In this document: positions 1 to 63,537 of the stretch, piece by piece
Layout of the letters: each line of letters begins with the position of its first letter
How positions within the stretch are numbered: position 1 is the first letter of the stretch
NCBI GenBank assembly: GCA_009930425.1
Contig: RZYE01000001.1
Location: forward strand, 1-63,537
From: Actinomycetota bacterium
GTDB taxonomy: Bacteria > Actinomycetota > Actinomycetes > Actinomycetales > Actinomycetaceae
Reading direction: 5' to 3'
Length of the DNA: 63,537 bases
Notes under the pieces: generated by a model
The model's input: only the letters and a program-made list of their open reading frames with translations
What the model was told of the DNA's origin: nothing
The model's database searches: none
Translations under genes and position numbers: made by a program

Positions 1-133
1 GGCGCCCACCCGAGGCGGCACCCGGGCAGCGTGTCGCACCCCGATGCGAGAATCGGAATCAGACCGTCGCGAAGTGCCGGTCCCCACCCCGCACGGCCGG
101 GTCATGAAAGATCCGGGCTACCGGGGCTGTGGG

Positions 134-294
134 TCATGAGGAGAGTGACGCGAACCGGCTCAGGGCCGCGGCCATGGCATCCCGAGCGATCGGCTCCCAC
201 GGAAAGAACGTATTCGACCGTCCGCCTCGGTCCACCCCTTCGTGATCCCCTTCCCGGCAAGCCACGTGACCTCCTCATAGAACGAGGAATTCGG
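134..294 (-). pseudogene. Frameshifted C-terminal remnant of a cell-wall-binding (SLH-like) repeat protein
   Basis: Minus-strand translation reads PNSSFYEEVTWLAGKGITKGWTEADG (294 to 217). Shifted by one base at about 217 it reads SNTFFPWEPIARDAMAAALSRFASLSS-stop (217 to 134). Joined, these resemble the FYxEIxWLxxxGIxxGW...FxPxxPIxRxxMAAFLxRF wall-anchoring repeat. No intact ORF covers this in the track. Confidence 0.3.
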
Positions 295-595
295 GATTCC
301 TATAGGTGGAAAAGATCCACACCAATCGACCCGTCTCGATCGGTGGTGCGGTCGAGATCGACGGCGATACCCACGCGGCCCGGCTCGATTCTCGTGGCGC
401 GGGCGACGATGGAGGCGCCGGCCTGCTGCTCGTGGTGCCGTGACGGTGAGGAAGCCTGGCTAGTGTCCCGCAGCGCACACCCGGCGTCGGCGCGCTCAGC
501 AAGCGCTGGCCAACACAGTGATCATGCGAACTCGCCTGTGACCACGACGCGGTCGCGCAACCTCCGTTTCCGCCGGCGATGCTAATGTCCCGGCC

Positions 596-3352
596 ATGGA
601 GTCGGGACCGCATGCGGCGCTGATCGTTCTCGGTCCCTTCACAGACGAAGCGTCACGATTCCTCGACGCGGTCGCAGCGAAAGGCGTGGTTCTCGGCGAG
701 ATCGGCGAGTTTCCCGTCCCGGCGCCTCTCGTGGTGTGTGTGACCGATGCGGAGGCCGAGGACCCTCCTCAAGCGTTCACGTCCGATCGGGATGTCCTGC
801 CGGTCTCGTTCCTTGACGCGTTCTCAGCGGTATTGCCGGATCTCTCGCACCTAGCGCCCAGGGTGGAAGGTGTGGACGACGCCGTCGACCGACTGGTGCG
901 CGCGATCCACGTCGGCGGTGCGGCTCTCGCGGGGTGGGAGCGCCTCGTAGCGCGGGCGCGTGCATGGGAGCAGGACCCCTCCTCGTCCCGCTTGCTGAGC
1001 GACCGCGAGCAGACCGAGGCACTCTCGCTCCTCGCCGTGCCACCCGCGCATCTGGAGCCTGTGCTCGTGGAGGGTGTCCGGACGTACGTTGCCCAGAGCC
1101 AGCGTCATTCCCACGGACGACGGCGGAGGGCCCGTTCGATCGTGGCTGTCACCCTCGTACTGCTGGCACTTGTGACCGCGGTTGCCGGGGTTCAAAGTGT
1201 TCGGGCCGCGCAGGCGGCACGCGAGTCAACAGAGGCCGCCAACAGCGCGAATGCGCGCAGGCTTGCCGCCGACGCCGACTCGATGACCGGACGTGACCCG
1301 GACGTCCCGCTGACTCTTGCAGCAATCGCAACGTCGTTGTCCGACCATCCCGATGTCCGTAACGCCGTGGCAGGGATCATCGGTACTCACGTCCCTCACA
1401 AGTCGGTCGCTCTGGAGGTGGCGCCGCGGCACCTGGTCACCTCGTCCTCAGGCCGTTATGCATACAGCTCGATGACGGACACGGTGATTCGAGTGACGGA
1501 TCCCAGCGGAGTCGAAGTCGCTTCGTTCCCCTACGCCGGAGCCGAGGAAGAGTTTTTCGCCGTCGCGATATCGCTGAGCCCCTCCGGTCAGAGGGTTGTC
1601 GTCGCCTCTGAGGAGAGGACACCGCAGGTGTTCGACGTCGAGACGGGACAGGGTGTCGCTGCCGCCGGCGCCTGGAGCGGCGACTATGACACGTTGATCG
1701 AGTGGTGGGACGACGAGCGTGTTCTCGTAGGTATCTCGGGTGGTCTCGATCTGATGAACGTGGACACCGGAACGCGGTCGAGTCTGATTGAGGCGAGCGA
1801 TGGAGTCGGTCTCGTGACGGATGCCGCCCTCAGCCCGTCGAGGGCGATGATCGTGCTCACCGATGGCGCACGAGTGCAAGTGTGGGACCTGAACTCCGAG
1901 AGATTCCGTGGAGAAGCCAGCATCGACGCCGTAACGGACCTGGCGGTCAATGATGCGGGAACCGTGGTGTTTGGGGCTCGCTTCCCCTCACTCGTCCGCA
2001 TCGATGTGAGCGATGGAGAGGCAACGATCACCGAAGATCGGGGCGACCACGCGAGCGTTGGCGTCGAGGCCCTGGCGGAAGGCTATTTCGTCGGCTCCGA
2101 TCGCCGGGGCCGCATCGCCATCTACCTGGAGACCACGGGAGCTGATCCCGTTGCCCGGTTCCAGGCGCATCTTGTCGATAGTGTGAGGATCGCGGCGGAC
2201 CCGATGGGTACCACACTTGGTTCCGTTTCACTCGATGGTTATCTGCGAATCTGGCAGCTCGACGGCCTCGACCTCATTGGAGACTTCACGGTTGCGGGCC
2301 CAGTGGATGCGGGCCTCGTCGGAGGTTCCCTCGATATGAGTGATATGGGCTCGGCTGCCTTTCCGAAGTCCACGCTTCGCCATCAGGTCCGCGTCGCTGG
2401 CCCGGCGTCGCTTGCCGTGAGTCTTGTCGGGCGTGGTGGACTACTCGTCGATTCCTCCGACGCTGCTGAAACATACGAGTCCATGGGGCTCTCACAGATT
2501 GGGATCCCCGGGCGCGTCATGGTGACCGCCGATGGCGGGCACATGGTACGCGCGCTCTATGTCGAAGCGGACCAGGGATTCGCGATTGAGATCTGGCCTA
2601 TCGATGCGGATGGGCAAGGTTGGGGTTCGGAACCGAGCACCCGCTTCGATGTGGAGCTTCCGGTGACCGTTCTCGGCCCGGCTCCGTTCCTCGTGGACGT
2701 GAGCGACGATGGCGTGGTGGCGCTCGCCTCCAGCTCTTCGCTCGTGAGCTATGACGCCACCGGAAACTCCGCGGGGGAAGAGATCGCGTACCGGAGCCCC
2801 TCGCCTCCCTTGGCTCTCGCATTCGATAGCGACGGAGTCCCGGCAGTACTCACCTCGGACGGCTGGCTTCACGGGGCAGGCGGCAGCGCCGTCGATCTCG
2901 GCTCTCTCGTGGACACCGAACTCGCCACCACGATTGCGGCCGCGGAGTTCGACGGCGAACTCTGGCTCCTCACCGACTCCGGAGCGATCTTGCGATACGC
3001 CTCGGGCGAGCTGGAGGTGATCTCACAGCCTGCGACCGTCACAGGAGAGGGGACCCTGCGCGTGTCGCCCGACGGCGCCCGGATCGCTCACATGGGCGCG
3101 AACGCGTTGACGGTGCTCGACTCCGAGACGGGCGGCATTCTCGCTCAGCAGCCAAACCCACCCGGAGTGCAGGTGGATGACGTGGCATTCGGGGACGATC
3201 CGTGGACATTCTTCGTGGTGACGGAGATGGGGACCCTTGCATCCTGGGTTCTGAGTGATACTCCGGGCGAGAGCGGGAGCGCGGTTGCTCCACGCCCCTT
3301 GACAGCGGACGAAATGCTTGCATTCGACGTCACGGAGGAGATGAATGGCTGA
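596..3352 (+). CDS. Single-pass membrane protein: non-canonical N-domain, TM helix, large C-terminal beta-propeller-like region
   Basis: 918-aa ORF. Basic patch HGRRRRARS is followed by the hydrophobic helix IVAVTLVLLALVTAVAGV. The C-terminal ~700 aa are rich in short strand repeats (ISLSPSGQRVVVASEE, AALSPSRAMIVLTDGARVQVWD, SVSLDGYLRIWQL, RVSPDGARIAHMG). The N-domain lacks the TIR (F/I)SY and Glu motifs. It overlaps the next gene by 8 nt. Confidence 0.7.
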   Translation: MESGPHAALIVLGPFTDEASRFLDAVAAKGVVLGEIGEFPVPAPLVVCVTDAEAEDPPQAFTSDRDVLPVSFLDAFSAVLPDLSHLAPRVEGVDDAVDRLVRAIHVGGAALAGWERLVARARAWEQDPSSSRLLSDREQTEALSLLAVPPAHLEPVLVEGVRTYVAQSQRHSHGRRRRARSIVAVTLVLLALVTAVAGVQSVRAAQAARESTEAANSANARRLAADADSMTGRDPDVPLTLAAIATSLSDHPDVRNAVAGIIGTHVPHKSVALEVAPRHLVTSSSGRYAYSSMTDTVIRVTDPSGVEVASFPYAGAEEEFFAVAISLSPSGQRVVVASEERTPQVFDVETGQGVAAAGAWSGDYDTLIEWWDDERVLVGISGGLDLMNVDTGTRSSLIEASDGVGLVTDAALSPSRAMIVLTDGARVQVWDLNSERFRGEASIDAVTDLAVNDAGTVVFGARFPSLVRIDVSDGEATITEDRGDHASVGVEALAEGYFVGSDRRGRIAIYLETTGADPVARFQAHLVDSVRIAADPMGTTLGSVSLDGYLRIWQLDGLDLIGDFTVAGPVDAGLVGGSLDMSDMGSAAFPKSTLRHQVRVAGPASLAVSLVGRGGLLVDSSDAAETYESMGLSQIGIPGRVMVTADGGHMVRALYVEADQGFAIEIWPIDADGQGWGSEPSTRFDVELPVTVLGPAPFLVDVSDDGVVALASSSSLVSYDATGNSAGEEIAYRSPSPPLALAFDSDGVPAVLTSDGWLHGAGGSAVDLGSLVDTELATTIAAAEFDGELWLLTDSGAILRYASGELEVISQPATVTGEGTLRVSPDGARIAHMGANALTVLDSETGGILAQQPNPPGVQVDDVAFGDDPWTFFVVTEMGTLASWVLSDTPGESGSAVAPRPLTADEMLAFDVTEEMNG

Positions 3353-5879
3353 TCTCGCAATCTCCTACGCCCACAACTCCTCGCGGCACGCCGTTGCGCT
3401 GCGTGACTCGCTGATCGGCGCCGGTTTCAGCGTGTGGATGGATGCTCCGGGGGATGACGACGGCGCCATCGTGGGTATTCCAGTGGGTCAATCGCACTGG
3501 GCTGTGATCGAGCGTGAGCTTGCGAGCGCTCTGGTCGTTGTGGCGTTGGACACGCAGGACTGGCGCGAGCGGGAGTACTGCCAGCGGGAGTACCGGCTGT
3601 GCCGCAATCTTGGAAAGCCGATCGAGTTCGTTTCTCCGGCCGAGATTGAGGAACGTGTTCAAGACATCGCGCGCAGCGTCAACGGCAATGCCGCGCACCT
3701 GGCCGCTCACGCACGCCTCGCCGCGCGGGTTGTCACCCCGCAACAGACGCGCGAGTCCTGGATCCACCGCGTGCTCTTCGGCCGTTCGGCCGGCGATGCG
3801 ACTACCGTGATCGAGGCTCGGGAGGCACCCTTCATGCTCACCCCCGCTGTTCGCGAGGTCGCCGACGCGGACCTGGCGCGAGCGGAGGCTGGACGGCGCC
3901 AGTTCAGGCGCGCCATGTCGTCTGTGGTCGCCGGGTTCACAGGGATCGCGCTTGTTGCCTCGGTTGCATGGCTCTTCTCTGGGTTGTGGTCGCGCGCTGC
4001 ATCGGACGATCGCGCACGGGCTGAAGCACTCGAACTCAGCAGCAGGGCGTCGTCGTCCGTGGATACGGTCCAGGCGCTCGCGATGGCGAGGCAGGCGGCT
4101 AGTCTCGATTCGAGTCCTCGGATCTCCGACGCGCTCGCCGCAGCCGAGCGTCGTGATCGGCGCATGCGCGTAATCGAGCTTCCTCCCGACACTTATCGGG
4201 GAGCAGCGTGGTCCGCCGACGAAGACCTCGTCTATGCCTACTCACACACATCGGTTGTCACGATCGATCCTCAGACGGGCGATGTGAGTGATCCCGTGCG
4301 GCTCGATCACCGCATCCGCACCGGCACGGCGGTGGCGTCGTCGATCACCGGTTTCGCGTACGTGGACACCACGAATCAGCTTCGGACGCTCGACATGCGC
4401 AGTGGAGTCTCGAGCGTGATGCTCGACGGCGTCTCCACTCTTGCGCTCGGTGTGGACGAAACCCTCGTCGCGTCCGGCCGTGCTGGGTCTGTCCTCACCT
4501 TGGTACGGTCGCCCGAGGGTCTCCTTGATGTGGAGCATTCGCTGCCGCTCCCGGCGCATGCCCGATCGATCGATGTGGACGGGCAGACGATCGGGCTGAT
4601 CGACGATGACGGGTGGTTGCGCACCGTCAACATAGCGGCTGGAGGCCTCACTCTGGGTGACTCCGTCCAGGTGGGCGAGGGCAGCCTCGCGGAGAGCGGG
4701 AGTTGGGTCAGATCCACGGTGACAGTGTGCGGCGATAGTCTCGCCGGTTCCTTCGTGCCCAGCCTGATGGGGAGCGTTTTCGAATGGGATCTCGCCACCG
4801 GCGAGCTGGTGACCGAGCGAAGCGTCCAGCAGGTTGCCTCGGTTTGTTCGCCGGAAGGTGCACTCACGGCAACCTTTTCTGGGGGCGAGATCCAAGAGCA
4901 GTTCGGCGGATTCATCATTGCGTTGCCGTCCGGGGTTGAACATGTGTGGAGCGTGCGCGATCCTCACCACGCCCGCGCCGCATTCATCTCCTCCGTACCC
5001 GGTCGCCTCGTCGTGGTTGATCCTGCCGCTGCGGTGACGGCACGCGACATTGGCGTCTCCCAACTGGTCCTGCCGTTCACCGAAGCAACACTGAGTATTG
5101 GCGACGACGGCGCGGTCGTCGATCTCGAGTCTGCCGCGCCGCACGGACGCATTCCGGGGACCCCCGTATTCTGGGCGATCCAGGGTTGCAACGCCCTGGT
5201 GCAATCATGGGAGGGATCTTTCCACGTGGGCTGCGACGCGGACGCTGAACTGGTCCGGGAGCCCACGGCGACTGCTGGCCTTCGTCCGGCATCCGATGGC
5301 GAGCGCTTCGTGGTGACGAGGCAGGACGGCGTCGAGATACGCGGCGCCGACGGGAGCCTTGAGCGGGATGTCCTGATCGAGTTGGAGGGGCAGAGCATCG
5401 TTGTGGAGGCGGATCTCTCACCGGACGGCTCGATGCTTCTCTTGGCGAAGTCTGACGGTTCTATTGTGGAGGCGGACGTTGACGGCGTCGGCGAACCGGT
5501 CACGATCGCCGCCGTTCCCAGTAGTTGGGCCACGCTGGTCGCGTACCGCCCGGATGGTTCGGTCCTCGTGCTCGGTGCCGATAGCCGGTTGCGGCTCTAC
5601 GATCTCGATCGCGAGCTTGCGAGTTCGGTGCAGCTCGATATCATTGGCGATTTCCTCCTCGTTGACGATGACGAGATTCTCGTGACGTCGCTCGAGGGAG
5701 GGGCCGTGTTGCTCGATTCCGAGACCATGCGCATTCTTGAGAGGTTGGACCAGGGCGTCTTCTTCGCGAGCGCGAGCCCGCAGGATCCTCGGCTCGGTCT
5801 TCTTGTCTACAGCTATGGCGCAGGGGTCGTGTCGAGCTCCAGTCTGCTCACAACTCCCCGCGTGGACGACGAGAGCTGA
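3345..5879 (+). CDS. TIR domain - TM - beta-propeller receptor-like membrane protein
   Basis: N-terminus LAISYAHNSSRHAVALRDSLIGAGFSVWMD ... ALVVVALDTQDWREREYCQREY carries the TIR betaA motif and the conserved Glu in CQRE. RRQFRRAMSSVVAGFTGIALVASVAWLF is a TM helix with a positive-inside flank. C-terminal repeats include LSPDGSMLLLAKSDGSIVEADV and YRPDGSVLVLGADSRLRLYDL. Confidence 0.8.
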   Translation: MADLAISYAHNSSRHAVALRDSLIGAGFSVWMDAPGDDDGAIVGIPVGQSHWAVIERELASALVVVALDTQDWREREYCQREYRLCRNLGKPIEFVSPAEIEERVQDIARSVNGNAAHLAAHARLAARVVTPQQTRESWIHRVLFGRSAGDATTVIEAREAPFMLTPAVREVADADLARAEAGRRQFRRAMSSVVAGFTGIALVASVAWLFSGLWSRAASDDRARAEALELSSRASSSVDTVQALAMARQAASLDSSPRISDALAAAERRDRRMRVIELPPDTYRGAAWSADEDLVYAYSHTSVVTIDPQTGDVSDPVRLDHRIRTGTAVASSITGFAYVDTTNQLRTLDMRSGVSSVMLDGVSTLALGVDETLVASGRAGSVLTLVRSPEGLLDVEHSLPLPAHARSIDVDGQTIGLIDDDGWLRTVNIAAGGLTLGDSVQVGEGSLAESGSWVRSTVTVCGDSLAGSFVPSLMGSVFEWDLATGELVTERSVQQVASVCSPEGALTATFSGGEIQEQFGGFIIALPSGVEHVWSVRDPHHARAAFISSVPGRLVVVDPAAAVTARDIGVSQLVLPFTEATLSIGDDGAVVDLESAAPHGRIPGTPVFWAIQGCNALVQSWEGSFHVGCDADAELVREPTATAGLRPASDGERFVVTRQDGVEIRGADGSLERDVLIELEGQSIVVEADLSPDGSMLLLAKSDGSIVEADVDGVGEPVTIAAVPSSWATLVAYRPDGSVLVLGADSRLRLYDLDRELASSVQLDIIGDFLLVDDDEILVTSLEGGAVLLDSETMRILERLDQGVFFASASPQDPRLGLLVYSYGAGVVSSSSLLTTPRVDDES

Positions 5880-6126
5880 CCTCTCGACGCCCAACGCGGA
5901 ACTGTGCGGATGACGTCGTCGGCAGGGTTGTTGTCGAGCAGGCGTATCTGCGTTTGCCCCTAAAGCCCCCTCGTCGATGAAGGTGATCATTCGTCCAGAG
6001 ACGTCGACCCCCATTTCGGATGTCGAGGCCGTCTGACCAGAGCACGTCACCCGTCACCCGATCGAGTCGGCGCCCGCCCGAGCACCGGGTAGCCACGCTC
6101 CAACTTCAACCGCTCCAGGCCTCAGG

Positions 6127-6831
6127 GTGGGAATTATCCCTTTCCCACCCTTTACCCAGCATTCGCAGGAAGGGGTCGGACCCGCGGGGCTCTACGTCAA
6201 CCTGCTCGACGCCTACGGTCGCACCAACGGCGTCGAGGTGAAGTACCGCAACATCACGAACGAGCAGTCGAACAGGCTTCTCCGCGACGGAACACTCGAC
6301 GTCGTCGCCTGCCTCTACCGCACCCCTCGCCGTGAACGGGACTTCGACTTCGCTGCTTGTCTATTCGCTGCGACCATCGGAGCGGTCGTCCGTGCATCTG
6401 ACGATCGTTTCACGGGCTACGGCGATCTGATGAAGTCCGATGTCCGAATCGCTGCCTGCCTGGGCGAGATAGGCGCGGAGCTTGCAGTAGACCAGTTCGG
6501 GGCGGAGCGCGGGTCACCACGGCTGGTGGAACTGGACACAGTGGATGTAGCCCACATCGGTTACATGGTGGCCGCCGGGGTCGCCGATGTGGCAATCACG
6601 GACAACATCACCTGCAGGCAGATAGTGGACCGGGTAGGGCCAGCTGTGAAGCACGCCTTCAACGTCTTCCCCCTCTACGTCGGCCAGATCGGGCTCCTCC
6701 TTATGCGCGACCGAGAGGAACTGCGCGACCACCTCACGGCAGAGCTGAAACGGCTCCGCACCGGCACCGAACTGACCGAGGAAGAGCGCCAGGTCTTCGA
6801 GAGCTACGACGGAATGCTGCAGGCACTCTGA
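6127..6831 (+). CDS. Leaderless type-2 periplasmic-binding-protein fold (SBP_bac_3-like) ligand-binding protein
   Basis: GTG start. IIPFPPFT...GLYVNLLDAYGRTNGVEVKYRNI...LLRDGTLDVVACLYRTPRRERDFDFAACLF follows the amino-acid-type SBP pattern. No signal peptide or lipobox is present. The stop overlaps the next start (TGATG). Confidence 0.55.
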   Translation: MGIIPFPPFTQHSQEGVGPAGLYVNLLDAYGRTNGVEVKYRNITNEQSNRLLRDGTLDVVACLYRTPRRERDFDFAACLFAATIGAVVRASDDRFTGYGDLMKSDVRIAACLGEIGAELAVDQFGAERGSPRLVELDTVDVAHIGYMVAAGVADVAITDNITCRQIVDRVGPAVKHAFNVFPLYVGQIGLLLMRDREELRDHLTAELKRLRTGTELTEEERQVFESYDGMLQAL

Positions 6832-7736
6832 TGACGAATGTCCTCCTGTCCGGGCCACTCGCCGAGGCTGTCGCTTCCCGCTTGGTGACTGCCGGAGGCT
6901 TCACTGCTCGTGTTTCCAACGAACCCAGCGACGCCGAAATCAGGTGGGCAGACTGCTTCTCTGCCTTCAGGTGGCCCTCCGCCGTGACAGTCACGCCGCC
7001 GTGGATCCATTCCATGGGCATCGGTGTCGACGGCTTCCTCGCCAACGGGCCCGTGCCTGAGTTACTGACGAACACGGTGGGTCAGATGCCGCAGCGCATG
7101 GGCCAGTTCGTGCTCTCGGTCATCCTGTCGCACGTTCACCGGCTCGGCGAGTACGCAAGCCTCCAGCACAGACACAAATGGGAACCGCGGGATCACCGGG
7201 CCTGGCCGGCCGCCGTGCTGTTGCTGGGTACGGGTGCCGCCTCCCAAGGTGTCGCCCGTGCTCTCAAAGCGCACGGGACGACGATCGTCGGGATGAACAG
7301 AAGGGGCACACCAACAGAGGGTTTTGACGAGGTCGTGACGTGGGAGCAGGCGTGCGGCCGAGCAGCCAGCTTCGCCGTCGTTGTCGGTGTCCTACCCCTC
7401 ACCGGAGCTACGCGCAGGATGGTTGACCAGCGACTTTTGTCGGGTCTGGATGGGGCTCTACTCGTCAATGTTGGACGCGGAGCCACGATCGATGAGACCG
7501 CGCTCCGTGTCGCGCTCGACGGAGGCACTGTGGAGGCAGCCCACCTGGATGTCCACGTCCACGAGCCGCTCCAGCCCCTCTCTTGGATGTGGGACCATCC
7601 GGGGGTTCGGATCACGCCCCACGTCGCAGCCCTCACGACTCCTGAGGAGGCCGCGCTTGCACTCCTCGAAGCGGCATGGTCCATCAGAGCGGGTCGCGAG
7701 CCGCAGTCAAAGCTGGTCCCTGCGGACTACACATAA
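6831..7736 (+). CDS. D-isomer-specific 2-hydroxyacid dehydrogenase family protein (NAD-binding)
   Basis: VLLLGTGAASQGVARALKAHGTTIVGMNR is a Rossmann-type segment. LVNVGRGATIDETAL, HLDVHVHEPL and ITPHVAA match the family's conserved Arg/Glu/His contexts. Confidence 0.8.
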   Translation: MTNVLLSGPLAEAVASRLVTAGGFTARVSNEPSDAEIRWADCFSAFRWPSAVTVTPPWIHSMGIGVDGFLANGPVPELLTNTVGQMPQRMGQFVLSVILSHVHRLGEYASLQHRHKWEPRDHRAWPAAVLLLGTGAASQGVARALKAHGTTIVGMNRRGTPTEGFDEVVTWEQACGRAASFAVVVGVLPLTGATRRMVDQRLLSGLDGALLVNVGRGATIDETALRVALDGGTVEAAHLDVHVHEPLQPLSWMWDHPGVRITPHVAALTTPEEAALALLEAAWSIRAGREPQSKLVPADYT

Positions 7737-7794
7737 CGCCTAGTGTGCGATGCGGCGCCTCGGACCCCGCAACAGCACCGATAACGGAGATGAC

Positions 7795-8198
7795 ATGTTG
7801 ATCAAGTGCCCCGTGAATCCCGGAGATGTCGACAGCCTTCTGGCTCTCTACGCGCAGGCATGGTGGACGAAGGATCGGTCCAGGGATGAGGTCGCAGCCA
7901 TGCTCCTCGCGAGCGACCTGACCGCGTGTGTGATGGACGACCACGGCACCATGGTGGGATTCGTACGGGCTCTGACGGATTGGCGCTACAAGGCGGTCGT
8001 TATGGATCTCATCGTCGACGAGGAGCACCGGGGTCAAGCCATCGGAAAGCTCCCTGCGAAAGCCTCCTCCGAGACGAGAGAGTGGCTCAAATCCAGGACG
8101 TCGAACTCTACTGTCACCCTGACTTGGTCCCCTATTACGAAGAAGTTGGATTCCGTGAGCCGCCAGATACGCGCTTCATGCGACTCACACGTGCCTGA
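7795..8198 (+). pseudogene. GNAT-family N-acetyltransferase with an apparent frameshift near 8050
   Basis: Frame 1 (ATG 7795 after GGAGATGA) gives MLIKCPVNPGDVDSLLALYAQAWW...VMDLIVDEEHRGQAIGK, then drifts into low-complexity sequence. A second frame (track ORF 7926..8198) supplies the expected GNAT C-terminus ESLLRDERVAQIQDVELYCHPDLVPYYEEVGFREP. The two halves join only with a 1-nt shift at about 8047-8058. Confidence 0.55.
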
Positions 8199-8204
8199 TC
8201 CGCC

Positions 8205-9152
8205 TCAATCCCCCAAGCTCTTCAGTTGCTCGTGGACTGCACGCCCAAAGCGATCGGCGGCGCCGTCCGACCACATGGTGAAGTAGTTGGGCTCGAAAAG
8301 CTCGGCTTCCAAGACGGTCGGGCTGCCGTCGTCGTCGCGCGCGATGTCGATCCGTGTGTAGAGCGGGGTTGCCGCAGGTTCCGGGACTCCCCACGCCGTC
8401 GCCAGACGACGCACAGTCTCCATACACCGCTCGGCCAACACGACCTCGTCCTTGTCTGCCTCCACCGGAGTGAGGATCTCTGTGTACCGACCTCCGAGGA
8501 GTCCGCCACCGAGTTCGAGGATCGGCCCCTTGCGCACAGCGTGAGAGTAGCGACCGTTGAAGAGCACGAGAGCATGCTCGCCATCCCGGGAGACGGACGG
8601 AAGTGCGCGCTGAATCATCGCGACCTTCCCGAGGGCAGTGATCCGGTCCACGAATTCGAGGATCGCGGGGTCTTCCCTGCGAAACAAGGCGGTGTCCCTT
8701 GAGCCGGCAGACACGGTGGGCTTCACGACCACCTCACTGGACCCGAGCGAGACCAAGGCAGTCATCGCCTCCGCCCGAGTGGTAGCCAAGCCGTACTGAG
8801 GCACCGGAATGCCGCAACCCCTGAGGTCTGAGAGATAGCGCTTGTCAAAATTCCAACGAATGACACCAGGGTGGTTGCGAATCTGGGCGACCTCTTCCAC
8901 GGACCTGAACCACGCTAGGAACTCCTTGCTTCGCAGCGAGTAGTCCCATGGCGATTTGACCACCAGCAGGTCGTAAACTGCCCAGTCCCGCGGCTCACTC
9001 CAGATCGGCGCATCAGTGATCAAGCCCATCGCGTTCAGCGCAGTGACGAGCGCGCCAATCTCCGGATCCGGATGGACGCCGGGAGATGTCTCGTCACATG
9101 TAACAAGTCCCACACGGGGCGCCATTCCCGAACCTCCGGCCAACGTCGTCAT
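8205..9152 (-). CDS. ATP-grasp family ligase (RimK/glutathione-synthetase-like)
   Basis: 315-aa ORF with VVVKPTVSAGSRDTALF (phosphate-binding strand), GKVAMIQRALP, and PLYTRIDIARDDDGSPTVLEAELFEPNYF (Mg-ATP binding E-x-E/N region). Confidence 0.7.
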   Translation of the reverse strand: MTTLAGGSGMAPRVGLVTCDETSPGVHPDPEIGALVTALNAMGLITDAPIWSEPRDWAVYDLLVVKSPWDYSLRSKEFLAWFRSVEEVAQIRNHPGVIRWNFDKRYLSDLRGCGIPVPQYGLATTRAEAMTALVSLGSSEVVVKPTVSAGSRDTALFRREDPAILEFVDRITALGKVAMIQRALPSVSRDGEHALVLFNGRYSHAVRKGPILELGGGLLGGRYTEILTPVEADKDEVVLAERCMETVRRLATAWGVPEPAATPLYTRIDIARDDDGSPTVLEAELFEPNYFTMWSDGAADRFGRAVHEQLKSLGD

Positions 9153-9466
9153 CAGCCAGATGAGCCTACCCCAAGTGACAGTTCCGGCTGTTCTTCGCGG
9201 GAGCCCTCGGTGCAGCGGTTTGGTGACACGACCCTGACGCTGGGGCTCTCAGGACTTGGGGAAGGCGTTGCCACAGTCATTGGGGCCTTGGAGTAGACCG
9301 TTGGCGATCACGTCCCGCGGAACACCAGTCAGAATCCCTGAGGGGGACCAAATGCCCACCTCGTGTCCCCTTTTTGGGTGACAGGAAACGTGGACACCCG
9401 ATTTGCCCGACCGCGTCCGCCGATAGCATCGCCGCGGAGGACGGAACCCTGGGGGATGGACAGGCA

Positions 9467-10219
9467 ATGAGGATCTGCGGGCGCTGCGGCGCGACGGTCA
9501 CGGCAGACCGTTGCGGCCTCTGCGGCGCGCCGGCCTCCGACGCTCAGCCGGCACCCGCCGCCCCGAGGACCGCAACCCGCCCCAACCCGGCGGCAGGCCT
9601 CCCCTCTCCCTCGGTTACGGCGAGCCGTCCCCCTGCGGTCCCGACGACGGCGCCTCCCCTCCCCGCGCCCGCCGCGCCCGCCGCCACCGCCTCCACGCCG
9701 TTGGCGGCGTCGACGGCGACAAGCGCGAGGCGTCCACCGATCGCCATGATCGCAGGCGCCGCCGTCCTGACCGTCGCCCTGGTGGCGGGCTGGGCCCTGA
9801 CCCGTGACCAACCCGGGCAGCCGGTAGCCGCGCCATTCGGCTCCACCGGAACGGAGGGCACGACGCCCGCATCAGGCGCGGGGGCCACGGCCGCGCAGTC
9901 CCCGGAGACCTTCCCGGACGTGGTGGTCCCACCGGGATCCAAGGAGTGCGGCCGGTTCGGAAGCGGGCCCCTCGCGGCAGTCGGCACCGCCAACGAGACC
10001 ACGAGCTGCCCGTTCTCCCTCAACGTCCACACCGAGTACCTCGCGTCCGGCCTGGACGGCACGCCAGGGCAGGTCACCGCGTGGTCCCCCGTGACGGAGA
10101 AGTGGTACACCCTCGATTGCTCCGGATCGCAGCCGGTGCTGTGCACGGGTGGAGTCGCCGCGCGGGTGATCCTCTACGGCGGGAGCCTGGTGATCTCCGC
10201 GGACGCGGCGGAGTGGTGA
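9467..10219 (+). CDS. Zinc-ribbon - Pro-rich linker - TM - Cys-containing ectodomain protein
   Basis: Internal ATG of track ORF 9374..10219. MRICGRCGATVTADRCGLCG (CxxC...CxxC) is followed by a Pro/Ala-rich stretch and the TM helix IAMIAGAAVLTVALVAGWAL. A ~130-aa C-terminal domain carries four Cys. Confidence 0.7.
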   Translation: MRICGRCGATVTADRCGLCGAPASDAQPAPAAPRTATRPNPAAGLPSPSVTASRPPAVPTTAPPLPAPAAPAATASTPLAASTATSARRPPIAMIAGAAVLTVALVAGWALTRDQPGQPVAAPFGSTGTEGTTPASGAGATAAQSPETFPDVVVPPGSKECGRFGSGPLAAVGTANETTSCPFSLNVHTEYLASGLDGTPGQVTAWSPVTEKWYTLDCSGSQPVLCTGGVAARVILYGGSLVISADAAEW

Positions 10220-10228
10220 GGAGCTGGG

Positions 10229-13200
10229 ATGTCCGCTGACGATCGGCAGCGCCGGGGGCGCCGGATCCACGTCGAGGGCGTGGGCTCCAACTGGGAGGCG
10301 CCGAGCCCACCGGCAGGCACGCCACGCCCACCGGGAAGCCCGACGACGCCGCGCACCCAGGACAACCCCGCCAACCCCCACCGGCCGCTCATGCCGCCCG
10401 ATCACGGTCGCGACGCCGCCGGTCGCCCTGCCACCGGCTCCCGGCCTGCCACCGACTCGCTCGCTGGCGCGGCCGCCGCGCACCGCGTCGAGGCGGAGCG
10501 CGCCAACGTCCAGCAGCGGATGACCTCGATCGCCCGCCGGCTCACCGCCCTGCGGACCGCGCTTCCGGACCTGCGGGAAGCCGAGATCGCCGCCGCCGAG
10601 GACAAGGTCATCGCCATGCGCGCCGACGCCGAGGCCAGGCGTGCCGACGCCGTCGCGGCAGCCGAACGGATCCACCTCTCAACCCTCACAAGCACGAGCG
10701 ATCGGCTCCGTGCCCTCGTCGCCGAGCTCGCCCCGGGTCCGGCCGCAGCGGACTTCACTGCCCCCGACTTCACCGCCCAGGAAGGCCCGCCCACCTCCAC
10801 CGCCCCCGCGAGACACACCCGCTTCGGCCACCTGGGCGAGGCCCCGAGCACGGTCCCGGCTGTCGCGCCACTCATCGACCACCCGGGCTGGTACGTGTCC
10901 GCACCAGACCGGCAGGGAGTCGACCTCGCGTTCGCCGCCACGGTGCGGGTCCTCGCGCAGGCCCCGGTCAAGCACGTCGTGGTGGACGTCTTCGACCCAC
11001 GCCTCACCGGCGCGTTCGGCCGCCTCGCCCCGCTGCGGGCCGTCAATGGCGCCACGTTCCCGATCCCTGCCTCGGACGCGCGGTCCTTCGCGGACCGGCT
11101 CGGCTCAGTCCTGGACGTCGCTGTCCGGAACGTCGAACTCGTGGTGGCCAACGGCGCCCGATCGCTGACAGACCTGTGGCGTCGGCAGGGCATCCCGGAG
11201 GGGACGCTTCGGCTCGTCGTCGTCCTCGGGTACCCGTACGGCGTGGACGGCCCGCTGCACGAGCTGCTCGTCCGCACCGCGTCCGCGGCCGGCATGTCCG
11301 GAACCACGCTGCTCGTGGTCGAGGACCCCGGCGCCCGGGCCGCCCAGGACGTCTCCCCGGACCAGTTGCGGCAGGCGCTCCACCGGATCTCCGCGTCCGA
11401 CGGCGCTTGGCTCGCGGATGGCTTCCCCCTCCCCGTGACACCCGACGGCGCAGCCCCCGACTCCGTCGTCGCCGCCGTCCTCGGCAACGCCTCCGAGGCG
11501 GCGCGCTCAGTCACCGGGCCGGTGGTCCCGCTGCGAGGCCTCCTCCGCAGCGACCTCGAGAACCCGTGGTGCCACGACTCCGCCGAGTCGCTGGAGGCCG
11601 TGATCGGGGAGGCGAACCGGCAACCCCTCGAGCTGTCGCTGCGGACCGAGAACCCACCGCACCCGAACGTGCTCATCGGCGGCGCCGTCGGGCAGGGGAA
11701 GTCGAACCTCCTCCTCGACATCATCTACTCCCTCGCCGTGAGATACGGCCCGGACCAGCTCGAACTCCACCTCCTCGACTTCAAGCGCGGCCTCGAGTTC
11801 AAGCGCTTCGACGCCGGCCCGGACGGCACGGGCTGGCTCCCCCACGTCCGCGTCCTCAGCCTCGAGTCCAACCAGGAGTTCGGGATCGCGGTGCTCCGGC
11901 ACATCGACGAGGAGATGGTCCGCCGTTCGCACCTGTTCAAGGCGGCGGGCGCCAACTCGATCAACGCCTACCGGGAGGAGACCGGGCAGGTCCTCCCGCG
12001 CGTCCTCCTCGTGATCGACGAGTTCCACATCCTGTTCGAGGGCGAGGACGAGATCGTCGAGCAGGCGGTGGAGTTGATGGACCGCCTCGCGAAGCAGGGC
12101 CGCGCCTACGGCATCCACCTCCTGCTGGCCTCCCAGACCACCTCGGGCGTCAGGGGCCTGGCGCTGAAGGGCGACTCGATCTTCGCCCAGTTCCCGCTGC
12201 GGATGTCGCTGAAGAACACCCCGCAGGAGTCACAGGCGATCCTCTCGGAGGGAAACAAGGCGGCAGCGGACCTGACCTACCGCGGCGAGGTCATCCTCAA
12301 CCGGAACTACGGGTCGGACCCCGCCGGCTCGAACATCCGCGGCATCGCGGCCTTCGCCGAGCCCGAGGACATGTCCTCCATCCAGCGAGCCCTCTGGGAA
12401 CGCTCCGCCGGGGCCCCGCCGCTGGTGTTCGCAGGCCGGGACTACGCCCGCTGGGACGAGGACCAGTTCACCGCCCACCGCGCCGCCTCCGCCGAGTCCG
12501 CCGACGACGGCGCGCTCACCCTCTGGGTGGGCCGTCCCATCGCGATCACGTCCGAGCCGTTCACGCTCACGCTCGAGGCAGACGCGGACCAGGCGGTCGC
12601 GGTCGTCGGCCCGGGAGGCGAGGTGGCTGCAGCGGGGCTGCGATCCATGACCCTGACCGCGTGCCACTCCCTCGCACCGCGGGGCGGCTCGCTCGTGATC
12701 CTCGACGGCCTCGGCACGGCCGGCTGGACCGCCGAGGTGATGGCCCACGCCCAGGACCTCGGGATGGAGACCTGGGTCGTCGAGCGGGACCACATCGCAG
12801 CGTGGCTGCGCACGGAACTGCCCGGCCGGCTGGCCGAACGCCGGGCGAGCGCGCCGATGCTGGTGCTCGGCCTGGGACTGCAACGCGCCCGCGAGATGGA
12901 CGTGAGCGACGCCGTCGACGAGGACTCGTTCGAGGCCTCCCCCACGGCGCGTGACCAGCTCCGCCGCCTCGCGACCGAGGGCGCGCTCGCGGGCGTGCAC
13001 CTCATCGGGTGGTGGTCGACCCTGCGCGCGCTCGAGGCGGACCTCGGGCCGATGCTGGAGGGGATCGCCCACGTGGTCACCGCTGACCTGGGACGCGACG
13101 AGCTCCGCTCGATCGCTGGGCCCACCGTGCAAAGGGTCTCCGGCAGTCCCCGGCTCGGGGTCCACAGTCGCGACGGCGAGGGCGCGCTCGTGACCGTGGT

Positions 13201-13243
13201 GCCGTTCGATCCGTACGGCCGGACCGGAGGAGGCAACGAGTGA
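10229..13243 (+). CDS. FtsK/SpoIIIE-family P-loop ATPase, soluble, apparently tri-modular with one intact module
   Basis: GAGGAG SD lies 5 nt upstream. Walker A GGAVGQGKS is at 11678-11704; Walker B is RVLLVIDEFHILF; the family motif is GIHLLLASQT. Flanking modules look degenerate (HVVVDVFDPRL...; AVAVVGPGGEVAAAG). The N-terminal ~130 aa are disordered or coiled-coil. No TM helix. Confidence 0.85.
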   Translation: MSADDRQRRGRRIHVEGVGSNWEAPSPPAGTPRPPGSPTTPRTQDNPANPHRPLMPPDHGRDAAGRPATGSRPATDSLAGAAAAHRVEAERANVQQRMTSIARRLTALRTALPDLREAEIAAAEDKVIAMRADAEARRADAVAAAERIHLSTLTSTSDRLRALVAELAPGPAAADFTAPDFTAQEGPPTSTAPARHTRFGHLGEAPSTVPAVAPLIDHPGWYVSAPDRQGVDLAFAATVRVLAQAPVKHVVVDVFDPRLTGAFGRLAPLRAVNGATFPIPASDARSFADRLGSVLDVAVRNVELVVANGARSLTDLWRRQGIPEGTLRLVVVLGYPYGVDGPLHELLVRTASAAGMSGTTLLVVEDPGARAAQDVSPDQLRQALHRISASDGAWLADGFPLPVTPDGAAPDSVVAAVLGNASEAARSVTGPVVPLRGLLRSDLENPWCHDSAESLEAVIGEANRQPLELSLRTENPPHPNVLIGGAVGQGKSNLLLDIIYSLAVRYGPDQLELHLLDFKRGLEFKRFDAGPDGTGWLPHVRVLSLESNQEFGIAVLRHIDEEMVRRSHLFKAAGANSINAYREETGQVLPRVLLVIDEFHILFEGEDEIVEQAVELMDRLAKQGRAYGIHLLLASQTTSGVRGLALKGDSIFAQFPLRMSLKNTPQESQAILSEGNKAAADLTYRGEVILNRNYGSDPAGSNIRGIAAFAEPEDMSSIQRALWERSAGAPPLVFAGRDYARWDEDQFTAHRAASAESADDGALTLWVGRPIAITSEPFTLTLEADADQAVAVVGPGGEVAAAGLRSMTLTACHSLAPRGGSLVILDGLGTAGWTAEVMAHAQDLGMETWVVERDHIAAWLRTELPGRLAERRASAPMLVLGLGLQRAREMDVSDAVDEDSFEASPTARDQLRRLATEGALAGVHLIGWWSTLRALEADLGPMLEGIAHVVTADLGRDELRSIAGPTVQRVSGSPRLGVHSRDGEGALVTVVPFDPYGRTGGGNE

Positions 13244-13782
13244 CCACCACCCATGATCCCGCCTTCAGCGAGTACCTCGAGGCGTTGGGTGCCCTCGTCG
13301 AGTTGCCCGGGCACCGGGACGAGTCGCTCGCGCAGGCGCGCCTGGTGGGCCGGGCCGAGGTGGACTCGGCGATGGCCGAGCTGCGTGACCTGCGCACCGC
13401 CCTCGCCAGCTGCGAGGACGACGTCGCACGGCTCACGTCCCGGATGGCGCGCCTGGGCGCGCGCACGCGGATGGACCTCGACGACGACGCACCACCCGAG
13501 GCGCCGGTCGGCAGCGTGGCCGAGGCCTGCCGCCTCGTGGAGGCCCTGCGAGCCGACCTGTCCGCGGCCGAGGGGGCCTGGAGCTGGGTGGAACGGGCCC
13601 TGCCGCAGCTCGAACGACAGCCGGATCCGGGACCGGTCGCCCCCGTGCCAAACGTGACGGGGCACGGCACCCCACCTGTCGCCGCGCAGGAGCCGCCCGG
13701 ACGTCCCGGCACCCGCGTGTGGGGTGTGCTCGCCGCAATCGCGCTCGTCCTCGCCGTCATCCTCGTCCTGTTGGTCCTCTGA
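13240..13782 (+). CDS. Coiled-coil protein with a C-terminal tail-anchor TM helix
   Basis: GTGA start/stop overlap with the FtsK-like gene. Helical heptad-like N-terminal part. The C-terminus is VWGVLAAIALVLAVILVLLVL. Confidence 0.6.
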   Translation: MTTTHDPAFSEYLEALGALVELPGHRDESLAQARLVGRAEVDSAMAELRDLRTALASCEDDVARLTSRMARLGARTRMDLDDDAPPEAPVGSVAEACRLVEALRADLSAAEGAWSWVERALPQLERQPDPGPVAPVPNVTGHGTPPVAAQEPPGRPGTRVWGVLAAIALVLAVILVLLVL

Positions 13783-13792
13783 GGGAGTCACA

Positions 13793-14251
13793 ATGCAGCA
13801 ATCACGCCAGCGCCGCCGCCTCGTGCAGCAGGAACCGCTGCCTGCCGTCCAGGCCAACGCGGTGACGCAGTCGGCCGCCGACTCCCTCGTGATGCGCAAG
13901 CGCAAGGTGCGGCGTTCGGCGGACCTCGTGCGCGCGATCACCCAGGTGGACGTCACCACAGACCCCGCCGCCCAGCGTGAGCTGATGGAGTGGATCGAGG
14001 GCGCCTACGCCGAACGAGGCAGCGGCGTGCTGATCGGCCTGTTCAGCCACTGCTACCTGGGGCATCCGTACGTCGACCACCAGCTGGACCTCTCCGGCCG
14101 GATCATCACGCACTTCACGGCCTCCGATACCGTCCCACCGGGCTTCGACCTTGCCCGGCCGCTGGCCCGCTCGACCGCCTACGCCTTCATCGAGGTGTAC
14201 GGGGACGGCCAGGTCGTACCGGTACGGAACGACGGCACGTCAGCAATCTGA
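13793..14251 (+). CDS. Hypothetical 152-aa protein with a His/Cys cluster
   Basis: ATG follows a GAGGGAG SD, 10 nt after the upstream stop. The SHCYLGHPYVDH cluster (HCx3Hx4H) suggests metal binding. No family recognised. Confidence 0.5.
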   Translation: MQQSRQRRRLVQQEPLPAVQANAVTQSAADSLVMRKRKVRRSADLVRAITQVDVTTDPAAQRELMEWIEGAYAERGSGVLIGLFSHCYLGHPYVDHQLDLSGRIITHFTASDTVPPGFDLARPLARSTAYAFIEVYGDGQVVPVRNDGTSAI

Positions 14252-14276
14252 AGCAAGGAACAAGGAGAAACACCGA

Positions 14277-16025
14277 ATGACTGAAACCGTACGAATCGAC
14301 TTGTCGCCACTCGTCCGTGAGATCGAGGGCATGGGTCGCGTCCTCGGCAGGGCCATCGAGGAGGTCGGATCGGAGGTCGGCGTCGTCAGGCGTGACATCC
14401 GCCTGACCAGCGACGAACTGCAGCAGCTCCGCAAGGAGTTCGAGAACTACGTGCAGCAGGCCACCCGCACCGCCGCCGTGCAGCAGTCGGAGGTCCGGGT
14501 CGGCAACCTGAAGAGCCAGCTCGACCGCGAGTTCGGGCACCACTCCATCGTGCGGCGCACCTCAGTGGGCCTCCTCCAGGCCTTCGACATCGGCAACGTG
14601 TCCAACACGACTGCCACGTCGGTCGCCGAGGAGCTGATGATCCAGACACCTCGGTACTGGCTCGCGCCCGTACTCGTGGCCCTCGCCGCCTGGTCCCACG
14701 ACAACGAGGAAATGGCCGAGAAGTCTGTCCAGGAGGCGTACTCACGGGACAAGAACAAGACCAGCCTGTTCTTCGCGCTCGTGCTCAGGAGGCAGGGACG
14801 GCAGGAGGCCGCGGTGCGGTGGCTGCGGCACTACCTCACCTCCCTCGACCCGGCCGCCCTGACCCGCGAGTTCGCCATCATCCTCGAGGCCACCTCACAC
14901 GACGCGTTCGGCACCTCCGGACAGGCGGTGCTGAGTGAGGTCATGGACACCTGGCGAGAAGAGTTGCGGAGCCGGCAGGAGATCGTCGAGTCCCAGATCC
15001 AGCAGTGGGCCGGAGAGATCGGCATGCACCGCCAGATCCTCGCCCGCTCGGCCTATCCCACCCTCGAAACCCTGGCCTCGGAGTGGACGTGGATCAAGCG
15101 CCAACTCGAGTCCGCGTCCGCGCTTCCGGAGGTGATCGACAAGTACGAGGCGATCCGAGAGTTCGACTCCCCCCTTCCCCGCGTCCTTGAGGACCTGCTG
15201 GACGACATCCTCGACCGGCTGGTCACCGACTATGACGAGGAGGAACTGCCACTGCGCCGCGAGGTGGTCTTCCACGAGGCCGTCGTGGAAGAGGCCGGAG
15301 ATCTCGACCGTGCCCGGGCGCGTGCCGACCTGGTGCAGGAGGCGCTCGAGGAGACCACCGACGTGGTGTCCCTCCAGACGAGCGCCGCAATCCACCCCGA
15401 GACCATCGGCGTGAGCACCCAGACGCAGCGCATCGCCATCGGGCTCGGGCAGGACGACTTCCGGACCGCGGTGGGACGGTACTGCGCCGCGTACCGCGGA
15501 GAGGCCATCTCCACCGTCACCTACACCTTCGGGTCCGGCCACTCCAACTACGCGAAGACCTACGGCTTCAAGGGGTGTTCGGTCCGCTCCGACACCCCGG
15601 AGGAGACGGGCATCGACCGCATCACGCAGACATGGATGGACACCCTGCGCGAGCACATCCAGAACATCTCGTTCAAGAACTCCTGGTACACCAAGCCCTC
15701 GATCATCGCCGGTGCCATCGCCCTCCTCCTGCTGCTCATCCCCGCCTTCCGCGTGGCCGGAGTGGTCGCGCTGATCATCGGCGCCGGCATCGTGTACTAC
15801 CGAGGCGAGCAGGAGAAGAAGAGGTGCGCGCAGGCGGTGCGAGCGGTCGAGCAGGTCCGCCAGCAGGCGATCGACCACTCCATCTCCCTCTACCGGGACG
15901 CGAACGCACAACTCGTGGACGCGATGCTCGTCTACGAGGAACTGGATGCCCAGGAGTCCGACCTCCTGCGGCTCATCGAAACCTGGCCGACCGCGAAGAG
16001 CACGATCGAAGGAGCAGTCCTGTGA
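14277..16025 (+). CDS. Hypothetical 582-aa helical protein with a C-terminal TM hairpin
   Basis: ATG follows an AAGGAG SD. The amino-acid composition is coding-like. The C-terminal KPSIIAGAIALLLLLIPAFRVAGVVALIIGAGIVYY forms two TM helices. No family recognised. Confidence 0.7.
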   Translation: MTETVRIDLSPLVREIEGMGRVLGRAIEEVGSEVGVVRRDIRLTSDELQQLRKEFENYVQQATRTAAVQQSEVRVGNLKSQLDREFGHHSIVRRTSVGLLQAFDIGNVSNTTATSVAEELMIQTPRYWLAPVLVALAAWSHDNEEMAEKSVQEAYSRDKNKTSLFFALVLRRQGRQEAAVRWLRHYLTSLDPAALTREFAIILEATSHDAFGTSGQAVLSEVMDTWREELRSRQEIVESQIQQWAGEIGMHRQILARSAYPTLETLASEWTWIKRQLESASALPEVIDKYEAIREFDSPLPRVLEDLLDDILDRLVTDYDEEELPLRREVVFHEAVVEEAGDLDRARARADLVQEALEETTDVVSLQTSAAIHPETIGVSTQTQRIAIGLGQDDFRTAVGRYCAAYRGEAISTVTYTFGSGHSNYAKTYGFKGCSVRSDTPEETGIDRITQTWMDTLREHIQNISFKNSWYTKPSIIAGAIALLLLLIPAFRVAGVVALIIGAGIVYYRGEQEKKRCAQAVRAVEQVRQQAIDHSISLYRDANAQLVDAMLVYEELDAQESDLLRLIETWPTAKSTIEGAVL

Positions 16026-16294
16026 GCGAGAATGACACCACCCTCATGACCACGCCGGCCGAGGACGGCGCTCCGACCGTCGTCGTGCGCCGTCCACGCA
16101 GCAGCGGGAAGTTCGTCCCGCGGAGCACACCCACCCCCGATTCCGACGAGGTCATCATCGGGCGCAACCTGCTCACCTCACGAAACCGCGACGGCAAGGA
16201 GCAGACGCCGCGGGAGCGGCGGATCGCGGGCGACTTGCCGGCGTGGGAGCCGCTTCCACCCGGCGAGTTGTTCGTCAGGCGGGGCCGTCACTGA
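16022..16294 (+). CDS. Small (about 90 aa) disordered basic protein
   Basis: An in-frame GTG overlaps the upstream stop (GTGA). An alternative ATG lies at 16046. Placement inside a coupled operon is the only support. Confidence 0.4.
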   Translation: MSENDTTLMTTPAEDGAPTVVVRRPRSSGKFVPRSTPTPDSDEVIIGRNLLTSRNRDGKEQTPRERRIAGDLPAWEPLPPGELFVRRGRH

Positions 16295-16296
16295 CC

Positions 16297-16935
16297 GTGC
16301 ACCCGAATCCCCGACTGCAGGGCTCCAGCCCGTACGAGACCTGGGTGATGACGATGCGGGCGTGGGAGGCCGACCCGACCACCCCGCTCGATCACCTTCC
16401 CGTCCTGACGGACGAGACGTTCACGCCGGAGACCTTCTCCCGCCTCTTCGCACACGTGCTGAAGGCCATGCAGGCGGTCTCGGACCGGTGGCAGCATCTG
16501 CTCGTGCAGGCGTGGGCGACGTCGTCGAACTCCTTCGAGTTGGGGCGCGAACTCGTCCAGTTGCGAGCGACCCTCTCGCGCCGGCTGCAACTGGCAGGAC
16601 ACCCGTCGCTCCCGGAGAAGGCTCGCGAGATCCTGCTTCGGGACACTCGGGCGGCGATCTCGAGGTACCAGCGGGACCTCGAGGACAACGTCCGACGCCT
16701 CCACTCCTCGGGACACGTGGACCGCAAGGAACTCGACCGGATGCTCATGGTGGTTCGGGAGAACTCGTTCGAAGGCCTCCTGACCTACAACGTCAGCCAC
16801 GACGGGAGCCGGGCCATGGCCGCTCCGCTGCCGCCCCCGGGACCGCACCACCACGAGCCCACCACCATCCGCGCCACCAGGTGGGACCACCGCCGCGTGG
16901 TTCCCCTCCCCTCCGAAGAGAGCCAGACCCCCTGA
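16297..16935 (+). CDS. Hypothetical helical protein (about 212 aa)
   Basis: The GTG at 16297 lies 2 nt after the upstream stop; alternative starts are at 16345 and 16348. The stop overlaps the AAA+ start (TGATG). Composition is helical and no family is recognised. Confidence 0.55.
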   Translation: MHPNPRLQGSSPYETWVMTMRAWEADPTTPLDHLPVLTDETFTPETFSRLFAHVLKAMQAVSDRWQHLLVQAWATSSNSFELGRELVQLRATLSRRLQLAGHPSLPEKAREILLRDTRAAISRYQRDLEDNVRRLHSSGHVDRKELDRMLMVVRENSFEGLLTYNVSHDGSRAMAAPLPPPGPHHHEPTTIRATRWDHRRVVPLPSEESQTP

Positions 16936-18482
16936 TGCCAAACCAGGCCGAGACCCAAGAGATCGTCCACCGCTACCTGAGCGCGCGGGTGCCGCTCATC
17001 GTCATCCGCTCGATCGAGCCGAACCGGGCGATGAGCATCCTCACCTCCTGCGCGTCACGGCTGCGCTCGATGTCCTACTACGAGCACTCCCGCACCGAAG
17101 GCCTGCGGGAGCTGCTGAGTGGCCACAACCTGGTGGACGAGACCTCATTGACGGTGGCGCTCGAGCACGCGCGCACCACCTTCAAGTCCAGGACGAACGT
17201 CAACTTCGTGTTCACGGACGTCGAGGACCTCGACCAGGAGAGTTCCACCTCACGGCACTTCGCCGAGATGGTGCGACTGGCGGAATCGCGGCAGGGAACG
17301 ATCGTCCTGGTTGTCTCGAACCCCGTCTGGAACGGTCTCGGGCGGCTCGGGATGAGCGTGGTGCTCGACCTGCCCACCACGGACGAGCTCGCGGAGGTCC
17401 TCGGCGGCATGGTGGATGACCACCGGGGAGTGGTGCAGATCGAGTGGCAGTACGACGAGTTGCGGCGCGCGGCGGAGATCCTCTCGGGCATCACCGAGAT
17501 GGAGGCAATCAACGTGCTCGCCACCATGCTGGCAAAGGGGAGTCTCCACAACTCGGACCTCGCGGAACTCTCCACCTTCAAGGACCGCATCTTCGGGGAC
17601 CTGAACGGGGTCGAGCGCGTCCGGTTGAAGGAGGACTACAAGACGGGAGGTCTCCGCAACCTGCGGAAGTGGTTGGTGCACCGCGAGGTGCTCATGAACT
17701 CCGACCTGTCGCACACCACGCTGCGCCCCCCGAAGGGGGTGCTCCTGGTGGGCGTGCCGGGCTGCGGGAAGTCGCTCTCCGCCAAGGCGATCGCCTCCGA
17801 GTGGCGGCTCCCGCTGTACCGGCTGGACATGTCCGGGGTCCTCGGCATGTACGTCGGCCAATCGGAGAGCCGCCTGCGCGAGGCGCTCGAGACCGCCGAC
17901 CGGGTGGCACCCTGCGTCCTCTGGATCGACGAGATCGAGAAGGCACTGGCGACGGGTCCCGGGGATTCCGGGACCTCACGCCGGCTGATCGGGCAGTTCC
18001 TCTTCTGGCTGCAGGAATCGACCGCCAAGGTCTTCCTCGTGGCGACCTCCAACGACGTCAGTTCTCTGCCCCCCGAACTCCTCCGGAAGGGCCGGTTCGA
18101 CGAGATGTTCTTCGTTGACCTCCCCGATGAGGCCGACCGCGAGGAGATCCTCCGGATGTACTTCGAGAAGTACCTCCGGTACGACGTCCCACCGGACCTC
18201 ATGCGCCGCCTCGTGGAGGCCTCGGCAGGCTTCTCCGGCGCGGACATCGAGTCAACCGTGCACGACATGGAGGCGTCCCGGTTCGCCACTGGTCGGACCG
18301 GCCTCCCATCCGACGCCGAGTTGATGGCGTACTTCCAGAACGTCGTGCCCTTCAGCCAGACCAACGCCGAGGAGGTCGCCGCGATCCGGCAGTGGGGTCT
18401 CAGCCGCTGCGTGCCGGCTGGGAGCGCGCCGGCCGGAGGAACCCCTGGCACCAGCACGAGCCGCCGTGTCGTGATCGTGTAG
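16935..18482 (+). CDS. AAA+ ATPase, classical (Cdc48/FtsH-like) clade, with a P-loop-less N-terminal domain
   Basis: Walker A GVPGCGKS at 17751-17774. Walker B is CVLWIDEIEKA. VFLVATSNDVSSLPPELLRKGRFDEMFFVDLP is the second region of homology. The N-terminal ~230 aa (PLIVIRSIEPNRAMSIL...IVLVVSNP) look like a degenerate AAA-like module. Confidence 0.85.
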   Translation: MPNQAETQEIVHRYLSARVPLIVIRSIEPNRAMSILTSCASRLRSMSYYEHSRTEGLRELLSGHNLVDETSLTVALEHARTTFKSRTNVNFVFTDVEDLDQESSTSRHFAEMVRLAESRQGTIVLVVSNPVWNGLGRLGMSVVLDLPTTDELAEVLGGMVDDHRGVVQIEWQYDELRRAAEILSGITEMEAINVLATMLAKGSLHNSDLAELSTFKDRIFGDLNGVERVRLKEDYKTGGLRNLRKWLVHREVLMNSDLSHTTLRPPKGVLLVGVPGCGKSLSAKAIASEWRLPLYRLDMSGVLGMYVGQSESRLREALETADRVAPCVLWIDEIEKALATGPGDSGTSRRLIGQFLFWLQESTAKVFLVATSNDVSSLPPELLRKGRFDEMFFVDLPDEADREEILRMYFEKYLRYDVPPDLMRRLVEASAGFSGADIESTVHDMEASRFATGRTGLPSDAELMAYFQNVVPFSQTNAEEVAAIRQWGLSRCVPAGSAPAGGTPGTSTSRRVVIV

Positions 18483-18491
18483 GAGGCTCTC

Positions 18492-19577
18492 ATGGGAATC
18501 TGCGAACGGTGCGGCGCCACGGTCACGGGAGACAGGTGCTCCCTGTGCGGGTCCACCAAGATCGTCACCCGCAACCTCCCGCCGGTGCGGCCACCGGCAC
18601 CAGGCCCTGTCACCCCGCCGAGGGCGGTCACGCCGCCCGCGCCCACCACGCCTCCCCCACCACCAGTCATGACAGCCGCTCCGGTTCCGCCCCCACCGAG
18701 TGGGTCTCGCGATTCCGCCGGCACCTCGACGCCGGGCGGGGGCAGGCGTCCGTTGCTCGTCGTGGGAGGCCTCGCCGTACTCGCCGTCGCTGTGGGCGCG
18801 TTCGCCCTCAGTGGCGTCGGATCCGACGACGTCGCCACGCAACCGACGCAACCGGCCGCCAATGCGGTGGCGACAGTCCCGGCGGTCGCGGCCGAGCAGC
18901 CGGTTGTCGAGCCCACCCCCGCACCGTCTCCCGAGGTGACCGTGCCTGCGGCTCCTCAGCTCTCCGGCTGCTGGGACGTCGAGGCGGATGCAGCAGGACT
19001 GGCGAGCTACGCCGCAGCACTCGGCACTGCCGCGTCGAGCCCGGTTGCGATCAGCCAGTTCGACTCCAGCCTCGCCGCGATGGAGGGCACGTGCGGCGTG
19101 GTCTACACGACCGACGTCGCCGTCTCCGTGGCGCGTCAGCCGGGCATTCCGGGTGGGATCCAGGAGGCGGCCGACTCGTACGTGGCCGCCCGGGTCCGAT
19201 TCCCCGCACCGGACGGCTCACTGGTACGGCAGCGGATCGACTCGCCCGAGAAGAACATCTCCTGCGAACTGGAGGAGTCCTCGGTGGGCTGCTCGATCCT
19301 CGAGCGGAGCTACCCGGTTGCGGAGGACTGCCCGGACAGGCTGTTCTCGGCGGTCCTCGTCAACGGGGACGCGGAGAAGGCCTGCGGCACCCAATGGCTG
19401 GGTGAGGTGGGCGACGACTTCTACCACATCGACTACGGCGAGACCGTGCAGTTCGGCTTCATGGCGTGCACCGTCGAGGCGGACGGGCCGCGCCGCGGGA
19501 TGACCTGCTGGGACACCCGCACGGGGCACTCGCTCCGGCTTTCGCGCGCGTTGTTCCAGATCGACAACACGCTGTAG
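18492..19577 (+). CDS. Zinc-ribbon - Pro-rich linker - TM - Cys-rich ectodomain protein
   Basis: AGGAGG SD. MGICERCGATVTGDRCSLCG is followed by a Pro-rich stretch and the TM helix LLVVGGLAVLAVAVGAFAL. A ~220-aa domain carries eight Cys. The architecture matches 9467..10219. Confidence 0.75.
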   Translation: MGICERCGATVTGDRCSLCGSTKIVTRNLPPVRPPAPGPVTPPRAVTPPAPTTPPPPPVMTAAPVPPPPSGSRDSAGTSTPGGGRRPLLVVGGLAVLAVAVGAFALSGVGSDDVATQPTQPAANAVATVPAVAAEQPVVEPTPAPSPEVTVPAAPQLSGCWDVEADAAGLASYAAALGTAASSPVAISQFDSSLAAMEGTCGVVYTTDVAVSVARQPGIPGGIQEAADSYVAARVRFPAPDGSLVRQRIDSPEKNISCELEESSVGCSILERSYPVAEDCPDRLFSAVLVNGDAEKACGTQWLGEVGDDFYHIDYGETVQFGFMACTVEADGPRRGMTCWDTRTGHSLRLSRALFQIDNTL

Positions 19578-19596
19578 GGGACGGGATCTCCGGCGG

Positions 19597-20175
19597 TCAG
19601 GCCTTCGGCTTCCAGAGCCGGGGACCTGCAGCCGGGGGCGGCGGTCGGGTGTCGGAGTAGAGCGGCTTGGCGATGGGTTCGCCAACCATCTCGTCACGTG
19701 TCTTCAGCGCCTCGGCGTAGGTGTCGAAACCTGTGTGGACACCCTCCACCAACCTGACTCCTGCATCCTTGACGCCGGCATCCAGGGGCAGCGCGCTCAT
19801 GATGGCGGGCGGGACGTCACCCCCGGACAGTGCCACGATGACCACCGTCCCACCGGCCACGGCGACCGTCTTGACGCCGCCGACCACTGATCGGACTGCG
19901 CCCCCGAAACCGCCGGAACCACCCGCGAGCCGCTTGGCGAAGGCGTCGGCCTTCGAATCGAACCTTGCCAGCGCTTCGTCCGCCGCCCGGCACCGGCGCT
20001 CGGCCTCGGCGAGTGCGGCGACGACGGCGGAGCCCGACTGGCCGCCGTGGCGCGGCACCGACTGGCCGAGCGATCGGGCGAGCCTCGCTGCCTCGGCGAG
20101 TTCGCGGCGCGTGGGCCCGGCGGCATCCCCGACCGCGCGAACGCCCTCTGCCAGCCGCTGGAGGTCAGACGCCAT
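19597..20175 (-). CDS. Hypothetical protein: N-terminal helical hairpin, Gly-rich hydrophobic segment, small C-terminal domain
   Basis: The ATG lies 5 nt after the upstream stop. MASDLQRLAEGVRAVGDAAGPTRRELAEAARLARSLG is helical. GGSGGFGGAVRSVVGGVKTVAVAGGTVVIVALSGG is a Gly-zipper-like segment. Confidence 0.6.
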   Translation of the reverse strand: MASDLQRLAEGVRAVGDAAGPTRRELAEAARLARSLGQSVPRHGGQSGSAVVAALAEAERRCRAADEALARFDSKADAFAKRLAGGSGGFGGAVRSVVGGVKTVAVAGGTVVIVALSGGDVPPAIMSALPLDAGVKDAGVRLVEGVHTGFDTYAEALKTRDEMVGEPIAKPLYSDTRPPPPAAGPRLWKPKA

Positions 20176-20180
20176 GGCTG

Positions 20181-20468
20181 CTACTTCGCCTTTCCCTTGG
20201 ACTTGCGGGCCGCCTCGCGCTGCGCGGCCTCAGCCGCCGCTCGACGTGCCGCCTGTGCGGCCCGGGCGTACGACTGTGCAGCCTGCCGAGCACGTGCAGC
20301 AGCTTGTTGGGTGAGGTCGAGCATGGCCCGGTCCTCCCCGGACGCGGTGCCACCGATCTGCTGCGAGACCGCGGCGCCGAGGGAGCCGAGGCGGCGCGCC
20401 ACCTCGGTCATCGAGGACGCAGACTGCTGAGCCCGGCGCGCGATGCTCTCGAATTCCTGGGCGGACAC
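20181..20468 (-). CDS. Small helical-hairpin protein, paralogue of 20476..20736
   Basis: The GTG at 20468 lies 7 nt after the upstream stop. The central IGGTASGED turn is flanked by Ala/Gln-rich helices. The C-terminus is a Lys-rich tail. Confidence 0.55.
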   Translation of the reverse strand: MSAQEFESIARRAQQSASSMTEVARRLGSLGAAVSQQIGGTASGEDRAMLDLTQQAAARARQAAQSYARAAQAARRAAAEAAQREAARKSKGKAK

Positions 20469-20475
20469 GGTCCCG

Positions 20476-20736
20476 CTACAACGACTGCCCGTAGCTCGAG
20501 GCGATCCTCGAAGCATTGGCGAGCGCGGCAGTCGCCTGCTTCACGGCCTTGGAGGCCTGTTGCAGCGCTGCCACGACCTCCTGGTCCTTGCGCTGCGCGC
20601 TGCCACCGATGGCCGCCTGCACCTGCTGCGTCTGCTGCCCGAACTGCTTCTCGAACTGAGCCAGGTTCGACCCGGTCCTCTTCGCAGATTCGGCAAGACC
20701 GTTGACCGTCTGCTTGAGCTGGTTCAATTGCGACAC
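20476..20736 (-). CDS. Small (86 aa) helical-hairpin protein, WXG100-sized but without WXG
   Basis: GGAAGGAG SD upstream. Two predicted helices are joined by IGGSAQRKD. Its size and Gln/Ala richness resemble ESAT-6-like hairpins. Confidence 0.65.
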   Translation of the reverse strand: MSQLNQLKQTVNGLAESAKRTGSNLAQFEKQFGQQTQQVQAAIGGSAQRKDQEVVAALQQASKAVKQATAALANASRIASSYGQSL

Positions 20737-20938
20737 GTCCGCACTCCTTCCACGCCTATGACCGTGGCATCATGGCACTAATGACGTCCCAAACAGCATC
20801 TCAGCCACAGGCCGGACAGGACGGTCGAGGGTTCGTGAATTGAAGGCCCACCAGTTTTCGGATTGATAGTCTGTCCCCAGAGATGCATTCGCCGCCGGCA
20901 GCACCCAATCGGGCCTCCTGCGAGTTCCCTAGTCCCGC

Positions 20939-20952
20939 GGTTGCTCGCAACC
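20939..20952. promoter_or_regulatory. Inverted repeat GGTTGC-TC-GCAACC upstream of the IMPase/TIR operon
   Basis: 6-bp arms with a 2-nt spacer, 24 nt upstream of ATG 20976, in the divergent intergenic region 20737-20975. Candidate operator only. Confidence 0.2.
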
Positions 20953-20975
20953 TGCCGCCGGGGAAGGAAGGGGTA

Positions 20976-21743
20976 ATGGTGCCAGAGTCGTGGGCCGCGG
21001 AGGCCGAACTCGCTCTCCGAGCGGCCCAAGCAGCCTCGAGGCACGCTCAGGAACGACGGGACTCCCTACAGGTCGTCTCAATCGCCGCGCACGATGTCAA
21101 GCTCGAACAAGATATTGAATGCCAGCGGGTTGCTGCTGACCTGATTCGAGCCTCTCGTCCAACCCACACGATCCTCGGCGAAGAACCGGGCAGCGATGTC
21201 GAGCAGTCAACACACTCTTGGCTGATCGATCCCATTGATGGAACCTTCAATTACTCCCGAGGACTTCCCTACTGGTGCACGTCCGTAGCTCTGCGGAGCG
21301 CCGGTCACACCGTCGCCGGCGCAGTAGTGGCGCCAGAGTTGGGACTCACCTTCACTGCCACCTCCACCGGGCCAAGCTCGGTCAACGGTCGCGTCCTCCC
21401 CCCGATCGCGACAAGAGAGCCGCAGTTCGCGTCTTTGCACATTTCTCTGTCGGACGCTCCCGAAGCGGGAGATTTCCTTTCACTTGCTGCATCGAGATTC
21501 CAGAAGATCCGACTCATGGGATCCATCGCACTAGATCTCTGTTTCGTGGCGCTGGGTGCAGCCGATGCGATGGTCGCTCTCCGCGCCTTCCCCTGGGACT
21601 CTGAGGCAGGCCTGCTCATAGCCGGTAGGGTGGGAGCCCGTACCGTCGTCATCGATCGCCCAAAGGGTCAAGTCCTTCTCTGCGGTAGCGCCAAGCTCTT
21701 GACCCTCCTACGAGAGTTCCCGTTCGGCGTGATGCCAGAATGA
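20976..21743 (+). CDS. Inositol-monophosphatase-family (IMPase/CysQ-like) phosphatase
   Basis: ATG follows GGAAGGAAGGGG. Motifs are ILGEEPG, WLIDPIDGTFNY and PWDSEAGLLIA. The stop overlaps the next start (ATGA). Confidence 0.85.
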   Translation: MVPESWAAEAELALRAAQAASRHAQERRDSLQVVSIAAHDVKLEQDIECQRVAADLIRASRPTHTILGEEPGSDVEQSTHSWLIDPIDGTFNYSRGLPYWCTSVALRSAGHTVAGAVVAPELGLTFTATSTGPSSVNGRVLPPIATREPQFASLHISLSDAPEAGDFLSLAASRFQKIRLMGSIALDLCFVALGAADAMVALRAFPWDSEAGLLIAGRVGARTVVIDRPKGQVLLCGSAKLLTLLREFPFGVMPE

Positions 21744-23035
21744 CGCAGGTCGTCTTCATCAGCCACTCGAGCATGGACGCGGAGACGGCCCGAGAACTGG
21801 CGGATGCGCTCCGGTCGCGCGGGATGGATCCGTGGCTCGCGTCGGAGAGGGTGACGCCGGGAGGATACTACGCGTCCGAGATCACCCGAGCCATCGCGCA
21901 AGCGGACGCTGTCGTTGTCCTGCTCTCACGGGCGTCCATCACCTCTCCACAGGTGAAGCGGGAGGTGGACAGCGCTGTCTCCGCCGACCGACCCTTGATT
22001 CCTCTGGACCTGCACGGCATCCGGACTCTCTCAGAGCTACCCGACGAGTGGCAGTACCTGCTGCGACTCACGCAATGGCACCGTCACACTCACGCCTCGG
22101 ACACCGCGCATCATCTGGAACGGATACTTCTCGGTGAAGCCTCCTCGGGGCCCACCGTCCGAGCCAGTGCACCTCGCGCAGAACCCGCAACGGTGACGAT
22201 CGCCGACAGCAACCTGCTCGTGGTGAAGGCGTTCCTACTCGCATCGCGTCTGGCCAACGAACTAGGCGCTCTGGGTGCCGCGCCTCACATGGTCAACGCC
22301 CCCTGGTCCAGCAACCTATTGGACCGGGCGGTCGACGGCGAGCTCGACTTCCTGATCTACAACGAAGTCGCTGCACGCAGCTTCGCTGAAAGGCACCCTG
22401 ACGAACTTGTCGTCGTTGCACACGCCGGTCATTCGATGGGGGGCAACAACTTCGGAGTTCTCGTCAGCAACGATTCACGGTGGCGAGATGTGGATCTGGG
22501 AACGCTGGGAACGCTTCTGGATCACGGTGTCCGCATCTACCTCGGGCTAAACAGCGACCGGGCTCGCAACTTCTCGCTTGCGACCGGGCTGACGTTGCTC
22601 GAATTGCGGGAGCGCGGAGTCGTGGTAGTGAACGCAGGCGAACCGGGCCTTGAGATCCTGGCGAGCGATCCCGACGCCATCATCGTCACCGGTCAGAACG
22701 CGCGGTTCGAAGCTCGCTTGAGCGGCGCGGCGTACGAGGTGGGAGGCTTTGAGAGGCTGCCACCTCAGACTCGAAAATCCCTTCGCCAAGGGTCCTCAAA
22801 TGTCCTGCTCGCTCGACTTGAGACCGCCAACCAACTAGGACTTGATCTCCCTAGTCTTGGGGCCCGTGTCAAGCGGAATGCCGCTGAGTGCTGGGCAGAC
22901 GACTCCGAGTTTGAGTCGCTAGTGAGTACGTTGGCTGGATGCTGCGACTTCCAGTTCGCGCGTCGACAAGATCGAATCTTGATCACAAAGCACGTCCTGT
23001 ACGAGACATACCGGGCAGGTGAACCAGTCCTGTGA
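21740..23035 (+). CDS. TIR domain fused to a type-2 binding-protein (NMT1/SsuA-like) fold
   Basis: VFISHSSMDAETARELADALRSRGMDPWLASERV...AVVVLLSRASITSPQVKREV is a TIR domain with the conserved Glu. The C-terminal ~290 aa (TIADSNLLVVKAFLLASRLANELGALGAAPHMVNAPWSSNLLDRAVDGELDFLIYN...) follow the SBP pattern. No signal peptide. Confidence 0.75.
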   Translation: MTQVVFISHSSMDAETARELADALRSRGMDPWLASERVTPGGYYASEITRAIAQADAVVVLLSRASITSPQVKREVDSAVSADRPLIPLDLHGIRTLSELPDEWQYLLRLTQWHRHTHASDTAHHLERILLGEASSGPTVRASAPRAEPATVTIADSNLLVVKAFLLASRLANELGALGAAPHMVNAPWSSNLLDRAVDGELDFLIYNEVAARSFAERHPDELVVVAHAGHSMGGNNFGVLVSNDSRWRDVDLGTLGTLLDHGVRIYLGLNSDRARNFSLATGLTLLELRERGVVVVNAGEPGLEILASDPDAIIVTGQNARFEARLSGAAYEVGGFERLPPQTRKSLRQGSSNVLLARLETANQLGLDLPSLGARVKRNAAECWADDSEFESLVSTLAGCCDFQFARRQDRILITKHVLYETYRAGEPVL

Positions 23036-23877
23036 GTGCACTGCGATACCTCGTGGTCGGGAGTTTCAACCTCGACACGGTGATCCGGCTCAGATCCTTT
23101 CCGCCACCGCACTCGAAGGTCCAGGCTGAGGAGATCTGGCGAGGCCCAGGCGGGTCTGCGGCCATCACCGCCGCCTGGCTCGCTCGACAGGGCTCCGCGG
23201 TATCTCTCGTCGCGGCGTCAGGGGGAGATCACGAGGCGCACGAGGCGATTGGGCGACTCACGGCTACCGGAGTCAACTGCCGGTTCGTGACAACCACCAG
23301 CCCTGAGTCATCGAGAGCCTACTCACTTGTCACCGAGACAGAGAAGAGGATCATCACACGCCCGTCCGGTCAGCGGCTCCCAGCCCTAAAGTCAGCCGAA
23401 GAGGTCCTACACGAGTTCGACGCCGTTCACATCGCGTCGGCAGCCAGCCCGGAACTAATGGCGTTCGCTACCACCTGCAGAGAGAGACGTATCCCCTTCA
23501 GCGTCGAACTCGCAGGGCGCCGAATGCCGGAAATCACATGCATGGCGGAACGCACCTTCTTGAATTCAGATGAACTCAGCCTCCTCTTTCCGTCGGGATG
23601 GAGTGACTTCCGGACGGACGTAGGGGGCACGCTCGTCGCTCGCAATGGGCGCCTAGTCGTCACCCGCGGTCGTATCGGGGCATCCGAACACGGCGAAGAC
23701 CTGACGGTGACGGCGCCGACCGTGGCTGTGACCTCCGTCGACCGTACCGGGGGAGGAGACGCGTTCAACGCCGGATACCTCTACGAGTGGCAGACCGGCG
23801 GGACGCCGGAGGAGTGCCTTCAGGCCGGGCTACGATTGGCGACATCGGCAATCACCAGAATGGGGGGCCTACCGTGA
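23032..23877 (+). CDS. PfkB-family (ribokinase-like) carbohydrate/nucleoside kinase
   Basis: GTGA overlap with the upstream stop. N-terminal motif VVGSFNLDTV. C-terminal signature VDRTGGGDAFNAGYL. Confidence 0.85.
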   Translation: MSALRYLVVGSFNLDTVIRLRSFPPPHSKVQAEEIWRGPGGSAAITAAWLARQGSAVSLVAASGGDHEAHEAIGRLTATGVNCRFVTTTSPESSRAYSLVTETEKRIITRPSGQRLPALKSAEEVLHEFDAVHIASAASPELMAFATTCRERRIPFSVELAGRRMPEITCMAERTFLNSDELSLLFPSGWSDFRTDVGGTLVARNGRLVVTRGRIGASEHGEDLTVTAPTVAVTSVDRTGGGDAFNAGYLYEWQTGGTPEECLQAGLRLATSAITRMGGLP

Positions 23878-24485
23878 CACTGACAGGCATCGCGCTTCTT
23901 CCGCGAGACGACCTTCGCGAAGCACTGGTGGAGTTCCGAGCTCGCCATTCGAGTTCGATCGCCGGACCCGAACTCGGCCTTGAAGTCAACCTGCCGCACA
24001 TGTCGATCCTGCAGTGCCCGTTCACCGACGGTCTGGATCACCAGTTGGTAGTCGACGTGTTGGCAGACAGAGTCCTCAGCAGCCGGACACCGCTTCGTTT
24101 CGCAGGACTCAGCTATCAACCGCGAGCGTGGATCTTCGCGGACCTGGAGAAGCCCAGATGGCTGGTGGATCTACAACGGACCGCCCTCGCACTCAGCCAA
24201 GCCCATATCGACCTCTCATCAATCGGCAACCGAGCCGGCGACGAATTGACCCCCGCGGAGGTCGAGAGCTACCGCACCTATGGGTACAGGTATGTAGGAG
24301 ACGCCTTCCGACCGCACATCACCTTGGGTCGGACCCCGGACCGCGCCGAGAATCTCGCTGCTGGCCTTGCAGCCGAATTCTGGAGCGAATTCGCAGATTC
24401 CGAGGTGACCTTCAGTTCAGTGGTGTTCTACGAAGCTGGGGAGTCAGGCGTGCTCGCACGCCGGCTGGCCGAACGTCAGATCTGA
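23874..24485 (+). CDS. 2H (LigT/cyclic phosphodiesterase-like) phosphoesterase
   Basis: GTG start overlaps the PfkB stop (GTGA). It has two H-x-S/T motifs (PHMSILQ and PHITLGR) about 110 aa apart, as in 2H-superfamily enzymes. Confidence 0.7.
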   Translation: MTLTGIALLPRDDLREALVEFRARHSSSIAGPELGLEVNLPHMSILQCPFTDGLDHQLVVDVLADRVLSSRTPLRFAGLSYQPRAWIFADLEKPRWLVDLQRTALALSQAHIDLSSIGNRAGDELTPAEVESYRTYGYRYVGDAFRPHITLGRTPDRAENLAAGLAAEFWSEFADSEVTFSSVVFYEAGESGVLARRLAERQI

Positions 24486-24530
24486 GGTTCTCAGCCTGAA
24501 TGAGAACCGGCCGATTCAGAGTTCATCGGC
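24486..24530 (+). terminator. Two consecutive stem-loops immediately after the 2H gene stop
   Basis: GGTTCTCA (24486-24493) pairs with TGAGAACC (24501-24508). GCCGAT (24510-24515) pairs with ATCGGC (24525-24530). An alternative pairing CTGAAT/ATTCAG spans both. There is no U-tract. Confidence 0.35.
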
Positions 24531-24627
24531 GTGACTCGGGTCCGGAATGTGGTCTGGGCAGGCAGCCAACTGAATCTCCGGGAATGCTGGATCCATATTC
24601 CGCCCCGGGGAGGAGCGCGAGGAAGCG

Positions 24628-25860
24628 ATGAGCGGACCAAAGGGCTACGGCTACACGGTGGTCTCGGCGGAGGAACTCGCCCGGAGGGAGGCCGAGAGCG
24701 CTCGCAACGCCCTCATGGCCGCGCAGAGCCGCCTTCGAGAACTCCGGACACGTGCCACCGGGTTGAGAATCCAGGCCTCCGTCCCCGAAGCGCAGGCGCG
24801 CGTTCCCGCCGGCGCCACCGCCGCCGAGATCCGCGCCGTCATCGCGACCGTCGAGCAGGCCCACAGCCGCCTCGAGGCGGCGATGCGGGAACGCCGCCAG
24901 GAGCTGGCCCGCGCCGAGCTGGCCCGCGCCGTCGGGCAGCTGGACCTGTCGCAACTCGGCACGGTCACCTCCATGCCGCGGTCCACCAAGGCCCGAGTCC
25001 AGCGCAGCACCCAGGACCACCGAACCGCCCAGGACCACCGCGATGCCCAGGACCACCGCGATGCCGAGCGGCAGCGGACCGAGCAACTCCGGGCACGCCT
25101 CATCAAGGCGACGGACGCGGCCAGGGTGCTCGGCGACTCCGAGCTCACGCGGATCGGCACGCTCGCGGCTGCGGTGTCCGCCACGCTGGAGGGCGCCACG
25201 GATGCCGGGCTCCCCCCGGCCCTGGCGGTCAGCCGACTGGAGGCCGCCGTCGTCGACGCCGTGACCGCCCAGCGGCAGCGGGACGCGAACGACCGCCGGC
25301 GCGCCACGATCGCGGTGGCGAACGCGGACCTGGCCGGCAGCGCCGCCGAGGAGATCCGCGAACGGCTCGCCGCCGCCACGACCCCGGAGGACTTCAGCCG
25401 CGTCGAGGCGGAGTTCGCGGCACTGCGGGAGGAGGTCCGCGCCGAGGCCGACCGTGCGTTCGTGCTCGCCACCTCGCTCGCGGTGCTCCGGGAGATGGGC
25501 TACCAGGTGAGCGAGACGCTGTCGGGCGGGCGGGCCCCCACCCTGACCGTCAGCGACGTCCACTGGCCGAGCCACCGGCTCCGGATCGTCCTCGATCCCG
25601 ATTCGGCCGCGCTGCACACCAGCCCGGTCGCGATCGCCCCCACCGATCCCCGCGATGACGTCCGCTTCGAGGAGTCCTCCTGCAGGGCGCTTGCCCGGTT
25701 CACCGAGAGCCTGCGGGCCCGAGGGGTCGCCACCACCCTGGACCGGCACCGCGCTCCCGGTGAGGTGGCCCTACTGCACGAGCACGCCGCCACGGCCAGC
25801 GGCCACACAGTCAGCGGCCACACAGCACGCCCACGCGAGCGCACGCTGGGAGACCGGTGA
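24628..25860 (+). CDS. Coiled-coil protein (410 aa) with a globular C-terminal part
   Basis: GAGGAAG SD. Long Ala/Glu/Arg heptad-like helices. It contains an internal QDHR(T/D)A x3 repeat. The stop overlaps the next start. No family recognised. Confidence 0.7.
   Translation: MSGPKGYGYTVVSAEELARREAESARNALMAAQSRLRELRTRATGLRIQASVPEAQARVPAGATAAEIRAVIATVEQAHSRLEAAMRERRQELARAELARAVGQLDLSQLGTVTSMPRSTKARVQRSTQDHRTAQDHRDAQDHRDAERQRTEQLRARLIKATDAARVLGDSELTRIGTLAAAVSATLEGATDAGLPPALAVSRLEAAVVDAVTAQRQRDANDRRRATIAVANADLAGSAAEEIRERLAAATTPEDFSRVEAEFAALREEVRAEADRAFVLATSLAVLREMGYQVSETLSGGRAPTLTVSDVHWPSHRLRIVLDPDSAALHTSPVAIAPTDPRDDVRFEESSCRALARFTESLRARGVATTLDRHRAPGEVALLHEHAATASGHTVSGHTARPRERTLGDR
25012..25065 (+). 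repeat. In-frame 18-nt tandem repeat x3 (CAGGACCACCG[A/C][A/G][A/T][C/G]CC)
   Basis: cag gac cac cga acc gcc / cag gac cac cgc gat gcc / cag gac cac cgc gat gcc encodes QDHRTA QDHRDA QDHRDA. Confidence 0.8.
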
Positions 25861-27656
25861 TGCGTGACCTCTCCGAACACCCGATCTGGCTGAGGGACAT
25901 CGACGCCGCACTACCCGTGACTGCGTCGTTCGTGGTCAGCGGGAACATCCGCGACCTGTACCTCCTCCCGCACTCGAGCCGGCCCAAGGACGCCTACGCG
26001 GCACTGTGGGACACCCTGCGGCGCAGCGGCTTCGAGGCGATCGTGCTGCACACGCCGAGCGCCCTGCGGGTCCTCCCTCTCGGCGATTCGGCGGCGATGG
26101 AGGCGGCCTGCCAGGTCCTGGGCACCAAGGAGGAGGACTTCGACGCCCCCGTCGGCCCGGATGAGCTCGCACGCCACGTCCGCAGCGTCCTCGGGACGTC
26201 CGCACGGCGCGTGGCGCTCGTGGTCGACTACGTGTCCCAGTGGAACACCAGCGGCGAGTCGGTGGCCCCCGCGGACCTCGCGCTCTTCCGCACCGCCCTC
26301 GAATCCATCCACGCGGCGCACTCGTTCCGGTACGGCAGCGCACGCCGGTCCGCGCTGTACAACCCCCTCATCTGGCTGGTGGACCGGCCCGCCGACCTCC
26401 CGGAGTGGCTGGTGGGCGGCTCCGACCTGATCCGCCAGGTCCCGATCCCCTCCCCCGACCTCGACGACCGGCTGGACCTCACGCGCCGGCTCACGGCCGG
26501 CATGTCCCCCGACGGCGCCGCCGCCGAGGCGGGTGCGCGCCGGTTCGCCGAGCTCACCGAGGGCATGACGCTGCGGTCCCTCCTCGAGATCCGGCAGCTC
26601 TCGATGGACCAGGAGATCGGCCTCGACCACATCGACGACGCCGTGCGCGCCTTCCGGATCGGCGTGGTGACCAACCCGTGGGCGCGCCGGGAGCTCCAGC
26701 AGCGGATCCGCGACGGCGCCGCCCACCTCACCCGGCGCGTCAAGGGCCAGGACCGCGCCGTCCGTCACGCGTTGGACATCCTGCTCCGGTCCACCACGGG
26801 CATGACGGGGGCGGAGACCGGCCGGCCGGTCAGCGGCCCGCGCGGCATCCTCTTCTTCGCCGGGCCCACCGGCGTGGGCAAGACGGAACTCGCCAAGGCC
26901 ATCACGGCCCTCGTGTTCGGGGACGAGCGCGCCTACATCCGTTTCGACATGAGCGAGTTCGCCTCGGAGCACACCGAGGCCCGGCTCATCGGGTCCCCAC
27001 CCGGCTACGTCGGCCACGGGCAGGGCGGCGAGCTGACCAACGCGGTGCGGCAGAAGCCCTTCGCGCTCATCCTCTTCGACGAGATCGAGAAGGCCCACCC
27101 CCGCATCCTGGACAAGTTCCTCCAGATCCTCAGCGACGGCCGCCTCACCGACGGCAGCGGCGCCACCGTGCACTTCAGCGAGTCCCTCATCGTGTTCACC
27201 TCGAACCTGGGCGTGCCCCCGGTCCCCGACGGGGAGGAGCCGCCGCGCGGCCGCGAGCTCGAGGAGACGGTGCAGGCCGCCATCACGGACGCCTTCGAGC
27301 ACGACCTCCACCGCCCGGAACTCCTGGGGCGGATCGGGGACAACATCGTGGTCTTCGACTACATCAGCCCCGACATCGCGCGCGTCCTCGCCTCGGACTT
27401 CATCGACAACATCCTCGCCCGTGCCCACCAGACCCGGGAGGTCAGGCTCCGGATCACCGACGACGTCCGGGCGCACCTGGTCGAGGAGGCGATCGCCGAC
27501 CTCTCCAAGGGCGGCCGGGGCATCGGCCGGAACCTCGAGCGGATCCTCGTGAACCCGTTGGCTCGCGCCCTGTTCGACCTCGAACCCGGCCGGTCGGCCA
27601 CCATCACGGACGTCAGGCGGGAGGAGGCCGGGTGGTACACGGTGAGCCTCGCCTGA
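25857..27656 (+). CDS. Clp/Hsp100 D2-type AAA+ ATPase with a P-loop-less N-terminal AAA-like module
   Basis: ILFFAGPTGVGKTELAKAI (Walker A at 26862-26885). The Clp AAA_2 hallmark is present: RFDMSEFASEHTEARLIGSPPGYVGHGQGGELTNAVRQKPFALILFDEIEKAHP. The N-terminal half (FVVSGNIRDLYL...VALVVDYVSQ) lacks a Walker A. Confidence 0.85.
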   Translation: MMRDLSEHPIWLRDIDAALPVTASFVVSGNIRDLYLLPHSSRPKDAYAALWDTLRRSGFEAIVLHTPSALRVLPLGDSAAMEAACQVLGTKEEDFDAPVGPDELARHVRSVLGTSARRVALVVDYVSQWNTSGESVAPADLALFRTALESIHAAHSFRYGSARRSALYNPLIWLVDRPADLPEWLVGGSDLIRQVPIPSPDLDDRLDLTRRLTAGMSPDGAAAEAGARRFAELTEGMTLRSLLEIRQLSMDQEIGLDHIDDAVRAFRIGVVTNPWARRELQQRIRDGAAHLTRRVKGQDRAVRHALDILLRSTTGMTGAETGRPVSGPRGILFFAGPTGVGKTELAKAITALVFGDERAYIRFDMSEFASEHTEARLIGSPPGYVGHGQGGELTNAVRQKPFALILFDEIEKAHPRILDKFLQILSDGRLTDGSGATVHFSESLIVFTSNLGVPPVPDGEEPPRGRELEETVQAAITDAFEHDLHRPELLGRIGDNIVVFDYISPDIARVLASDFIDNILARAHQTREVRLRITDDVRAHLVEEAIADLSKGGRGIGRNLERILVNPLARALFDLEPGRSATITDVRREEAGWYTVSLA

Positions 27657-27676
27657 CCCTCCGCGTCGCCCGCGTG

Positions 27677-28291
27677 ATGTCCCCCGTGACCGTGCTGGGA
27701 CCGGGACGGCGGGTGGTCCTGTGGGTGCAGGGCTGCGGCATCGGGTGCCCGGGGTGTGCCTCCGTGGACACCTGGGATCCCGACGGCGGCACGCGCCTCG
27801 ACGTCGTCGCCCTCGTCGGCCAGATCGGTGACCTCATCGGCCGGGACGGACTCGACGGCCTCACCATCACCGGGGGCGAGCCGACCGACCAGGGCGAGCC
27901 GCTGCACGAGCTCGTCACGCTGCTGCGGGCGCGCCGCCCCGACCTCGACGTCCTCGTCTTCACCGGACGCACGCACCGGGTGGCCGCGCGGCGGGCGCCC
28001 CGCCTCCTCGAGGCCACCGACTGCGTGGTCGCCGGTCCGTACCGGCGGGACCTGCCGCCGAACGGGCCCCTGGTCGCGTCCGCCAACCAGACCGTCCACC
28101 TCAGGTCCGGCGCGGCGCGGGAACGCTACGCGGCCCTGCTGGAGGACTCGCTGGCGCCCGGGCTCCAGGTGTGCGTCGAGGACGGTGAGATCCTGCTCGT
28201 GGGGTTGCCCCGGGCCGGGGACCTGGATCGGTTCGAGGCCGGCCTCGCCGCGGCGGGGGTTCGACTGGAGGGAGTGACGTGGCGACCATGA
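27677..28291 (+). CDS. NrdG/PflA-like radical-SAM activase-family protein
   Basis: VVLWVQGCGIGCPGCASVDTW carries the CxxxCxxC cluster at 27734-27757. LTITGGEPT is a SAM-binding GGE motif. At 204 aa it is the size of small activases. Confidence 0.8.
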   Translation: MSPVTVLGPGRRVVLWVQGCGIGCPGCASVDTWDPDGGTRLDVVALVGQIGDLIGRDGLDGLTITGGEPTDQGEPLHELVTLLRARRPDLDVLVFTGRTHRVAARRAPRLLEATDCVVAGPYRRDLPPNGPLVASANQTVHLRSGAARERYAALLEDSLAPGLQVCVEDGEILLVGLPRAGDLDRFEAGLAAAGVRLEGVTWRP

Positions 28292-28913
28292 TGCGACACG
28301 GGTGCGGCACGGTGGTGGATGCCGACGAGATCCTCTGCCCGGGCTGTGGCGGAGCGGTCACCGAGGAGACGCTGAGCCCGCTCGAGGAGGCGGCGACCAC
28401 GGTCCTGCCTGCCGGCGCCGCTGCCCCTCCCCCCGCGGTTGGCCCGAGCGAGGGAGAGCGGCTCTGCCCCACCGAGTGGTGCCGCCGTCCCCTGCTCCCC
28501 GGGGCGACCGTTTGCGACGGCTGCCACCGTCCCGTCCCGCCCGCCACCCCGCAGCCAGGCCCAGGACCGTCCGTGCCGGCGCCCACCGGACGGCCCGCCC
28601 TCGCCACCGCGACGTACGCGCTCGTCCTGCCCGGGGCGGTGCGGCTCGTCCTCCGTGCCGGCGAGACGCTCGAGTTGGGGCGTGAGGCGGGCCCCGCCGT
28701 CGTCAGGGCCACGCTCGCCCCCCTCGACACGGTCTCGCGGCGCCACGCCAGCGTGACCGCCGCGCCGGACGGGGCGGTGGTACGCGACCTGAACTCCGCC
28801 AACGGCACGTTCGTGGACGATGTGGCCGTCTCGGCGGCGATCACCGTCCGGCCGCCCGTGGTGCTGCGGCTCGGGCAGACGGTCAGGATCGGTCTCGTGG
28901 AAGGGGAGGGGTC

Positions 28914-28917
<4 letters not shown>
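28279..28917 (+). CDS. Double zinc-ribbon - FHA domain protein
   Basis: CGTVVDADEILCPGCG and CPTEWCRRPLLPGATVCDGC are the two ribbons. The FHA core is LELGRE...VSRRHASV...NSANGTFVDD (GR, SxxH, NG). It overlaps both neighbouring genes. Confidence 0.8.
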
Positions 28918-31565
<2,648 letters not shown>

Positions 31566-31574
31566 GAGAATCCG

Positions 31575-32309
31575 ATGGATGTCAGGTACGCCGCTGTCAC
31601 CAACGTTGGCAGTGTGAGGAGCGAGAACCAGGACGCGATCCTCATCGACGGCCTCGCCAGCACCCAGGATGTGCTGTACAGGGACAAGGGCGGCACCCGC
31701 GACGGTGACGCCCCGCTCGTCTTCGCGGTGTTCGACGGCATGGGGGGCCATGCCGGCGGGGGCACCGCATCGCGCATCGCGGCGATGGTGGTGGGGGCGG
31801 CACCCAGCCCCCGGACGGAGGCAGAGGTGGTGGAGCGGCTCCGTCGCGCCAACGCCCTCATCCTGGAGGAGACCCGGCTGCGGCCGGACCTCACCGGGAT
31901 GGGGACAACCGCCGTCGTCGTCTCGGTGTCGGCGGACGGCTTCGTCGTCGCCAGCGTGGGCGATTCGGCCGTGTTCCGCGTGCTCGGGACGAGCCTCGGC
32001 GAGCTGACGGCACCCGACCGCGTCCCCGACCCCAGGCGCCCGGGCGCGTGGCTGCTGACCGCAGCCCTGGGGCCCAGCGCGTCGGTGACACCCCACACGG
32101 ACGTCTACCCCGTGGCAGCGCCCACGCGGCTCGTGCTCGCCTCCGATGGGCTGACGGACGTGGTGGACAGGGGCGAACTCCGCCGCATCGCCACGGGGAC
32201 GGATGACCCCGAAGCGGCCGCCCTCGCCCTGACGGCCGCGGTGCTGCGGGGAGGCGGTCCGGACAACGTCTCGGTCATCGTGCTCGACCTCGAATCAGGC
32301 CTCGATTAG
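31575..32309 (+). CDS. PP2C-family Ser/Thr phosphatase
   Basis: AGGAGAA SD. Motifs are GSVRSENQDA, FAVFDGMGGH, GMGTT, LASDGLTD and GGPDNVSVIVL. Confidence 0.9.
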   Translation: MDVRYAAVTNVGSVRSENQDAILIDGLASTQDVLYRDKGGTRDGDAPLVFAVFDGMGGHAGGGTASRIAAMVVGAAPSPRTEAEVVERLRRANALILEETRLRPDLTGMGTTAVVVSVSADGFVVASVGDSAVFRVLGTSLGELTAPDRVPDPRRPGAWLLTAALGPSASVTPHTDVYPVAAPTRLVLASDGLTDVVDRGELRRIATGTDDPEAAALALTAAVLRGGGPDNVSVIVLDLESGLD

Positions 32310-32366
32310 GGGCACAACCGAAACCCGAGTCGAAGCATCGGTGAGTTGGCTACCGGCTGAACCGAC

Positions 32367-32849
32367 TCAGTCGCGCATGAAGGACCAGAGATGCACCGGG
32401 GACGAGTCATTGATGTAGTCGATCAGTGGGGACCCGTCCCAGTCGGCGGTGAGACTGCCCTGGGAGATGATGGCGTACTTCGACCTGGCTGGGTTCCCCA
32501 TGTAGTTGCCGGTGCTCAGAGCAGTCCGCACGGCATCCCACTCGGTGTTGATGGCGTCGTTTATCCGAGACGTCCCAGAGGGTTCCAATCCCCACGCGGT
32601 CAGTCCACCACCCCATGGTCCCTGTATGGCGGTGAGCATCAGAGTCTCGTCCTTGTCGAAGTAGAAGCCAACGTCGGAAACCTCAAGCTCCGTCCTGTCG
32701 AGGTCGAGGAGTTCGAGTACGTACGCGATCAACGTGTCGAGGGGCGCTTCCGTGGTGTACCAGGTGATGCTCTCACCCGCTCGTAAGTTGGCGACGTACA
32801 TGCTGCGCGGGTGATCGTCTGGCAGGTTCGGGCTTTGCAGAATGCTCAT
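32367..32849 (-). CDS. Hypothetical 160-aa protein in a visibly less GC-rich patch
   Basis: GAAGGA SD. Composition is acidic and Trp/Tyr-rich (WYTTEAPLDTLIAYVLELLDL..., PWGGGLTAWGLEP). It is the only minus-strand gene between 20976 and 43066. No family recognised. Confidence 0.6.
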   Translation of the reverse strand: MSILQSPNLPDDHPRSMYVANLRAGESITWYTTEAPLDTLIAYVLELLDLDRTELEVSDVGFYFDKDETLMLTAIQGPWGGGLTAWGLEPSGTSRINDAINTEWDAVRTALSTGNYMGNPARSKYAIISQGSLTADWDGSPLIDYINDSSPVHLWSFMRD

Positions 32850-33062
32850 TCCTTCACCCTAGAGCAATGACCAGAACCAGTGAATGTTCCTCGGCGAGGG
32901 TGACGTGAGAGAGCCACCCTACCGGGGATGACCTGGAAATTGGCGAACATCTTGCCAGGAACCGGTGCTGAAGCCTGGTTCGGAAACGCGCGCCCAAGTA
33001 CTTGTGGTGGTCCACGTGGAGCTGCGACAATCGTGCTCCGCGAGACAACAAAGGAGTTTGGG

Positions 33063-33206
33063 ATGTTCAAGGCCGAAGCGAAGAAGACACAGCAGGGCAA
33101 CTACAACGTTGCCGGCACTTGTCGCAATGGGCACACCTCGTTCAAGAAGGCCGGAGACACCTCAACTGCCTACAAGTGCCCCTACTGCGGACACGACGTT
33201 CCCTGA
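33063..33206 (+). CDS. 47-aa zinc-ribbon-like peptide
   Basis: An AAAGGAG SD lies 7 nt before the ATG. MFKAEAKKTQQGNYNVAGTCRNGHTSFKKAGDTSTAYKCPYCGHDVP has the pattern Cx4H...CxxC. Confidence 0.5.
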   Translation: MFKAEAKKTQQGNYNVAGTCRNGHTSFKKAGDTSTAYKCPYCGHDVP

Positions 33207-33371
33207 GGCAAGCGTGCGCGCTGGCTGAACAGGGCTGGACTCCGACGATCTCGATCGACCGCCACGGATCGCCGGGAGGTCCACACAAGTCCGATCCGAT
33301 AGGCCCCACGCAGCCACGGTCTGCGGGAGCAGAATCGGATGCACTTGGACGTCCCTGCACGGAGGTGACCC

Positions 33372-34412
33372 ATGGCCGTCTTCATCAGCTATCACAACAG
33401 CCGCAGCGAGACCGTGGAACATGTGGTCCGGTATTTGCAACGGCACGGCATTGAGGCGTGGTACGCGCCGCGCAACATCCCGCCCGGCGCCACGTGGGAC
33501 GAGGCAATCGTCTCCGCGATCCGGTCCTCCGAGGCACTGGTGCTGCTCTTCGACGCGTCTGCCGATGCCAGCAAGCAGATCAAGCGCGAGATCCACACCG
33601 CGGACGAGCACGGGATCCCCATCCGTTGGCTCCGCCTTGAACAGATCCAGCCGAGCGGTCTCGAGTTCTTCCTGGGCATGACCCAGTGGATCGACTGGCT
33701 GGATGCGAGGGACGAGGCCCTTGAGCAGCTTGTCGCTTCGCTTCCCAGCCGCAAGGACGCTCCCCCACCGATCCCAGTACACGTCCCGGTGGAACCCGAG
33801 GAGGAGGCGCCCGGTGAGGAAGCACGCGCCGAGGAAGCCGAGGAAGCCGGACCAGCCGGCGAGTCCGGCGGGGTGGACCGGGACGTCACCACGGAGCCGG
33901 TCTCGACGGCCCCGGTGCTGGCCCCCTACACCGAGTGGACACCGCATCCGCTGCCGCCGATGAACGAAGCGTCGTGGGACGACGTCGTGGACGGTCTCGT
34001 GGAGATCATCGGCGTCGAGGGACCGGTGCTCGCCCACCGCGTCTTCCAGCTCTACACCCGGGGCATGGGTGGCCATCGGATGGGGAGCACGACAACCGAG
34101 GAGCTCCAGTACGCACTCGAGCGCGGACTGCGCCAGGGCCGGATCGCGAAGGTCAAGGACTACCTCCGTGGCCAGCTGAACAAGACGCTCTACATCCCCG
34201 GCACTCCCCCGGCCGTGCCCCGGCAGCTCGGCCCCCGGCAACTGGCCGAGGTGCCCCGCTCCGAGATCCAGCAACTCGTGCGGAACCGCGGGCTCGAGTT
34301 CGACTCGCCCGACGTTCCCCGAGCGGTGCAGGAACAGCTCGGGTTGAAGCGGCTCACCGACAAGACCGTCGAATTCGTCAGCGAGTGCATGGAGTACCAC
34401 CACCGGGTGTGA
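33372..34412 (+). CDS. TIR domain - acidic linker - C-terminal wHTH-like (DUF3320-like) domain
   Basis: GGAGGTGA SD. VFISYHNSRSETVEHVVRYLQRHGIEAWYAPRNI...ALVLLFDASADASKQIKREI is a TIR domain with the conserved Glu. The C-terminus VDGLVEIIGVEGPVLAHRVFQLYTRGMGGHRMGS...LERGLRQGRI resembles the DUF3320-type tail. Confidence 0.75.
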   Translation: MAVFISYHNSRSETVEHVVRYLQRHGIEAWYAPRNIPPGATWDEAIVSAIRSSEALVLLFDASADASKQIKREIHTADEHGIPIRWLRLEQIQPSGLEFFLGMTQWIDWLDARDEALEQLVASLPSRKDAPPPIPVHVPVEPEEEAPGEEARAEEAEEAGPAGESGGVDRDVTTEPVSTAPVLAPYTEWTPHPLPPMNEASWDDVVDGLVEIIGVEGPVLAHRVFQLYTRGMGGHRMGSTTTEELQYALERGLRQGRIAKVKDYLRGQLNKTLYIPGTPPAVPRQLGPRQLAEVPRSEIQQLVRNRGLEFDSPDVPRAVQEQLGLKRLTDKTVEFVSECMEYHHRV

Positions 34413-34550
34413 CAGTCGGCCCCCCAACCGACGAGTCGGAGCGATCGATCTCCCACACGCCTCCGCGTTCAGGATCAGGGAGTCGCATGACGGCAGGGCG
34501 CCGTCAAGTAGTCTCGCAGTTGGCGGCGGACGTGCTGCAACCCCCTGGGT

Positions 34551-35801
34551 TTGGGAATCGGGATGACTCGGAGAACATGGATGGAAGCGCCGACGACCGC
34601 TGATGCCGTGGAGACGTTCTTTCGACGCGATGTCATCGGCGGAGTCATCCCGGGAATCCTGGTAATCACCGAATTCTGGTTGTTCGGCGTCGTGCTCTCT
34701 GGTGGAGATCCCAAGGCCGCTTTCAGTGGCACACTCGCCATCCTCCAAGGTGCCAATTTCGCCACCGGGGCAGTCCTCCTCGTGGGATTGGCCGCCGGTG
34801 GATGGGTCCTTGGTTGGACGGCCCGCAAGCTCGGCTTCGTCCTGATGGACCTCTCCGTGGTGAAGTGGGCTGCACGAAGGGTGAAATCCCTGCCCGCCAC
34901 CACCCGGGACACGCTCCGACAGTTGAAGACCGAGGACCCCATCTCCTACCGGGCAATGACCACACGCCACGATTGGTGGCCGTTCGATCCGGAGTGCGTC
35001 GACGACGATCGGATGACGATCTTCCATCATGCGAAGCAGTGGCTCATCCGGAATGATCCCCAGAGCGCCGCACTGGACAAGGAAGCCACGATCAACGCGC
35101 TGGCTGGAGTCGCAGTCGCGGGGTTGGGAACTCTGCTGTTGGTGCACTGGGTTCCCCCGCTGCTCGTCGCCACTGCCGTGGCCTTTGCCATCCTGCTCAT
35201 CGTGCTCGGAGCTCGCGAGCGCCGCTACGAGGAGATGGACGTGCTGCGCGCAATGATGTATTCCGTCACCTTCGAGGACCGGCCGGATACGACGACTCAC
35301 CGAATCCCGTGGGGCCAGTTCGAGACCATCTTCAAGCCGATCATCAGGGCGGAACTGGACTGGGAGGCAGCAGCAGGTTCGTCTGTCTGGTTGGAGGTCC
35401 TCGATTCCCTGCCCGGAGATTGGCACACCGTGTGGTACCTCGTGGGGCGGGGAACCGAGTGGGGCCGGCTCGGGGCACACCACGAATCGAACGCGGTTCC
35501 CTTGACCGTGAGTGAGGCTGCTCGAGAGGTGGCGAGTGAATCGGGGCCACTGAAGGACTTTGACAAGGTCAGAGAGATCGCCGCAGCCTTCGCGAGCCAC
35601 GGGAGCGCGGACCTGTTGCTCGCAGCCTGGCGAACGCGGACAGGTCGAACGATCATCCTGGACGGCAACCATCGCGTGGTTGCCGCAGCATTGGCCGGCG
35701 TTCCCGTCCGAACGGTCGCCATGGTGATCCGGGCTCCTGCCGACTGCACGGTACTCCCCGATCTGGTCCATCACTTGCCGGACCAGTCGCCTTGCCGCTA
35801 G
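34551..35801 (+). CDS. Multi-TM protein with a C-terminal ParB/Srx-like domain
   Basis: TTG 34551 or ATG 34563. About five hydrophobic helices (VIPGILVITEFWLFGVVL, GAVLLVGLAAGGWVLGW, LAGVAVAGLGTLLLV, LLVATAVAFAILLIVLGA). The C-terminal RTIILDGNHRVVAAALAGVPVRTVAMVI contains a DGxHR-type ParB N-domain motif. Confidence 0.6.
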   Translation: MGIGMTRRTWMEAPTTADAVETFFRRDVIGGVIPGILVITEFWLFGVVLSGGDPKAAFSGTLAILQGANFATGAVLLVGLAAGGWVLGWTARKLGFVLMDLSVVKWAARRVKSLPATTRDTLRQLKTEDPISYRAMTTRHDWWPFDPECVDDDRMTIFHHAKQWLIRNDPQSAALDKEATINALAGVAVAGLGTLLLVHWVPPLLVATAVAFAILLIVLGARERRYEEMDVLRAMMYSVTFEDRPDTTTHRIPWGQFETIFKPIIRAELDWEAAAGSSVWLEVLDSLPGDWHTVWYLVGRGTEWGRLGAHHESNAVPLTVSEAAREVASESGPLKDFDKVREIAAAFASHGSADLLLAAWRTRTGRTIILDGNHRVVAAALAGVPVRTVAMVIRAPADCTVLPDLVHHLPDQSPCR

Positions 35802-35962
35802 GCGCTCCGGTGGCTCGAAAGTCCTCCGTTGCCGGGCCTCGTCGACGTCCGCGAGCTCGTGCGTCGTTATCAGCGAGCGCCATTCGGGATGCGCGCAGCC
35901 GACATGATTTCGGGGTCTGACAGGATGTCCCCAGACGATCTCGTCCGGCGAAGGGGCACGCG

Positions 35963-38914
35963 ATGACCGACCAGTTCGAGCTGTTCATCTCCTACTCCCG
36001 CAGGGATGACGAGAACGGATGGGTGAAAGGCCTCCGGGATTTCATCCTCGCGGACCACCGGCGCTTCTCCTCCGAGCCGATGCGGATCTTCCTGGACCGG
36101 TCCGAGATCCACACCATGGATGACTGGCGTCACCGGATCCTCGGCGCGCTGCGCTCGTCGAGCGTGCTCCTCGTCTGCCAGTCGCCTCACTATTACGGGT
36201 CCGCCTACTGCCGGTGGGAGTTCGAGGAGTACCTGCGGATGCAGGCCCGTGTGCCCGTGGGGGGCGACCCGATCGCTGTCGTGTACTTCGTCGAGGTCCC
36301 CGGGGCGGACCCCACGATCGACCAGCGGTGGCGCGAGGAGATCGCCCGCCACCACCACGTCGACCTGCAACCGTGGTTCCCCCGCGGCACGGAGGCGCTC
36401 GAGGACGCCGACGTCGCCACCCGTCTCGCCCGGCTCGGCGAGGACGTCTGGGACCGGCTGTCGCGTACCCGCCGCGCCGCGTCGGTGCGGGGGAATGTGC
36501 GCCGTCCTTCGCCCACGTTCGTGGGCCGCCACGCAGAGGTACGGCGCCTCCACGAGCAGGTGGCGTTGGGGCAGGTGGGCGTGATCACCGCCCTGCACGG
36601 ACTTGGCGGGCTGGGGAAGACCGAGCTGGCAGTGGCCTACGCGCACGCCTACGCGGACCAGTACCGGGGCGGGGCGTGGTCGGTGGCCGCGGAGGGCAAG
36701 ACGGACCTGCTGGCCCTCATCGGGGAGCTCTCGACTGCGCCAGAGCTGGGCTACGCCCGCACGGCCGCGGACGAGGCGGATCTGCGGCTCGCGGGCCGGA
36801 ACGTGCTCGCGCACCTGGAGCGTCTCGCCACGGATGGTGACGGATCCGACGGTGCCCACGCGCTGGTGATCGTGGACAACGTTGACCACCCCCAACTGCT
36901 CGCGGCGCGCCAGGTGGCGGAGTTGCCCAACCGGGACGCGGTGCGGGTGATCGCGACCACGCGCCTGGGCGCGGACCGGCTGGCGGCCCGGGCCTCGCTG
37001 GCGTTCGTGCCGGTGGACGCGCTGACACCCGATGACGCCCTCGAGCTGATCCGATGGCACCAACTCCCGCGCGATCCGGAGGGCCGCCACCCGGATTTCG
37101 TCTCGCAGGAGGAGGAGGCCGCGGCCAAGGAGATCGTGGAGCTGCTGGGAGGCTTCACCCTGGCGGTGGAACAGGTGGCGGTCTTCCTCGGGCTGCATCC
37201 CGAGATCGCGCCCTCCCGCTACCTGGGCTGGTTGCAGTCCGAAGGCCTCGCCCTCCCAGACCACCACAGCTCCGACGACGTGCGGGAAGCGTTGCTGCAC
37301 CAGCAGGGCCTGCTGTCCGTGGTCCTGTCCTCCACCCTCGACGCGCTCGCCGCGCCAGACCGGTTCGCACTGCACGCCGCCGCGCACCTTCCCGCGGACG
37401 AGGTGCCATGGCCGTGGCTGGAGGCGCTCACCCGCGCACGGTTCCCAGAACTGGCCGCGGCTGCGGAGGGCCCGGACCCGTGGCTGGGCATACGCCGCCG
37501 GCTGGAGGGCCTGCGGTTCCTGACCCCGGGCGAGCACCCGGCGACCGCCCGGATGCACCGGATGGTGGCCGCCCACCTGCGCGCCACAGGGGGCGACGGC
37601 GCTGCCGAGGGCGCCGTGATCAGTCACCTCGCCGCGCGAGCACAGGCGTTGTCCCAACAAGGAACCATCGAGGCGTGGGAACCTGCCGCGCTCGCTCACG
37701 CGACCGTACTCCTCACCGCAGCCCACCCGGAACTCGCACGACCGGTCGGGAACTCGCTCCGACGGTTGGCCGGCTACGTCGTCGATGGTTCAGTGGAGAC
37801 CCTCGCTCACGACCACCTCGCGCACTTCCGGAGCATGGCCGAGGCAATGCCCGGCAGCAGGGAGGCCGCCCGCGACTTGTCCGTCTCCCTGAGCAACGTC
37901 GCCTACCTGACCCAACCCACCGACCCGGCCGCCGCACTGGCCCTGTACACCGAGTCCTTGACGATCACCCGGGAACTGGCCAAGGCAATGCCCGGCAGCA
38001 GGGAGGCCGCCCGCGACGTGTCCGTCTCCCTGAGCAACGTCGCCTACCTGACCCAACCCACCGACCCGGCCGCCGCACTGGCCCTGTACACCGAGTCCTT
38101 GACGATCACCCAGGAACTGGCCAAGGCAATGCCCGGCAGCAGGGAGGCCGCCCGCGACGTCTCCATCTCCCTCAACAACGTCGCTCGCCTCACCCGGCAC
38201 ACCGACGCCATCAGAGCGCTGGCCGCGCAACAAGAGTCCCTTGTCATCCTTAGAGGGCTGACAGAGGCGATGCCCGGTGACTCGGACCTCGCCCGCAACA
38301 TCTCCGTCTCCCTCGACAACGTCGCGGACCTGACCCAGCGCACCGACCCGGCTGCCGCCCTGGCCCTCTACCAAGAATCCCTCACCATACGCCGAGGCCT
38401 TGCGCAGGCCATGCCCGGCAACCTGGACCTCGCCCGAGACATCTCCGTCTCCCTCGACAACGTCGCAGACCTGACACAACGCACCGACCCGGCCGCCGCC
38501 CTGACCCTCTACCAGGAATCCCTCACCATCGCCCGGCGCCTGGCCGAGGCCACGCCCGGCAATCTGGATGCCGCCCGGGACGTGTCCGTCTCCCTGGACA
38601 GGGTCGCGGACCTAACCCAACGCACCGACCCGGCCACCGCCCTGACCCTCTACCAGGAATCCCTCACCATCGCCCGGCGCCTGGCCGAGGCCACGCCCGG
38701 CAACCTTGAGGCCCACAGCGATCTGGTGGTGAACCTGTTGAAGGTCGCCGCCCTCATCGAGGAAACCGCTGGCTCCACCGGCAGCTCGCCGCGCTCGGCG
38801 GTCCCACTCTGGACGGAAGCCTGTGCCCTCATGCGTGGCCTCGAGGCCCGTGGCCACCTTCCAGCAGGATGGGACAGATTCCTCCAGATCGCATGTGAGA
38901 AGGCCGACCGATGA
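35963..38914 (+). CDS. TIR - NB-ARC (STAND NTPase) - TPR-like repeat protein
   Basis: FELFISYSRRDDENGW...VLLVCQSPHYYGSAYCRWEFEEY is the TIR domain. FVGRHAEVRRL...ALHGLGGLGKTELAVAYAH is the P-loop (from about 36601). ALVIVDNVD is the Walker B and RVIATTRL is present. The C-terminus has about 6.5 copies of a 47-aa repeat. Confidence 0.9.
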   Translation: MTDQFELFISYSRRDDENGWVKGLRDFILADHRRFSSEPMRIFLDRSEIHTMDDWRHRILGALRSSSVLLVCQSPHYYGSAYCRWEFEEYLRMQARVPVGGDPIAVVYFVEVPGADPTIDQRWREEIARHHHVDLQPWFPRGTEALEDADVATRLARLGEDVWDRLSRTRRAASVRGNVRRPSPTFVGRHAEVRRLHEQVALGQVGVITALHGLGGLGKTELAVAYAHAYADQYRGGAWSVAAEGKTDLLALIGELSTAPELGYARTAADEADLRLAGRNVLAHLERLATDGDGSDGAHALVIVDNVDHPQLLAARQVAELPNRDAVRVIATTRLGADRLAARASLAFVPVDALTPDDALELIRWHQLPRDPEGRHPDFVSQEEEAAAKEIVELLGGFTLAVEQVAVFLGLHPEIAPSRYLGWLQSEGLALPDHHSSDDVREALLHQQGLLSVVLSSTLDALAAPDRFALHAAAHLPADEVPWPWLEALTRARFPELAAAAEGPDPWLGIRRRLEGLRFLTPGEHPATARMHRMVAAHLRATGGDGAAEGAVISHLAARAQALSQQGTIEAWEPAALAHATVLLTAAHPELARPVGNSLRRLAGYVVDGSVETLAHDHLAHFRSMAEAMPGSREAARDLSVSLSNVAYLTQPTDPAAALALYTESLTITRELAKAMPGSREAARDVSVSLSNVAYLTQPTDPAAALALYTESLTITQELAKAMPGSREAARDVSISLNNVARLTRHTDAIRALAAQQESLVILRGLTEAMPGDSDLARNISVSLDNVADLTQRTDPAAALALYQESLTIRRGLAQAMPGNLDLARDISVSLDNVADLTQRTDPAAALTLYQESLTIARRLAEATPGNLDAARDVSVSLDRVADLTQRTDPATALTLYQESLTIARRLAEATPGNLEAHSDLVVNLLKVAALIEETAGSTGSSPRSAVPLWTEACALMRGLEARGHLPAGWDRFLQIACEKADR
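37847..38692 (+). repeat. Six in-frame tandem 141-nt repeats (47-aa TPR-like units); copies 1-2 are nearly identical
   Basis: Units start at 37847, 37988, 38129, 38270, 38411 and 38552, with a partial seventh at 38693. Units 1 and 2 (MPGSREAARD[L/V]SVSLSNVAYLTQPTDPAAALALYTESLTIT[R/Q]ELAKA) differ at only a few nucleotides. Units 5 and 6 are also very similar. Confidence 0.9.
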
Positions 38915-39864
38915 CAACCGCGCACAACGCGCACGAGGGTGAACGCCTCGCGGACGAGGCGACTCGATCCTTGGCCTTCCGCGATCCCAACGACCTCCCA
39001 CTCCTCTACCGCTGCGCCGACACGTCGTCGATGCTCACCCAACGGCGGTTCTTCCGAGCCCTCCGGTTGCGGCTGGCAGGCTTGCTTGGCGCAGTCGTGG
39101 GTGCCGCTCTCACCTCGTTGACGGTGGCCGGCGTCAACGTCGGCGGGCTGATCGCCCTCGCCTCGTTCGCCGTCGCGCTCGCAGCGGAACTGTACGTGGC
39201 GATCATGCGCCCGGAGCGCGCCTGGTACGAGGGCCGTGCCGCCGCGGAGTCCGCGAAGACGCTGGCGTGGCGCTACATGGTGCGTGGGGAGTCGTTCGAG
39301 GACATCGACGATCCCCGAGCCGATCGCCTGTTCACCTCCGAACTCAGGGAGATCCTGCGGTGCATGGACCTCACGCTGGATGCCGCCGATTCCCGCGGCG
39401 CGCAGATCACCGACGCCATGCGGGCGGTCCGGGGCGCCGACTTCCCCACGAGGCGCACCCTCTACCTGGAGCAGCGCATCGAGGACCAGAAGGCCTGGTA
39501 CAGCCGCAAGGAGAAGTTCAACGCGACCCGCGGCCACCAGTGGCTGGTCGCCACGATCACGCTCGAGATCCTCGGCCTGCTCGGCGGCGCCGTGTGGGCG
39601 TTCGGCAGCGTCTCGTTCGACTTCATCGGCGTGTTCGCGGCCCTCGCTGCCACCATCACCGCGTGGTCCCAGGCGAAGCAGCACCAGACCCTCGCCACGG
39701 CCTACGGGATCACGGCCCAGGAACTCGGGATGGTGCTGACGGAGGCTGAGAGCGTGACGAGTGAGGCCGACTGGGCGACATTCGTCGGCGAGTCCGAGGA
39801 GGCCATCTCGCGGGAGCACACGCTCTGGCGGGCCTCCCGGGGAATCCGGCCCCGGCCCGCGTGA
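38911..39864 (+). CDS. SLATT/DUF4231-like membrane protein (two 2-TM modules)
   Basis: ATGA overlap with the upstream stop. TM helices are LRLAGLLGAVVGAALTSL / GGLIALASFAVALAAELYVAI and WLVATITLEILGLLGGAVWAF / FIGVFAALAATITAW. The motifs AWYEGRAAAESAKTLAWRYM and QKAWYSRKEKF are typical of SLATT-type modules. Confidence 0.6.
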   Translation: MTTAHNAHEGERLADEATRSLAFRDPNDLPLLYRCADTSSMLTQRRFFRALRLRLAGLLGAVVGAALTSLTVAGVNVGGLIALASFAVALAAELYVAIMRPERAWYEGRAAAESAKTLAWRYMVRGESFEDIDDPRADRLFTSELREILRCMDLTLDAADSRGAQITDAMRAVRGADFPTRRTLYLEQRIEDQKAWYSRKEKFNATRGHQWLVATITLEILGLLGGAVWAFGSVSFDFIGVFAALAATITAWSQAKQHQTLATAYGITAQELGMVLTEAESVTSEADWATFVGESEEAISREHTLWRASRGIRPRPA

Positions 39865-39943
39865 CGGGACCCCGGAAGCACTCAGCCAAGATCGCCGCCC
39901 TGAGACAATCCGGTTGAGGTGCAGCACCAACCTGGAGACTCAC

Positions 39944-42900
39944 GTGATCGACGGTCGCTACGAACTGTTCATCTCCTACTCACGCAAGGACGACGCGAAC
40001 GGCTGGGTCACCGGCCTGCGTGACCAGATCCTCACGGATCACCGCCGGCTCGCCTCGGACCCGATGCGGATCTTCCTGGACCTCGAGGAGATCCGTGACA
40101 TGGACGACTGGCGCCACCGCGTCCTCGGCGCCCTCCGATCGTCGAGCGTGCTCCTCATCTGCCAGTCGCCGGACTACTACCGCTCACCCCACTGCAAGTG
40201 GGAGTTCGAGGAGTACCTGCGCAGGAAGGTGCCGGTGCGGCTGGGTGGTGATCCGATCGCCGTCGTGTACTTCGTCGAGGTCCCGGGGACGGACCCGGAC
40301 CTCGACGAGCGCTGGCGTGACGAGGTGACCCGTCACCAGCACACCGACCTTGCGCCGTGGTTCCCCGCCGGCGCCCGGGCTCTCCAGGACGCCGAGGTCG
40401 CCGCCCGAATCGCACGTCTGGGTGACCAACTGTGGGAACGCGTGGGACGGGCACGACGAGCGGAGACGGTACGCGGCAACGTGCGCCGCCCGTCGACGAC
40501 GTTCGTGGGCCGCCACGAGGAGTTGCGCCGCGTCCACGAACAGGTCGCGCTGAGCGAGGTGGGGGCGGTCACCGTCCTGCACGGGCTGGGAGGACTCGGG
40601 AAGACCGAACTCTCCGTGGCGTACGCGCACGTGTTCGCCGACCACTACCGGGGCGGCGCATGGACCGTCTCGGCCGAGGGCAGGACGGATCTCCTCGCGC
40701 TGATCGGCGAGCTCGCCAACGCCCCGGAGCTGCACTATGTCCGGACCGAGGCCGAACAAGCCGATCCGCGTCTCGCGGGACGCGGAGTGCTGGAGCAGTT
40801 GGTCCAGTCGGCCACCGCCCCTGATCCGGTCGACTCCTGGACGAGCGGCGGGCGCCACGCGCTCCTGATCCTGGACAACGTGGACAAGGCAGCGCTGCTG
40901 TCGAAGAGGCAACTCGCCGAGCTGCCCGCCGGTGACGCCGTGCGGGTCCTGGTGACGACACGGCTGGGGCCCAACCAGCTGCGCAACCGGACGACGATGA
41001 CCTTCGTCCCCATCGATTCCCTCGCCCCGGACGACGCCCTCGAGCTGATTCGCTCGCACCAGCCTCCCAGGGACCCCGAGGGCGGGCGTCCTGACTTCAC
41101 CTCTCCAGCCGAGGAGGCGGCAGCCCGGATGATCGTGAAGTTGCTCGGTGGATTCACCGTTGCCGTGGAACAGGTGGCCGTCCACCTGGGCCTGAACCCC
41201 GATGTGTCACCCTCCCGGTACCTGGCGCAGTTGCAGCGAGAGGGACTCGCCGTGCCGGACCCGAACAGCGCCACGGGAGTGCGTGAGGAGATGCACCACG
41301 ACGGGCTCGCCGTCGTCCTGGACTCCACGATGGCCGGGCTCGACCCGCCAAGCCAGTTCGTGATGTGCGCCGCCTCGCTCCTCCCTCCCGACGGCGTACC
41401 CTGGCCCTGGCTCCGCGACCTCGCCGTGGCCGCGTTCCCCCATCTCGCTGCAGACGACGACGCCGGCCCGGACCCGTGGCTGCGGGTGCGGCGGACCCTC
41501 GAAGGGCTGCGACTGCTGACCCCGGCGGACTCGCCAGAGATCGCATGCATCCACCGACTCGTGGCCGCGCATCTGCGCCGGGCGGATGCGAGCTCGATTG
41601 CCTCCGACGCAGTGGCGAGTCACCTCGTCGACCGGGGATGGGAGATCTCGGCGGGCCGCATCGCGGGGGCCTGGGAGTGCACGGCCTTCACCCACGCCGC
41701 TCTCGCGCTGCTGGACGAGTTTCCGGAGATCACGAGGCCCGCGCGGCACGCGGTATCGAACCTCGCGCGCTACGTGACCGACAGTTCCGTCCGGACGCTC
41801 GCGGAACGGCTCCTGGACCGTGCCCGCGGGGAGGCTGCTGCCCGGCCGGGTGATCCTGACGCCGTCCGAGGGCTCGCCGTCGCGCTCGACAAGCTGGGGA
41901 ACGTGCTGCGACGGATCGATCCGGACGCAGCACTCGGCCTCTACGCGGAGGCCCTCGAGATCGCCCGAGAGTTCCACGCGTTCACGAACGAGAGCCCCTG
42001 GGCGGCAAAGGATCTCGCCGTCTCCCTGGACAAGACGGGCAGCCTCCTCCGGCGCAGTGATCCTGCCGCGGCACTTGCCCTGCACGAGGAGTGCCTCGCC
42101 ATCTCGAGGTCACTGGCCGACTCCAACCCCGGCGATCCCCAGGCTGCTCGCGACCTCTCGATCGCCCTGATCAAGGTGGGAGACCTGACGCGACATGCTG
42201 ACGCCGTCGGCGCCCTCACGCTGTACGAGGAGGCGTTGGACCTCGCGCGCACCATCGCACGCGCCGAACTGGGCAGCCACGAGGCAGACCGCCACCTCTC
42301 GGTGGCCCTCAACAAGACCGGAAGCGTGATGCGGCAGTTCGACGCCGAGTCTGCCGCCGAGCTGTACGGCGAGTCCCTCGCCCTCTCCCGGCGTCTCGCC
42401 TTGGCCCGGCCCGGCAGCCGCGAGGCGGAACGCGACCTCTCCATCGCCTTGGACCGCGTGGCGAGCGTGAGCATCGATCCTGTCGAGGCCCTGGCACTCC
42501 TCCGGGAATCGCTCGCGATCCGCCGCAAGCTGGTCGAGTCCATGCCCCATGACCTCGAGGCGGCTCGAGACCTCTCCGTGTCCCTCGACCTCGTTGCCAA
42601 CGCAATCCGGGATGACGATCCCGGCGCAGCATCCGCGCTGGACCGGGAAGCTCAGTCCATCCGGCAGCGGTTGGCCTCGGCGCTTCCGGCTCCACCCCGA
42701 CCCCAACAGGACCGGGGCCGGCGCGGTCCGAGCCCAAGTCCGTACGGTGGCCTCTCTAACGACGTCTTCCTGACCCGGCCACCGGCCTTCATGGAGCCGC
42801 GGCCCCGGCTCCCGGAGCGCGCGCCACAGCCCGCTGAGAGGTCCTCATCGGCACCCACCGCGGAGCAGTTGAGCCTCGCGGCGAACCTGATCGGCACTGC

Positions 42901-43066
42901 GTCGCGCGCCGACGCCCAGGACGCTTCGGATTCCTCAGCAACCGGGACGATCGAGAGCCTCTGGAGTGGGGCATGCTCCATCCTCCGTGACCTCGACGAG
43001 CGCGGGCAGTTGCCACCGAGCATGCAGCCGCTCCTCGATCTGGCCCTCGAGAAGGCTGGTCATTGA
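39944..43066 (+). CDS. TIR - NB-ARC (STAND NTPase) - TPR-like repeat protein, paralogue of 35963..38914
   Basis: GTG start inside track ORF 39761..43066. YELFISYSRKDDANGW...CKWEFEEY is the TIR domain. VLHGLGGLGKTELSVAYAH is the P-loop, with LLILDNVD and RVLVTTRL. It has diverged 47-aa repeats (AARDLSIALIKVGDL...) and a Pro-rich, low-complexity tail. Confidence 0.9.
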   Translation: MIDGRYELFISYSRKDDANGWVTGLRDQILTDHRRLASDPMRIFLDLEEIRDMDDWRHRVLGALRSSSVLLICQSPDYYRSPHCKWEFEEYLRRKVPVRLGGDPIAVVYFVEVPGTDPDLDERWRDEVTRHQHTDLAPWFPAGARALQDAEVAARIARLGDQLWERVGRARRAETVRGNVRRPSTTFVGRHEELRRVHEQVALSEVGAVTVLHGLGGLGKTELSVAYAHVFADHYRGGAWTVSAEGRTDLLALIGELANAPELHYVRTEAEQADPRLAGRGVLEQLVQSATAPDPVDSWTSGGRHALLILDNVDKAALLSKRQLAELPAGDAVRVLVTTRLGPNQLRNRTTMTFVPIDSLAPDDALELIRSHQPPRDPEGGRPDFTSPAEEAAARMIVKLLGGFTVAVEQVAVHLGLNPDVSPSRYLAQLQREGLAVPDPNSATGVREEMHHDGLAVVLDSTMAGLDPPSQFVMCAASLLPPDGVPWPWLRDLAVAAFPHLAADDDAGPDPWLRVRRTLEGLRLLTPADSPEIACIHRLVAAHLRRADASSIASDAVASHLVDRGWEISAGRIAGAWECTAFTHAALALLDEFPEITRPARHAVSNLARYVTDSSVRTLAERLLDRARGEAAARPGDPDAVRGLAVALDKLGNVLRRIDPDAALGLYAEALEIAREFHAFTNESPWAAKDLAVSLDKTGSLLRRSDPAAALALHEECLAISRSLADSNPGDPQAARDLSIALIKVGDLTRHADAVGALTLYEEALDLARTIARAELGSHEADRHLSVALNKTGSVMRQFDAESAAELYGESLALSRRLALARPGSREAERDLSIALDRVASVSIDPVEALALLRESLAIRRKLVESMPHDLEAARDLSVSLDLVANAIRDDDPGAASALDREAQSIRQRLASALPAPPRPQQDRGRRGPSPSPYGGLSNDVFLTRPPAFMEPRPRLPERAPQPAERSSSAPTAEQLSLAANLIGTASRADAQDASDSSATGTIESLWSGACSILRDLDERGQLPPSMQPLLDLALEKAGH

Positions 43067-43140
43067 TGTGATGCTTTCGGAGCTCGAGGACCGCCGACGC
43101 CCCCGTTTGGGGGACATGCGGAGTAGCTCGACTGGTTGGG

Positions 43141-45246
43141 TCAGGCAAGCCCGCCATCGAGGCCGACCTGAAGCCGCTGCTCCAGAATCGCCACACGATC
43201 CTCGAAGGAAGCAAACGCCAATTCTGTGCTCAGCGAAAGCACTTCACCGTCCCGGGTGACAACCATCACCTCGGTCTCATCGGGGTTGAAGGCCGCGCCC
43301 CTGATCTCGCTGCCGGTCGGAGAGGTGATCAGTCGGGTCGAGTAGAGCGCAGTGTCGAAGAACCACAACTCCCCGCTTGCCCAGCCTGTCACGAGCACCG
43401 AGTCATCCAAACTCCACGTTGCGGTGCGCACATACGCGAGCTCGCGATCACCGACGGCAAAGATGCGACTGGTCGGCAGTGACGCCGCAGGATCCCGCAG
43501 GAGAGTCGCGCATCCGTAGTAGCCCTGACCGCCTACAAAGAAGCTTCCGTCATCGTGCGAAGACGCCAGCGTTGTGGTGCCAGTCGCACAAACCGAGACC
43601 CCCGTATTGACCCACTCCGGTTCCCCGGAGTCCGGAACGCGCAGTATCGACATCCCGGGAGCGACGGCCAGTATCGATCCGTCCTCGCGGCGCGCCACTG
43701 TGTCCATCCAGAAGGGGAGGACGATCGCCCGCGACCTTCCGGTGTCGAGATCGAATGTCCGGAGCGTGGAGTCACGACAAGGAAAGACCACGGTGGCGTC
43801 CTCGCCGGGGACGATCGACATGGGCATGCAGTCCTCGACAGGCCACGACCGCTCCAAGGTTCCGTCCAGCCCGACCACCGAGAGCGTACCGGCCCCGTTC
43901 TCGTCCACTCCGCCAACCACCCAATGCTCGTGCGCCCAGGCGACCTCATAGGCGTGGGCCACGCCAGGCAAGGGTTGCGGCGCCTCGACGTCTCTGCCCA
44001 CGATCAGGGTGTAAGTCCCCTCACGGCCCACGGCGAGGACACGTGAGCCGTCCGGGCTGGCGGCGAGGTCCATGTACCACGAACCGGTCAGGGCGAGGGG
44101 TTCGCCCTCGAGACGCCATCGAGCGGTGATCGCGCCGGCTGTGGCCTCGACAGTACTCGCGTCCGCCCATCGCAGGGAGTCGACAGCGCCGTCCAGGCCA
44201 CGCAACACCGTGATCGTGGTCCCTTGCGGGAGCCGGATCACCGAGACGCCCCCAGAGTCCGCGACGGCGAGACGGTCGCCGTCAACGGACACGGCGAGCG
44301 CAGTTACCGCCCCGCGAGCACGGATCGTAGTGAGACCTGCCGCGTCGCTGACCCGCACGGCGTGCGTGACGGCGTCATAGGACGCGGCAATTGACCCCTG
44401 CGAGATCTGGGCACCGTCAGGCAAGGGCTCAGCTGGCCGCGGTGGACTGCCGACAGGGTTGTCGATCGAGAAGGGCAGGTTCGTCTCCAGTCCCAACCTG
44501 AGCGCTTCCGCCATAGCCCAGGAACTGCCACGTTCCCGCGCGCTTGCGATGATCTCCTCCAGAGCCGGGTAAGGATCGCGAGCAAGATCGCCCATGACCG
44601 CGGACGGCACCGCCAACTCAGCAGCTCGCTCCTGGTCATGGACGTCCAGCTCATCCTGCAAGTCTCGCCCCACGTCGAATCCGACGTAGAGAAGCCACGT
44701 GAAGAGAGCAGCGATACCTCGCCGCAACCGAACCCGATTCGTGGCTCGCCTGCCCTGGAGGACGAAGTCCTTGGCAAGATCATCCAGCCCCGTGCCCTCC
44801 TGCGCGAGCGCACGGTAGACGCGCAGCACGCGCCCGGTCGGGAGGTGATGTCGCTGTCTCCCGGCGGACTGCCACCTGAAGCTGTCCCCAAGCAGTTGCG
44901 CGCGCATCATCTCGGCAGCGGTCAGCTGCTCATAGCGGTGCCGAATCCTCTCCTGCCAGTCATCCGGGGTCGTGGAATCGAGGTAGACGATTTCCTTGCC
45001 GAGCTCGCGCGCAAGCTGGAATTCCTTCTGACAGTTCGGGGACCCACGCCATGCTGGCGAGTCGACCACCAGCACGAGTTCGGCCTGTCTCACCGCCTTG
45101 GTGATCTCGTCGAACCACGGGACGGAGACTGGGATGGACGTCTGGTCGAGCCAAGGATCCAGGCCGACAGAACGAAGCCAATCGACTAGCGGAACAGCGA
45201 GTTCATGGTCGGTGCGCGAGTATGAGATGAAGACCGGGTTGGACAT
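43141..45246 (-). CDS. TIR domain - TM - beta-propeller receptor-like membrane protein
   Basis: VFISYSRTDHELAVPLVDWLRSVGLDPWLDQ...LVLVVDSPAWRGSPNCQKEF is the TIR domain. The TM region is RRATNRVRLRRGIAALFTWLLYVGF. Propeller repeats include AVSVDGDRLAVADSGGVSVIRL and ASPDGSRVLAVGREGTYTLI. The start overlaps the upstream stop (TGATG). Confidence 0.85.
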   Translation of the reverse strand: MSNPVFISYSRTDHELAVPLVDWLRSVGLDPWLDQTSIPVSVPWFDEITKAVRQAELVLVVDSPAWRGSPNCQKEFQLARELGKEIVYLDSTTPDDWQERIRHRYEQLTAAEMMRAQLLGDSFRWQSAGRQRHHLPTGRVLRVYRALAQEGTGLDDLAKDFVLQGRRATNRVRLRRGIAALFTWLLYVGFDVGRDLQDELDVHDQERAAELAVPSAVMGDLARDPYPALEEIIASARERGSSWAMAEALRLGLETNLPFSIDNPVGSPPRPAEPLPDGAQISQGSIAASYDAVTHAVRVSDAAGLTTIRARGAVTALAVSVDGDRLAVADSGGVSVIRLPQGTTITVLRGLDGAVDSLRWADASTVEATAGAITARWRLEGEPLALTGSWYMDLAASPDGSRVLAVGREGTYTLIVGRDVEAPQPLPGVAHAYEVAWAHEHWVVGGVDENGAGTLSVVGLDGTLERSWPVEDCMPMSIVPGEDATVVFPCRDSTLRTFDLDTGRSRAIVLPFWMDTVARREDGSILAVAPGMSILRVPDSGEPEWVNTGVSVCATGTTTLASSHDDGSFFVGGQGYYGCATLLRDPAASLPTSRIFAVGDRELAYVRTATWSLDDSVLVTGWASGELWFFDTALYSTRLITSPTGSEIRGAAFNPDETEVMVVTRDGEVLSLSTELAFASFEDRVAILEQRLQVGLDGGLA

Positions 45247-47510
45247 CAGCCGTCCTCACAGATGGAGACCCCGAGTTCCGTCAGGATTCGTGCGGGGATT
45301 GGTACTCCGATGTCCTCGGGGTAACAGGCCAGCTGTCGTTCAGTGACCGCGGCCACCAGAGCGCCAAGATTCTCTGAGCAACCTTGACAGAAGGGGACCT
45401 CCCACGTTGCGGTTGTCGTCGTTATCGTCGCCCTTCCACCCGTCAGCGCGATGTTGACCACCGGAGACTGATCTGGCGCCGTCCACCGTGCCGTGCTTCG
45501 CAGACTCCCGTCATCGTGCACGTCGGCGACAACTACGTCGCCCGCCGTGGTCCCTACCGCCACCGCGTCACTCGTCGCCGTCACCGCCACGGCGCTGAGG
45601 TGACCGACGAGACGCAACGCCGTCGGCGTCGACGCAGTGAGTCCCCCGGTGCGCGTATCCGCACCTGATAGGTCCCAAAGGTGCGCCGCCCCGTTCTGTG
45701 TGACTTCGAGTTGCCCCGCCATCGTGATCCGGGCTGCGAGCGGACCACCGACGATCTGGTTCTGTTGCTGGCCAGCGCCATCGGGTCCAGCCACGGGCCT
45801 GATCTCGTCCAGATTCCACAGCGCAAAGTCACTCACGTAGCCACAGACCAGCCAGCGCCCGTCGGGTGAGAGCGTCAGATCCTGCGCCGTGTCCTCCCGG
45901 CACGTCTCCGCCAGGGGAATCCCGCGGATAAGGTCGAACACCCGGGTGTGGTAGCCAACGGGAGTGTAGAGCAACTCGTTGCGGGAGGTGATAGTCATGC
46001 TGGCGAGCAGGTCCGGCACCCGAACGCCGGTCGGCGCGATTTCCGCGCCGTCAGCTGCCGCCCAGAGTTGCCCGTCCGCTCCGTGCACGACAACCCAGCC
46101 GTCTCCTCCCATCGCCGCCGTTGACAGGGGTCCGCTCACATCGGGGAAAGTCCTCAGCGGCACATCTCCCACCATGCTGGACAGCTCGAGCACTCCGTCG
46201 TCACTCCGGCGCAGCATGCGCACGTCACCCTCGACGAAGGCTGTGGCCAGGACCCCGTCATGCTTCTCCCCACCGCTGATCACGTCTTCGCCGAGGTCGA
46301 AGATGCGTACGCCGTCGGCAACCCGGACGACCAGGTGTGTGCCATTCCCGCTGACGTCGACGCCGTGCACTGGGTCGGTAAGACTCAGTTCGGAGCGTTC
46401 ACCGGCACGGACAACCACCACCCGATGTTCGTCGGCAACCACCACCACCTCAGCGCCGTCGGAAGTTGAGAGGTAGTAGCCAGGGGAGTCGAGGATCCTC
46501 TCGTACCTGCTGGTCCTCGTCCGATCAGCGTCGGAGCCCCATAGCACCCCGCCGCCATCGATCCACCTGACGAAACCGTCATCGTCCACCGCGGTGTCGT
46601 TGATTGGCATACCGTCGGGGCTCACCTGGAAGCGGGCGTGCGCCCAAGGGTCCGACAGCATCCCGATCAACTTGTCAACGGTCGATTCGGGGGGAGTATC
46701 GCCGTGTCCCGTCATCACCACGATCAGCGCTGCGAGCTTCACCGCGTTGACAGCGGGTAACCCATCCGCGATGGGCGTGGAGGCGACCAGTTCGAGCTTG
46801 CTGCGGTCCTGTGCATAGCCGATCCAGTCCAGGACAGAGACCGCACCGATAGCAATCCCTATCGCGAAGAAGGCCCGGAAGATCCCGCGGCTGATAGCCC
46901 GTCTAGTCTGTGTCCGTGTTGCTATCCGTGAGGCCGCCATGTACTCGCCGAGGAGCGGGAAAGAGGTGTCTCCCCTGAGATGCCGAAGAGCGTCGACCGA
47001 GTCATGCAACTGGCGCCGGTTACTGATCAGGTCGGCAGCTTGGCGGCCCGCGAGATCCCACCCTTCGGCCCTGGCCACGAGCGCCTGCGCAACCCGGTAG
47101 CTGTGCAGGTCGGTGGAGCAAGCCTCAACCACCAGCTCCAACGCGCTGCGGGGGTCGTCGGCACTCCAGTGAATCCAGTTGAGCGACGCCAGGTCTGCTG
47201 GCACAGCATGGTCGTCCACCTGTGCGGCCAGGACTGGGACAAGGCGCGCGTCCGGGATCTCGGACATCGAGGGCAGCGAGAGTCCCGCGGCCAGAATTGC
47301 GGGCGAAAGCACGACCACCACAGCAGCATCCGAACGCGTCCACTCGCCGTATCTCACGAACACGCCCGCCCGCTGCAGGCCGGCACAGATCGCCAGTCCG
47401 ACGGCTTCGTCGTCGGGATGCGCGATTACACTCACCAAGATCGGGATATCGCCGGTCAGCGACCCCCCGCCCTCAGCCCGCGCACGCGTCCGCTGGGTCA
47501 TGAGGATCAC
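45246..47510 (-). CDS. Degenerate TIR-position N-domain - TM - beta-propeller membrane protein
   Basis: GTG 47510 (or ATG 47501) directly abuts the upstream stop. The N-domain PILVSVIAHPDDEAVGLAICAGLQRAGVFVRYGEW...AVVVVLSP has a flavodoxin/TIR-like strand pattern without the Glu motif. The TM region is RRAISRGIFRAFFAIGIAIGAVSVL. It has C-terminal strand repeats. Confidence 0.75.
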   Translation of the reverse strand: MILMTQRTRARAEGGGSLTGDIPILVSVIAHPDDEAVGLAICAGLQRAGVFVRYGEWTRSDAAVVVVLSPAILAAGLSLPSMSEIPDARLVPVLAAQVDDHAVPADLASLNWIHWSADDPRSALELVVEACSTDLHSYRVAQALVARAEGWDLAGRQAADLISNRRQLHDSVDALRHLRGDTSFPLLGEYMAASRIATRTQTRRAISRGIFRAFFAIGIAIGAVSVLDWIGYAQDRSKLELVASTPIADGLPAVNAVKLAALIVVMTGHGDTPPESTVDKLIGMLSDPWAHARFQVSPDGMPINDTAVDDDGFVRWIDGGGVLWGSDADRTRTSRYERILDSPGYYLSTSDGAEVVVVADEHRVVVVRAGERSELSLTDPVHGVDVSGNGTHLVVRVADGVRIFDLGEDVISGGEKHDGVLATAFVEGDVRMLRRSDDGVLELSSMVGDVPLRTFPDVSGPLSTAAMGGDGWVVVHGADGQLWAAADGAEIAPTGVRVPDLLASMTITSRNELLYTPVGYHTRVFDLIRGIPLAETCREDTAQDLTLSPDGRWLVCGYVSDFALWNLDEIRPVAGPDGAGQQQNQIVGGPLAARITMAGQLEVTQNGAAHLWDLSGADTRTGGLTASTPTALRLVGHLSAVAVTATSDAVAVGTTAGDVVVADVHDDGSLRSTARWTAPDQSPVVNIALTGGRATITTTTATWEVPFCQGCSENLGALVAAVTERQLACYPEDIGVPIPARILTELGVSICEDG

Positions 47511-50174
47511 TCACCGATCCCTGCGTGACTCGACGGGCCGCTCGTGCGGAGTCATCGACACACGCACTGCCACGTCGGTGACCCTCTCGGTCACTGCTAT
47601 CCCATCGCGCCGGGAGGCGCTCACGAACACGTGGTGCTGGGTGGCGACGACGGGCCCCGGATGCATCCCGGCGTCCTCCCCGGCGGCATAGGACTCCCCC
47701 GCCGTGACGATCTCCTCCATGAACGCGTGCGCTGTGAGCGTGTCGCACTCCGCGGGATCGCTGATTCGTGGCACGCGGACGTCACGGCCGGCCAGAGTCA
47801 TTCTCGTGTCCCTGACGAGCTGCGCCAGGTGGCGGCGCCGGGACCGCTCCTGCGGCTCGCCACCCTCGAGCTCCCTGACCAACCTGTCGAGGGGACCGGA
47901 TACGAACCCCAGGTCGCCCACCAACGAGTCCATGTCCTTCACGCTGGTGGCCATCTCCACGAGCGACTGGAGTTCCTCACGCCTCCAGCCCGCGGAGGCA
48001 CCGTGCTCCGCCATCGCGCGCATCAGGTCCCGCTCCTCGATCACCGGCTCGGCGAAGCGGAGGGCTGCGGGCAGGACCGGCAGGCCCAACCCCTCCGCAG
48101 GTTGTTCCCCTGTCCGCGCCTCCAGCACAGACCCCAGCACCCGGCACCACCGTGCGAGGATCGCGTCCACGTTGGTCAGCCGGTTGTAGGCCGTCCACGC
48201 CTCCCGCGCGTTCACCTCGAGCCCGCGCCGGGCCTCCAACAGCCGGCGTCCACGTTCCAGGAACGCCGTGTAGGCCCCGTACAGCCTCATGGCTGCCACC
48301 AGCGCTCCGACCACCAGCACGAGCGCTGCGACCACGAAGCCGAACCACACCGGGATGACCCAGCCCACGGTGTTCGCGAAGAAGTCCTGGACGTGCTCCC
48401 GGGCCCAAGTCCAGAGCGCCAGCAACCCGAGGGCCAGTCCAGCTGCAAGTCCCACCCGACGCCGGAACCGACCCTCGTCGTCACGCAGCGCCTCCGACGG
48501 CGAGTCGGCGCTCCATCCTGTGACGGCGAGTCCGGCACCCACCGGCGCCGTCGCCATCCTCGTCCAGCGCTCCGCGTCGAGGAGTGCGGAGAGCCTGTCC
48601 CCGAGGACGCGCTCCCGGATGCGGTCCAGCAACGACGGCGTCGCCAGCGGTCGTTCCTCGGCTGCCGCGGGATCCTCCGCGAGCTGTGCTGCCGCCGCCG
48701 GCGGATCCATGGCCAGTCCACCGGACTGCTGCTCTCGTGACTCCCTGTCGGTGCGGGCCAGATCCGCACACAACCGCACCGCGGTGCGGGACACCTTGTC
48801 CGGATCGATCGCGAGCGGTGGATCGGCCTCGGCGAGCGCTCGTTGGGCGCGCCGCAGGGCCCGCCTTGCGACGCCGTCGCCCACCAGTGCGGCACTGTGC
48901 CGTCCGTCCGGGGGCAGGGGCGTCGATCCCCGACCCTGTTGTGCGGGCGTCACGCAATCGGGTGGGACGACGACGACCTGTCCACGCTCCCGCGTCGTCG
49001 GGCAACCCAGCGGGAGGCTGCCGCCGTCGACGACGCCGCACGCCGCCTCCGCCAGCGCCTCCCACATACGCTCCGGCGGGACGGTGTCGGTGCCGGCCTC
49101 GTCCTCGGCCTCGTCCAGCGAGGCGCGGATCCGGGCGCGCAACGCGGCGTCCTGCGACGCCCAGTCCGGCAGGTCCGATTCCTCGATCCGGACCTCGCGC
49201 TCGATGCGATACCCCTGATCCTCGGAGTCGAGGGGATGGTTGGCGGTCGCCCAGTGCCGAGCATCCGCAGGTGTGAAGCGGAACAGGCTCTGGACGGCCC
49301 AGGCGGAGAAGGTCGCCACGTTGCGGAGGTGCTGCGTGAGCCGGATCTTCTCCGGGGGCGCGAGCTGATGCGACGGCGGCCGGCGGTAGGCGGCCACGCC
49401 ATCGGCCTCCCCGGTCCACCAGTCGGCCACGGAACTCAGCAGGTCCTCCGCGTCCTCCGACCTCCCGCCCACGAACCGCGGATCCTCGATCTCCGCAGCC
49501 GACCACGTCGGCAGGACCCGGTCGCGGAAGTCCGCCGCCGCCTGGGCCAACCTGTCGCCGCCTCCCACGAGCCGGCTGAACGCGTGCATGTTCCAGACCG
49601 GCTGCTGGTCGGCCTGTTCGAGCCCGTCGACCTGGGCGGCGGTGCCGCCGAGGATCCCCGCGAGCGCTGCTGCCGCATGCATCGCGACGGCGATGCGCGG
49701 CTCCCCCGCGGGGAAGCCCGCATCGGCGAGGGCGGGTGCGGGACGGTCCTCCGGGGTGACGCGGAACTGCTGCCATTCAGGGGGTGCCTCGGGAACGTCC
49801 TGGTCCGCAGCGTCGGTCGGTACGACGAGGTCGACGAACCGGGCGTCACACCCCGCCTTGGGAACGCGCCTCCGGATCCATTCCTTGAGCTCATCCATCG
49901 CACCGGAGTCCGCCCCGTGGGGGGAGTCCCGCACCCACACGACGCGCACGTCGGTGAGGTCGCGCGTGTCGGCGAGTTCGGCGGCGAGCGAGCGTTCCGC
50001 CGGTTCGCGTCCCGGCCCGAGCAGGAGGGCAGGCACGCGAGTCGGATTGGCGATGTCAAGCCCAAGTGAATCGGCGTCGAGCCAGAGCGCGTCACCGATC
50101 AGCCCGGCCGCCGCCCATCCCATTGCGGCCGAGGTGATCTCGGACCGGCCCACCAGGATGACGCGATGCGCCAC
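47511..50174 (-). CDS. Hypothetical 887-aa protein with a central TM hairpin
   Basis: GTG start shares one nt with the upstream TAG. The TM hairpin is VGLAAGLALGLLALWTW ... VIPVWFGFVVAALVLVVGALVAAM. No family recognised. Confidence 0.7.
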   Translation of the reverse strand: MAHRVILVGRSEITSAAMGWAAAGLIGDALWLDADSLGLDIANPTRVPALLLGPGREPAERSLAAELADTRDLTDVRVVWVRDSPHGADSGAMDELKEWIRRRVPKAGCDARFVDLVVPTDAADQDVPEAPPEWQQFRVTPEDRPAPALADAGFPAGEPRIAVAMHAAAALAGILGGTAAQVDGLEQADQQPVWNMHAFSRLVGGGDRLAQAAADFRDRVLPTWSAAEIEDPRFVGGRSEDAEDLLSSVADWWTGEADGVAAYRRPPSHQLAPPEKIRLTQHLRNVATFSAWAVQSLFRFTPADARHWATANHPLDSEDQGYRIEREVRIEESDLPDWASQDAALRARIRASLDEAEDEAGTDTVPPERMWEALAEAACGVVDGGSLPLGCPTTRERGQVVVVPPDCVTPAQQGRGSTPLPPDGRHSAALVGDGVARRALRRAQRALAEADPPLAIDPDKVSRTAVRLCADLARTDRESREQQSGGLAMDPPAAAAQLAEDPAAAEERPLATPSLLDRIRERVLGDRLSALLDAERWTRMATAPVGAGLAVTGWSADSPSEALRDDEGRFRRRVGLAAGLALGLLALWTWAREHVQDFFANTVGWVIPVWFGFVVAALVLVVGALVAAMRLYGAYTAFLERGRRLLEARRGLEVNAREAWTAYNRLTNVDAILARWCRVLGSVLEARTGEQPAEGLGLPVLPAALRFAEPVIEERDLMRAMAEHGASAGWRREELQSLVEMATSVKDMDSLVGDLGFVSGPLDRLVRELEGGEPQERSRRRHLAQLVRDTRMTLAGRDVRVPRISDPAECDTLTAHAFMEEIVTAGESYAAGEDAGMHPGPVVATQHHVFVSASRRDGIAVTERVTDVAVRVSMTPHERPVESRRDR

Positions 50175-53100
50175 TACCTGACCCCGTTTCGCTGCCGCTG
50201 CCGAGCCGCCGCGCGAATGCCGTCCAGCGCTCCAAGGATGTCCTTCGTGAGCTCGAGCGACGGGTTCTTCTGCGCCTCCCGGACCTGGTCGAGGTGCTCC
50301 GGGAGGACGTCCTCCCGGAAGGTCTGCTCGAGGTCGTCGCAGGCCTCCAGCAGCGCAGCAAGGCGCTCCTTGTCCGACGGCAGCAGCGTGAGGATGGCTT
50401 CGTCCTCGTCCCCGAATCCACTCCCCTCCCAGACCCAGCGGGTGACGGCGTTCTTCTTCCCGTCCAGGCCGGCGCCCAGCCGGATCACCTCGCCGAACGG
50501 CTCCAGCGGAGCGAGATCGGTGTTCTGGTAGGCGTCGAGCATCGCGACCGGGAGCGCCTCGAGGAGGTTGCCGACCGCGGCGGCACTGGAGACCGGCCGG
50601 ATGGCGCCGGCACCGATGCTGCCCCAGCTGCCGTCGCTGAGCAGCTGGAGGGCCGGCTCACCACCGTTCTCCACCACCCTGGTCAGGCCGAGGAGGCGCC
50701 CGACGAACCATCCGGCCACGAGTGCACGCCGGGCATTGGGACCGAGCGGAACCCAGTCGGTCAGCGGACGGGTCCGCCGCCACTCCCAGAAGCCGGCGTT
50801 CTGCGTCTGCGCACCCCACTGGCTCACCATCGGCCGCATCACGCTGTCGATCTCGAGCATGTGGTGCGCCGAGTCGAGCAACGTCATCACCTGGACGTGC
50901 TGGCTGGGTTCGGTGGCGTGCTGGATGGTGCTGCCCGGTCCGACGATCTGGGCCGCGACGCCGTTGAGCTGCTGTTCGAGCTGGTTGTCCCCCGCGGGGA
51001 TGTTGAGGGGTGCCATCTTGAACTCGTAGGCGGGGGACGGAAGGCCGTGGACCTTCTGGATCATGGTGGGGTTGAGTGCGACCAGCGGGCTGGAGGCCCG
51101 CAGGGTGGCGGCGAACTGCGCGACGAGCCGACTGCTGCGGTCCTTGCGGACACTCGCCAGGACCGTATCGTCCAACAGGTAGTCGGCGAGGGACTGGCGG
51201 AGGTAACGGCCGATGTACTTCTCGGAGTCGGAGGCCCAGGCCCTGACGCGGTCGTGCAGGTGCGTCATCTTGACCCTGATCAGCAGCTTCGCCCGTGCCG
51301 GCTGCTGCTCCGGCGGACGCGCTTCGGATGCCTTCGGCGACCAGCGCGAGAGGTAGGTGATGACGGGATCCGGGGCGTTGACGGTCACCTCGTCCGGGCC
51401 CATGATGATCTCCGAGACGGCCCGGGAGATGGCGTTGTGGGCCCCTCCAGCGTTCTCCACGGAACGTACGACCACGTCCTCGAAGTCCTGGGGGAAGTGC
51501 TCGATGTCGTCCAGCAGGAACTCGACCGGGCTCGGACGCAGGTACTGCGGCACGCCCTCGTCGCGCGGCCAGATGTCGAGGACGGAGGTCTTGCCCTTCG
51601 GCCGGGCCTCGTCCCGGAGCAACGACTCGGCGTTGCGGAGCTCGTGCAGCCAGGGGACGAGGAGGTTCTTGTGGAGGTCCTCGATCAGCCTCGAGGCGAT
51701 CTCGAAGTTGTCGACGATGAGCGTCCGCCGGATCGTGACCCGCGCGCGCTTGATGATCTCCGAGATCTTGTCGACATCGCCCTCCCGGAGGGTGCGCGGG
51801 AGGGCGGGATCGGGGTTGGGAAGGGTGGCCAGGTTCCGCTCGGCCTCGACGCGCCGCCGCGTCCACTCGGACGCCACGTCGGCGATCGAGCGCTTCACCT
51901 CGTCCACGAGGCGCTCCATGAGGACGATCGTCACCGGGAGCCCGTACTCGGCCATGGTCGCGCGCACCAGCAGCGCCAGCCGGTCCTGGATCTCCGACTG
52001 CCACACCCTGGCCCGCTGCGCTGCGAGGTCTGCCGACCTGCCACGCAGTGCGGTGTGCGCGAGTTGGTCCCGCGTGGACTGCGCCACCGTGAGGCACACC
52101 TCCCCCACGGGGATCCTGCGCCGCGCCTGGTTGCGGATCGAGGCGAGGAGTTCCTCCTGCCACGCCAGGATCTCGGGGCGCAGTTCGTCCCCGGCGTCGA
52201 GCATGGACGTGATGTCGTTGGCGTCCTCCCCGACCTCGTCGAGCCCCGAGGCGTCGAGGAACGTTCCCCACACCTCATCGGCCGACTCGCGCAGCAGGTC
52301 CTCGTCGGAGGACGGGTCTCCGGGTTGGCGCCGTTCGAGGTGACGGTCGAGCAACCGCAGGATCACGAGGCGCTCCAGGCGATGCGTCGCGTAGGTGCGG
52401 AAGATGTCCCGGCCGATCGTGAGGCGCGCGAACCCGAGCGCGCGGAACTGCGCGAGGTCGCGGAAGCCGTCGACGCTGAGCGGAAGGCTGTCCGGCATGC
52501 CTGCCACGTTCTGGCGGGCGTTCCCCTTCATGTAGGCCGTGAGATCGGACTCCAGCGCCTCGTTGGTCGCGACCTCGGCGAGCGCCTGCCCCATCACCTT
52601 GTAAATCTCGTCGGTGTTGCCGAGCGTGATGGATGCGTTCCGCCGCCCCACGAGGAACACGGTCTCCGGACCGGCGTAGTCGACAGCGGGGACAACGCCG
52701 GCGCGCCGGAAGAGCACGTCGCGGGCGTCGGGAGCGTCCTTCGGGCTGCTGATCCACATCGAGTTCGCCAACTCGTTGAGGGCCATGAACGTGTTGGGGG
52801 CGATGCCGGGCTGCAACGCCCCGTTCGCACCCTCGAACACCTCGGGCGTGAAGAGCAACGCCGTCATGTCCGTGATCCCATGCGATCGGAGGATGTCGCA
52901 GACGTCGAGGATCCCACCAGATCCCGAGCCACCGGCGACCGACGAGATCACGTACACCTCGGGTCGCGAGGCCGTCAGCGAGGGGTTCTTGGCCCCGAGG
53001 CGCTCCTGCACGGCGAAGAGCTGCCCGGCCACCTCGGGAGCGCTCGCCGCTGCGACCGCCTGCGCGATGCGGTCGCTGACGGCACGCAGGCTCGCGAGCA

Positions 53101-53491
53101 TCATCACGCGGCCGACCGCCCGGTACTGGCCGGCGCCGTTCCGCACGTTGATCTTCACCTCGTGCGGGAGGTAGGGCCGCCACGAATCCCAGGCGAGGTA
53201 GTGGTCGAGGGAGCCGGCCCCGGTCCGGCCCACGGCGCCGTCGGCGTTCACGTACGTCGAGGACGCGTTGCTCAACGGGAAGTAGTCCGAGTCGGGGAGC
53301 GTGTACGGCAGGTTGCTGTCGATGCCATCGGCCTTGGCCGGCACGTCGATGTGGAGGAACTGCCAACCGGCCGGGAACGGACCCGTCCAGCCTGCTGCGT
53401 CGAGCATCTCGAGGAGCTGGTGCCGGATGACGCGCAGCGTCTTGCCGCCCGAACCTCCCAAGCCGATGAAGACGAAGGGCCTGAATGACAT
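50174..53491 (-). CDS. Tubulin/FtsZ-like GTPase-domain protein (Tubulin_2-like), 1105 aa
   Basis: GAGAGGAA SD. The N-terminal FVFIGLGGSGGKTL is T1-like. VYVISSVAGGSGSGGILDV at about 52913-52936 resembles the tubulin signature GGGTGS/TG. A long helical C-terminal extension follows. Confidence 0.7.
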   Translation of the reverse strand: MSFRPFVFIGLGGSGGKTLRVIRHQLLEMLDAAGWTGPFPAGWQFLHIDVPAKADGIDSNLPYTLPDSDYFPLSNASSTYVNADGAVGRTGAGSLDHYLAWDSWRPYLPHEVKINVRNGAGQYRAVGRVMMLASLRAVSDRIAQAVAAASAPEVAGQLFAVQERLGAKNPSLTASRPEVYVISSVAGGSGSGGILDVCDILRSHGITDMTALLFTPEVFEGANGALQPGIAPNTFMALNELANSMWISSPKDAPDARDVLFRRAGVVPAVDYAGPETVFLVGRRNASITLGNTDEIYKVMGQALAEVATNEALESDLTAYMKGNARQNVAGMPDSLPLSVDGFRDLAQFRALGFARLTIGRDIFRTYATHRLERLVILRLLDRHLERRQPGDPSSDEDLLRESADEVWGTFLDASGLDEVGEDANDITSMLDAGDELRPEILAWQEELLASIRNQARRRIPVGEVCLTVAQSTRDQLAHTALRGRSADLAAQRARVWQSEIQDRLALLVRATMAEYGLPVTIVLMERLVDEVKRSIADVASEWTRRRVEAERNLATLPNPDPALPRTLREGDVDKISEIIKRARVTIRRTLIVDNFEIASRLIEDLHKNLLVPWLHELRNAESLLRDEARPKGKTSVLDIWPRDEGVPQYLRPSPVEFLLDDIEHFPQDFEDVVVRSVENAGGAHNAISRAVSEIIMGPDEVTVNAPDPVITYLSRWSPKASEARPPEQQPARAKLLIRVKMTHLHDRVRAWASDSEKYIGRYLRQSLADYLLDDTVLASVRKDRSSRLVAQFAATLRASSPLVALNPTMIQKVHGLPSPAYEFKMAPLNIPAGDNQLEQQLNGVAAQIVGPGSTIQHATEPSQHVQVMTLLDSAHHMLEIDSVMRPMVSQWGAQTQNAGFWEWRRTRPLTDWVPLGPNARRALVAGWFVGRLLGLTRVVENGGEPALQLLSDGSWGSIGAGAIRPVSSAAAVGNLLEALPVAMLDAYQNTDLAPLEPFGEVIRLGAGLDGKKNAVTRWVWEGSGFGDEDEAILTLLPSDKERLAALLEACDDLEQTFREDVLPEHLDQVREAQKNPSLELTKDILGALDGIRAAARQRQRNGVR

Positions 53492-53503
53492 GCGTGGTTC
53501 CTC

Positions 53504-56059
53504 TCAGAGGTTGAAATCGTCGTCGTAGGACCTGGATTGCGTGGGGGAATCCCAGTCGTCAACGGGGGATGCATCGTCACTGGAGCCCCCGCTTGCGGCC
53601 GTGGACTCGTTGCGCTCGCGGGACTCGTCGACGATCGCGCCCCACGGGAAGGCTCCGCGGACGAAGCGCTCATAGCCGGGATCCGCGATCGCGGTCGAGA
53701 GGAGCACGAGAGTCGCGTGTGGCCTCCTCGGCTGCGACTGCGTGACCGGGACGATCAGCAGCGCGAGAAGCCCGAGGCCCGGCGTGGCCCGTGCCGTGGC
53801 ACCCGATTCACCGGTCCCTGAGTCACTCGTACCCGCCGAGGAGTAGATGAACGTTCCAGCCGGCGCAACGGCCAGGAAACGCGGCACCCCGAACACGCCC
53901 CTGGGAGCACGCGCCACCAGCCTGGCCCCATCGGAATTCGGCACGGTGAATTCCCTGGCGAGCCTGCGGCCCCAGAAGCCCGGCAGGCGGGAGGTCCGGA
54001 ACCCCGCCAGGCTGGCGGTCCGGAAGTCGGCGGCGTTGACGAGGGCATCGGGGCGGTTCGGGATCGGGCTGACGCGCCGTGGCCCCGTCTCGTCGATCTC
54101 CACCGGGAAGGCCATGGTCCGCAGTCCGTGGACGTCGAATCGGGAGGTGAGCCGGTTGGCCAGCCAGATCGCGAGGAGGGGCAGGGCGGAGAGCAGGACC
54201 GAGCCGACGATCAGAGCCCAGAGCAGGATGATGTGAGGTGGGCTGGAGAACCGCCACACCACGGGCAGCTCGTAGGACGCCTCCGCAGGCGGCGCGCCGT
54301 CGACCGACGCACTCACCAACCGGATCGGGATGCTGGCAGAGCCGTTGCCCTCCGTCGGTTCCGGTGCGGTGACCGACACCTCGATGGTGCGGCTCTCCGC
54401 CACGTCGAGGTCGATGCAGCCGGTGGGATAGTCGAGCCCGGTTCCGGCGATCTCGTCCGGCACCTGGACGTCCTGCGCGGGCTCGAGGCAGACCTGGGTC
54501 GGGCCGTCCGGGGAGCCCATGAGTTCGAGCGTCCCGATCGCCGGGGCGGTGCGGACGGCGAGTCCGAGGTCGAGGTGGTCGGCGGGCCGCACCACGGGGA
54601 AGGCGCTGCTCAGCGCCACGGCTGCGCCCTGCTTCAGGACGAGCGGCGTCAGTGCCAGGCCGGAGGCCGTCTCCAGCCGGACCGTCAGCTCGTAGTCGAG
54701 GCGCGCGTCAGTCGGCTCGGGGGTGACGGTCACGGTGGTGCGGCCGGCGGGGAGGTCCAGCTCCGCCGTCGAGAGCCGAGGCGTGCCGTCCGGGCCGACT
54801 GCGGTGGCGCCGGCGGTCACGGAGCCGTAGACGCTCAGGTCAGCGGGGGCGCCCGCGGGATCGACGGCGAGCACCGGGATCCCGCCGGCCATACCCGCCC
54901 GCAGGGTGGGGGCAGCGGAGTCGGCAACCAGGTGCAGGTCGGAGAAGACGCAGTACTCGATGTCCTCGGGTGGCACGGCGACGTCCGGGGTCACGCGCCA
55001 CGTTCCCGCGCCCTCCCCCGGAGGGAAGGCCACGACCATCGAGACGTAGAAGTCGTCGCTGACGGACGTGGTCGAGTACCCGTCCTGGGAGTAGTTGCCG
55101 GAGGCGGGCGCCTGGATCGCGACTCCCGACGGCGTGTCCAGGCGGACGGCGTCGACCTTGCGTGGCGTCATGATCGTGATCCGGACCCGCCGGATGCCGG
55201 GATCGATCGTGGCTCCCAGGCTGCCGGTGGGCGTGCAGCCCTCCACGAGGTTGCTGACCTGGCCGAGGAGGCGCTTCAACCCGGCGGCGTCGTCCGCGCG
55301 GAGGTAGATTCCGGGCGCCCATCCCTCGGGGATCGGAGAGGTGCCGCAGGTGCGGCCCCCCTCCTCGCCGAGGACCATCCACGGCAGCGTGGTCGGCACG
55401 GGCAGGCCCGTCTGCGTCAGCTGGAGGCCGACGACGACTATCCCCTCCTCGCGGAAGCGGTCGACGATCCCGCCGGGAGCGCACATGCGGGCACTCGCCA
55501 CGTCGACCCCGGCCGCGTTGTTCTGGAACTCGCCGTCCGTGAACCACAGGACGATGCGGCAGCTGCCGGGGCCACCCCTGTCCGTGATGTCGTTGAACCC
55601 GCCCTCCAGTGCAACCTCGAAGTCCGTGCCGGCGTTCCTCTCCTGTCGAGTCGCCTTCCGCACCGTGTCGATGACCTCCGCGATCTCCTCGCCGGTGTCG
55701 CCGTCGTTGATCCGGGTCCAGTCGAGGACGTCATCGACCCCGCGGTACCCGTGGTCGAAGGCGCTGACTGCCACCTCGACCGCGAGCTCAGAGCCGTCCG
55801 GCCTGCGAAGCTTCGCGAGCTCGGTGATGGCGGTCTGCAGGCCCTCGTATCGGACGTTGTCCGGGTCCGTGACAGCGAGGCTGCCGGAACGATCGAGGAT
55901 GAAGAGGGCGCTCAGCGAGCGCGCCGACTGCATGCAGGCGGCGAGGTACTGCGAACCTGAGACGGTGTTGTTGGGAGGGTCAGCCGTGGCAGCCCCGGGA
56001 AGGAGCATTGAGAGTGCCGCCGCCATGGCGGCGAGCAGGATGGCGAGTAGGCGCCTCAT
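53504..56059 (-). CDS. Secreted vWA-domain protein with a C-terminal TM anchor and cytoplasmic tail
   Basis: I place the start at MRRLLAILLAAMAAALSMLLPGAATA (signal peptide). This ATG overlaps the stop of the upstream small gene. The MIDAS motif is LFILDRSGSLAV (about 55877-55891) plus VLWFTDGEF. A beta-rich middle region is followed by the TM helix HIILLWALIVGSVLLSALPLLAIWL. Confidence 0.8.
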   Translation of the reverse strand: MRRLLAILLAAMAAALSMLLPGAATADPPNNTVSGSQYLAACMQSARSLSALFILDRSGSLAVTDPDNVRYEGLQTAITELAKLRRPDGSELAVEVAVSAFDHGYRGVDDVLDWTRINDGDTGEEIAEVIDTVRKATRQERNAGTDFEVALEGGFNDITDRGGPGSCRIVLWFTDGEFQNNAAGVDVASARMCAPGGIVDRFREEGIVVVGLQLTQTGLPVPTTLPWMVLGEEGGRTCGTSPIPEGWAPGIYLRADDAAGLKRLLGQVSNLVEGCTPTGSLGATIDPGIRRVRITIMTPRKVDAVRLDTPSGVAIQAPASGNYSQDGYSTTSVSDDFYVSMVVAFPPGEGAGTWRVTPDVAVPPEDIEYCVFSDLHLVADSAAPTLRAGMAGGIPVLAVDPAGAPADLSVYGSVTAGATAVGPDGTPRLSTAELDLPAGRTTVTVTPEPTDARLDYELTVRLETASGLALTPLVLKQGAAVALSSAFPVVRPADHLDLGLAVRTAPAIGTLELMGSPDGPTQVCLEPAQDVQVPDEIAGTGLDYPTGCIDLDVAESRTIEVSVTAPEPTEGNGSASIPIRLVSASVDGAPPAEASYELPVVWRFSSPPHIILLWALIVGSVLLSALPLLAIWLANRLTSRFDVHGLRTMAFPVEIDETGPRRVSPIPNRPDALVNAADFRTASLAGFRTSRLPGFWGRRLAREFTVPNSDGARLVARAPRGVFGVPRFLAVAPAGTFIYSSAGTSDSGTGESGATARATPGLGLLALLIVPVTQSQPRRPHATLVLLSTAIADPGYERFVRGAFPWGAIVDESRERNESTAASGGSSDDASPVDDWDSPTQSRSYDDDFNL

Positions 56060-56409
56060 CGGGTCGCCAGCTCCCATGCGATCACGAGGCCGTTCAGCAT
56101 GCACGCCGCGACCATCGCCGCGATCGCGGCCTTCTCCGCCACGCTGGCGCGCGTGACCCCGACGGCGCCCGCCGCCCGCGTCGCGACGACCCCGTTCACG
56201 CGGTGAAGGAACATCAGGACCGATCCGACGACGAGCACGAGGCCGTAGGCGACTGCGCTCCATTCGAATACTCGGAAGGGAGCAACCACGAGCGCCCCGG
56301 CGCTGAGCAGGAGCACGACGAGGATCGGCCATTGCGGCTGCCGGACCGCCGAGAGGGTGGAGGTCGGGCCGTGGTCGAGGAAATCGGCGTCGAAGGTCCT
56401 CTGGCTCAT
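56056..56409 (-). CDS. Small (117 aa) three-TM membrane protein
   Basis: Hydrophobic segments are WPILVVLLLSAGALVVAPF, AVAYGLVLVVGSVLMFL and AAIAAMVAACMLNGLVIAW. It is the first gene of the minus-strand operon. Confidence 0.6.
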   Translation of the reverse strand: MSQRTFDADFLDHGPTSTLSAVRQPQWPILVVLLLSAGALVVAPFRVFEWSAVAYGLVLVVGSVLMFLHRVNGVVATRAAGAVGVTRASVAEKAAIAAMVAACMLNGLVIAWELATR

Positions 56410-56693
56410 CTGCGGCGCCTCCCTGCCCCGTCAATCGCCGGCGAATATCGCCTCCGGATTCAGGGCGAACCTATCGAGTACCACCCTGCCCGCGGGAAAT
56501 CGTCTCAACAGGTGCGACGGCAACCCCGGGGCCAAAGGCCCACATCGCCGGATCCGTGCCACGCTTGAATCTGGTGGGAGACTGCCGTGGAATCGCAACA
56601 TTTCACGTCAGACCGAATTCGCTCGGACGATATGGGCTGCGCAGCCGGCGCCCCCTGAGCGCCAGTTCCGGCGGACCAGGACGGGGACAGTCG

Positions 56694-58985
56694 ATGGAGA
56701 CAGGAAACCAGGGCGAGGCCGTCTCCGCGTTGCGCCGGGCAGCGGCACGGTGGGCCTTCTGGCCGACGCTGGTGGTCTTCGTTGCCGCCACGGTGGCGCT
56801 CGCGGCCGCGGAGCGGCGCCTGACGACTGCGACGCTCTCCCCCCTGCAGACCGCGCTCATCCTCGCCGGCTATTTCACGCTGCCAACCGCCGTGGTCCTG
56901 GCGTACCGCTGGATGCGGCACGGGACGGCCTCGTACACGCCCCTGGTTGCGGGCCTCGTGGGAGGCGCGTCCGCGGTGGTGCTCGCCGGGGGCGCCTACT
57001 GGCACTGCTCCGGAACGGGAACGCAAGTCCTCACACAGATCGTGTGGATCGGGGAGTTGTTCTTCGGGACGGCCTCCATGCCATTCGGCGACGTTCCCGG
57101 CTGCCCCGCCCAACCTCCGATCTCGCTCGCGATCGCGCAGGTCATGGCTCTCGGCGTTCTCTCGCTCGCAGCTGTGAAGTTGGTCCTCAAGTTCTCGGAG
57201 GGCTTCGTCCAGCGCCGCAAGGTGCGCCGGGCCCGCAACCTGGCGCTGATCGTCGGAAGCAGCGACCGCGTCGCGTATGCCGACGCGATCGCCGCCGACT
57301 GCGAGCCGGACGCGCTGACCGTGTCGATCGGCGAGGACGCGATCGACCACAAGGTCTCCGTGCCACAGCGGGCAGTCCTCCACCTCTCGGGGCAGCTCAC
57401 CAACCCCGACTTCTTCCGGTCCCTGCTCGGCAGGCGCCGGGAGGCCAACCTCCGCGAGATCCACCTCGTGGACCCCGACGCGACGACCAACCTGCGCTGG
57501 TTCGACGCGGTGCGCGACGCCGTCGGCGACCCACCGGAGGGACGCGCGGTCCGCGCGCTGGTCCGGATCGAGAACCCGTGGGCCGCGGAGGAGTGGCGGC
57601 GCTCCGCGCTCGACACGGGCGGCTGGATCGTCGATGCGATCTCGTCCTACGAGACTACCTCCTACGAACTCCTCCGCCAGATCACGAACAGGAAGCACGA
57701 CCGGATCATCCTGTGTGGCAGCGGAGCGCTCGCGCTGGCCGTGTGTGAGGTCGCATCCCAGGTGCGCCGTGAGCTTGCCGGCGTCACTCAGGCCCTGGCG
57801 GAGAAGGACAGGCCCGCCCCGGACGGGTACGTCCCCGAGGTGACACTCCTCGGGCCGGCTGCGCGAGCCCTCAGCGAGAACCATGCCGTGCACCAACGCC
57901 GGTTCGGCAATGCGGAGACGAGCTTCGACGTCGTCGAGGCGCCGGTGACCCGCGAGTGGGTGGAGCGGGTGGCCGGCACCGCGGCGTCACCCGCGATCGT
58001 GTTCACCGAAGCGGAGGAGACACTGCCGATCGAGGTCGCGGCGCGCCACGAACACTGGGCCATCTTCGCGTTCGACGACGGCGCCACCGGCATCGCGGAG
58101 CGCGCGCTCGTCGGGGGGTGCCGGACCTTCGGGTTGGCCCTCCACCATGCGGAGGACGAGCCAGTCGGGGAGTGGGAGCGGATGGCCCGGCAGGTCCACG
58201 AGGTGTACCTCGCCACGACGACGAACCTGACACGGCCGACTGCCAAGCCGTGGGCGAAGCTCTCGAGCTTCTACCGCGAGAGCAACATCCGCCAGGTCAC
58301 GAACCTCATCGCCACCGTCAGGAGCATGGGCTTCTCCTGGGGTGCGAACGAGGATGGCGCACCTGCGGGGAGTGGCATCCTGACCGACTCCCAGATCCTG
58401 CGCCTCGCGGAGGCGGAACACACCTCATGGCGCGAGTACTACGAGGGTCACGGCTGGGTGCGGGGCCCCCGGGACGACGCGAACAGGAGACACCCGTCCC
58501 TCGTCTCGTGGAATGAGCTGGACCAGATCGACCGGGACATCACGGTCACAGGCGTGCGGGCGTCCCTCGTCATGCTCGAGAGCTTCGGGTACACGCCGCA
58601 CGTGCCGTGGCAGCCCTTCGAACGCAGCGGCGAGGTCACCGCCGTCCGGTTGGAGGAAGAGCTCACCTGGACCACCGATGACGGCCAGTCCCTGACCGGG
58701 CATGCCGGAGACTGGCTCGTCACCGGTCCGGACGGCAAGCAGTGGACCATCGGGGACCACCAGCTGCGCGAGACGTACCGGCACGTGGACGGGGATGTGT
58801 GGCGCCGGTCCGGGGAGGTGTCCGCACGGCCCGCCGTCCACGGGGAGGCGATCCTGACCCGGGAGGGCCGGCTCATCGCCTCGGCGGGGGACTGGATCGT
58901 CAAGGACGCCGAGGGCAACGTGTGGGCCGTTCCGGCGGACCACTTCGCAGCGAACTACCGCAGGGCCGAGCCAGCAGGCGACTGA
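56694..58985 (+). CDS. Multi-TM protein with a Rossmann-like segment, a RyR domain and two C-terminal GDW(L/I)V beta repeats
   Basis: Internal ATG of track ORF 56556..58985. It has about six N-terminal TM helices. RIILCGSGALALAVCEVA is the Rossmann-like segment. The RyR-like core is ILRLAEAEHTSWREYYEGHGWVRGPRDDANRRHPSLVSWNELDQIDRD. Repeats are GHAGDWLVTGPDGKQW and SAGDWIVKDAEGNVW. Confidence 0.65.
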   Translation: METGNQGEAVSALRRAAARWAFWPTLVVFVAATVALAAAERRLTTATLSPLQTALILAGYFTLPTAVVLAYRWMRHGTASYTPLVAGLVGGASAVVLAGGAYWHCSGTGTQVLTQIVWIGELFFGTASMPFGDVPGCPAQPPISLAIAQVMALGVLSLAAVKLVLKFSEGFVQRRKVRRARNLALIVGSSDRVAYADAIAADCEPDALTVSIGEDAIDHKVSVPQRAVLHLSGQLTNPDFFRSLLGRRREANLREIHLVDPDATTNLRWFDAVRDAVGDPPEGRAVRALVRIENPWAAEEWRRSALDTGGWIVDAISSYETTSYELLRQITNRKHDRIILCGSGALALAVCEVASQVRRELAGVTQALAEKDRPAPDGYVPEVTLLGPAARALSENHAVHQRRFGNAETSFDVVEAPVTREWVERVAGTAASPAIVFTEAEETLPIEVAARHEHWAIFAFDDGATGIAERALVGGCRTFGLALHHAEDEPVGEWERMARQVHEVYLATTTNLTRPTAKPWAKLSSFYRESNIRQVTNLIATVRSMGFSWGANEDGAPAGSGILTDSQILRLAEAEHTSWREYYEGHGWVRGPRDDANRRHPSLVSWNELDQIDRDITVTGVRASLVMLESFGYTPHVPWQPFERSGEVTAVRLEEELTWTTDDGQSLTGHAGDWLVTGPDGKQWTIGDHQLRETYRHVDGDVWRRSGEVSARPAVHGEAILTREGRLIASAGDWIVKDAEGNVWAVPADHFAANYRRAEPAGD

Positions 58986-58987
58986 TC

Positions 58988-61105
58988 GTGGTCACTGACG
59001 GCAGCCACGACGACGCGGGTGACCCGCGCGGTGCGGGCGGTGCAGGCGACGCCGGACCTGACGAGTCCCGCGCGCGCGACGCCGCCCTCCTCCAGGCCTT
59101 CGCGTGGGCGGTGCGTGCCGAGGCGCGCGTGCTCGCACGCTACCCCGAGCTGACCTGGCAGCAGCTCCACAACCGGCTGCAGTGGGAGGACGACGACGTC
59201 CGCGCCGCCCTGGCACCCCAGCTGGCCCGCCGTCTCACGCCCGGGTCCACGCCGTGGCTGCGCCTCCTCAGCCCCACCGCTGCCGGCGCCGTCCCGCACC
59301 GCACGTTCTCCGGTCACGCCGGATGGGTCACCTGCTGCGCCGTCAGCCCGAACGGTCAGTGGGTGGTGTCCGGGAGCGCCGACGAGACCCTGTGCGTGTG
59401 GGACGCGGACAGCGGCAGGATCGTGCGGTGGCTGTCAGGCCATCGCGGCACCGTCTGGGGCTGCGACATCTCCCGTGACGGCGCCCTGATCACCTCGGCG
59501 GGCGCGGATCGCACCCTCCGGGTGTGGAGCGCAGGCACCGGCGCGGAACTCGCGGTCCTCACCATCCACGATGCCACGATCACGAGCTGCGCCTTCATCC
59601 CCGACGGCGAGCGCGTGGTCTCCGCGAGCGCCGACCACGCCGTACGGGTGACCGCGTGGCGCGCCCCCAGCGACTCCCTCCTCCTCGCGGGCCACGAGGG
59701 GCCCGTGGAGTCGTGTGCGGTCAGCCCGGACGGCCACCGGATCGCCTCAGCCGGCTGGGACGGGACGGCGCGGGTCTGGGACGCTGGGACGGGCGCGATG
59801 CTGGCCGTCCTGCCGCACGGCTCCACCTGGGTGAACGCCTGCGCCTTCAGTCCCGACGGCGCCCGGCTCGCCACCGCGAGCGACGACCACCTGGTCCGGA
59901 TCTGGGACCTGGACGCGCGTCCCGGGACTGGGCCGCTGCTGCTCGCCGGGCACTCCGGGGAAGTCCTCGGCTGCGCGTTCAGCCCCGACGGTGCACTGCT
60001 CGCATCGGCGAGCGCCGACCTCAGCCTCCGCCTCTGGGACGCGCGCGACGGCCGGCCGCTCACGCCCCTGCCCGGCCACACCGGCTGGGTCTCCGCATGC
60101 ACGTTCGCCCCCGACGGCGGGCTCGTCTCCGCGGGCTACGACGCCACCGTTAAGGCCTGGGAGATCGGGCATGCTCCCGGCCGCGCCGCCCACGAGCACG
60201 ACGGGTGGGTGCACGCCTGCGCCATCAGCCCGGACGGCGCCCTGATCGCGTCGGCGGGCTACGACGCCACGCTCCGCCTCCGGGACCTCACCACCGGGGC
60301 ACCCACCCGCGAGCCGTGGCGCCACGCGGGCGAGGTCCGCAGCTGTGCGTTCAGCCCCGACGGGACCGTGGTGGCCGCCGCGTGCGACGACGGCCCCGTC
60401 ACCCTGCGCCGCGCCGGCGCGGGTGCCGGCGCCACCGACTCCGCCGGAACCGCCACCGAGGAGTGGACCCTGCCCGAGGAGCAGGCCAACTCGTCCGTCC
60501 TCGCGTTCAGCCGCGACGGCACGCACCTCCTCACCGCCCGGCAGGACGGCACGCTCGTGCTCTGGGACATCGCCGCGCCCTCCCCCACGGTCGCGCTGCT
60601 CCTTCCCACCCACCTCGCCGCGCTCTCCACCGCAGCCCTGGCCCCGAACGGCGGGTGGGTGGCGGCGGCGAGCTGGTCCGGTGAGCTGCGGCTCTGGGAC
60701 ACCACCATCGGGGCTGTGTCCCACGAACTCGTGGGCCACGCCGGAGGGGTCACCCGGCTCGCCTTCTCCCCCGACGGCGCGCACCTCGCCTCCGCCGGCC
60801 GGGACGCCACGGTGCGGGTCTGGGACGTGGCCACCGGCGCCGTCGTGCACGTCCTGGAGGGCCACGCGGACGCGGTGATGGGGTGCGCCTTCACGGCGGA
60901 CGGCACCCACGTGGCCTCCGCCGGCTGGGACGGCGAGGTGCGGCTGTGGGACCGGGCCACCGGGGCCCTCGTCGGGCAGGCGGTGCTGCCGGCCTCCGCC
61001 ACGTGCGTGGCGGCCCACCCGCACCGCCCTCTCCTCGTGGTCGGTGACACCGATGGCCAGGTCCACCGGCTCGAGGCGGCGGGAGACGGCTTCAGCGCCG
61101 CGTGA
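58988..61105 (+). CDS. WD40 repeat protein, 14 blades, with an N-terminal STAND-linker-like helical segment
   Basis: The GTG lies 2 nt after the upstream stop. There are fourteen GHxxxVxxCAFSPDGxxxASAxxDxTxRxWD-type repeats. The N-terminus is FAWAVRAEARVLARYPELTWQQLHNRLQWED. Confidence 0.9.
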   Translation: MVTDGSHDDAGDPRGAGGAGDAGPDESRARDAALLQAFAWAVRAEARVLARYPELTWQQLHNRLQWEDDDVRAALAPQLARRLTPGSTPWLRLLSPTAAGAVPHRTFSGHAGWVTCCAVSPNGQWVVSGSADETLCVWDADSGRIVRWLSGHRGTVWGCDISRDGALITSAGADRTLRVWSAGTGAELAVLTIHDATITSCAFIPDGERVVSASADHAVRVTAWRAPSDSLLLAGHEGPVESCAVSPDGHRIASAGWDGTARVWDAGTGAMLAVLPHGSTWVNACAFSPDGARLATASDDHLVRIWDLDARPGTGPLLLAGHSGEVLGCAFSPDGALLASASADLSLRLWDARDGRPLTPLPGHTGWVSACTFAPDGGLVSAGYDATVKAWEIGHAPGRAAHEHDGWVHACAISPDGALIASAGYDATLRLRDLTTGAPTREPWRHAGEVRSCAFSPDGTVVAAACDDGPVTLRRAGAGAGATDSAGTATEEWTLPEEQANSSVLAFSRDGTHLLTARQDGTLVLWDIAAPSPTVALLLPTHLAALSTAALAPNGGWVAAASWSGELRLWDTTIGAVSHELVGHAGGVTRLAFSPDGAHLASAGRDATVRVWDVATGAVVHVLEGHADAVMGCAFTADGTHVASAGWDGEVRLWDRATGALVGQAVLPASATCVAAHPHRPLLVVGDTDGQVHRLEAAGDGFSAA

Positions 61106-63537
61106 CCTCCCCAGCTTCCGGGAGCAGGGCGAGGGCGTCGTCGAGGGCGACGAGCAGGTGGTGGACGCCGGCATGCAGGACCGCACCCGTGTTGTCATGC
61201 TGCCGTTCCGCGCCGCCCACGAGGGTGGCCGTGGCGGCGGCGCGGTCCAGGTCCGTCAGCGCGGCGACGGCGTCGCCCCACCTCCCCGCGCGGGTCAGGT
61301 GGTACGGGAGCTCCCCGATCCCGCGCACGTCCCAGGTCCGGAAGTAGTCGGCCAACCGGGAGTGCAGCTCCCGCCCAGCCGCGCCTGAGGCGAACAGCTG
61401 GGTGGCGGCGTCGTCGAGCTCGCGGTGGCGGAACACGAGCAGGTCCCCCGTCTCGTGCCGCCGGTGGGCGAGCCACGGGTCGAGGTCGGAAAGAAGGCGG
61501 GACCAGACCGCCACGGGCAGGCGCGGCCCATCGGGATGGGCCACCACGGGAGCGAGCAGGGCGCGCAACTCCGCCCGGCGCGCCGGATCGCGGCGCAGCT
61601 CCTCGACGCGGTCCGGGTCCAGGAGCTCGCGCAGGTCGGGGGGCACGCTGACGGCGTCGGCGACGAACTTCGCGTACACGTCCAGGTCCCGGGAGAGCAG
61701 GTCCACGAGCTCGTCCTCCGCCAGCCCGTGGCGGGCGAGAGCGAGGTAGCCGAGGGCGTGGGAGACCAGCAGGCGCCCGTGCTGGTCCTCGCGCTGCAGG
61801 CGGTCGAACATGTTGCCGCGCAGGAGCGCGCGGAGGTCCGGGCCGAGCACCTCCGGGGGCGCGCCTGAACCGGAGCGCCAGCGCCGCGCCTCCTCGAACG
61901 CGAGCCGCAGGTGGAGGGGGTTGCCGCCGCCGCGTTCCACCACCTCCAGCACGTGGGCCCGCTGGGCGGGCTGCAGGGTGCGCCCGGCGTCCGCGAGGAG
62001 GGCGTCGAGGGCGGTGGCCTGCTCCGCCGCGGTGAGTCCGCGCAGTTCGAGGAGCCGTGTGGTGGCCCGCAGCGCGTCCAGGATCTCGCCGAGCCGTGTG
62101 GAGACGATCAGCGTGGCGTGGTCGGGCAGGCGTGCCGGGATCCACGAGAGGTCGGGGACGGCGCCGGCAGCCGCGAGTTGGTCCAGCGAGTCGACGACCA
62201 CGAGGATCGGGCGGTCCGCGGTGGCGCGGGCGAGGCGCTGCCGGAAGTCGGCCACCAGCTCGCCGAGGGTGGCCGGGACGGCGGCCTCGGCGTCGCCGGT
62301 GCGGCGGGCGAGTTCCCGGGTGATGTTCGCGAGCAGCGCCCGGGGATCCGGGGACGACGGCGTCGCCCCCACGTACCGCGCCACCACGATCCCGGTGGGC
62401 CGATCCGCGACGGCGCCGGCCGCGAACGCGGCGAGGAGGGCGGACTTCCCGGCGCCGCCGTCGCCGTGGACGACGAGCGGCCGGGGATCGCTACCGTCCC
62501 GGTGGCCGCGGAGTGCGGCGAGTTCGGCCGCGCGGCCCACGAAGAAGCGGGCGCGCTCGCGGGCGAAGGCGCGGTGGTCCCGCCCCTCGCGGTCGAGGTG
62601 GGGATCGCCGTCCGACTCGTCGGGGTGGCGGGGGTGGGCGAGTTCCTCGGCGATGCGCTCGCGGAGCATGGCGAGCACTTGGGTGGCGAAGCGGTCCAGG
62701 TAGGCGGCGTGGTCGCGCTCGTGGGCGCCCCACGGCACGAGCTCCTCGATGATCCGGTCCGGCCCGAGGGCGGTGCGCACGCGGGCGCGGAGGTCCTCGA
62801 GGGGGGCCTGGTCGTCGTCGTAGTGGTCGACGGCGTCGGGGGCCACGGAGCCGTCATCCGTGCGCGGGACGCCGGCGAGGTGCCGGAGGAAGCACACCAC
62901 CTGGTCCGGGTCCTCGGACCGCAGGGCGCCGAGCTCGATCTCCTGCTCGGTGGCCGAGAGGAGGTAGGAGGCGGCGCGCTCCGGCGGGAGGCCGAGGCCG
63001 GCGACGGCGCGTTCGAGGAGGGTGCGGAGCCGGCGCTCGACGGCGTCCCACGCAGCCGGGTCGAGGAACTCGCCCGTGCGGGCGCGCAGGAGGTACACGG
63101 GTGGGGCGGCGTTGGAGTCGCGCTCGTACCACCGCGTGAGGAGGGAGCGCTCGTCCGGGGTGAGACGAGGCAGGATCAGGTCCCATTCCCCGGCCGGGAT
63201 GCGCGGCGGTGGGGGCATCCAGCCGCGGCGGTTGCCGAGTAGCAGGAGGAAGTTGGGGCGCGGCGTGGTGGCGTGGCAGCGGACGATCTCGCCGAGGCAG
63301 ATGTTCATGGTCTGCTGGTCCACGGCCGCCTCGGCGCTCACGCCCCACCGGAGGTCGATCTCCTGGAAGCGGGCGCCGCGCGCGGCGCAGTAGGCGCGGA
63401 GTTCCGGCCAGACGCGGGTGCGGAGCACGTTCCGCTCGGTGGCGAAATCCGAGAAGGTGGAGGAGACGAAGACCCGGAAGGTCCGGGCGCGGGGGCCGGG
63501 TGGGGGGAGCGGGCTGGCGGGTGTCGCGGGGTGGGCG
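61092..63537 (-). CDS. DUF4062 (TIR-like) - NACHT/STAND P-loop NTPase, 5' end beyond the window
   Basis: The reading frame stays open to the window edge. RTFRVFVSSTFSDFATERNVLRTRVWPEL is the DUF4062 motif. The P-loop is LVVHGDGGAGKSALLAAF (about 62441-62473) and the Walker B is ILVVVDSLDQL. The 3' end overlaps the WD40 gene by 14 nt. Confidence 0.8.
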   Translation of the reverse strand, partial: AHPATPASPLPPPGPRARTFRVFVSSTFSDFATERNVLRTRVWPELRAYCAARGARFQEIDLRWGVSAEAAVDQQTMNICLGEIVRCHATTPRPNFLLLLGNRRGWMPPPPRIPAGEWDLILPRLTPDERSLLTRWYERDSNAAPPVYLLRARTGEFLDPAAWDAVERRLRTLLERAVAGLGLPPERAASYLLSATEQEIELGALRSEDPDQVVCFLRHLAGVPRTDDGSVAPDAVDHYDDDQAPLEDLRARVRTALGPDRIIEELVPWGAHERDHAAYLDRFATQVLAMLRERIAEELAHPRHPDESDGDPHLDREGRDHRAFARERARFFVGRAAELAALRGHRDGSDPRPLVVHGDGGAGKSALLAAFAAGAVADRPTGIVVARYVGATPSSPDPRALLANITRELARRTGDAEAAVPATLGELVADFRQRLARATADRPILVVVDSLDQLAAAGAVPDLSWIPARLPDHATLIVSTRLGEILDALRATTRLLELRGLTAAEQATALDALLADAGRTLQPAQRAHVLEVVERGGGNPLHLRLAFEEARRWRSGSGAPPEVLGPDLRALLRGNMFDRLQREDQHGRLLVSHALGYLALARHGLAEDELVDLLSRDLDVYAKFVADAVSVPPDLRELLDPDRVEELRRDPARRAELRALLAPVVAHPDGPRLPVAVWSRLLSDLDPWLAHRRHETGDLLVFRHRELDDAATQLFASGAAGRELHSRLADYFRTWDVRGIGELPYHLTRAGRWGDAVAALTDLDRAAATATLVGGAERQHDNTGAVLHAGVHHLLVALDDALALLPEAGEVTRR

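What the first reader, a model, noticed from the sequence alone, without database searches (positions are those of the whole stretch)
43141..56409. Six-gene coupled operon: tubulin/FtsZ-like GTPase, secreted vWA protein, large unknown, and two TM-beta-propeller (TIR) receptors
Seen: six minus-strand genes have almost no intergenic space. Junctions are an ATGA overlap at 56056-56059, a 12-nt gap with a GAGAGGAA SD before 53491, TAGTG at 50172-50176, stop and start abutting at 47510/47511, and TGATG at 45244-45248. Gene order is: a 3-TM peptide; a signal-peptide vWA protein (MIDAS DRSGS) with a C-terminal TM and tail; a 1105-aa protein with GLGGSGGKT and AGGSGSGG (tubulin T1/T4-like); an 887-aa unknown with a TM hairpin; an N-domain-TM-propeller protein; a TIR-TM-propeller protein. 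Established: GGGTGS/TG is the tubulin/FtsZ nucleotide-binding signature. A prokaryotic Tubulin_2 Pfam family exists, but I know of no experimentally defined role for it. TIR domains are NAD+-consuming immune effectors. vWA MIDAS domains capture ligands. Inference: predicted topology places the vWA domain and both propellers outside the membrane, and the GTPase and TIR inside. That suggests an envelope-spanning sensor coupled to a possibly polymerising GTPase with an NADase output. I do not recognise this as a named defence system.
Basis: partly seen in the sequence, partly recalled or inferred. Interest (0 to 1): 0.85.

Follow-up and report, generated by a model that had tools for sequence, protein, structure and literature searches.

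The report
Tubulin-like/vWA operon with captured TIR receptors
The six tightly packed genes are real, but they are two modules joined together: a widespread, never-tested actinobacterial membrane module built around a tubulin/FtsZ-like GTPase and a surface vWA protein, plus a separate pair of membrane TIR "receptor-like" genes that also occurs on its own elsewhere.

Summary
Six minus-strand genes (56409-43141) have the stated junctions and domain content. The 1105-aa protein is a clear Pfam Tubulin_2 member. Its confident AlphaFold model matches only FtsZ, CetZ, tubulin and TubZ.

g1-g4 (small TM protein, secreted vWA-TM-tail protein, Tubulin_2 protein, 887-aa TM-hairpin protein) form a conserved core. 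The vWA gene precedes the Tubulin_2 gene in at least 72 of 80 species loci. A g4-family gene follows it in 74 of 92 loci. None of those 80 loci has g5, g6 or any TIR gene.

This core is the FtsZl1-vWA operon of Makarova and Koonin (2010). It is also close to the tubulin-vWA conflict systems of Kaur et al. (2020). I found no experimental study of it.

g5-g6 is an autonomous pair of distant paralogues. It occurs without any Tubulin_2 gene on three other contigs and as a second pair in this window (596-5879). It is fused behind g4 here and in one relative. There g6 is 92% identical while the core is about 65% identical, which suggests recent cassette exchange.

The locus lies in a TIR/STAND/SLATT-rich island. 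A conflict role is plausible but unproven.

The parts
56410..56555 (.). Divergent intergenic region between g1 and the upstream RyR/PGDYG gene. It is the presumed promoter and 5' leader of the operon.
   Evidence: DNA homology to the relatives L081 and L092 starts at window 56518, about 109 nt upstream of the g1 ATG. The sigma-70 pattern scan found nothing useful in this high-GC DNA.
56056..56409 (-). g1: 117-aa small membrane protein with three hydrophobic segments. It is the first gene of the core.
   Evidence: ORF and ATGA overlap with g2. TM segments at 29-47, 50-68 and 94-112. Homologues of 32-39% identity sit directly upstream of the vWA gene in L001, L002, L004 and L005, and by blastp in L087. 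Database gene calls show a 117-134 aa gene at this position in L081, L084, L087, L088, L090, L091 and L092. No Pfam family.
53504..56059 (-). g2: 851-aa signal peptide, extracytoplasmic vWA (MIDAS DRSGS), beta-rich region, single TM, then a cytoplasmic tail of about 220 aa.
   Evidence: VWA_2 at E=2.8e-4, below cut-off. Signal-like N-terminus and TM at 610-628. A family member lies directly upstream of the Tubulin_2 gene in at least 72 of 80 loci. DxSxS is present in 70 of 74 members, and almost all have a C-terminal TM followed by a tail, typically 160-300 aa.
50174..53491 (-). g3: 1105-aa FtsZl1/Tubulin_2 protein. It has an N-terminal FtsZ/tubulin-like GTP-binding domain (about 1-375), long helices (about 380-630) and an alpha/beta C-terminal region.
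   Evidence: Tubulin_2 at E=1.8e-39. More than 400 full-length homologues were found, and all 120 listed carry PF13809. Invariant loop residues in 116 sequences include G119, A120, Q122, G127, R128 and S184, G187, G188, G190, G192. The AF2 model has pLDDT 94.5 and pTM 0.89. The top 50 Foldseek PDB hits are all FtsZ, CetZ, tubulin or TubZ. In the viral library the top hits are phage FtsZ and tubulin.
47511..50174 (-). g4: 887-aa protein with a large cytoplasmic N-region, a TM hairpin and a cytoplasmic C-region. It is the third conserved core partner and has no Pfam family.
   Evidence: An iterated local HMM finds a family member immediately downstream of the Tubulin_2 gene in 74 of 92 loci. No Pfam hit in 28 members. 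Not homologous to g3 by hhalign. The AF2 model is unusable, pLDDT 42.6.
45246..47510 (-). g5: 754 aa. N-domain of unknown type, helical linker, single TM, and a beta-propeller-like region with 6 invariant Cys. It is the non-TIR partner of the pair.
   Evidence: TM at 210-226 after RTQTRRAISR. Orthologues: 74% in L093, 45% in L097, 29% in L100 and 34% in L101, always directly upstream of a g6 homologue. It is a distant paralogue of g6: hhalign probability 93%, E=3e-7 over linker, TM and first blades. The N-domain is not significantly TIR. Invariant Cys at 537, 556, 708, 711, 729 and 751.
43141..45246 (-). g6: 701 aa. N-terminal TIR, helical linker, single TM, and a beta-propeller-like region with 4 invariant Cys.
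   Evidence: TIR_2 at E=3.6e-17. E75 in CQKEF aligns with the Glu of CWDELE in the Cat1 TIR, entry 9mud. About half of the 150 best-scoring representatives in the 1.84-billion-protein library are full-length relatives of about 680-745 aa, and 44 proteins score E<=1e-30. Position-conserved TM after an Arg-rich stretch, and invariant Cys at 473, 490, 553 and 579.
596..5879 (+). A second, paralogous pair in the same window: a 918-aa N-domain-TM-propeller protein (596-3352) and an 844-aa TIR-TM-propeller protein (3345-5879). It is not next to any Tubulin_2 gene.
   Evidence: Pfam shows WD40-type hits in the first protein and TIR_2 at residues 6-88 in the second. g6 against the 844-aa protein: TIR 31% identity, E=4e-11; propeller 26% over 417 aa, E=2e-5. 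No g4-like coding sequence in 1-595.

Best explanation
The locus is a composite of two modules.

(1) g1-g4 is an actinobacterial version of the FtsZl1 (Pfam Tubulin_2)-vWA operon.
- Shown: the four genes are a conserved, co-directional, tightly packed unit.
- Shown: g2 has a signal peptide, a MIDAS vWA domain, one TM and a long tail. g3 has an FtsZ/tubulin-fold nucleotide-binding domain with conserved T1, T3, T4 and T5-type loops, followed by long helices and a C-terminal domain. g4 is anchored by a TM hairpin.
- Inferred: g2 displays the vWA domain outside the membrane. Its cytoplasmic tail, the small protein g1 and g4 hold g3 at the inner face. Ligand capture outside is coupled to GTP-dependent self-association or switching of g3 inside.
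- Inferred from context: the output is most likely directed against invaders or competitors. The supporting context is integrative-element cargo, TIR/STAND/CRISPR neighbours, and recurrent GmrSD_C nuclease and UvrD-HRDC helicase partners.

(2) g5-g6 is an autonomous heteromeric pair of single-pass membrane proteins with a Toll-like-receptor-like layout.
- Each has a propeller outside, one TM, and a cytoplasmic TIR (g6) or a degenerate N-domain (g5).
- Inferred: binding of an outside ligand clusters the pair and switches on the TIR NADase.
- The pair has its own distribution. It was captured at the 3' end of the core operon in this lineage, so it is co-transcribed with the core but not required by it.
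For: Core conservation:
- The vWA gene is upstream of Tubulin_2 in at least 72 of 80 species loci.
- A g4-family gene is downstream in 74 of 92 loci.
- g1-like genes are at the same position.

Tubulin identity.

vWA family traits.

In about half of the loci the operon ends right after g4.

Autonomy of the pair:
- No g5, g6 or TIR gene in the 80 loci.
- Stand-alone pairs in L097, L100 and L101, with 257-480 nt of non-coding DNA upstream and, in L101, a divergent gene beyond it.
- A second pair at window 596-5879.
- g5 and g6 families are paralogues.

Different history of the pair:
- Identity to L093 is 65.5% for g4, 74% for g5 and 92% for g6.
- DNA identity rises from about 0.70 to 0.96 and stops at the g6 stop codon.
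- GC3 is 0.76 for g5 and g6 against 0.85-0.92 for g3 and g4.

Conflict context:
- The window also holds two TIR-NB-ARC-TPR genes, a SLATT gene, a WD40 protein, a STAND NTPase and two further TIR genes.
- Relatives carry TIR-STAND/NUDIX/TIR next to FtsK/SpoIIIE (L084), a STAND-like ATPase (L087), Cmr genes (L091), and a TIR-propeller plus a small TIR (L092).
- GmrSD_C nuclease genes occur in 15 loci and UvrD(-HRDC) helicases in 8 loci.

Literature: PMC2875224 and PMC7159879.
Against: - No biochemical or genetic datum exists for any component.
- The 0-5 nt g4-g5 junction is kept in two lineages. This could mean real functional coupling rather than mere capture.
- TIR genes of other architectures recur next to the core in the closest clade (L084 and L092). 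This hints that TIR outputs may be preferred partners.
- Some core loci sit in housekeeping, syntenic surroundings: PEPCK and ABC transporter genes in Microbacterium, ribosomal operons in Nesterenkonia, and streamlined Nanopelagicaceae genomes. This fits a cell-biological role as well as a defence role.
- The g6 TM is only marginally hydrophobic in this copy.
- My neighbour statistics use a home-made gene caller and have no background control.
Confidence: 0.6

Rival explanations
1. This is the first reader's model of one integrated six-component machine. The outside vWA and propellers sense a ligand, the tubulin-like GTPase polymerises under the membrane, and this clusters and activates the TIR NADase as the dedicated output.
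For: - All six genes are translationally coupled.
- The g4-g5-g6 arrangement is kept in a relative with about 65% identity.
- TIR genes of other architectures lie just downstream of the core in L084 and L092.
- TIR enzymes are generally activated by oligomerisation (established knowledge; for example the Cat1 filament entries found).
Against: - The core occurs without any TIR gene in all 80 species loci.
- The pair occurs without the core in L097, L100, L101 and at window 596-5879.
- The mosaic identity and lower GC3 of g5 and g6 point to cassette exchange.
- The window holds five TIR proteins, so adjacency is cheap here.
Confidence: 0.2
2. The core is a housekeeping cytoskeletal or membrane-remodelling (vesicle, envelope) apparatus, as Makarova and Koonin proposed. 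The TIR pair and other neighbours are unrelated passengers.
For: - The proposal is in PMC2875224.
- All core partners are membrane proteins.
- Microbacterium loci are syntenic with metabolic flanks, and the Nesterenkonia locus lies between ribosomal operons.
- The core is present in streamlined Nanopelagicaceae.
Against: - The distribution is patchy. In the window's clade the core sits beside FtsK/SpoIIIE element genes, a transposase and conflict genes.
- Nuclease, helicase, TIR and STAND partners recur.
- g4 and the g2 tail evolve fast.
Confidence: 0.15
3. The core is cargo of an integrative/conjugative element and serves the element. Examples would be surface or entry exclusion, mating-pair contact, or handling of extracellular DNA together with secreted GmrSD_C nucleases.
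For: - FtsK/SpoIIIE gene clusters lie immediately upstream in L084 and L087, and one lies in the window at 10229-13243.
- GmrSD_C partners carry Excalibur or trypsin domains, which suggests an extracytoplasmic location.
- UvrD-HRDC helicases recur.
Against: - Most of the 80 loci show no conjugation genes nearby.
- Only two plasmid records, and no phage record, carry a homologue.
Confidence: 0.05

Closest known systems
FtsZl1 (FtsZ-like 1)-vWA operons of Makarova and Koonin 2010, the family now covered by Pfam Tubulin_2 PF13809
   Same: g3 has the family's build: an N-terminal FtsZ-like GTP-binding domain, a long helical middle and a globular C-terminus, about 1100 aa in total, with no FtsZ_C or Tubulin_C domain. 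The adjacent gene encodes a MIDAS-bearing vWA protein with a signal peptide and a TM. The other partners are lineage-specific membrane proteins. PMC9871819 equates these FtsZ-like proteins with Tubulin_2.
   Different: - The protein kinase, P-loop GTPase and OmpA partners noted in that paper are not in this operon.
- Here the conserved third partner is the g4 family, which has no Pfam model.
- A TIR-TM-propeller pair is fused to the 3' end.
Tubulin theme of the GAP1-N2 / DO-GTPase conflict systems (Kaur, Burroughs, Iyer, Aravind 2020, eLife)
   Same: The actinobacterial version has a single tubulin fused to a C-terminal helical domain and a membrane-bound vWA protein with a beta-strand-rich region. 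HRDC-bearing proteins are nearby. The authors propose NTP-dependent assembly acting as a threshold switch in biological conflict.
   Different: - No DO-GTPase and no GAP1 protein is present in the operon or its flanks.
- No FNIII-HRDC gene is present in this window.
- The system here is therefore a GTPase-less relative, not a member.
Toll-like receptors and bacterial TIR NADase defence proteins (Thoeris ThsB, TIR-STING, Cat1)
   Same: g6 combines a predicted outside repeat domain, one TM and a cytoplasmic TIR domain that keeps the catalytic-position Glu. It probably works by ligand-driven clustering of TIR domains.
   Different: - The orientation is inverted, with the TIR at the N-terminus.
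- The outside domain is a propeller, not LRRs.
- g6 is paired with a TIR-less paralogue.
- There is no ThsA, STING or CARF partner, and the NCBIfam Thoeris model scores far below its cut-off.
Characterised prokaryotic tubulin relatives (FtsZ, CetZ, TubZ, PhuZ, BtubAB)
   Same: They are the best and only structural matches of the g3 N-domain. The T4 signature is similar (AGGSGSG against [SAG]GGTG[SA]G).
   Different: - Sequence identity is only 10-14%, TM-scores are 0.40-0.47 and RMSD is large.
- There is no canonical C-terminal domain and no recognisable T7 catalytic loop.
- A 700-aa extension follows, and the partners are dedicated membrane proteins.

Membership tests
Pfam Tubulin_2 (PF13809) / FtsZl1 family (g3) | Match to the family HMM above the curated cut-off | tested here: met
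   136.5 bits against a cut-off of 27, E=1.8e-39, residues 7-374. 25 of 25 homologues also match.
Pfam Tubulin_2 (PF13809) / FtsZl1 family (g3) | FtsZ/tubulin fold of the N-terminal domain | tested here: met
   The AF2 model has pLDDT 94.5. All top 50 PDB hits are FtsZ, CetZ, tubulin or TubZ, with E down to 3e-5 and TM-score 0.40-0.47 normalised to the target.
Pfam Tubulin_2 (PF13809) / FtsZl1 family (g3) | Conserved glycine-rich nucleotide-binding loops (T1 and the T4 signature) | tested here: met
   GLGGSGGKT at 10-18 and AGGSGSGG at 186-193. G187, G188, G190 and G192 are invariant, and G10, G12, G13, G15, G16, K17 and T18 are at least 90% conserved in 116 sequences.
Pfam Tubulin_2 (PF13809) / FtsZl1 family (g3) | Architecture: FtsZ-like N-domain, long helical or coiled-coil middle, globular C-terminus, and no FtsZ_C or Tubulin_C domain | tested here: met
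   Model secondary structure shows helices 481-516, 518-556 and 573-629, followed by an alpha/beta region. There are no FtsZ_C or Tubulin_C Pfam hits.
Pfam Tubulin_2 (PF13809) / FtsZl1 family (g3) | GTP binding or hydrolysis, and polymerisation | not testable with these tools
   This needs purified protein. A T7-type catalytic loop could not be identified from the data available here.
FtsZl1-vWA operon (Makarova and Koonin 2010) | Adjacent co-directional gene for a vWA protein with an intact MIDAS motif, often secreted or membrane-bound | tested here: met
   g2 lies directly upstream with a 12-nt gap. It carries DRSGS, a signal peptide and a TM. The pairing holds in at least 72 of 80 loci, and MIDAS is present in 70 of 74 members.
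FtsZl1-vWA operon (Makarova and Koonin 2010) | Frequent extra partners: Ser/Thr kinase, diverged P-loop GTPase, OmpA-family protein | tested here: not met
   None of the six products has such a domain. The nearest Pkinase and PP2C genes are at 28914-32309, outside the operon. The paper describes these partners as frequent, not obligatory.
GAP1-N2 / DO-GTPase tubulin systems (Kaur et al. 2020) | One or two DO-GTPases (TRAFAC P-loop GTPases, often with zinc ribbons) | tested here: not met
   No P-loop GTPase domain is found in the six products or in the flanking genes scanned.
GAP1-N2 / DO-GTPase tubulin systems (Kaur et al. 2020) | GAP1 protein (GAP1-N2, -M and -C domains) | tested here: not met
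   g4 and 27 family members have no Pfam hit of any kind. The library does hold families from the same paper, such as VMAP-M0. I did not confirm that GAP1 models are in it, so this is a soft negative.
GAP1-N2 / DO-GTPase tubulin systems (Kaur et al. 2020) | Tubulin with a C-terminal helical domain plus a membrane-bound vWA protein with a beta-rich region | tested here: met
GAP1-N2 / DO-GTPase tubulin systems (Kaur et al. 2020) | FNIII-HRDC protein in the neighbourhood | tested here: not met
   None in the window. A UvrD-type helicase family, with an HRDC domain confirmed in the two members scanned that carry it, occurs next to the core in 8 other loci.
TIR-domain NADase effectors (g6) | TIR domain above the Pfam cut-off | tested here: met
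   TIR_2 scores 63.4 bits against a cut-off of 28, residues 5-81.
TIR-domain NADase effectors (g6) | Catalytic glutamate | tested here: met
   E75 (CQKEF) aligns with the Glu of CWDELE in the Cat1 TIR, entry 9mud. The neighbouring C72 is invariant in six family members.
TIR-domain NADase effectors (g6) | NAD+ cleavage activity | not testable with these tools
   This needs an enzyme assay.
Thoeris | ThsB-type TIR above the model cut-off, together with a ThsA partner | tested here: not met
   The NCBIfam ThcB4 model scores 37 bits against a cut-off of 220. No SIR2, SLOG or macro-domain partner is in the operon.
Known or candidate defence systems in PADLOC-DB v2 | Any model matching the core proteins | tested here: not met
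   No hit for g1-g4, one insignificant hit for g5, and only generic TIR models for g6.

The most novel reading that the evidence does not exclude
A tubulin-like GTPase forms a GTP-dependent lattice beneath the membrane. The lattice is nucleated by the tails of a ligand-bound surface vWA protein. It gathers Toll-like-receptor-like TIR-TM-propeller heterodimers into an active NADase signalosome. This would be a cytoskeleton-scaffolded innate immune receptor complex in bacteria, with interchangeable effector cassettes (TIR pair, TIR-STAND, secreted nuclease, helicase).
Probability: 0.12. Interest if true: 0.85.

Novelty: new variant of a known kind. Interest (0 to 1): 0.55.

Why it matters
The FtsZl1/Tubulin_2-vWA module has been known from sequence since 2010. 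It is among the most divergent branches of the tubulin/FtsZ superfamily, and I found no experimental study of it.

This work contributes four things:
- It defines a clean four-gene core, including a new conserved partner family (g4).
- It gives a confident structural model of the GTPase.
- It lists the variable partners: TIR proteins, a STAND ATPase, GmrSD_C nucleases and UvrD-HRDC helicases.
- It separates out a second unit, a conserved pair of membrane proteins with a Toll-like-receptor-like layout. That pair is a candidate for sensing outside the cell with an NADase output inside, which is unusual among bacterial TIR systems.

Both units are small enough to transfer into a model actinobacterium and test.

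Tried and rejected
- g4 as a diverged second tubulin (an alpha/beta-tubulin analogy). hhalign of the g4 family against the g3 family gave probability 0.1%. Rejected.
- g4 structure. Only four close homologues could be retrieved, even with a 28-sequence profile. The AF2 model has pLDDT 42.6 and was not searched.
- The weak VMAP-M0 hit in g3 (E=0.07). It appears in only 1 of 25 homologues, so I treat it as chance.
- The g5 N-domain as a TIR. Neither HMM nor hhalign is significant. There is only a short beta-strand match at the equivalent position. Left unassigned.
- g5 against g6 by BLASTP. Nothing was found. The relationship only appears at profile level.
- Profile of the g3 family against PDB sequences. 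No tubulin or FtsZ hit, so no solved relative is detectable by sequence.
- Metagenome scans for g6 and g5. Both were empty.
- Phage and plasmid collections. No phage homologue was found, and only two Rhodococcus megaplasmids carry one.
- Promoter and terminator pattern scan. Uninformative in this high-GC DNA.
- Literature searches for experimental work on FtsZl1 or Tubulin_2, or for a named defence system. None was found.


Full report
**Observation.**
The six minus-strand ORFs and their junctions are exactly as described.
- g1 and g2 overlap by ATGA.
- g2 and g3 are separated by 12 nt, with GAGAGGAA before the g3 ATG.
- g3 and g4 overlap as TAGTG.
- The g4 stop abuts the g5 GTG. An ATG 9 nt further on is an alternative start.
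- g5 and g6 overlap as TGATG.

The DNA is about 69% G+C. All six frames show the expected high third-position G+C. However, g5 and g6 are lower (0.76) than g3 (0.92) and g4 (0.85).

**What the six products are.**
- g3 matches Pfam Tubulin_2 at E=1.8e-39.
- g6 has an N-terminal TIR_2 domain (E=3.6e-17) and weak WD40-type propeller matches.
- g2 matches VWA_2 only weakly (E=2.8e-4, below cut-off).
- g1 and g4 have no Pfam family, and g5 has only a faint propeller hit.
- PADLOC has no model for g1-g5. NCBIfam gives only a far-sub-threshold Thoeris TIR match for g6.
- Hydropathy gives three TM segments in g1. g2 has a signal-like N-terminus plus a TM at 610-628. g4 has a TM hairpin. g5 and g6 each have one TM preceded by an Arg-rich stretch.

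**The tubulin-like protein.**
- More than 400 full-length homologues of about 1100 aa exist. All 120 listed carry PF13809, and the named ones are Actinomycetota.
- In 116 aligned sequences the glycine-rich loops are invariant or nearly so. These are GxGGSGGKT, GAGQxRxxGR, the AGGSGSG tubulin-signature equivalent and PxxFEG.
- An AlphaFold model built on that alignment is very confident, with pLDDT 94.5 and pTM 0.89.
- All top 50 Foldseek hits in the PDB are FtsZ, CetZ, tubulin or TubZ. They cover about 370 columns at 10-14% identity, with TM-score 0.40-0.47 on the target.
- The viral library gives phage FtsZ and tubulin first.
- After residue 375 the model has very long helices and then an alpha/beta region. 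There is no FtsZ_C or Tubulin_C domain.
- A family profile finds no solved relative by sequence.

**The conserved core.**
I fetched 80 species-level loci around g3 relatives.
- tblastn finds a g2 relative immediately upstream in at least 72 of them.
- Detectable g1 and g4 relatives appear in the closest loci.
- No g5 or g6 relative appears in any of them.
- An iterated local HMM shows that the fast-evolving g4 family sits directly downstream of the Tubulin_2 gene in 74 of 92 loci held at that point. Most of the remaining loci are truncated contigs or low-GC loci where my gene caller failed.
- Database gene calls in seven further contigs show the same four genes. They are a 117-134 aa protein, a vWA protein of about 840 aa, Tubulin_2 of about 1110 aa, and an unknown of about 850-900 aa.
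- In about half the loci the operon ends right after g4 with a strand switch.
- The vWA family keeps DxSxS in 70 of 74 members. Almost all have a C-terminal TM followed by a disordered cytoplasmic tail, typically 160-300 aa.
- g4 is not a diverged tubulin. It has no Pfam family in 28 members, and it could not be modelled.

**Prior knowledge.**
- This core is the FtsZl1-vWA operon described computationally by Makarova and Koonin in 2010 (PMC2875224). They proposed a membrane-remodelling machine.
- PMC9871819 equates those proteins with Tubulin_2.
- Kaur et al. 2020 (PMC7159879) placed actinobacterial tubulin plus membrane vWA proteins inside GAP1-N2/DO-GTPase conflict systems.
- The present operon has neither a DO-GTPase nor a GAP1 protein, so it is a relative of those systems, not a member.
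- I found no experimental paper.

**The TIR pair is a separate module.**
- g6 belongs to a sizeable family. About half of the 150 best-scoring representatives are full-length relatives of 680-745 aa, and 44 proteins score E<=1e-30.
- On three unrelated contigs a g6 homologue (45, 38 and 34% identity) is directly preceded by a g5 homologue (45, 29 and 34% identity). The two genes overlap or lie within a few nucleotides of each other.
- Upstream of those pairs lie 257-480 nt of non-coding DNA and, in L101, a divergent gene beyond it. There is no g4 or Tubulin_2 gene.
- The window itself holds a second pair at 596-5879. Its TIR protein is a clear g6 paralogue.
- At profile level g5 and g6 are distant paralogues. 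They share the linker helix, the TM and the first blades (probability 93%, E=3e-7).
- The g5 N-domain cannot be shown to be a TIR.
- E75 of g6 aligns with the catalytic-position Glu of the Cat1 TIR.
- Both families keep an even number of invariant Cys only on the predicted outer side: four in g6 and six in g5. Both keep an Arg-rich stretch before the TM. This fits an N-in, propeller-out topology. The CxxC...C...C set in g5 could instead bind zinc.

**How the pair came to sit here.**
- The same g4-g5-g6 arrangement exists in one relative (L093-L096).
- Against that relative, protein identity is 64% for g3, 65.5% for g4, 74% for g5 and 92% for g6.
- DNA identity climbs from about 0.70 in g4 to 0.93-0.96 in the g6 propeller. 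It ends exactly at the g6 stop.
- Together with the lower GC3, this indicates recent recombination or transfer of the cassette relative to the core.
- A third close relative (L092) has a different downstream set. It includes a 1212-aa TIR-propeller protein and a 132-aa TIR protein.
- A relative with 42% identity (L084) has TIR-STAND, NUDIX and TIR genes.
- TIR genes thus recur near the core in this clade, but in different forms. They are absent from the 80 species loci.

**Context and likely role.**
- The window is a conflict island. It contains TIR-NB-ARC-TPR, SLATT and TIR-NB-ARC-TPR genes at 35963-43066, and a WD40 protein and a STAND NTPase at 58742-63428. It also holds a further TIR gene at 21740-23035 and an FtsK/SpoIIIE gene at 10229-13243.
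- In relatives the core lies beside FtsK/SpoIIIE element genes, a transposase, Cmr genes or a STAND-like ATPase.
- In other genera it is linked to GmrSD_C nuclease genes in 15 loci. Some of these carry Excalibur or trypsin domains and are therefore probably extracytoplasmic.
- It is also linked to a UvrD-type helicase family, some members with an HRDC domain, in 8 loci.
- Against a pure defence reading, Microbacterium loci are syntenic with metabolic flanks. The Nesterenkonia locus lies between ribosomal operons.

**Verdict.**
I favour a composite reading. One part is a surface-to-cytoplasm vWA/tubulin-like module, probably conflict-related. The other is a captured, autonomous Toll-like-receptor-like TIR pair. 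I put this at 0.6.
- The integrated six-part machine is at 0.2.
- A housekeeping remodelling role is at 0.15.
- An element-serving role is at 0.05.

My neighbour counts rest on a simple GC3-based gene caller and have no background control.

Noticed in passing
window 596-3352 (+) and 3345-5879 (+): This is a second two-gene pair with the same build as g5-g6: an N-domain-TM-propeller protein followed by a TIR-TM-propeller protein, with an 8-nt overlap. It has low GC3 (0.73-0.74) and is not next to any Tubulin_2 gene.
   Followed up: yes
window 35963-38914 (+), 38911-39864 (+), 39761-43066 (+): Three adjacent genes encode a TIR-NB-ARC-TPR protein, a SLATT_3+SLATT_1 two-TM effector and a second TIR-NB-ARC-TPR protein. 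They converge on the 3' end of g6 and look like a separate STAND/TIR/pore conflict module.
   Followed up: partly
window 56556-58985 (+); also L081 4406-6808 (-) and L092 1068-3452 (-): An 809-aa RyR + PGDYG domain protein is transcribed divergently from g1. A RyR-domain gene of 794-800 aa sits at the same place in the two closest relatives, and the intergenic DNA is conserved. It may belong to the extended system in this subclade.
   Followed up: partly
window 58742-61105 (+) and 61092-63428 (-): A protein with 13 WD40 repeats lies next to a STAND NTPase (AAA_16, nSTAND1, NACHT) that runs off the window end. These are more conflict-type genes flanking the operon.
   Followed up: no
C-termini of g2 family proteins (window g2 ends ...SYDDDFNL; loci L007-L036 and others): The cytoplasmic tails end in a Pro-rich or disordered stretch and often a terminal aromatic motif, such as PPSVFR, PPSLFDD, LPDFLRDED, SIWDD or DDPYFD. 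From my own knowledge this recalls the FtsZ C-terminal docking peptide (DIPxFLR; Mycobacterium DVPPFMRR). It could be the docking site for g3 or g4.
   Followed up: partly
window 43141-47510 compared with L093 3035-7395: Identity is mosaic. The core is about 70% identical at DNA level. g5 ranges from 65 to 88%. The g6 propeller is 93-96% identical, with homology ending at the g6 stop. This suggests recent cassette recombination or transfer.
   Followed up: yes
loci L008-L010, L012, L016, L024, L025, L031, L041, L042, L047, L049, L056, L060: A GmrSD_C (HNH nuclease) gene recurs beside the vWA/Tubulin_2/g4 core, either upstream or downstream. In L009 it is fused to an Excalibur domain and in L060 to a trypsin domain, which suggests secreted nucleases.
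   Followed up: partly
loci L011, L014, L022, L058 (upstream, divergent) and L068, L071, L073, L075 (downstream): A UvrD-type helicase family recurs next to the core. An HRDC domain was confirmed in L011 and L068 but not in L071. NERD-helicase genes occur in L009 and L026. This echoes the HRDC link noted by Kaur et al. 2020.
   Followed up: partly
L092 12718-13896 (+): In a relative with about 65% identity, a 392-aa gene is coupled to g4 by a 4-nt overlap in place of g5-g6. It encodes an N-terminal alpha/beta domain, a coiled coil and C-terminal TM segments, and has no Pfam family.
   Followed up: no
window 10229-13243 (+), 16362-18482 (+), 25857-27656 (+): An FtsK/SpoIIIE-family protein and two AAA+ ATPases (one ClpB-like) lie upstream in the window. 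Similar FtsK/SpoIIIE clusters sit directly beside the core in L084 and L087. The region may be part of an integrative/conjugative element.
   Followed up: no
window 20883-24485: This stretch has low GC3 (0.65-0.72). It includes a 431-aa TIR_2 protein at 21740-23035 (E=2e-20, 35% identical to the g6 TIR). It is probably another acquired cassette.
   Followed up: no
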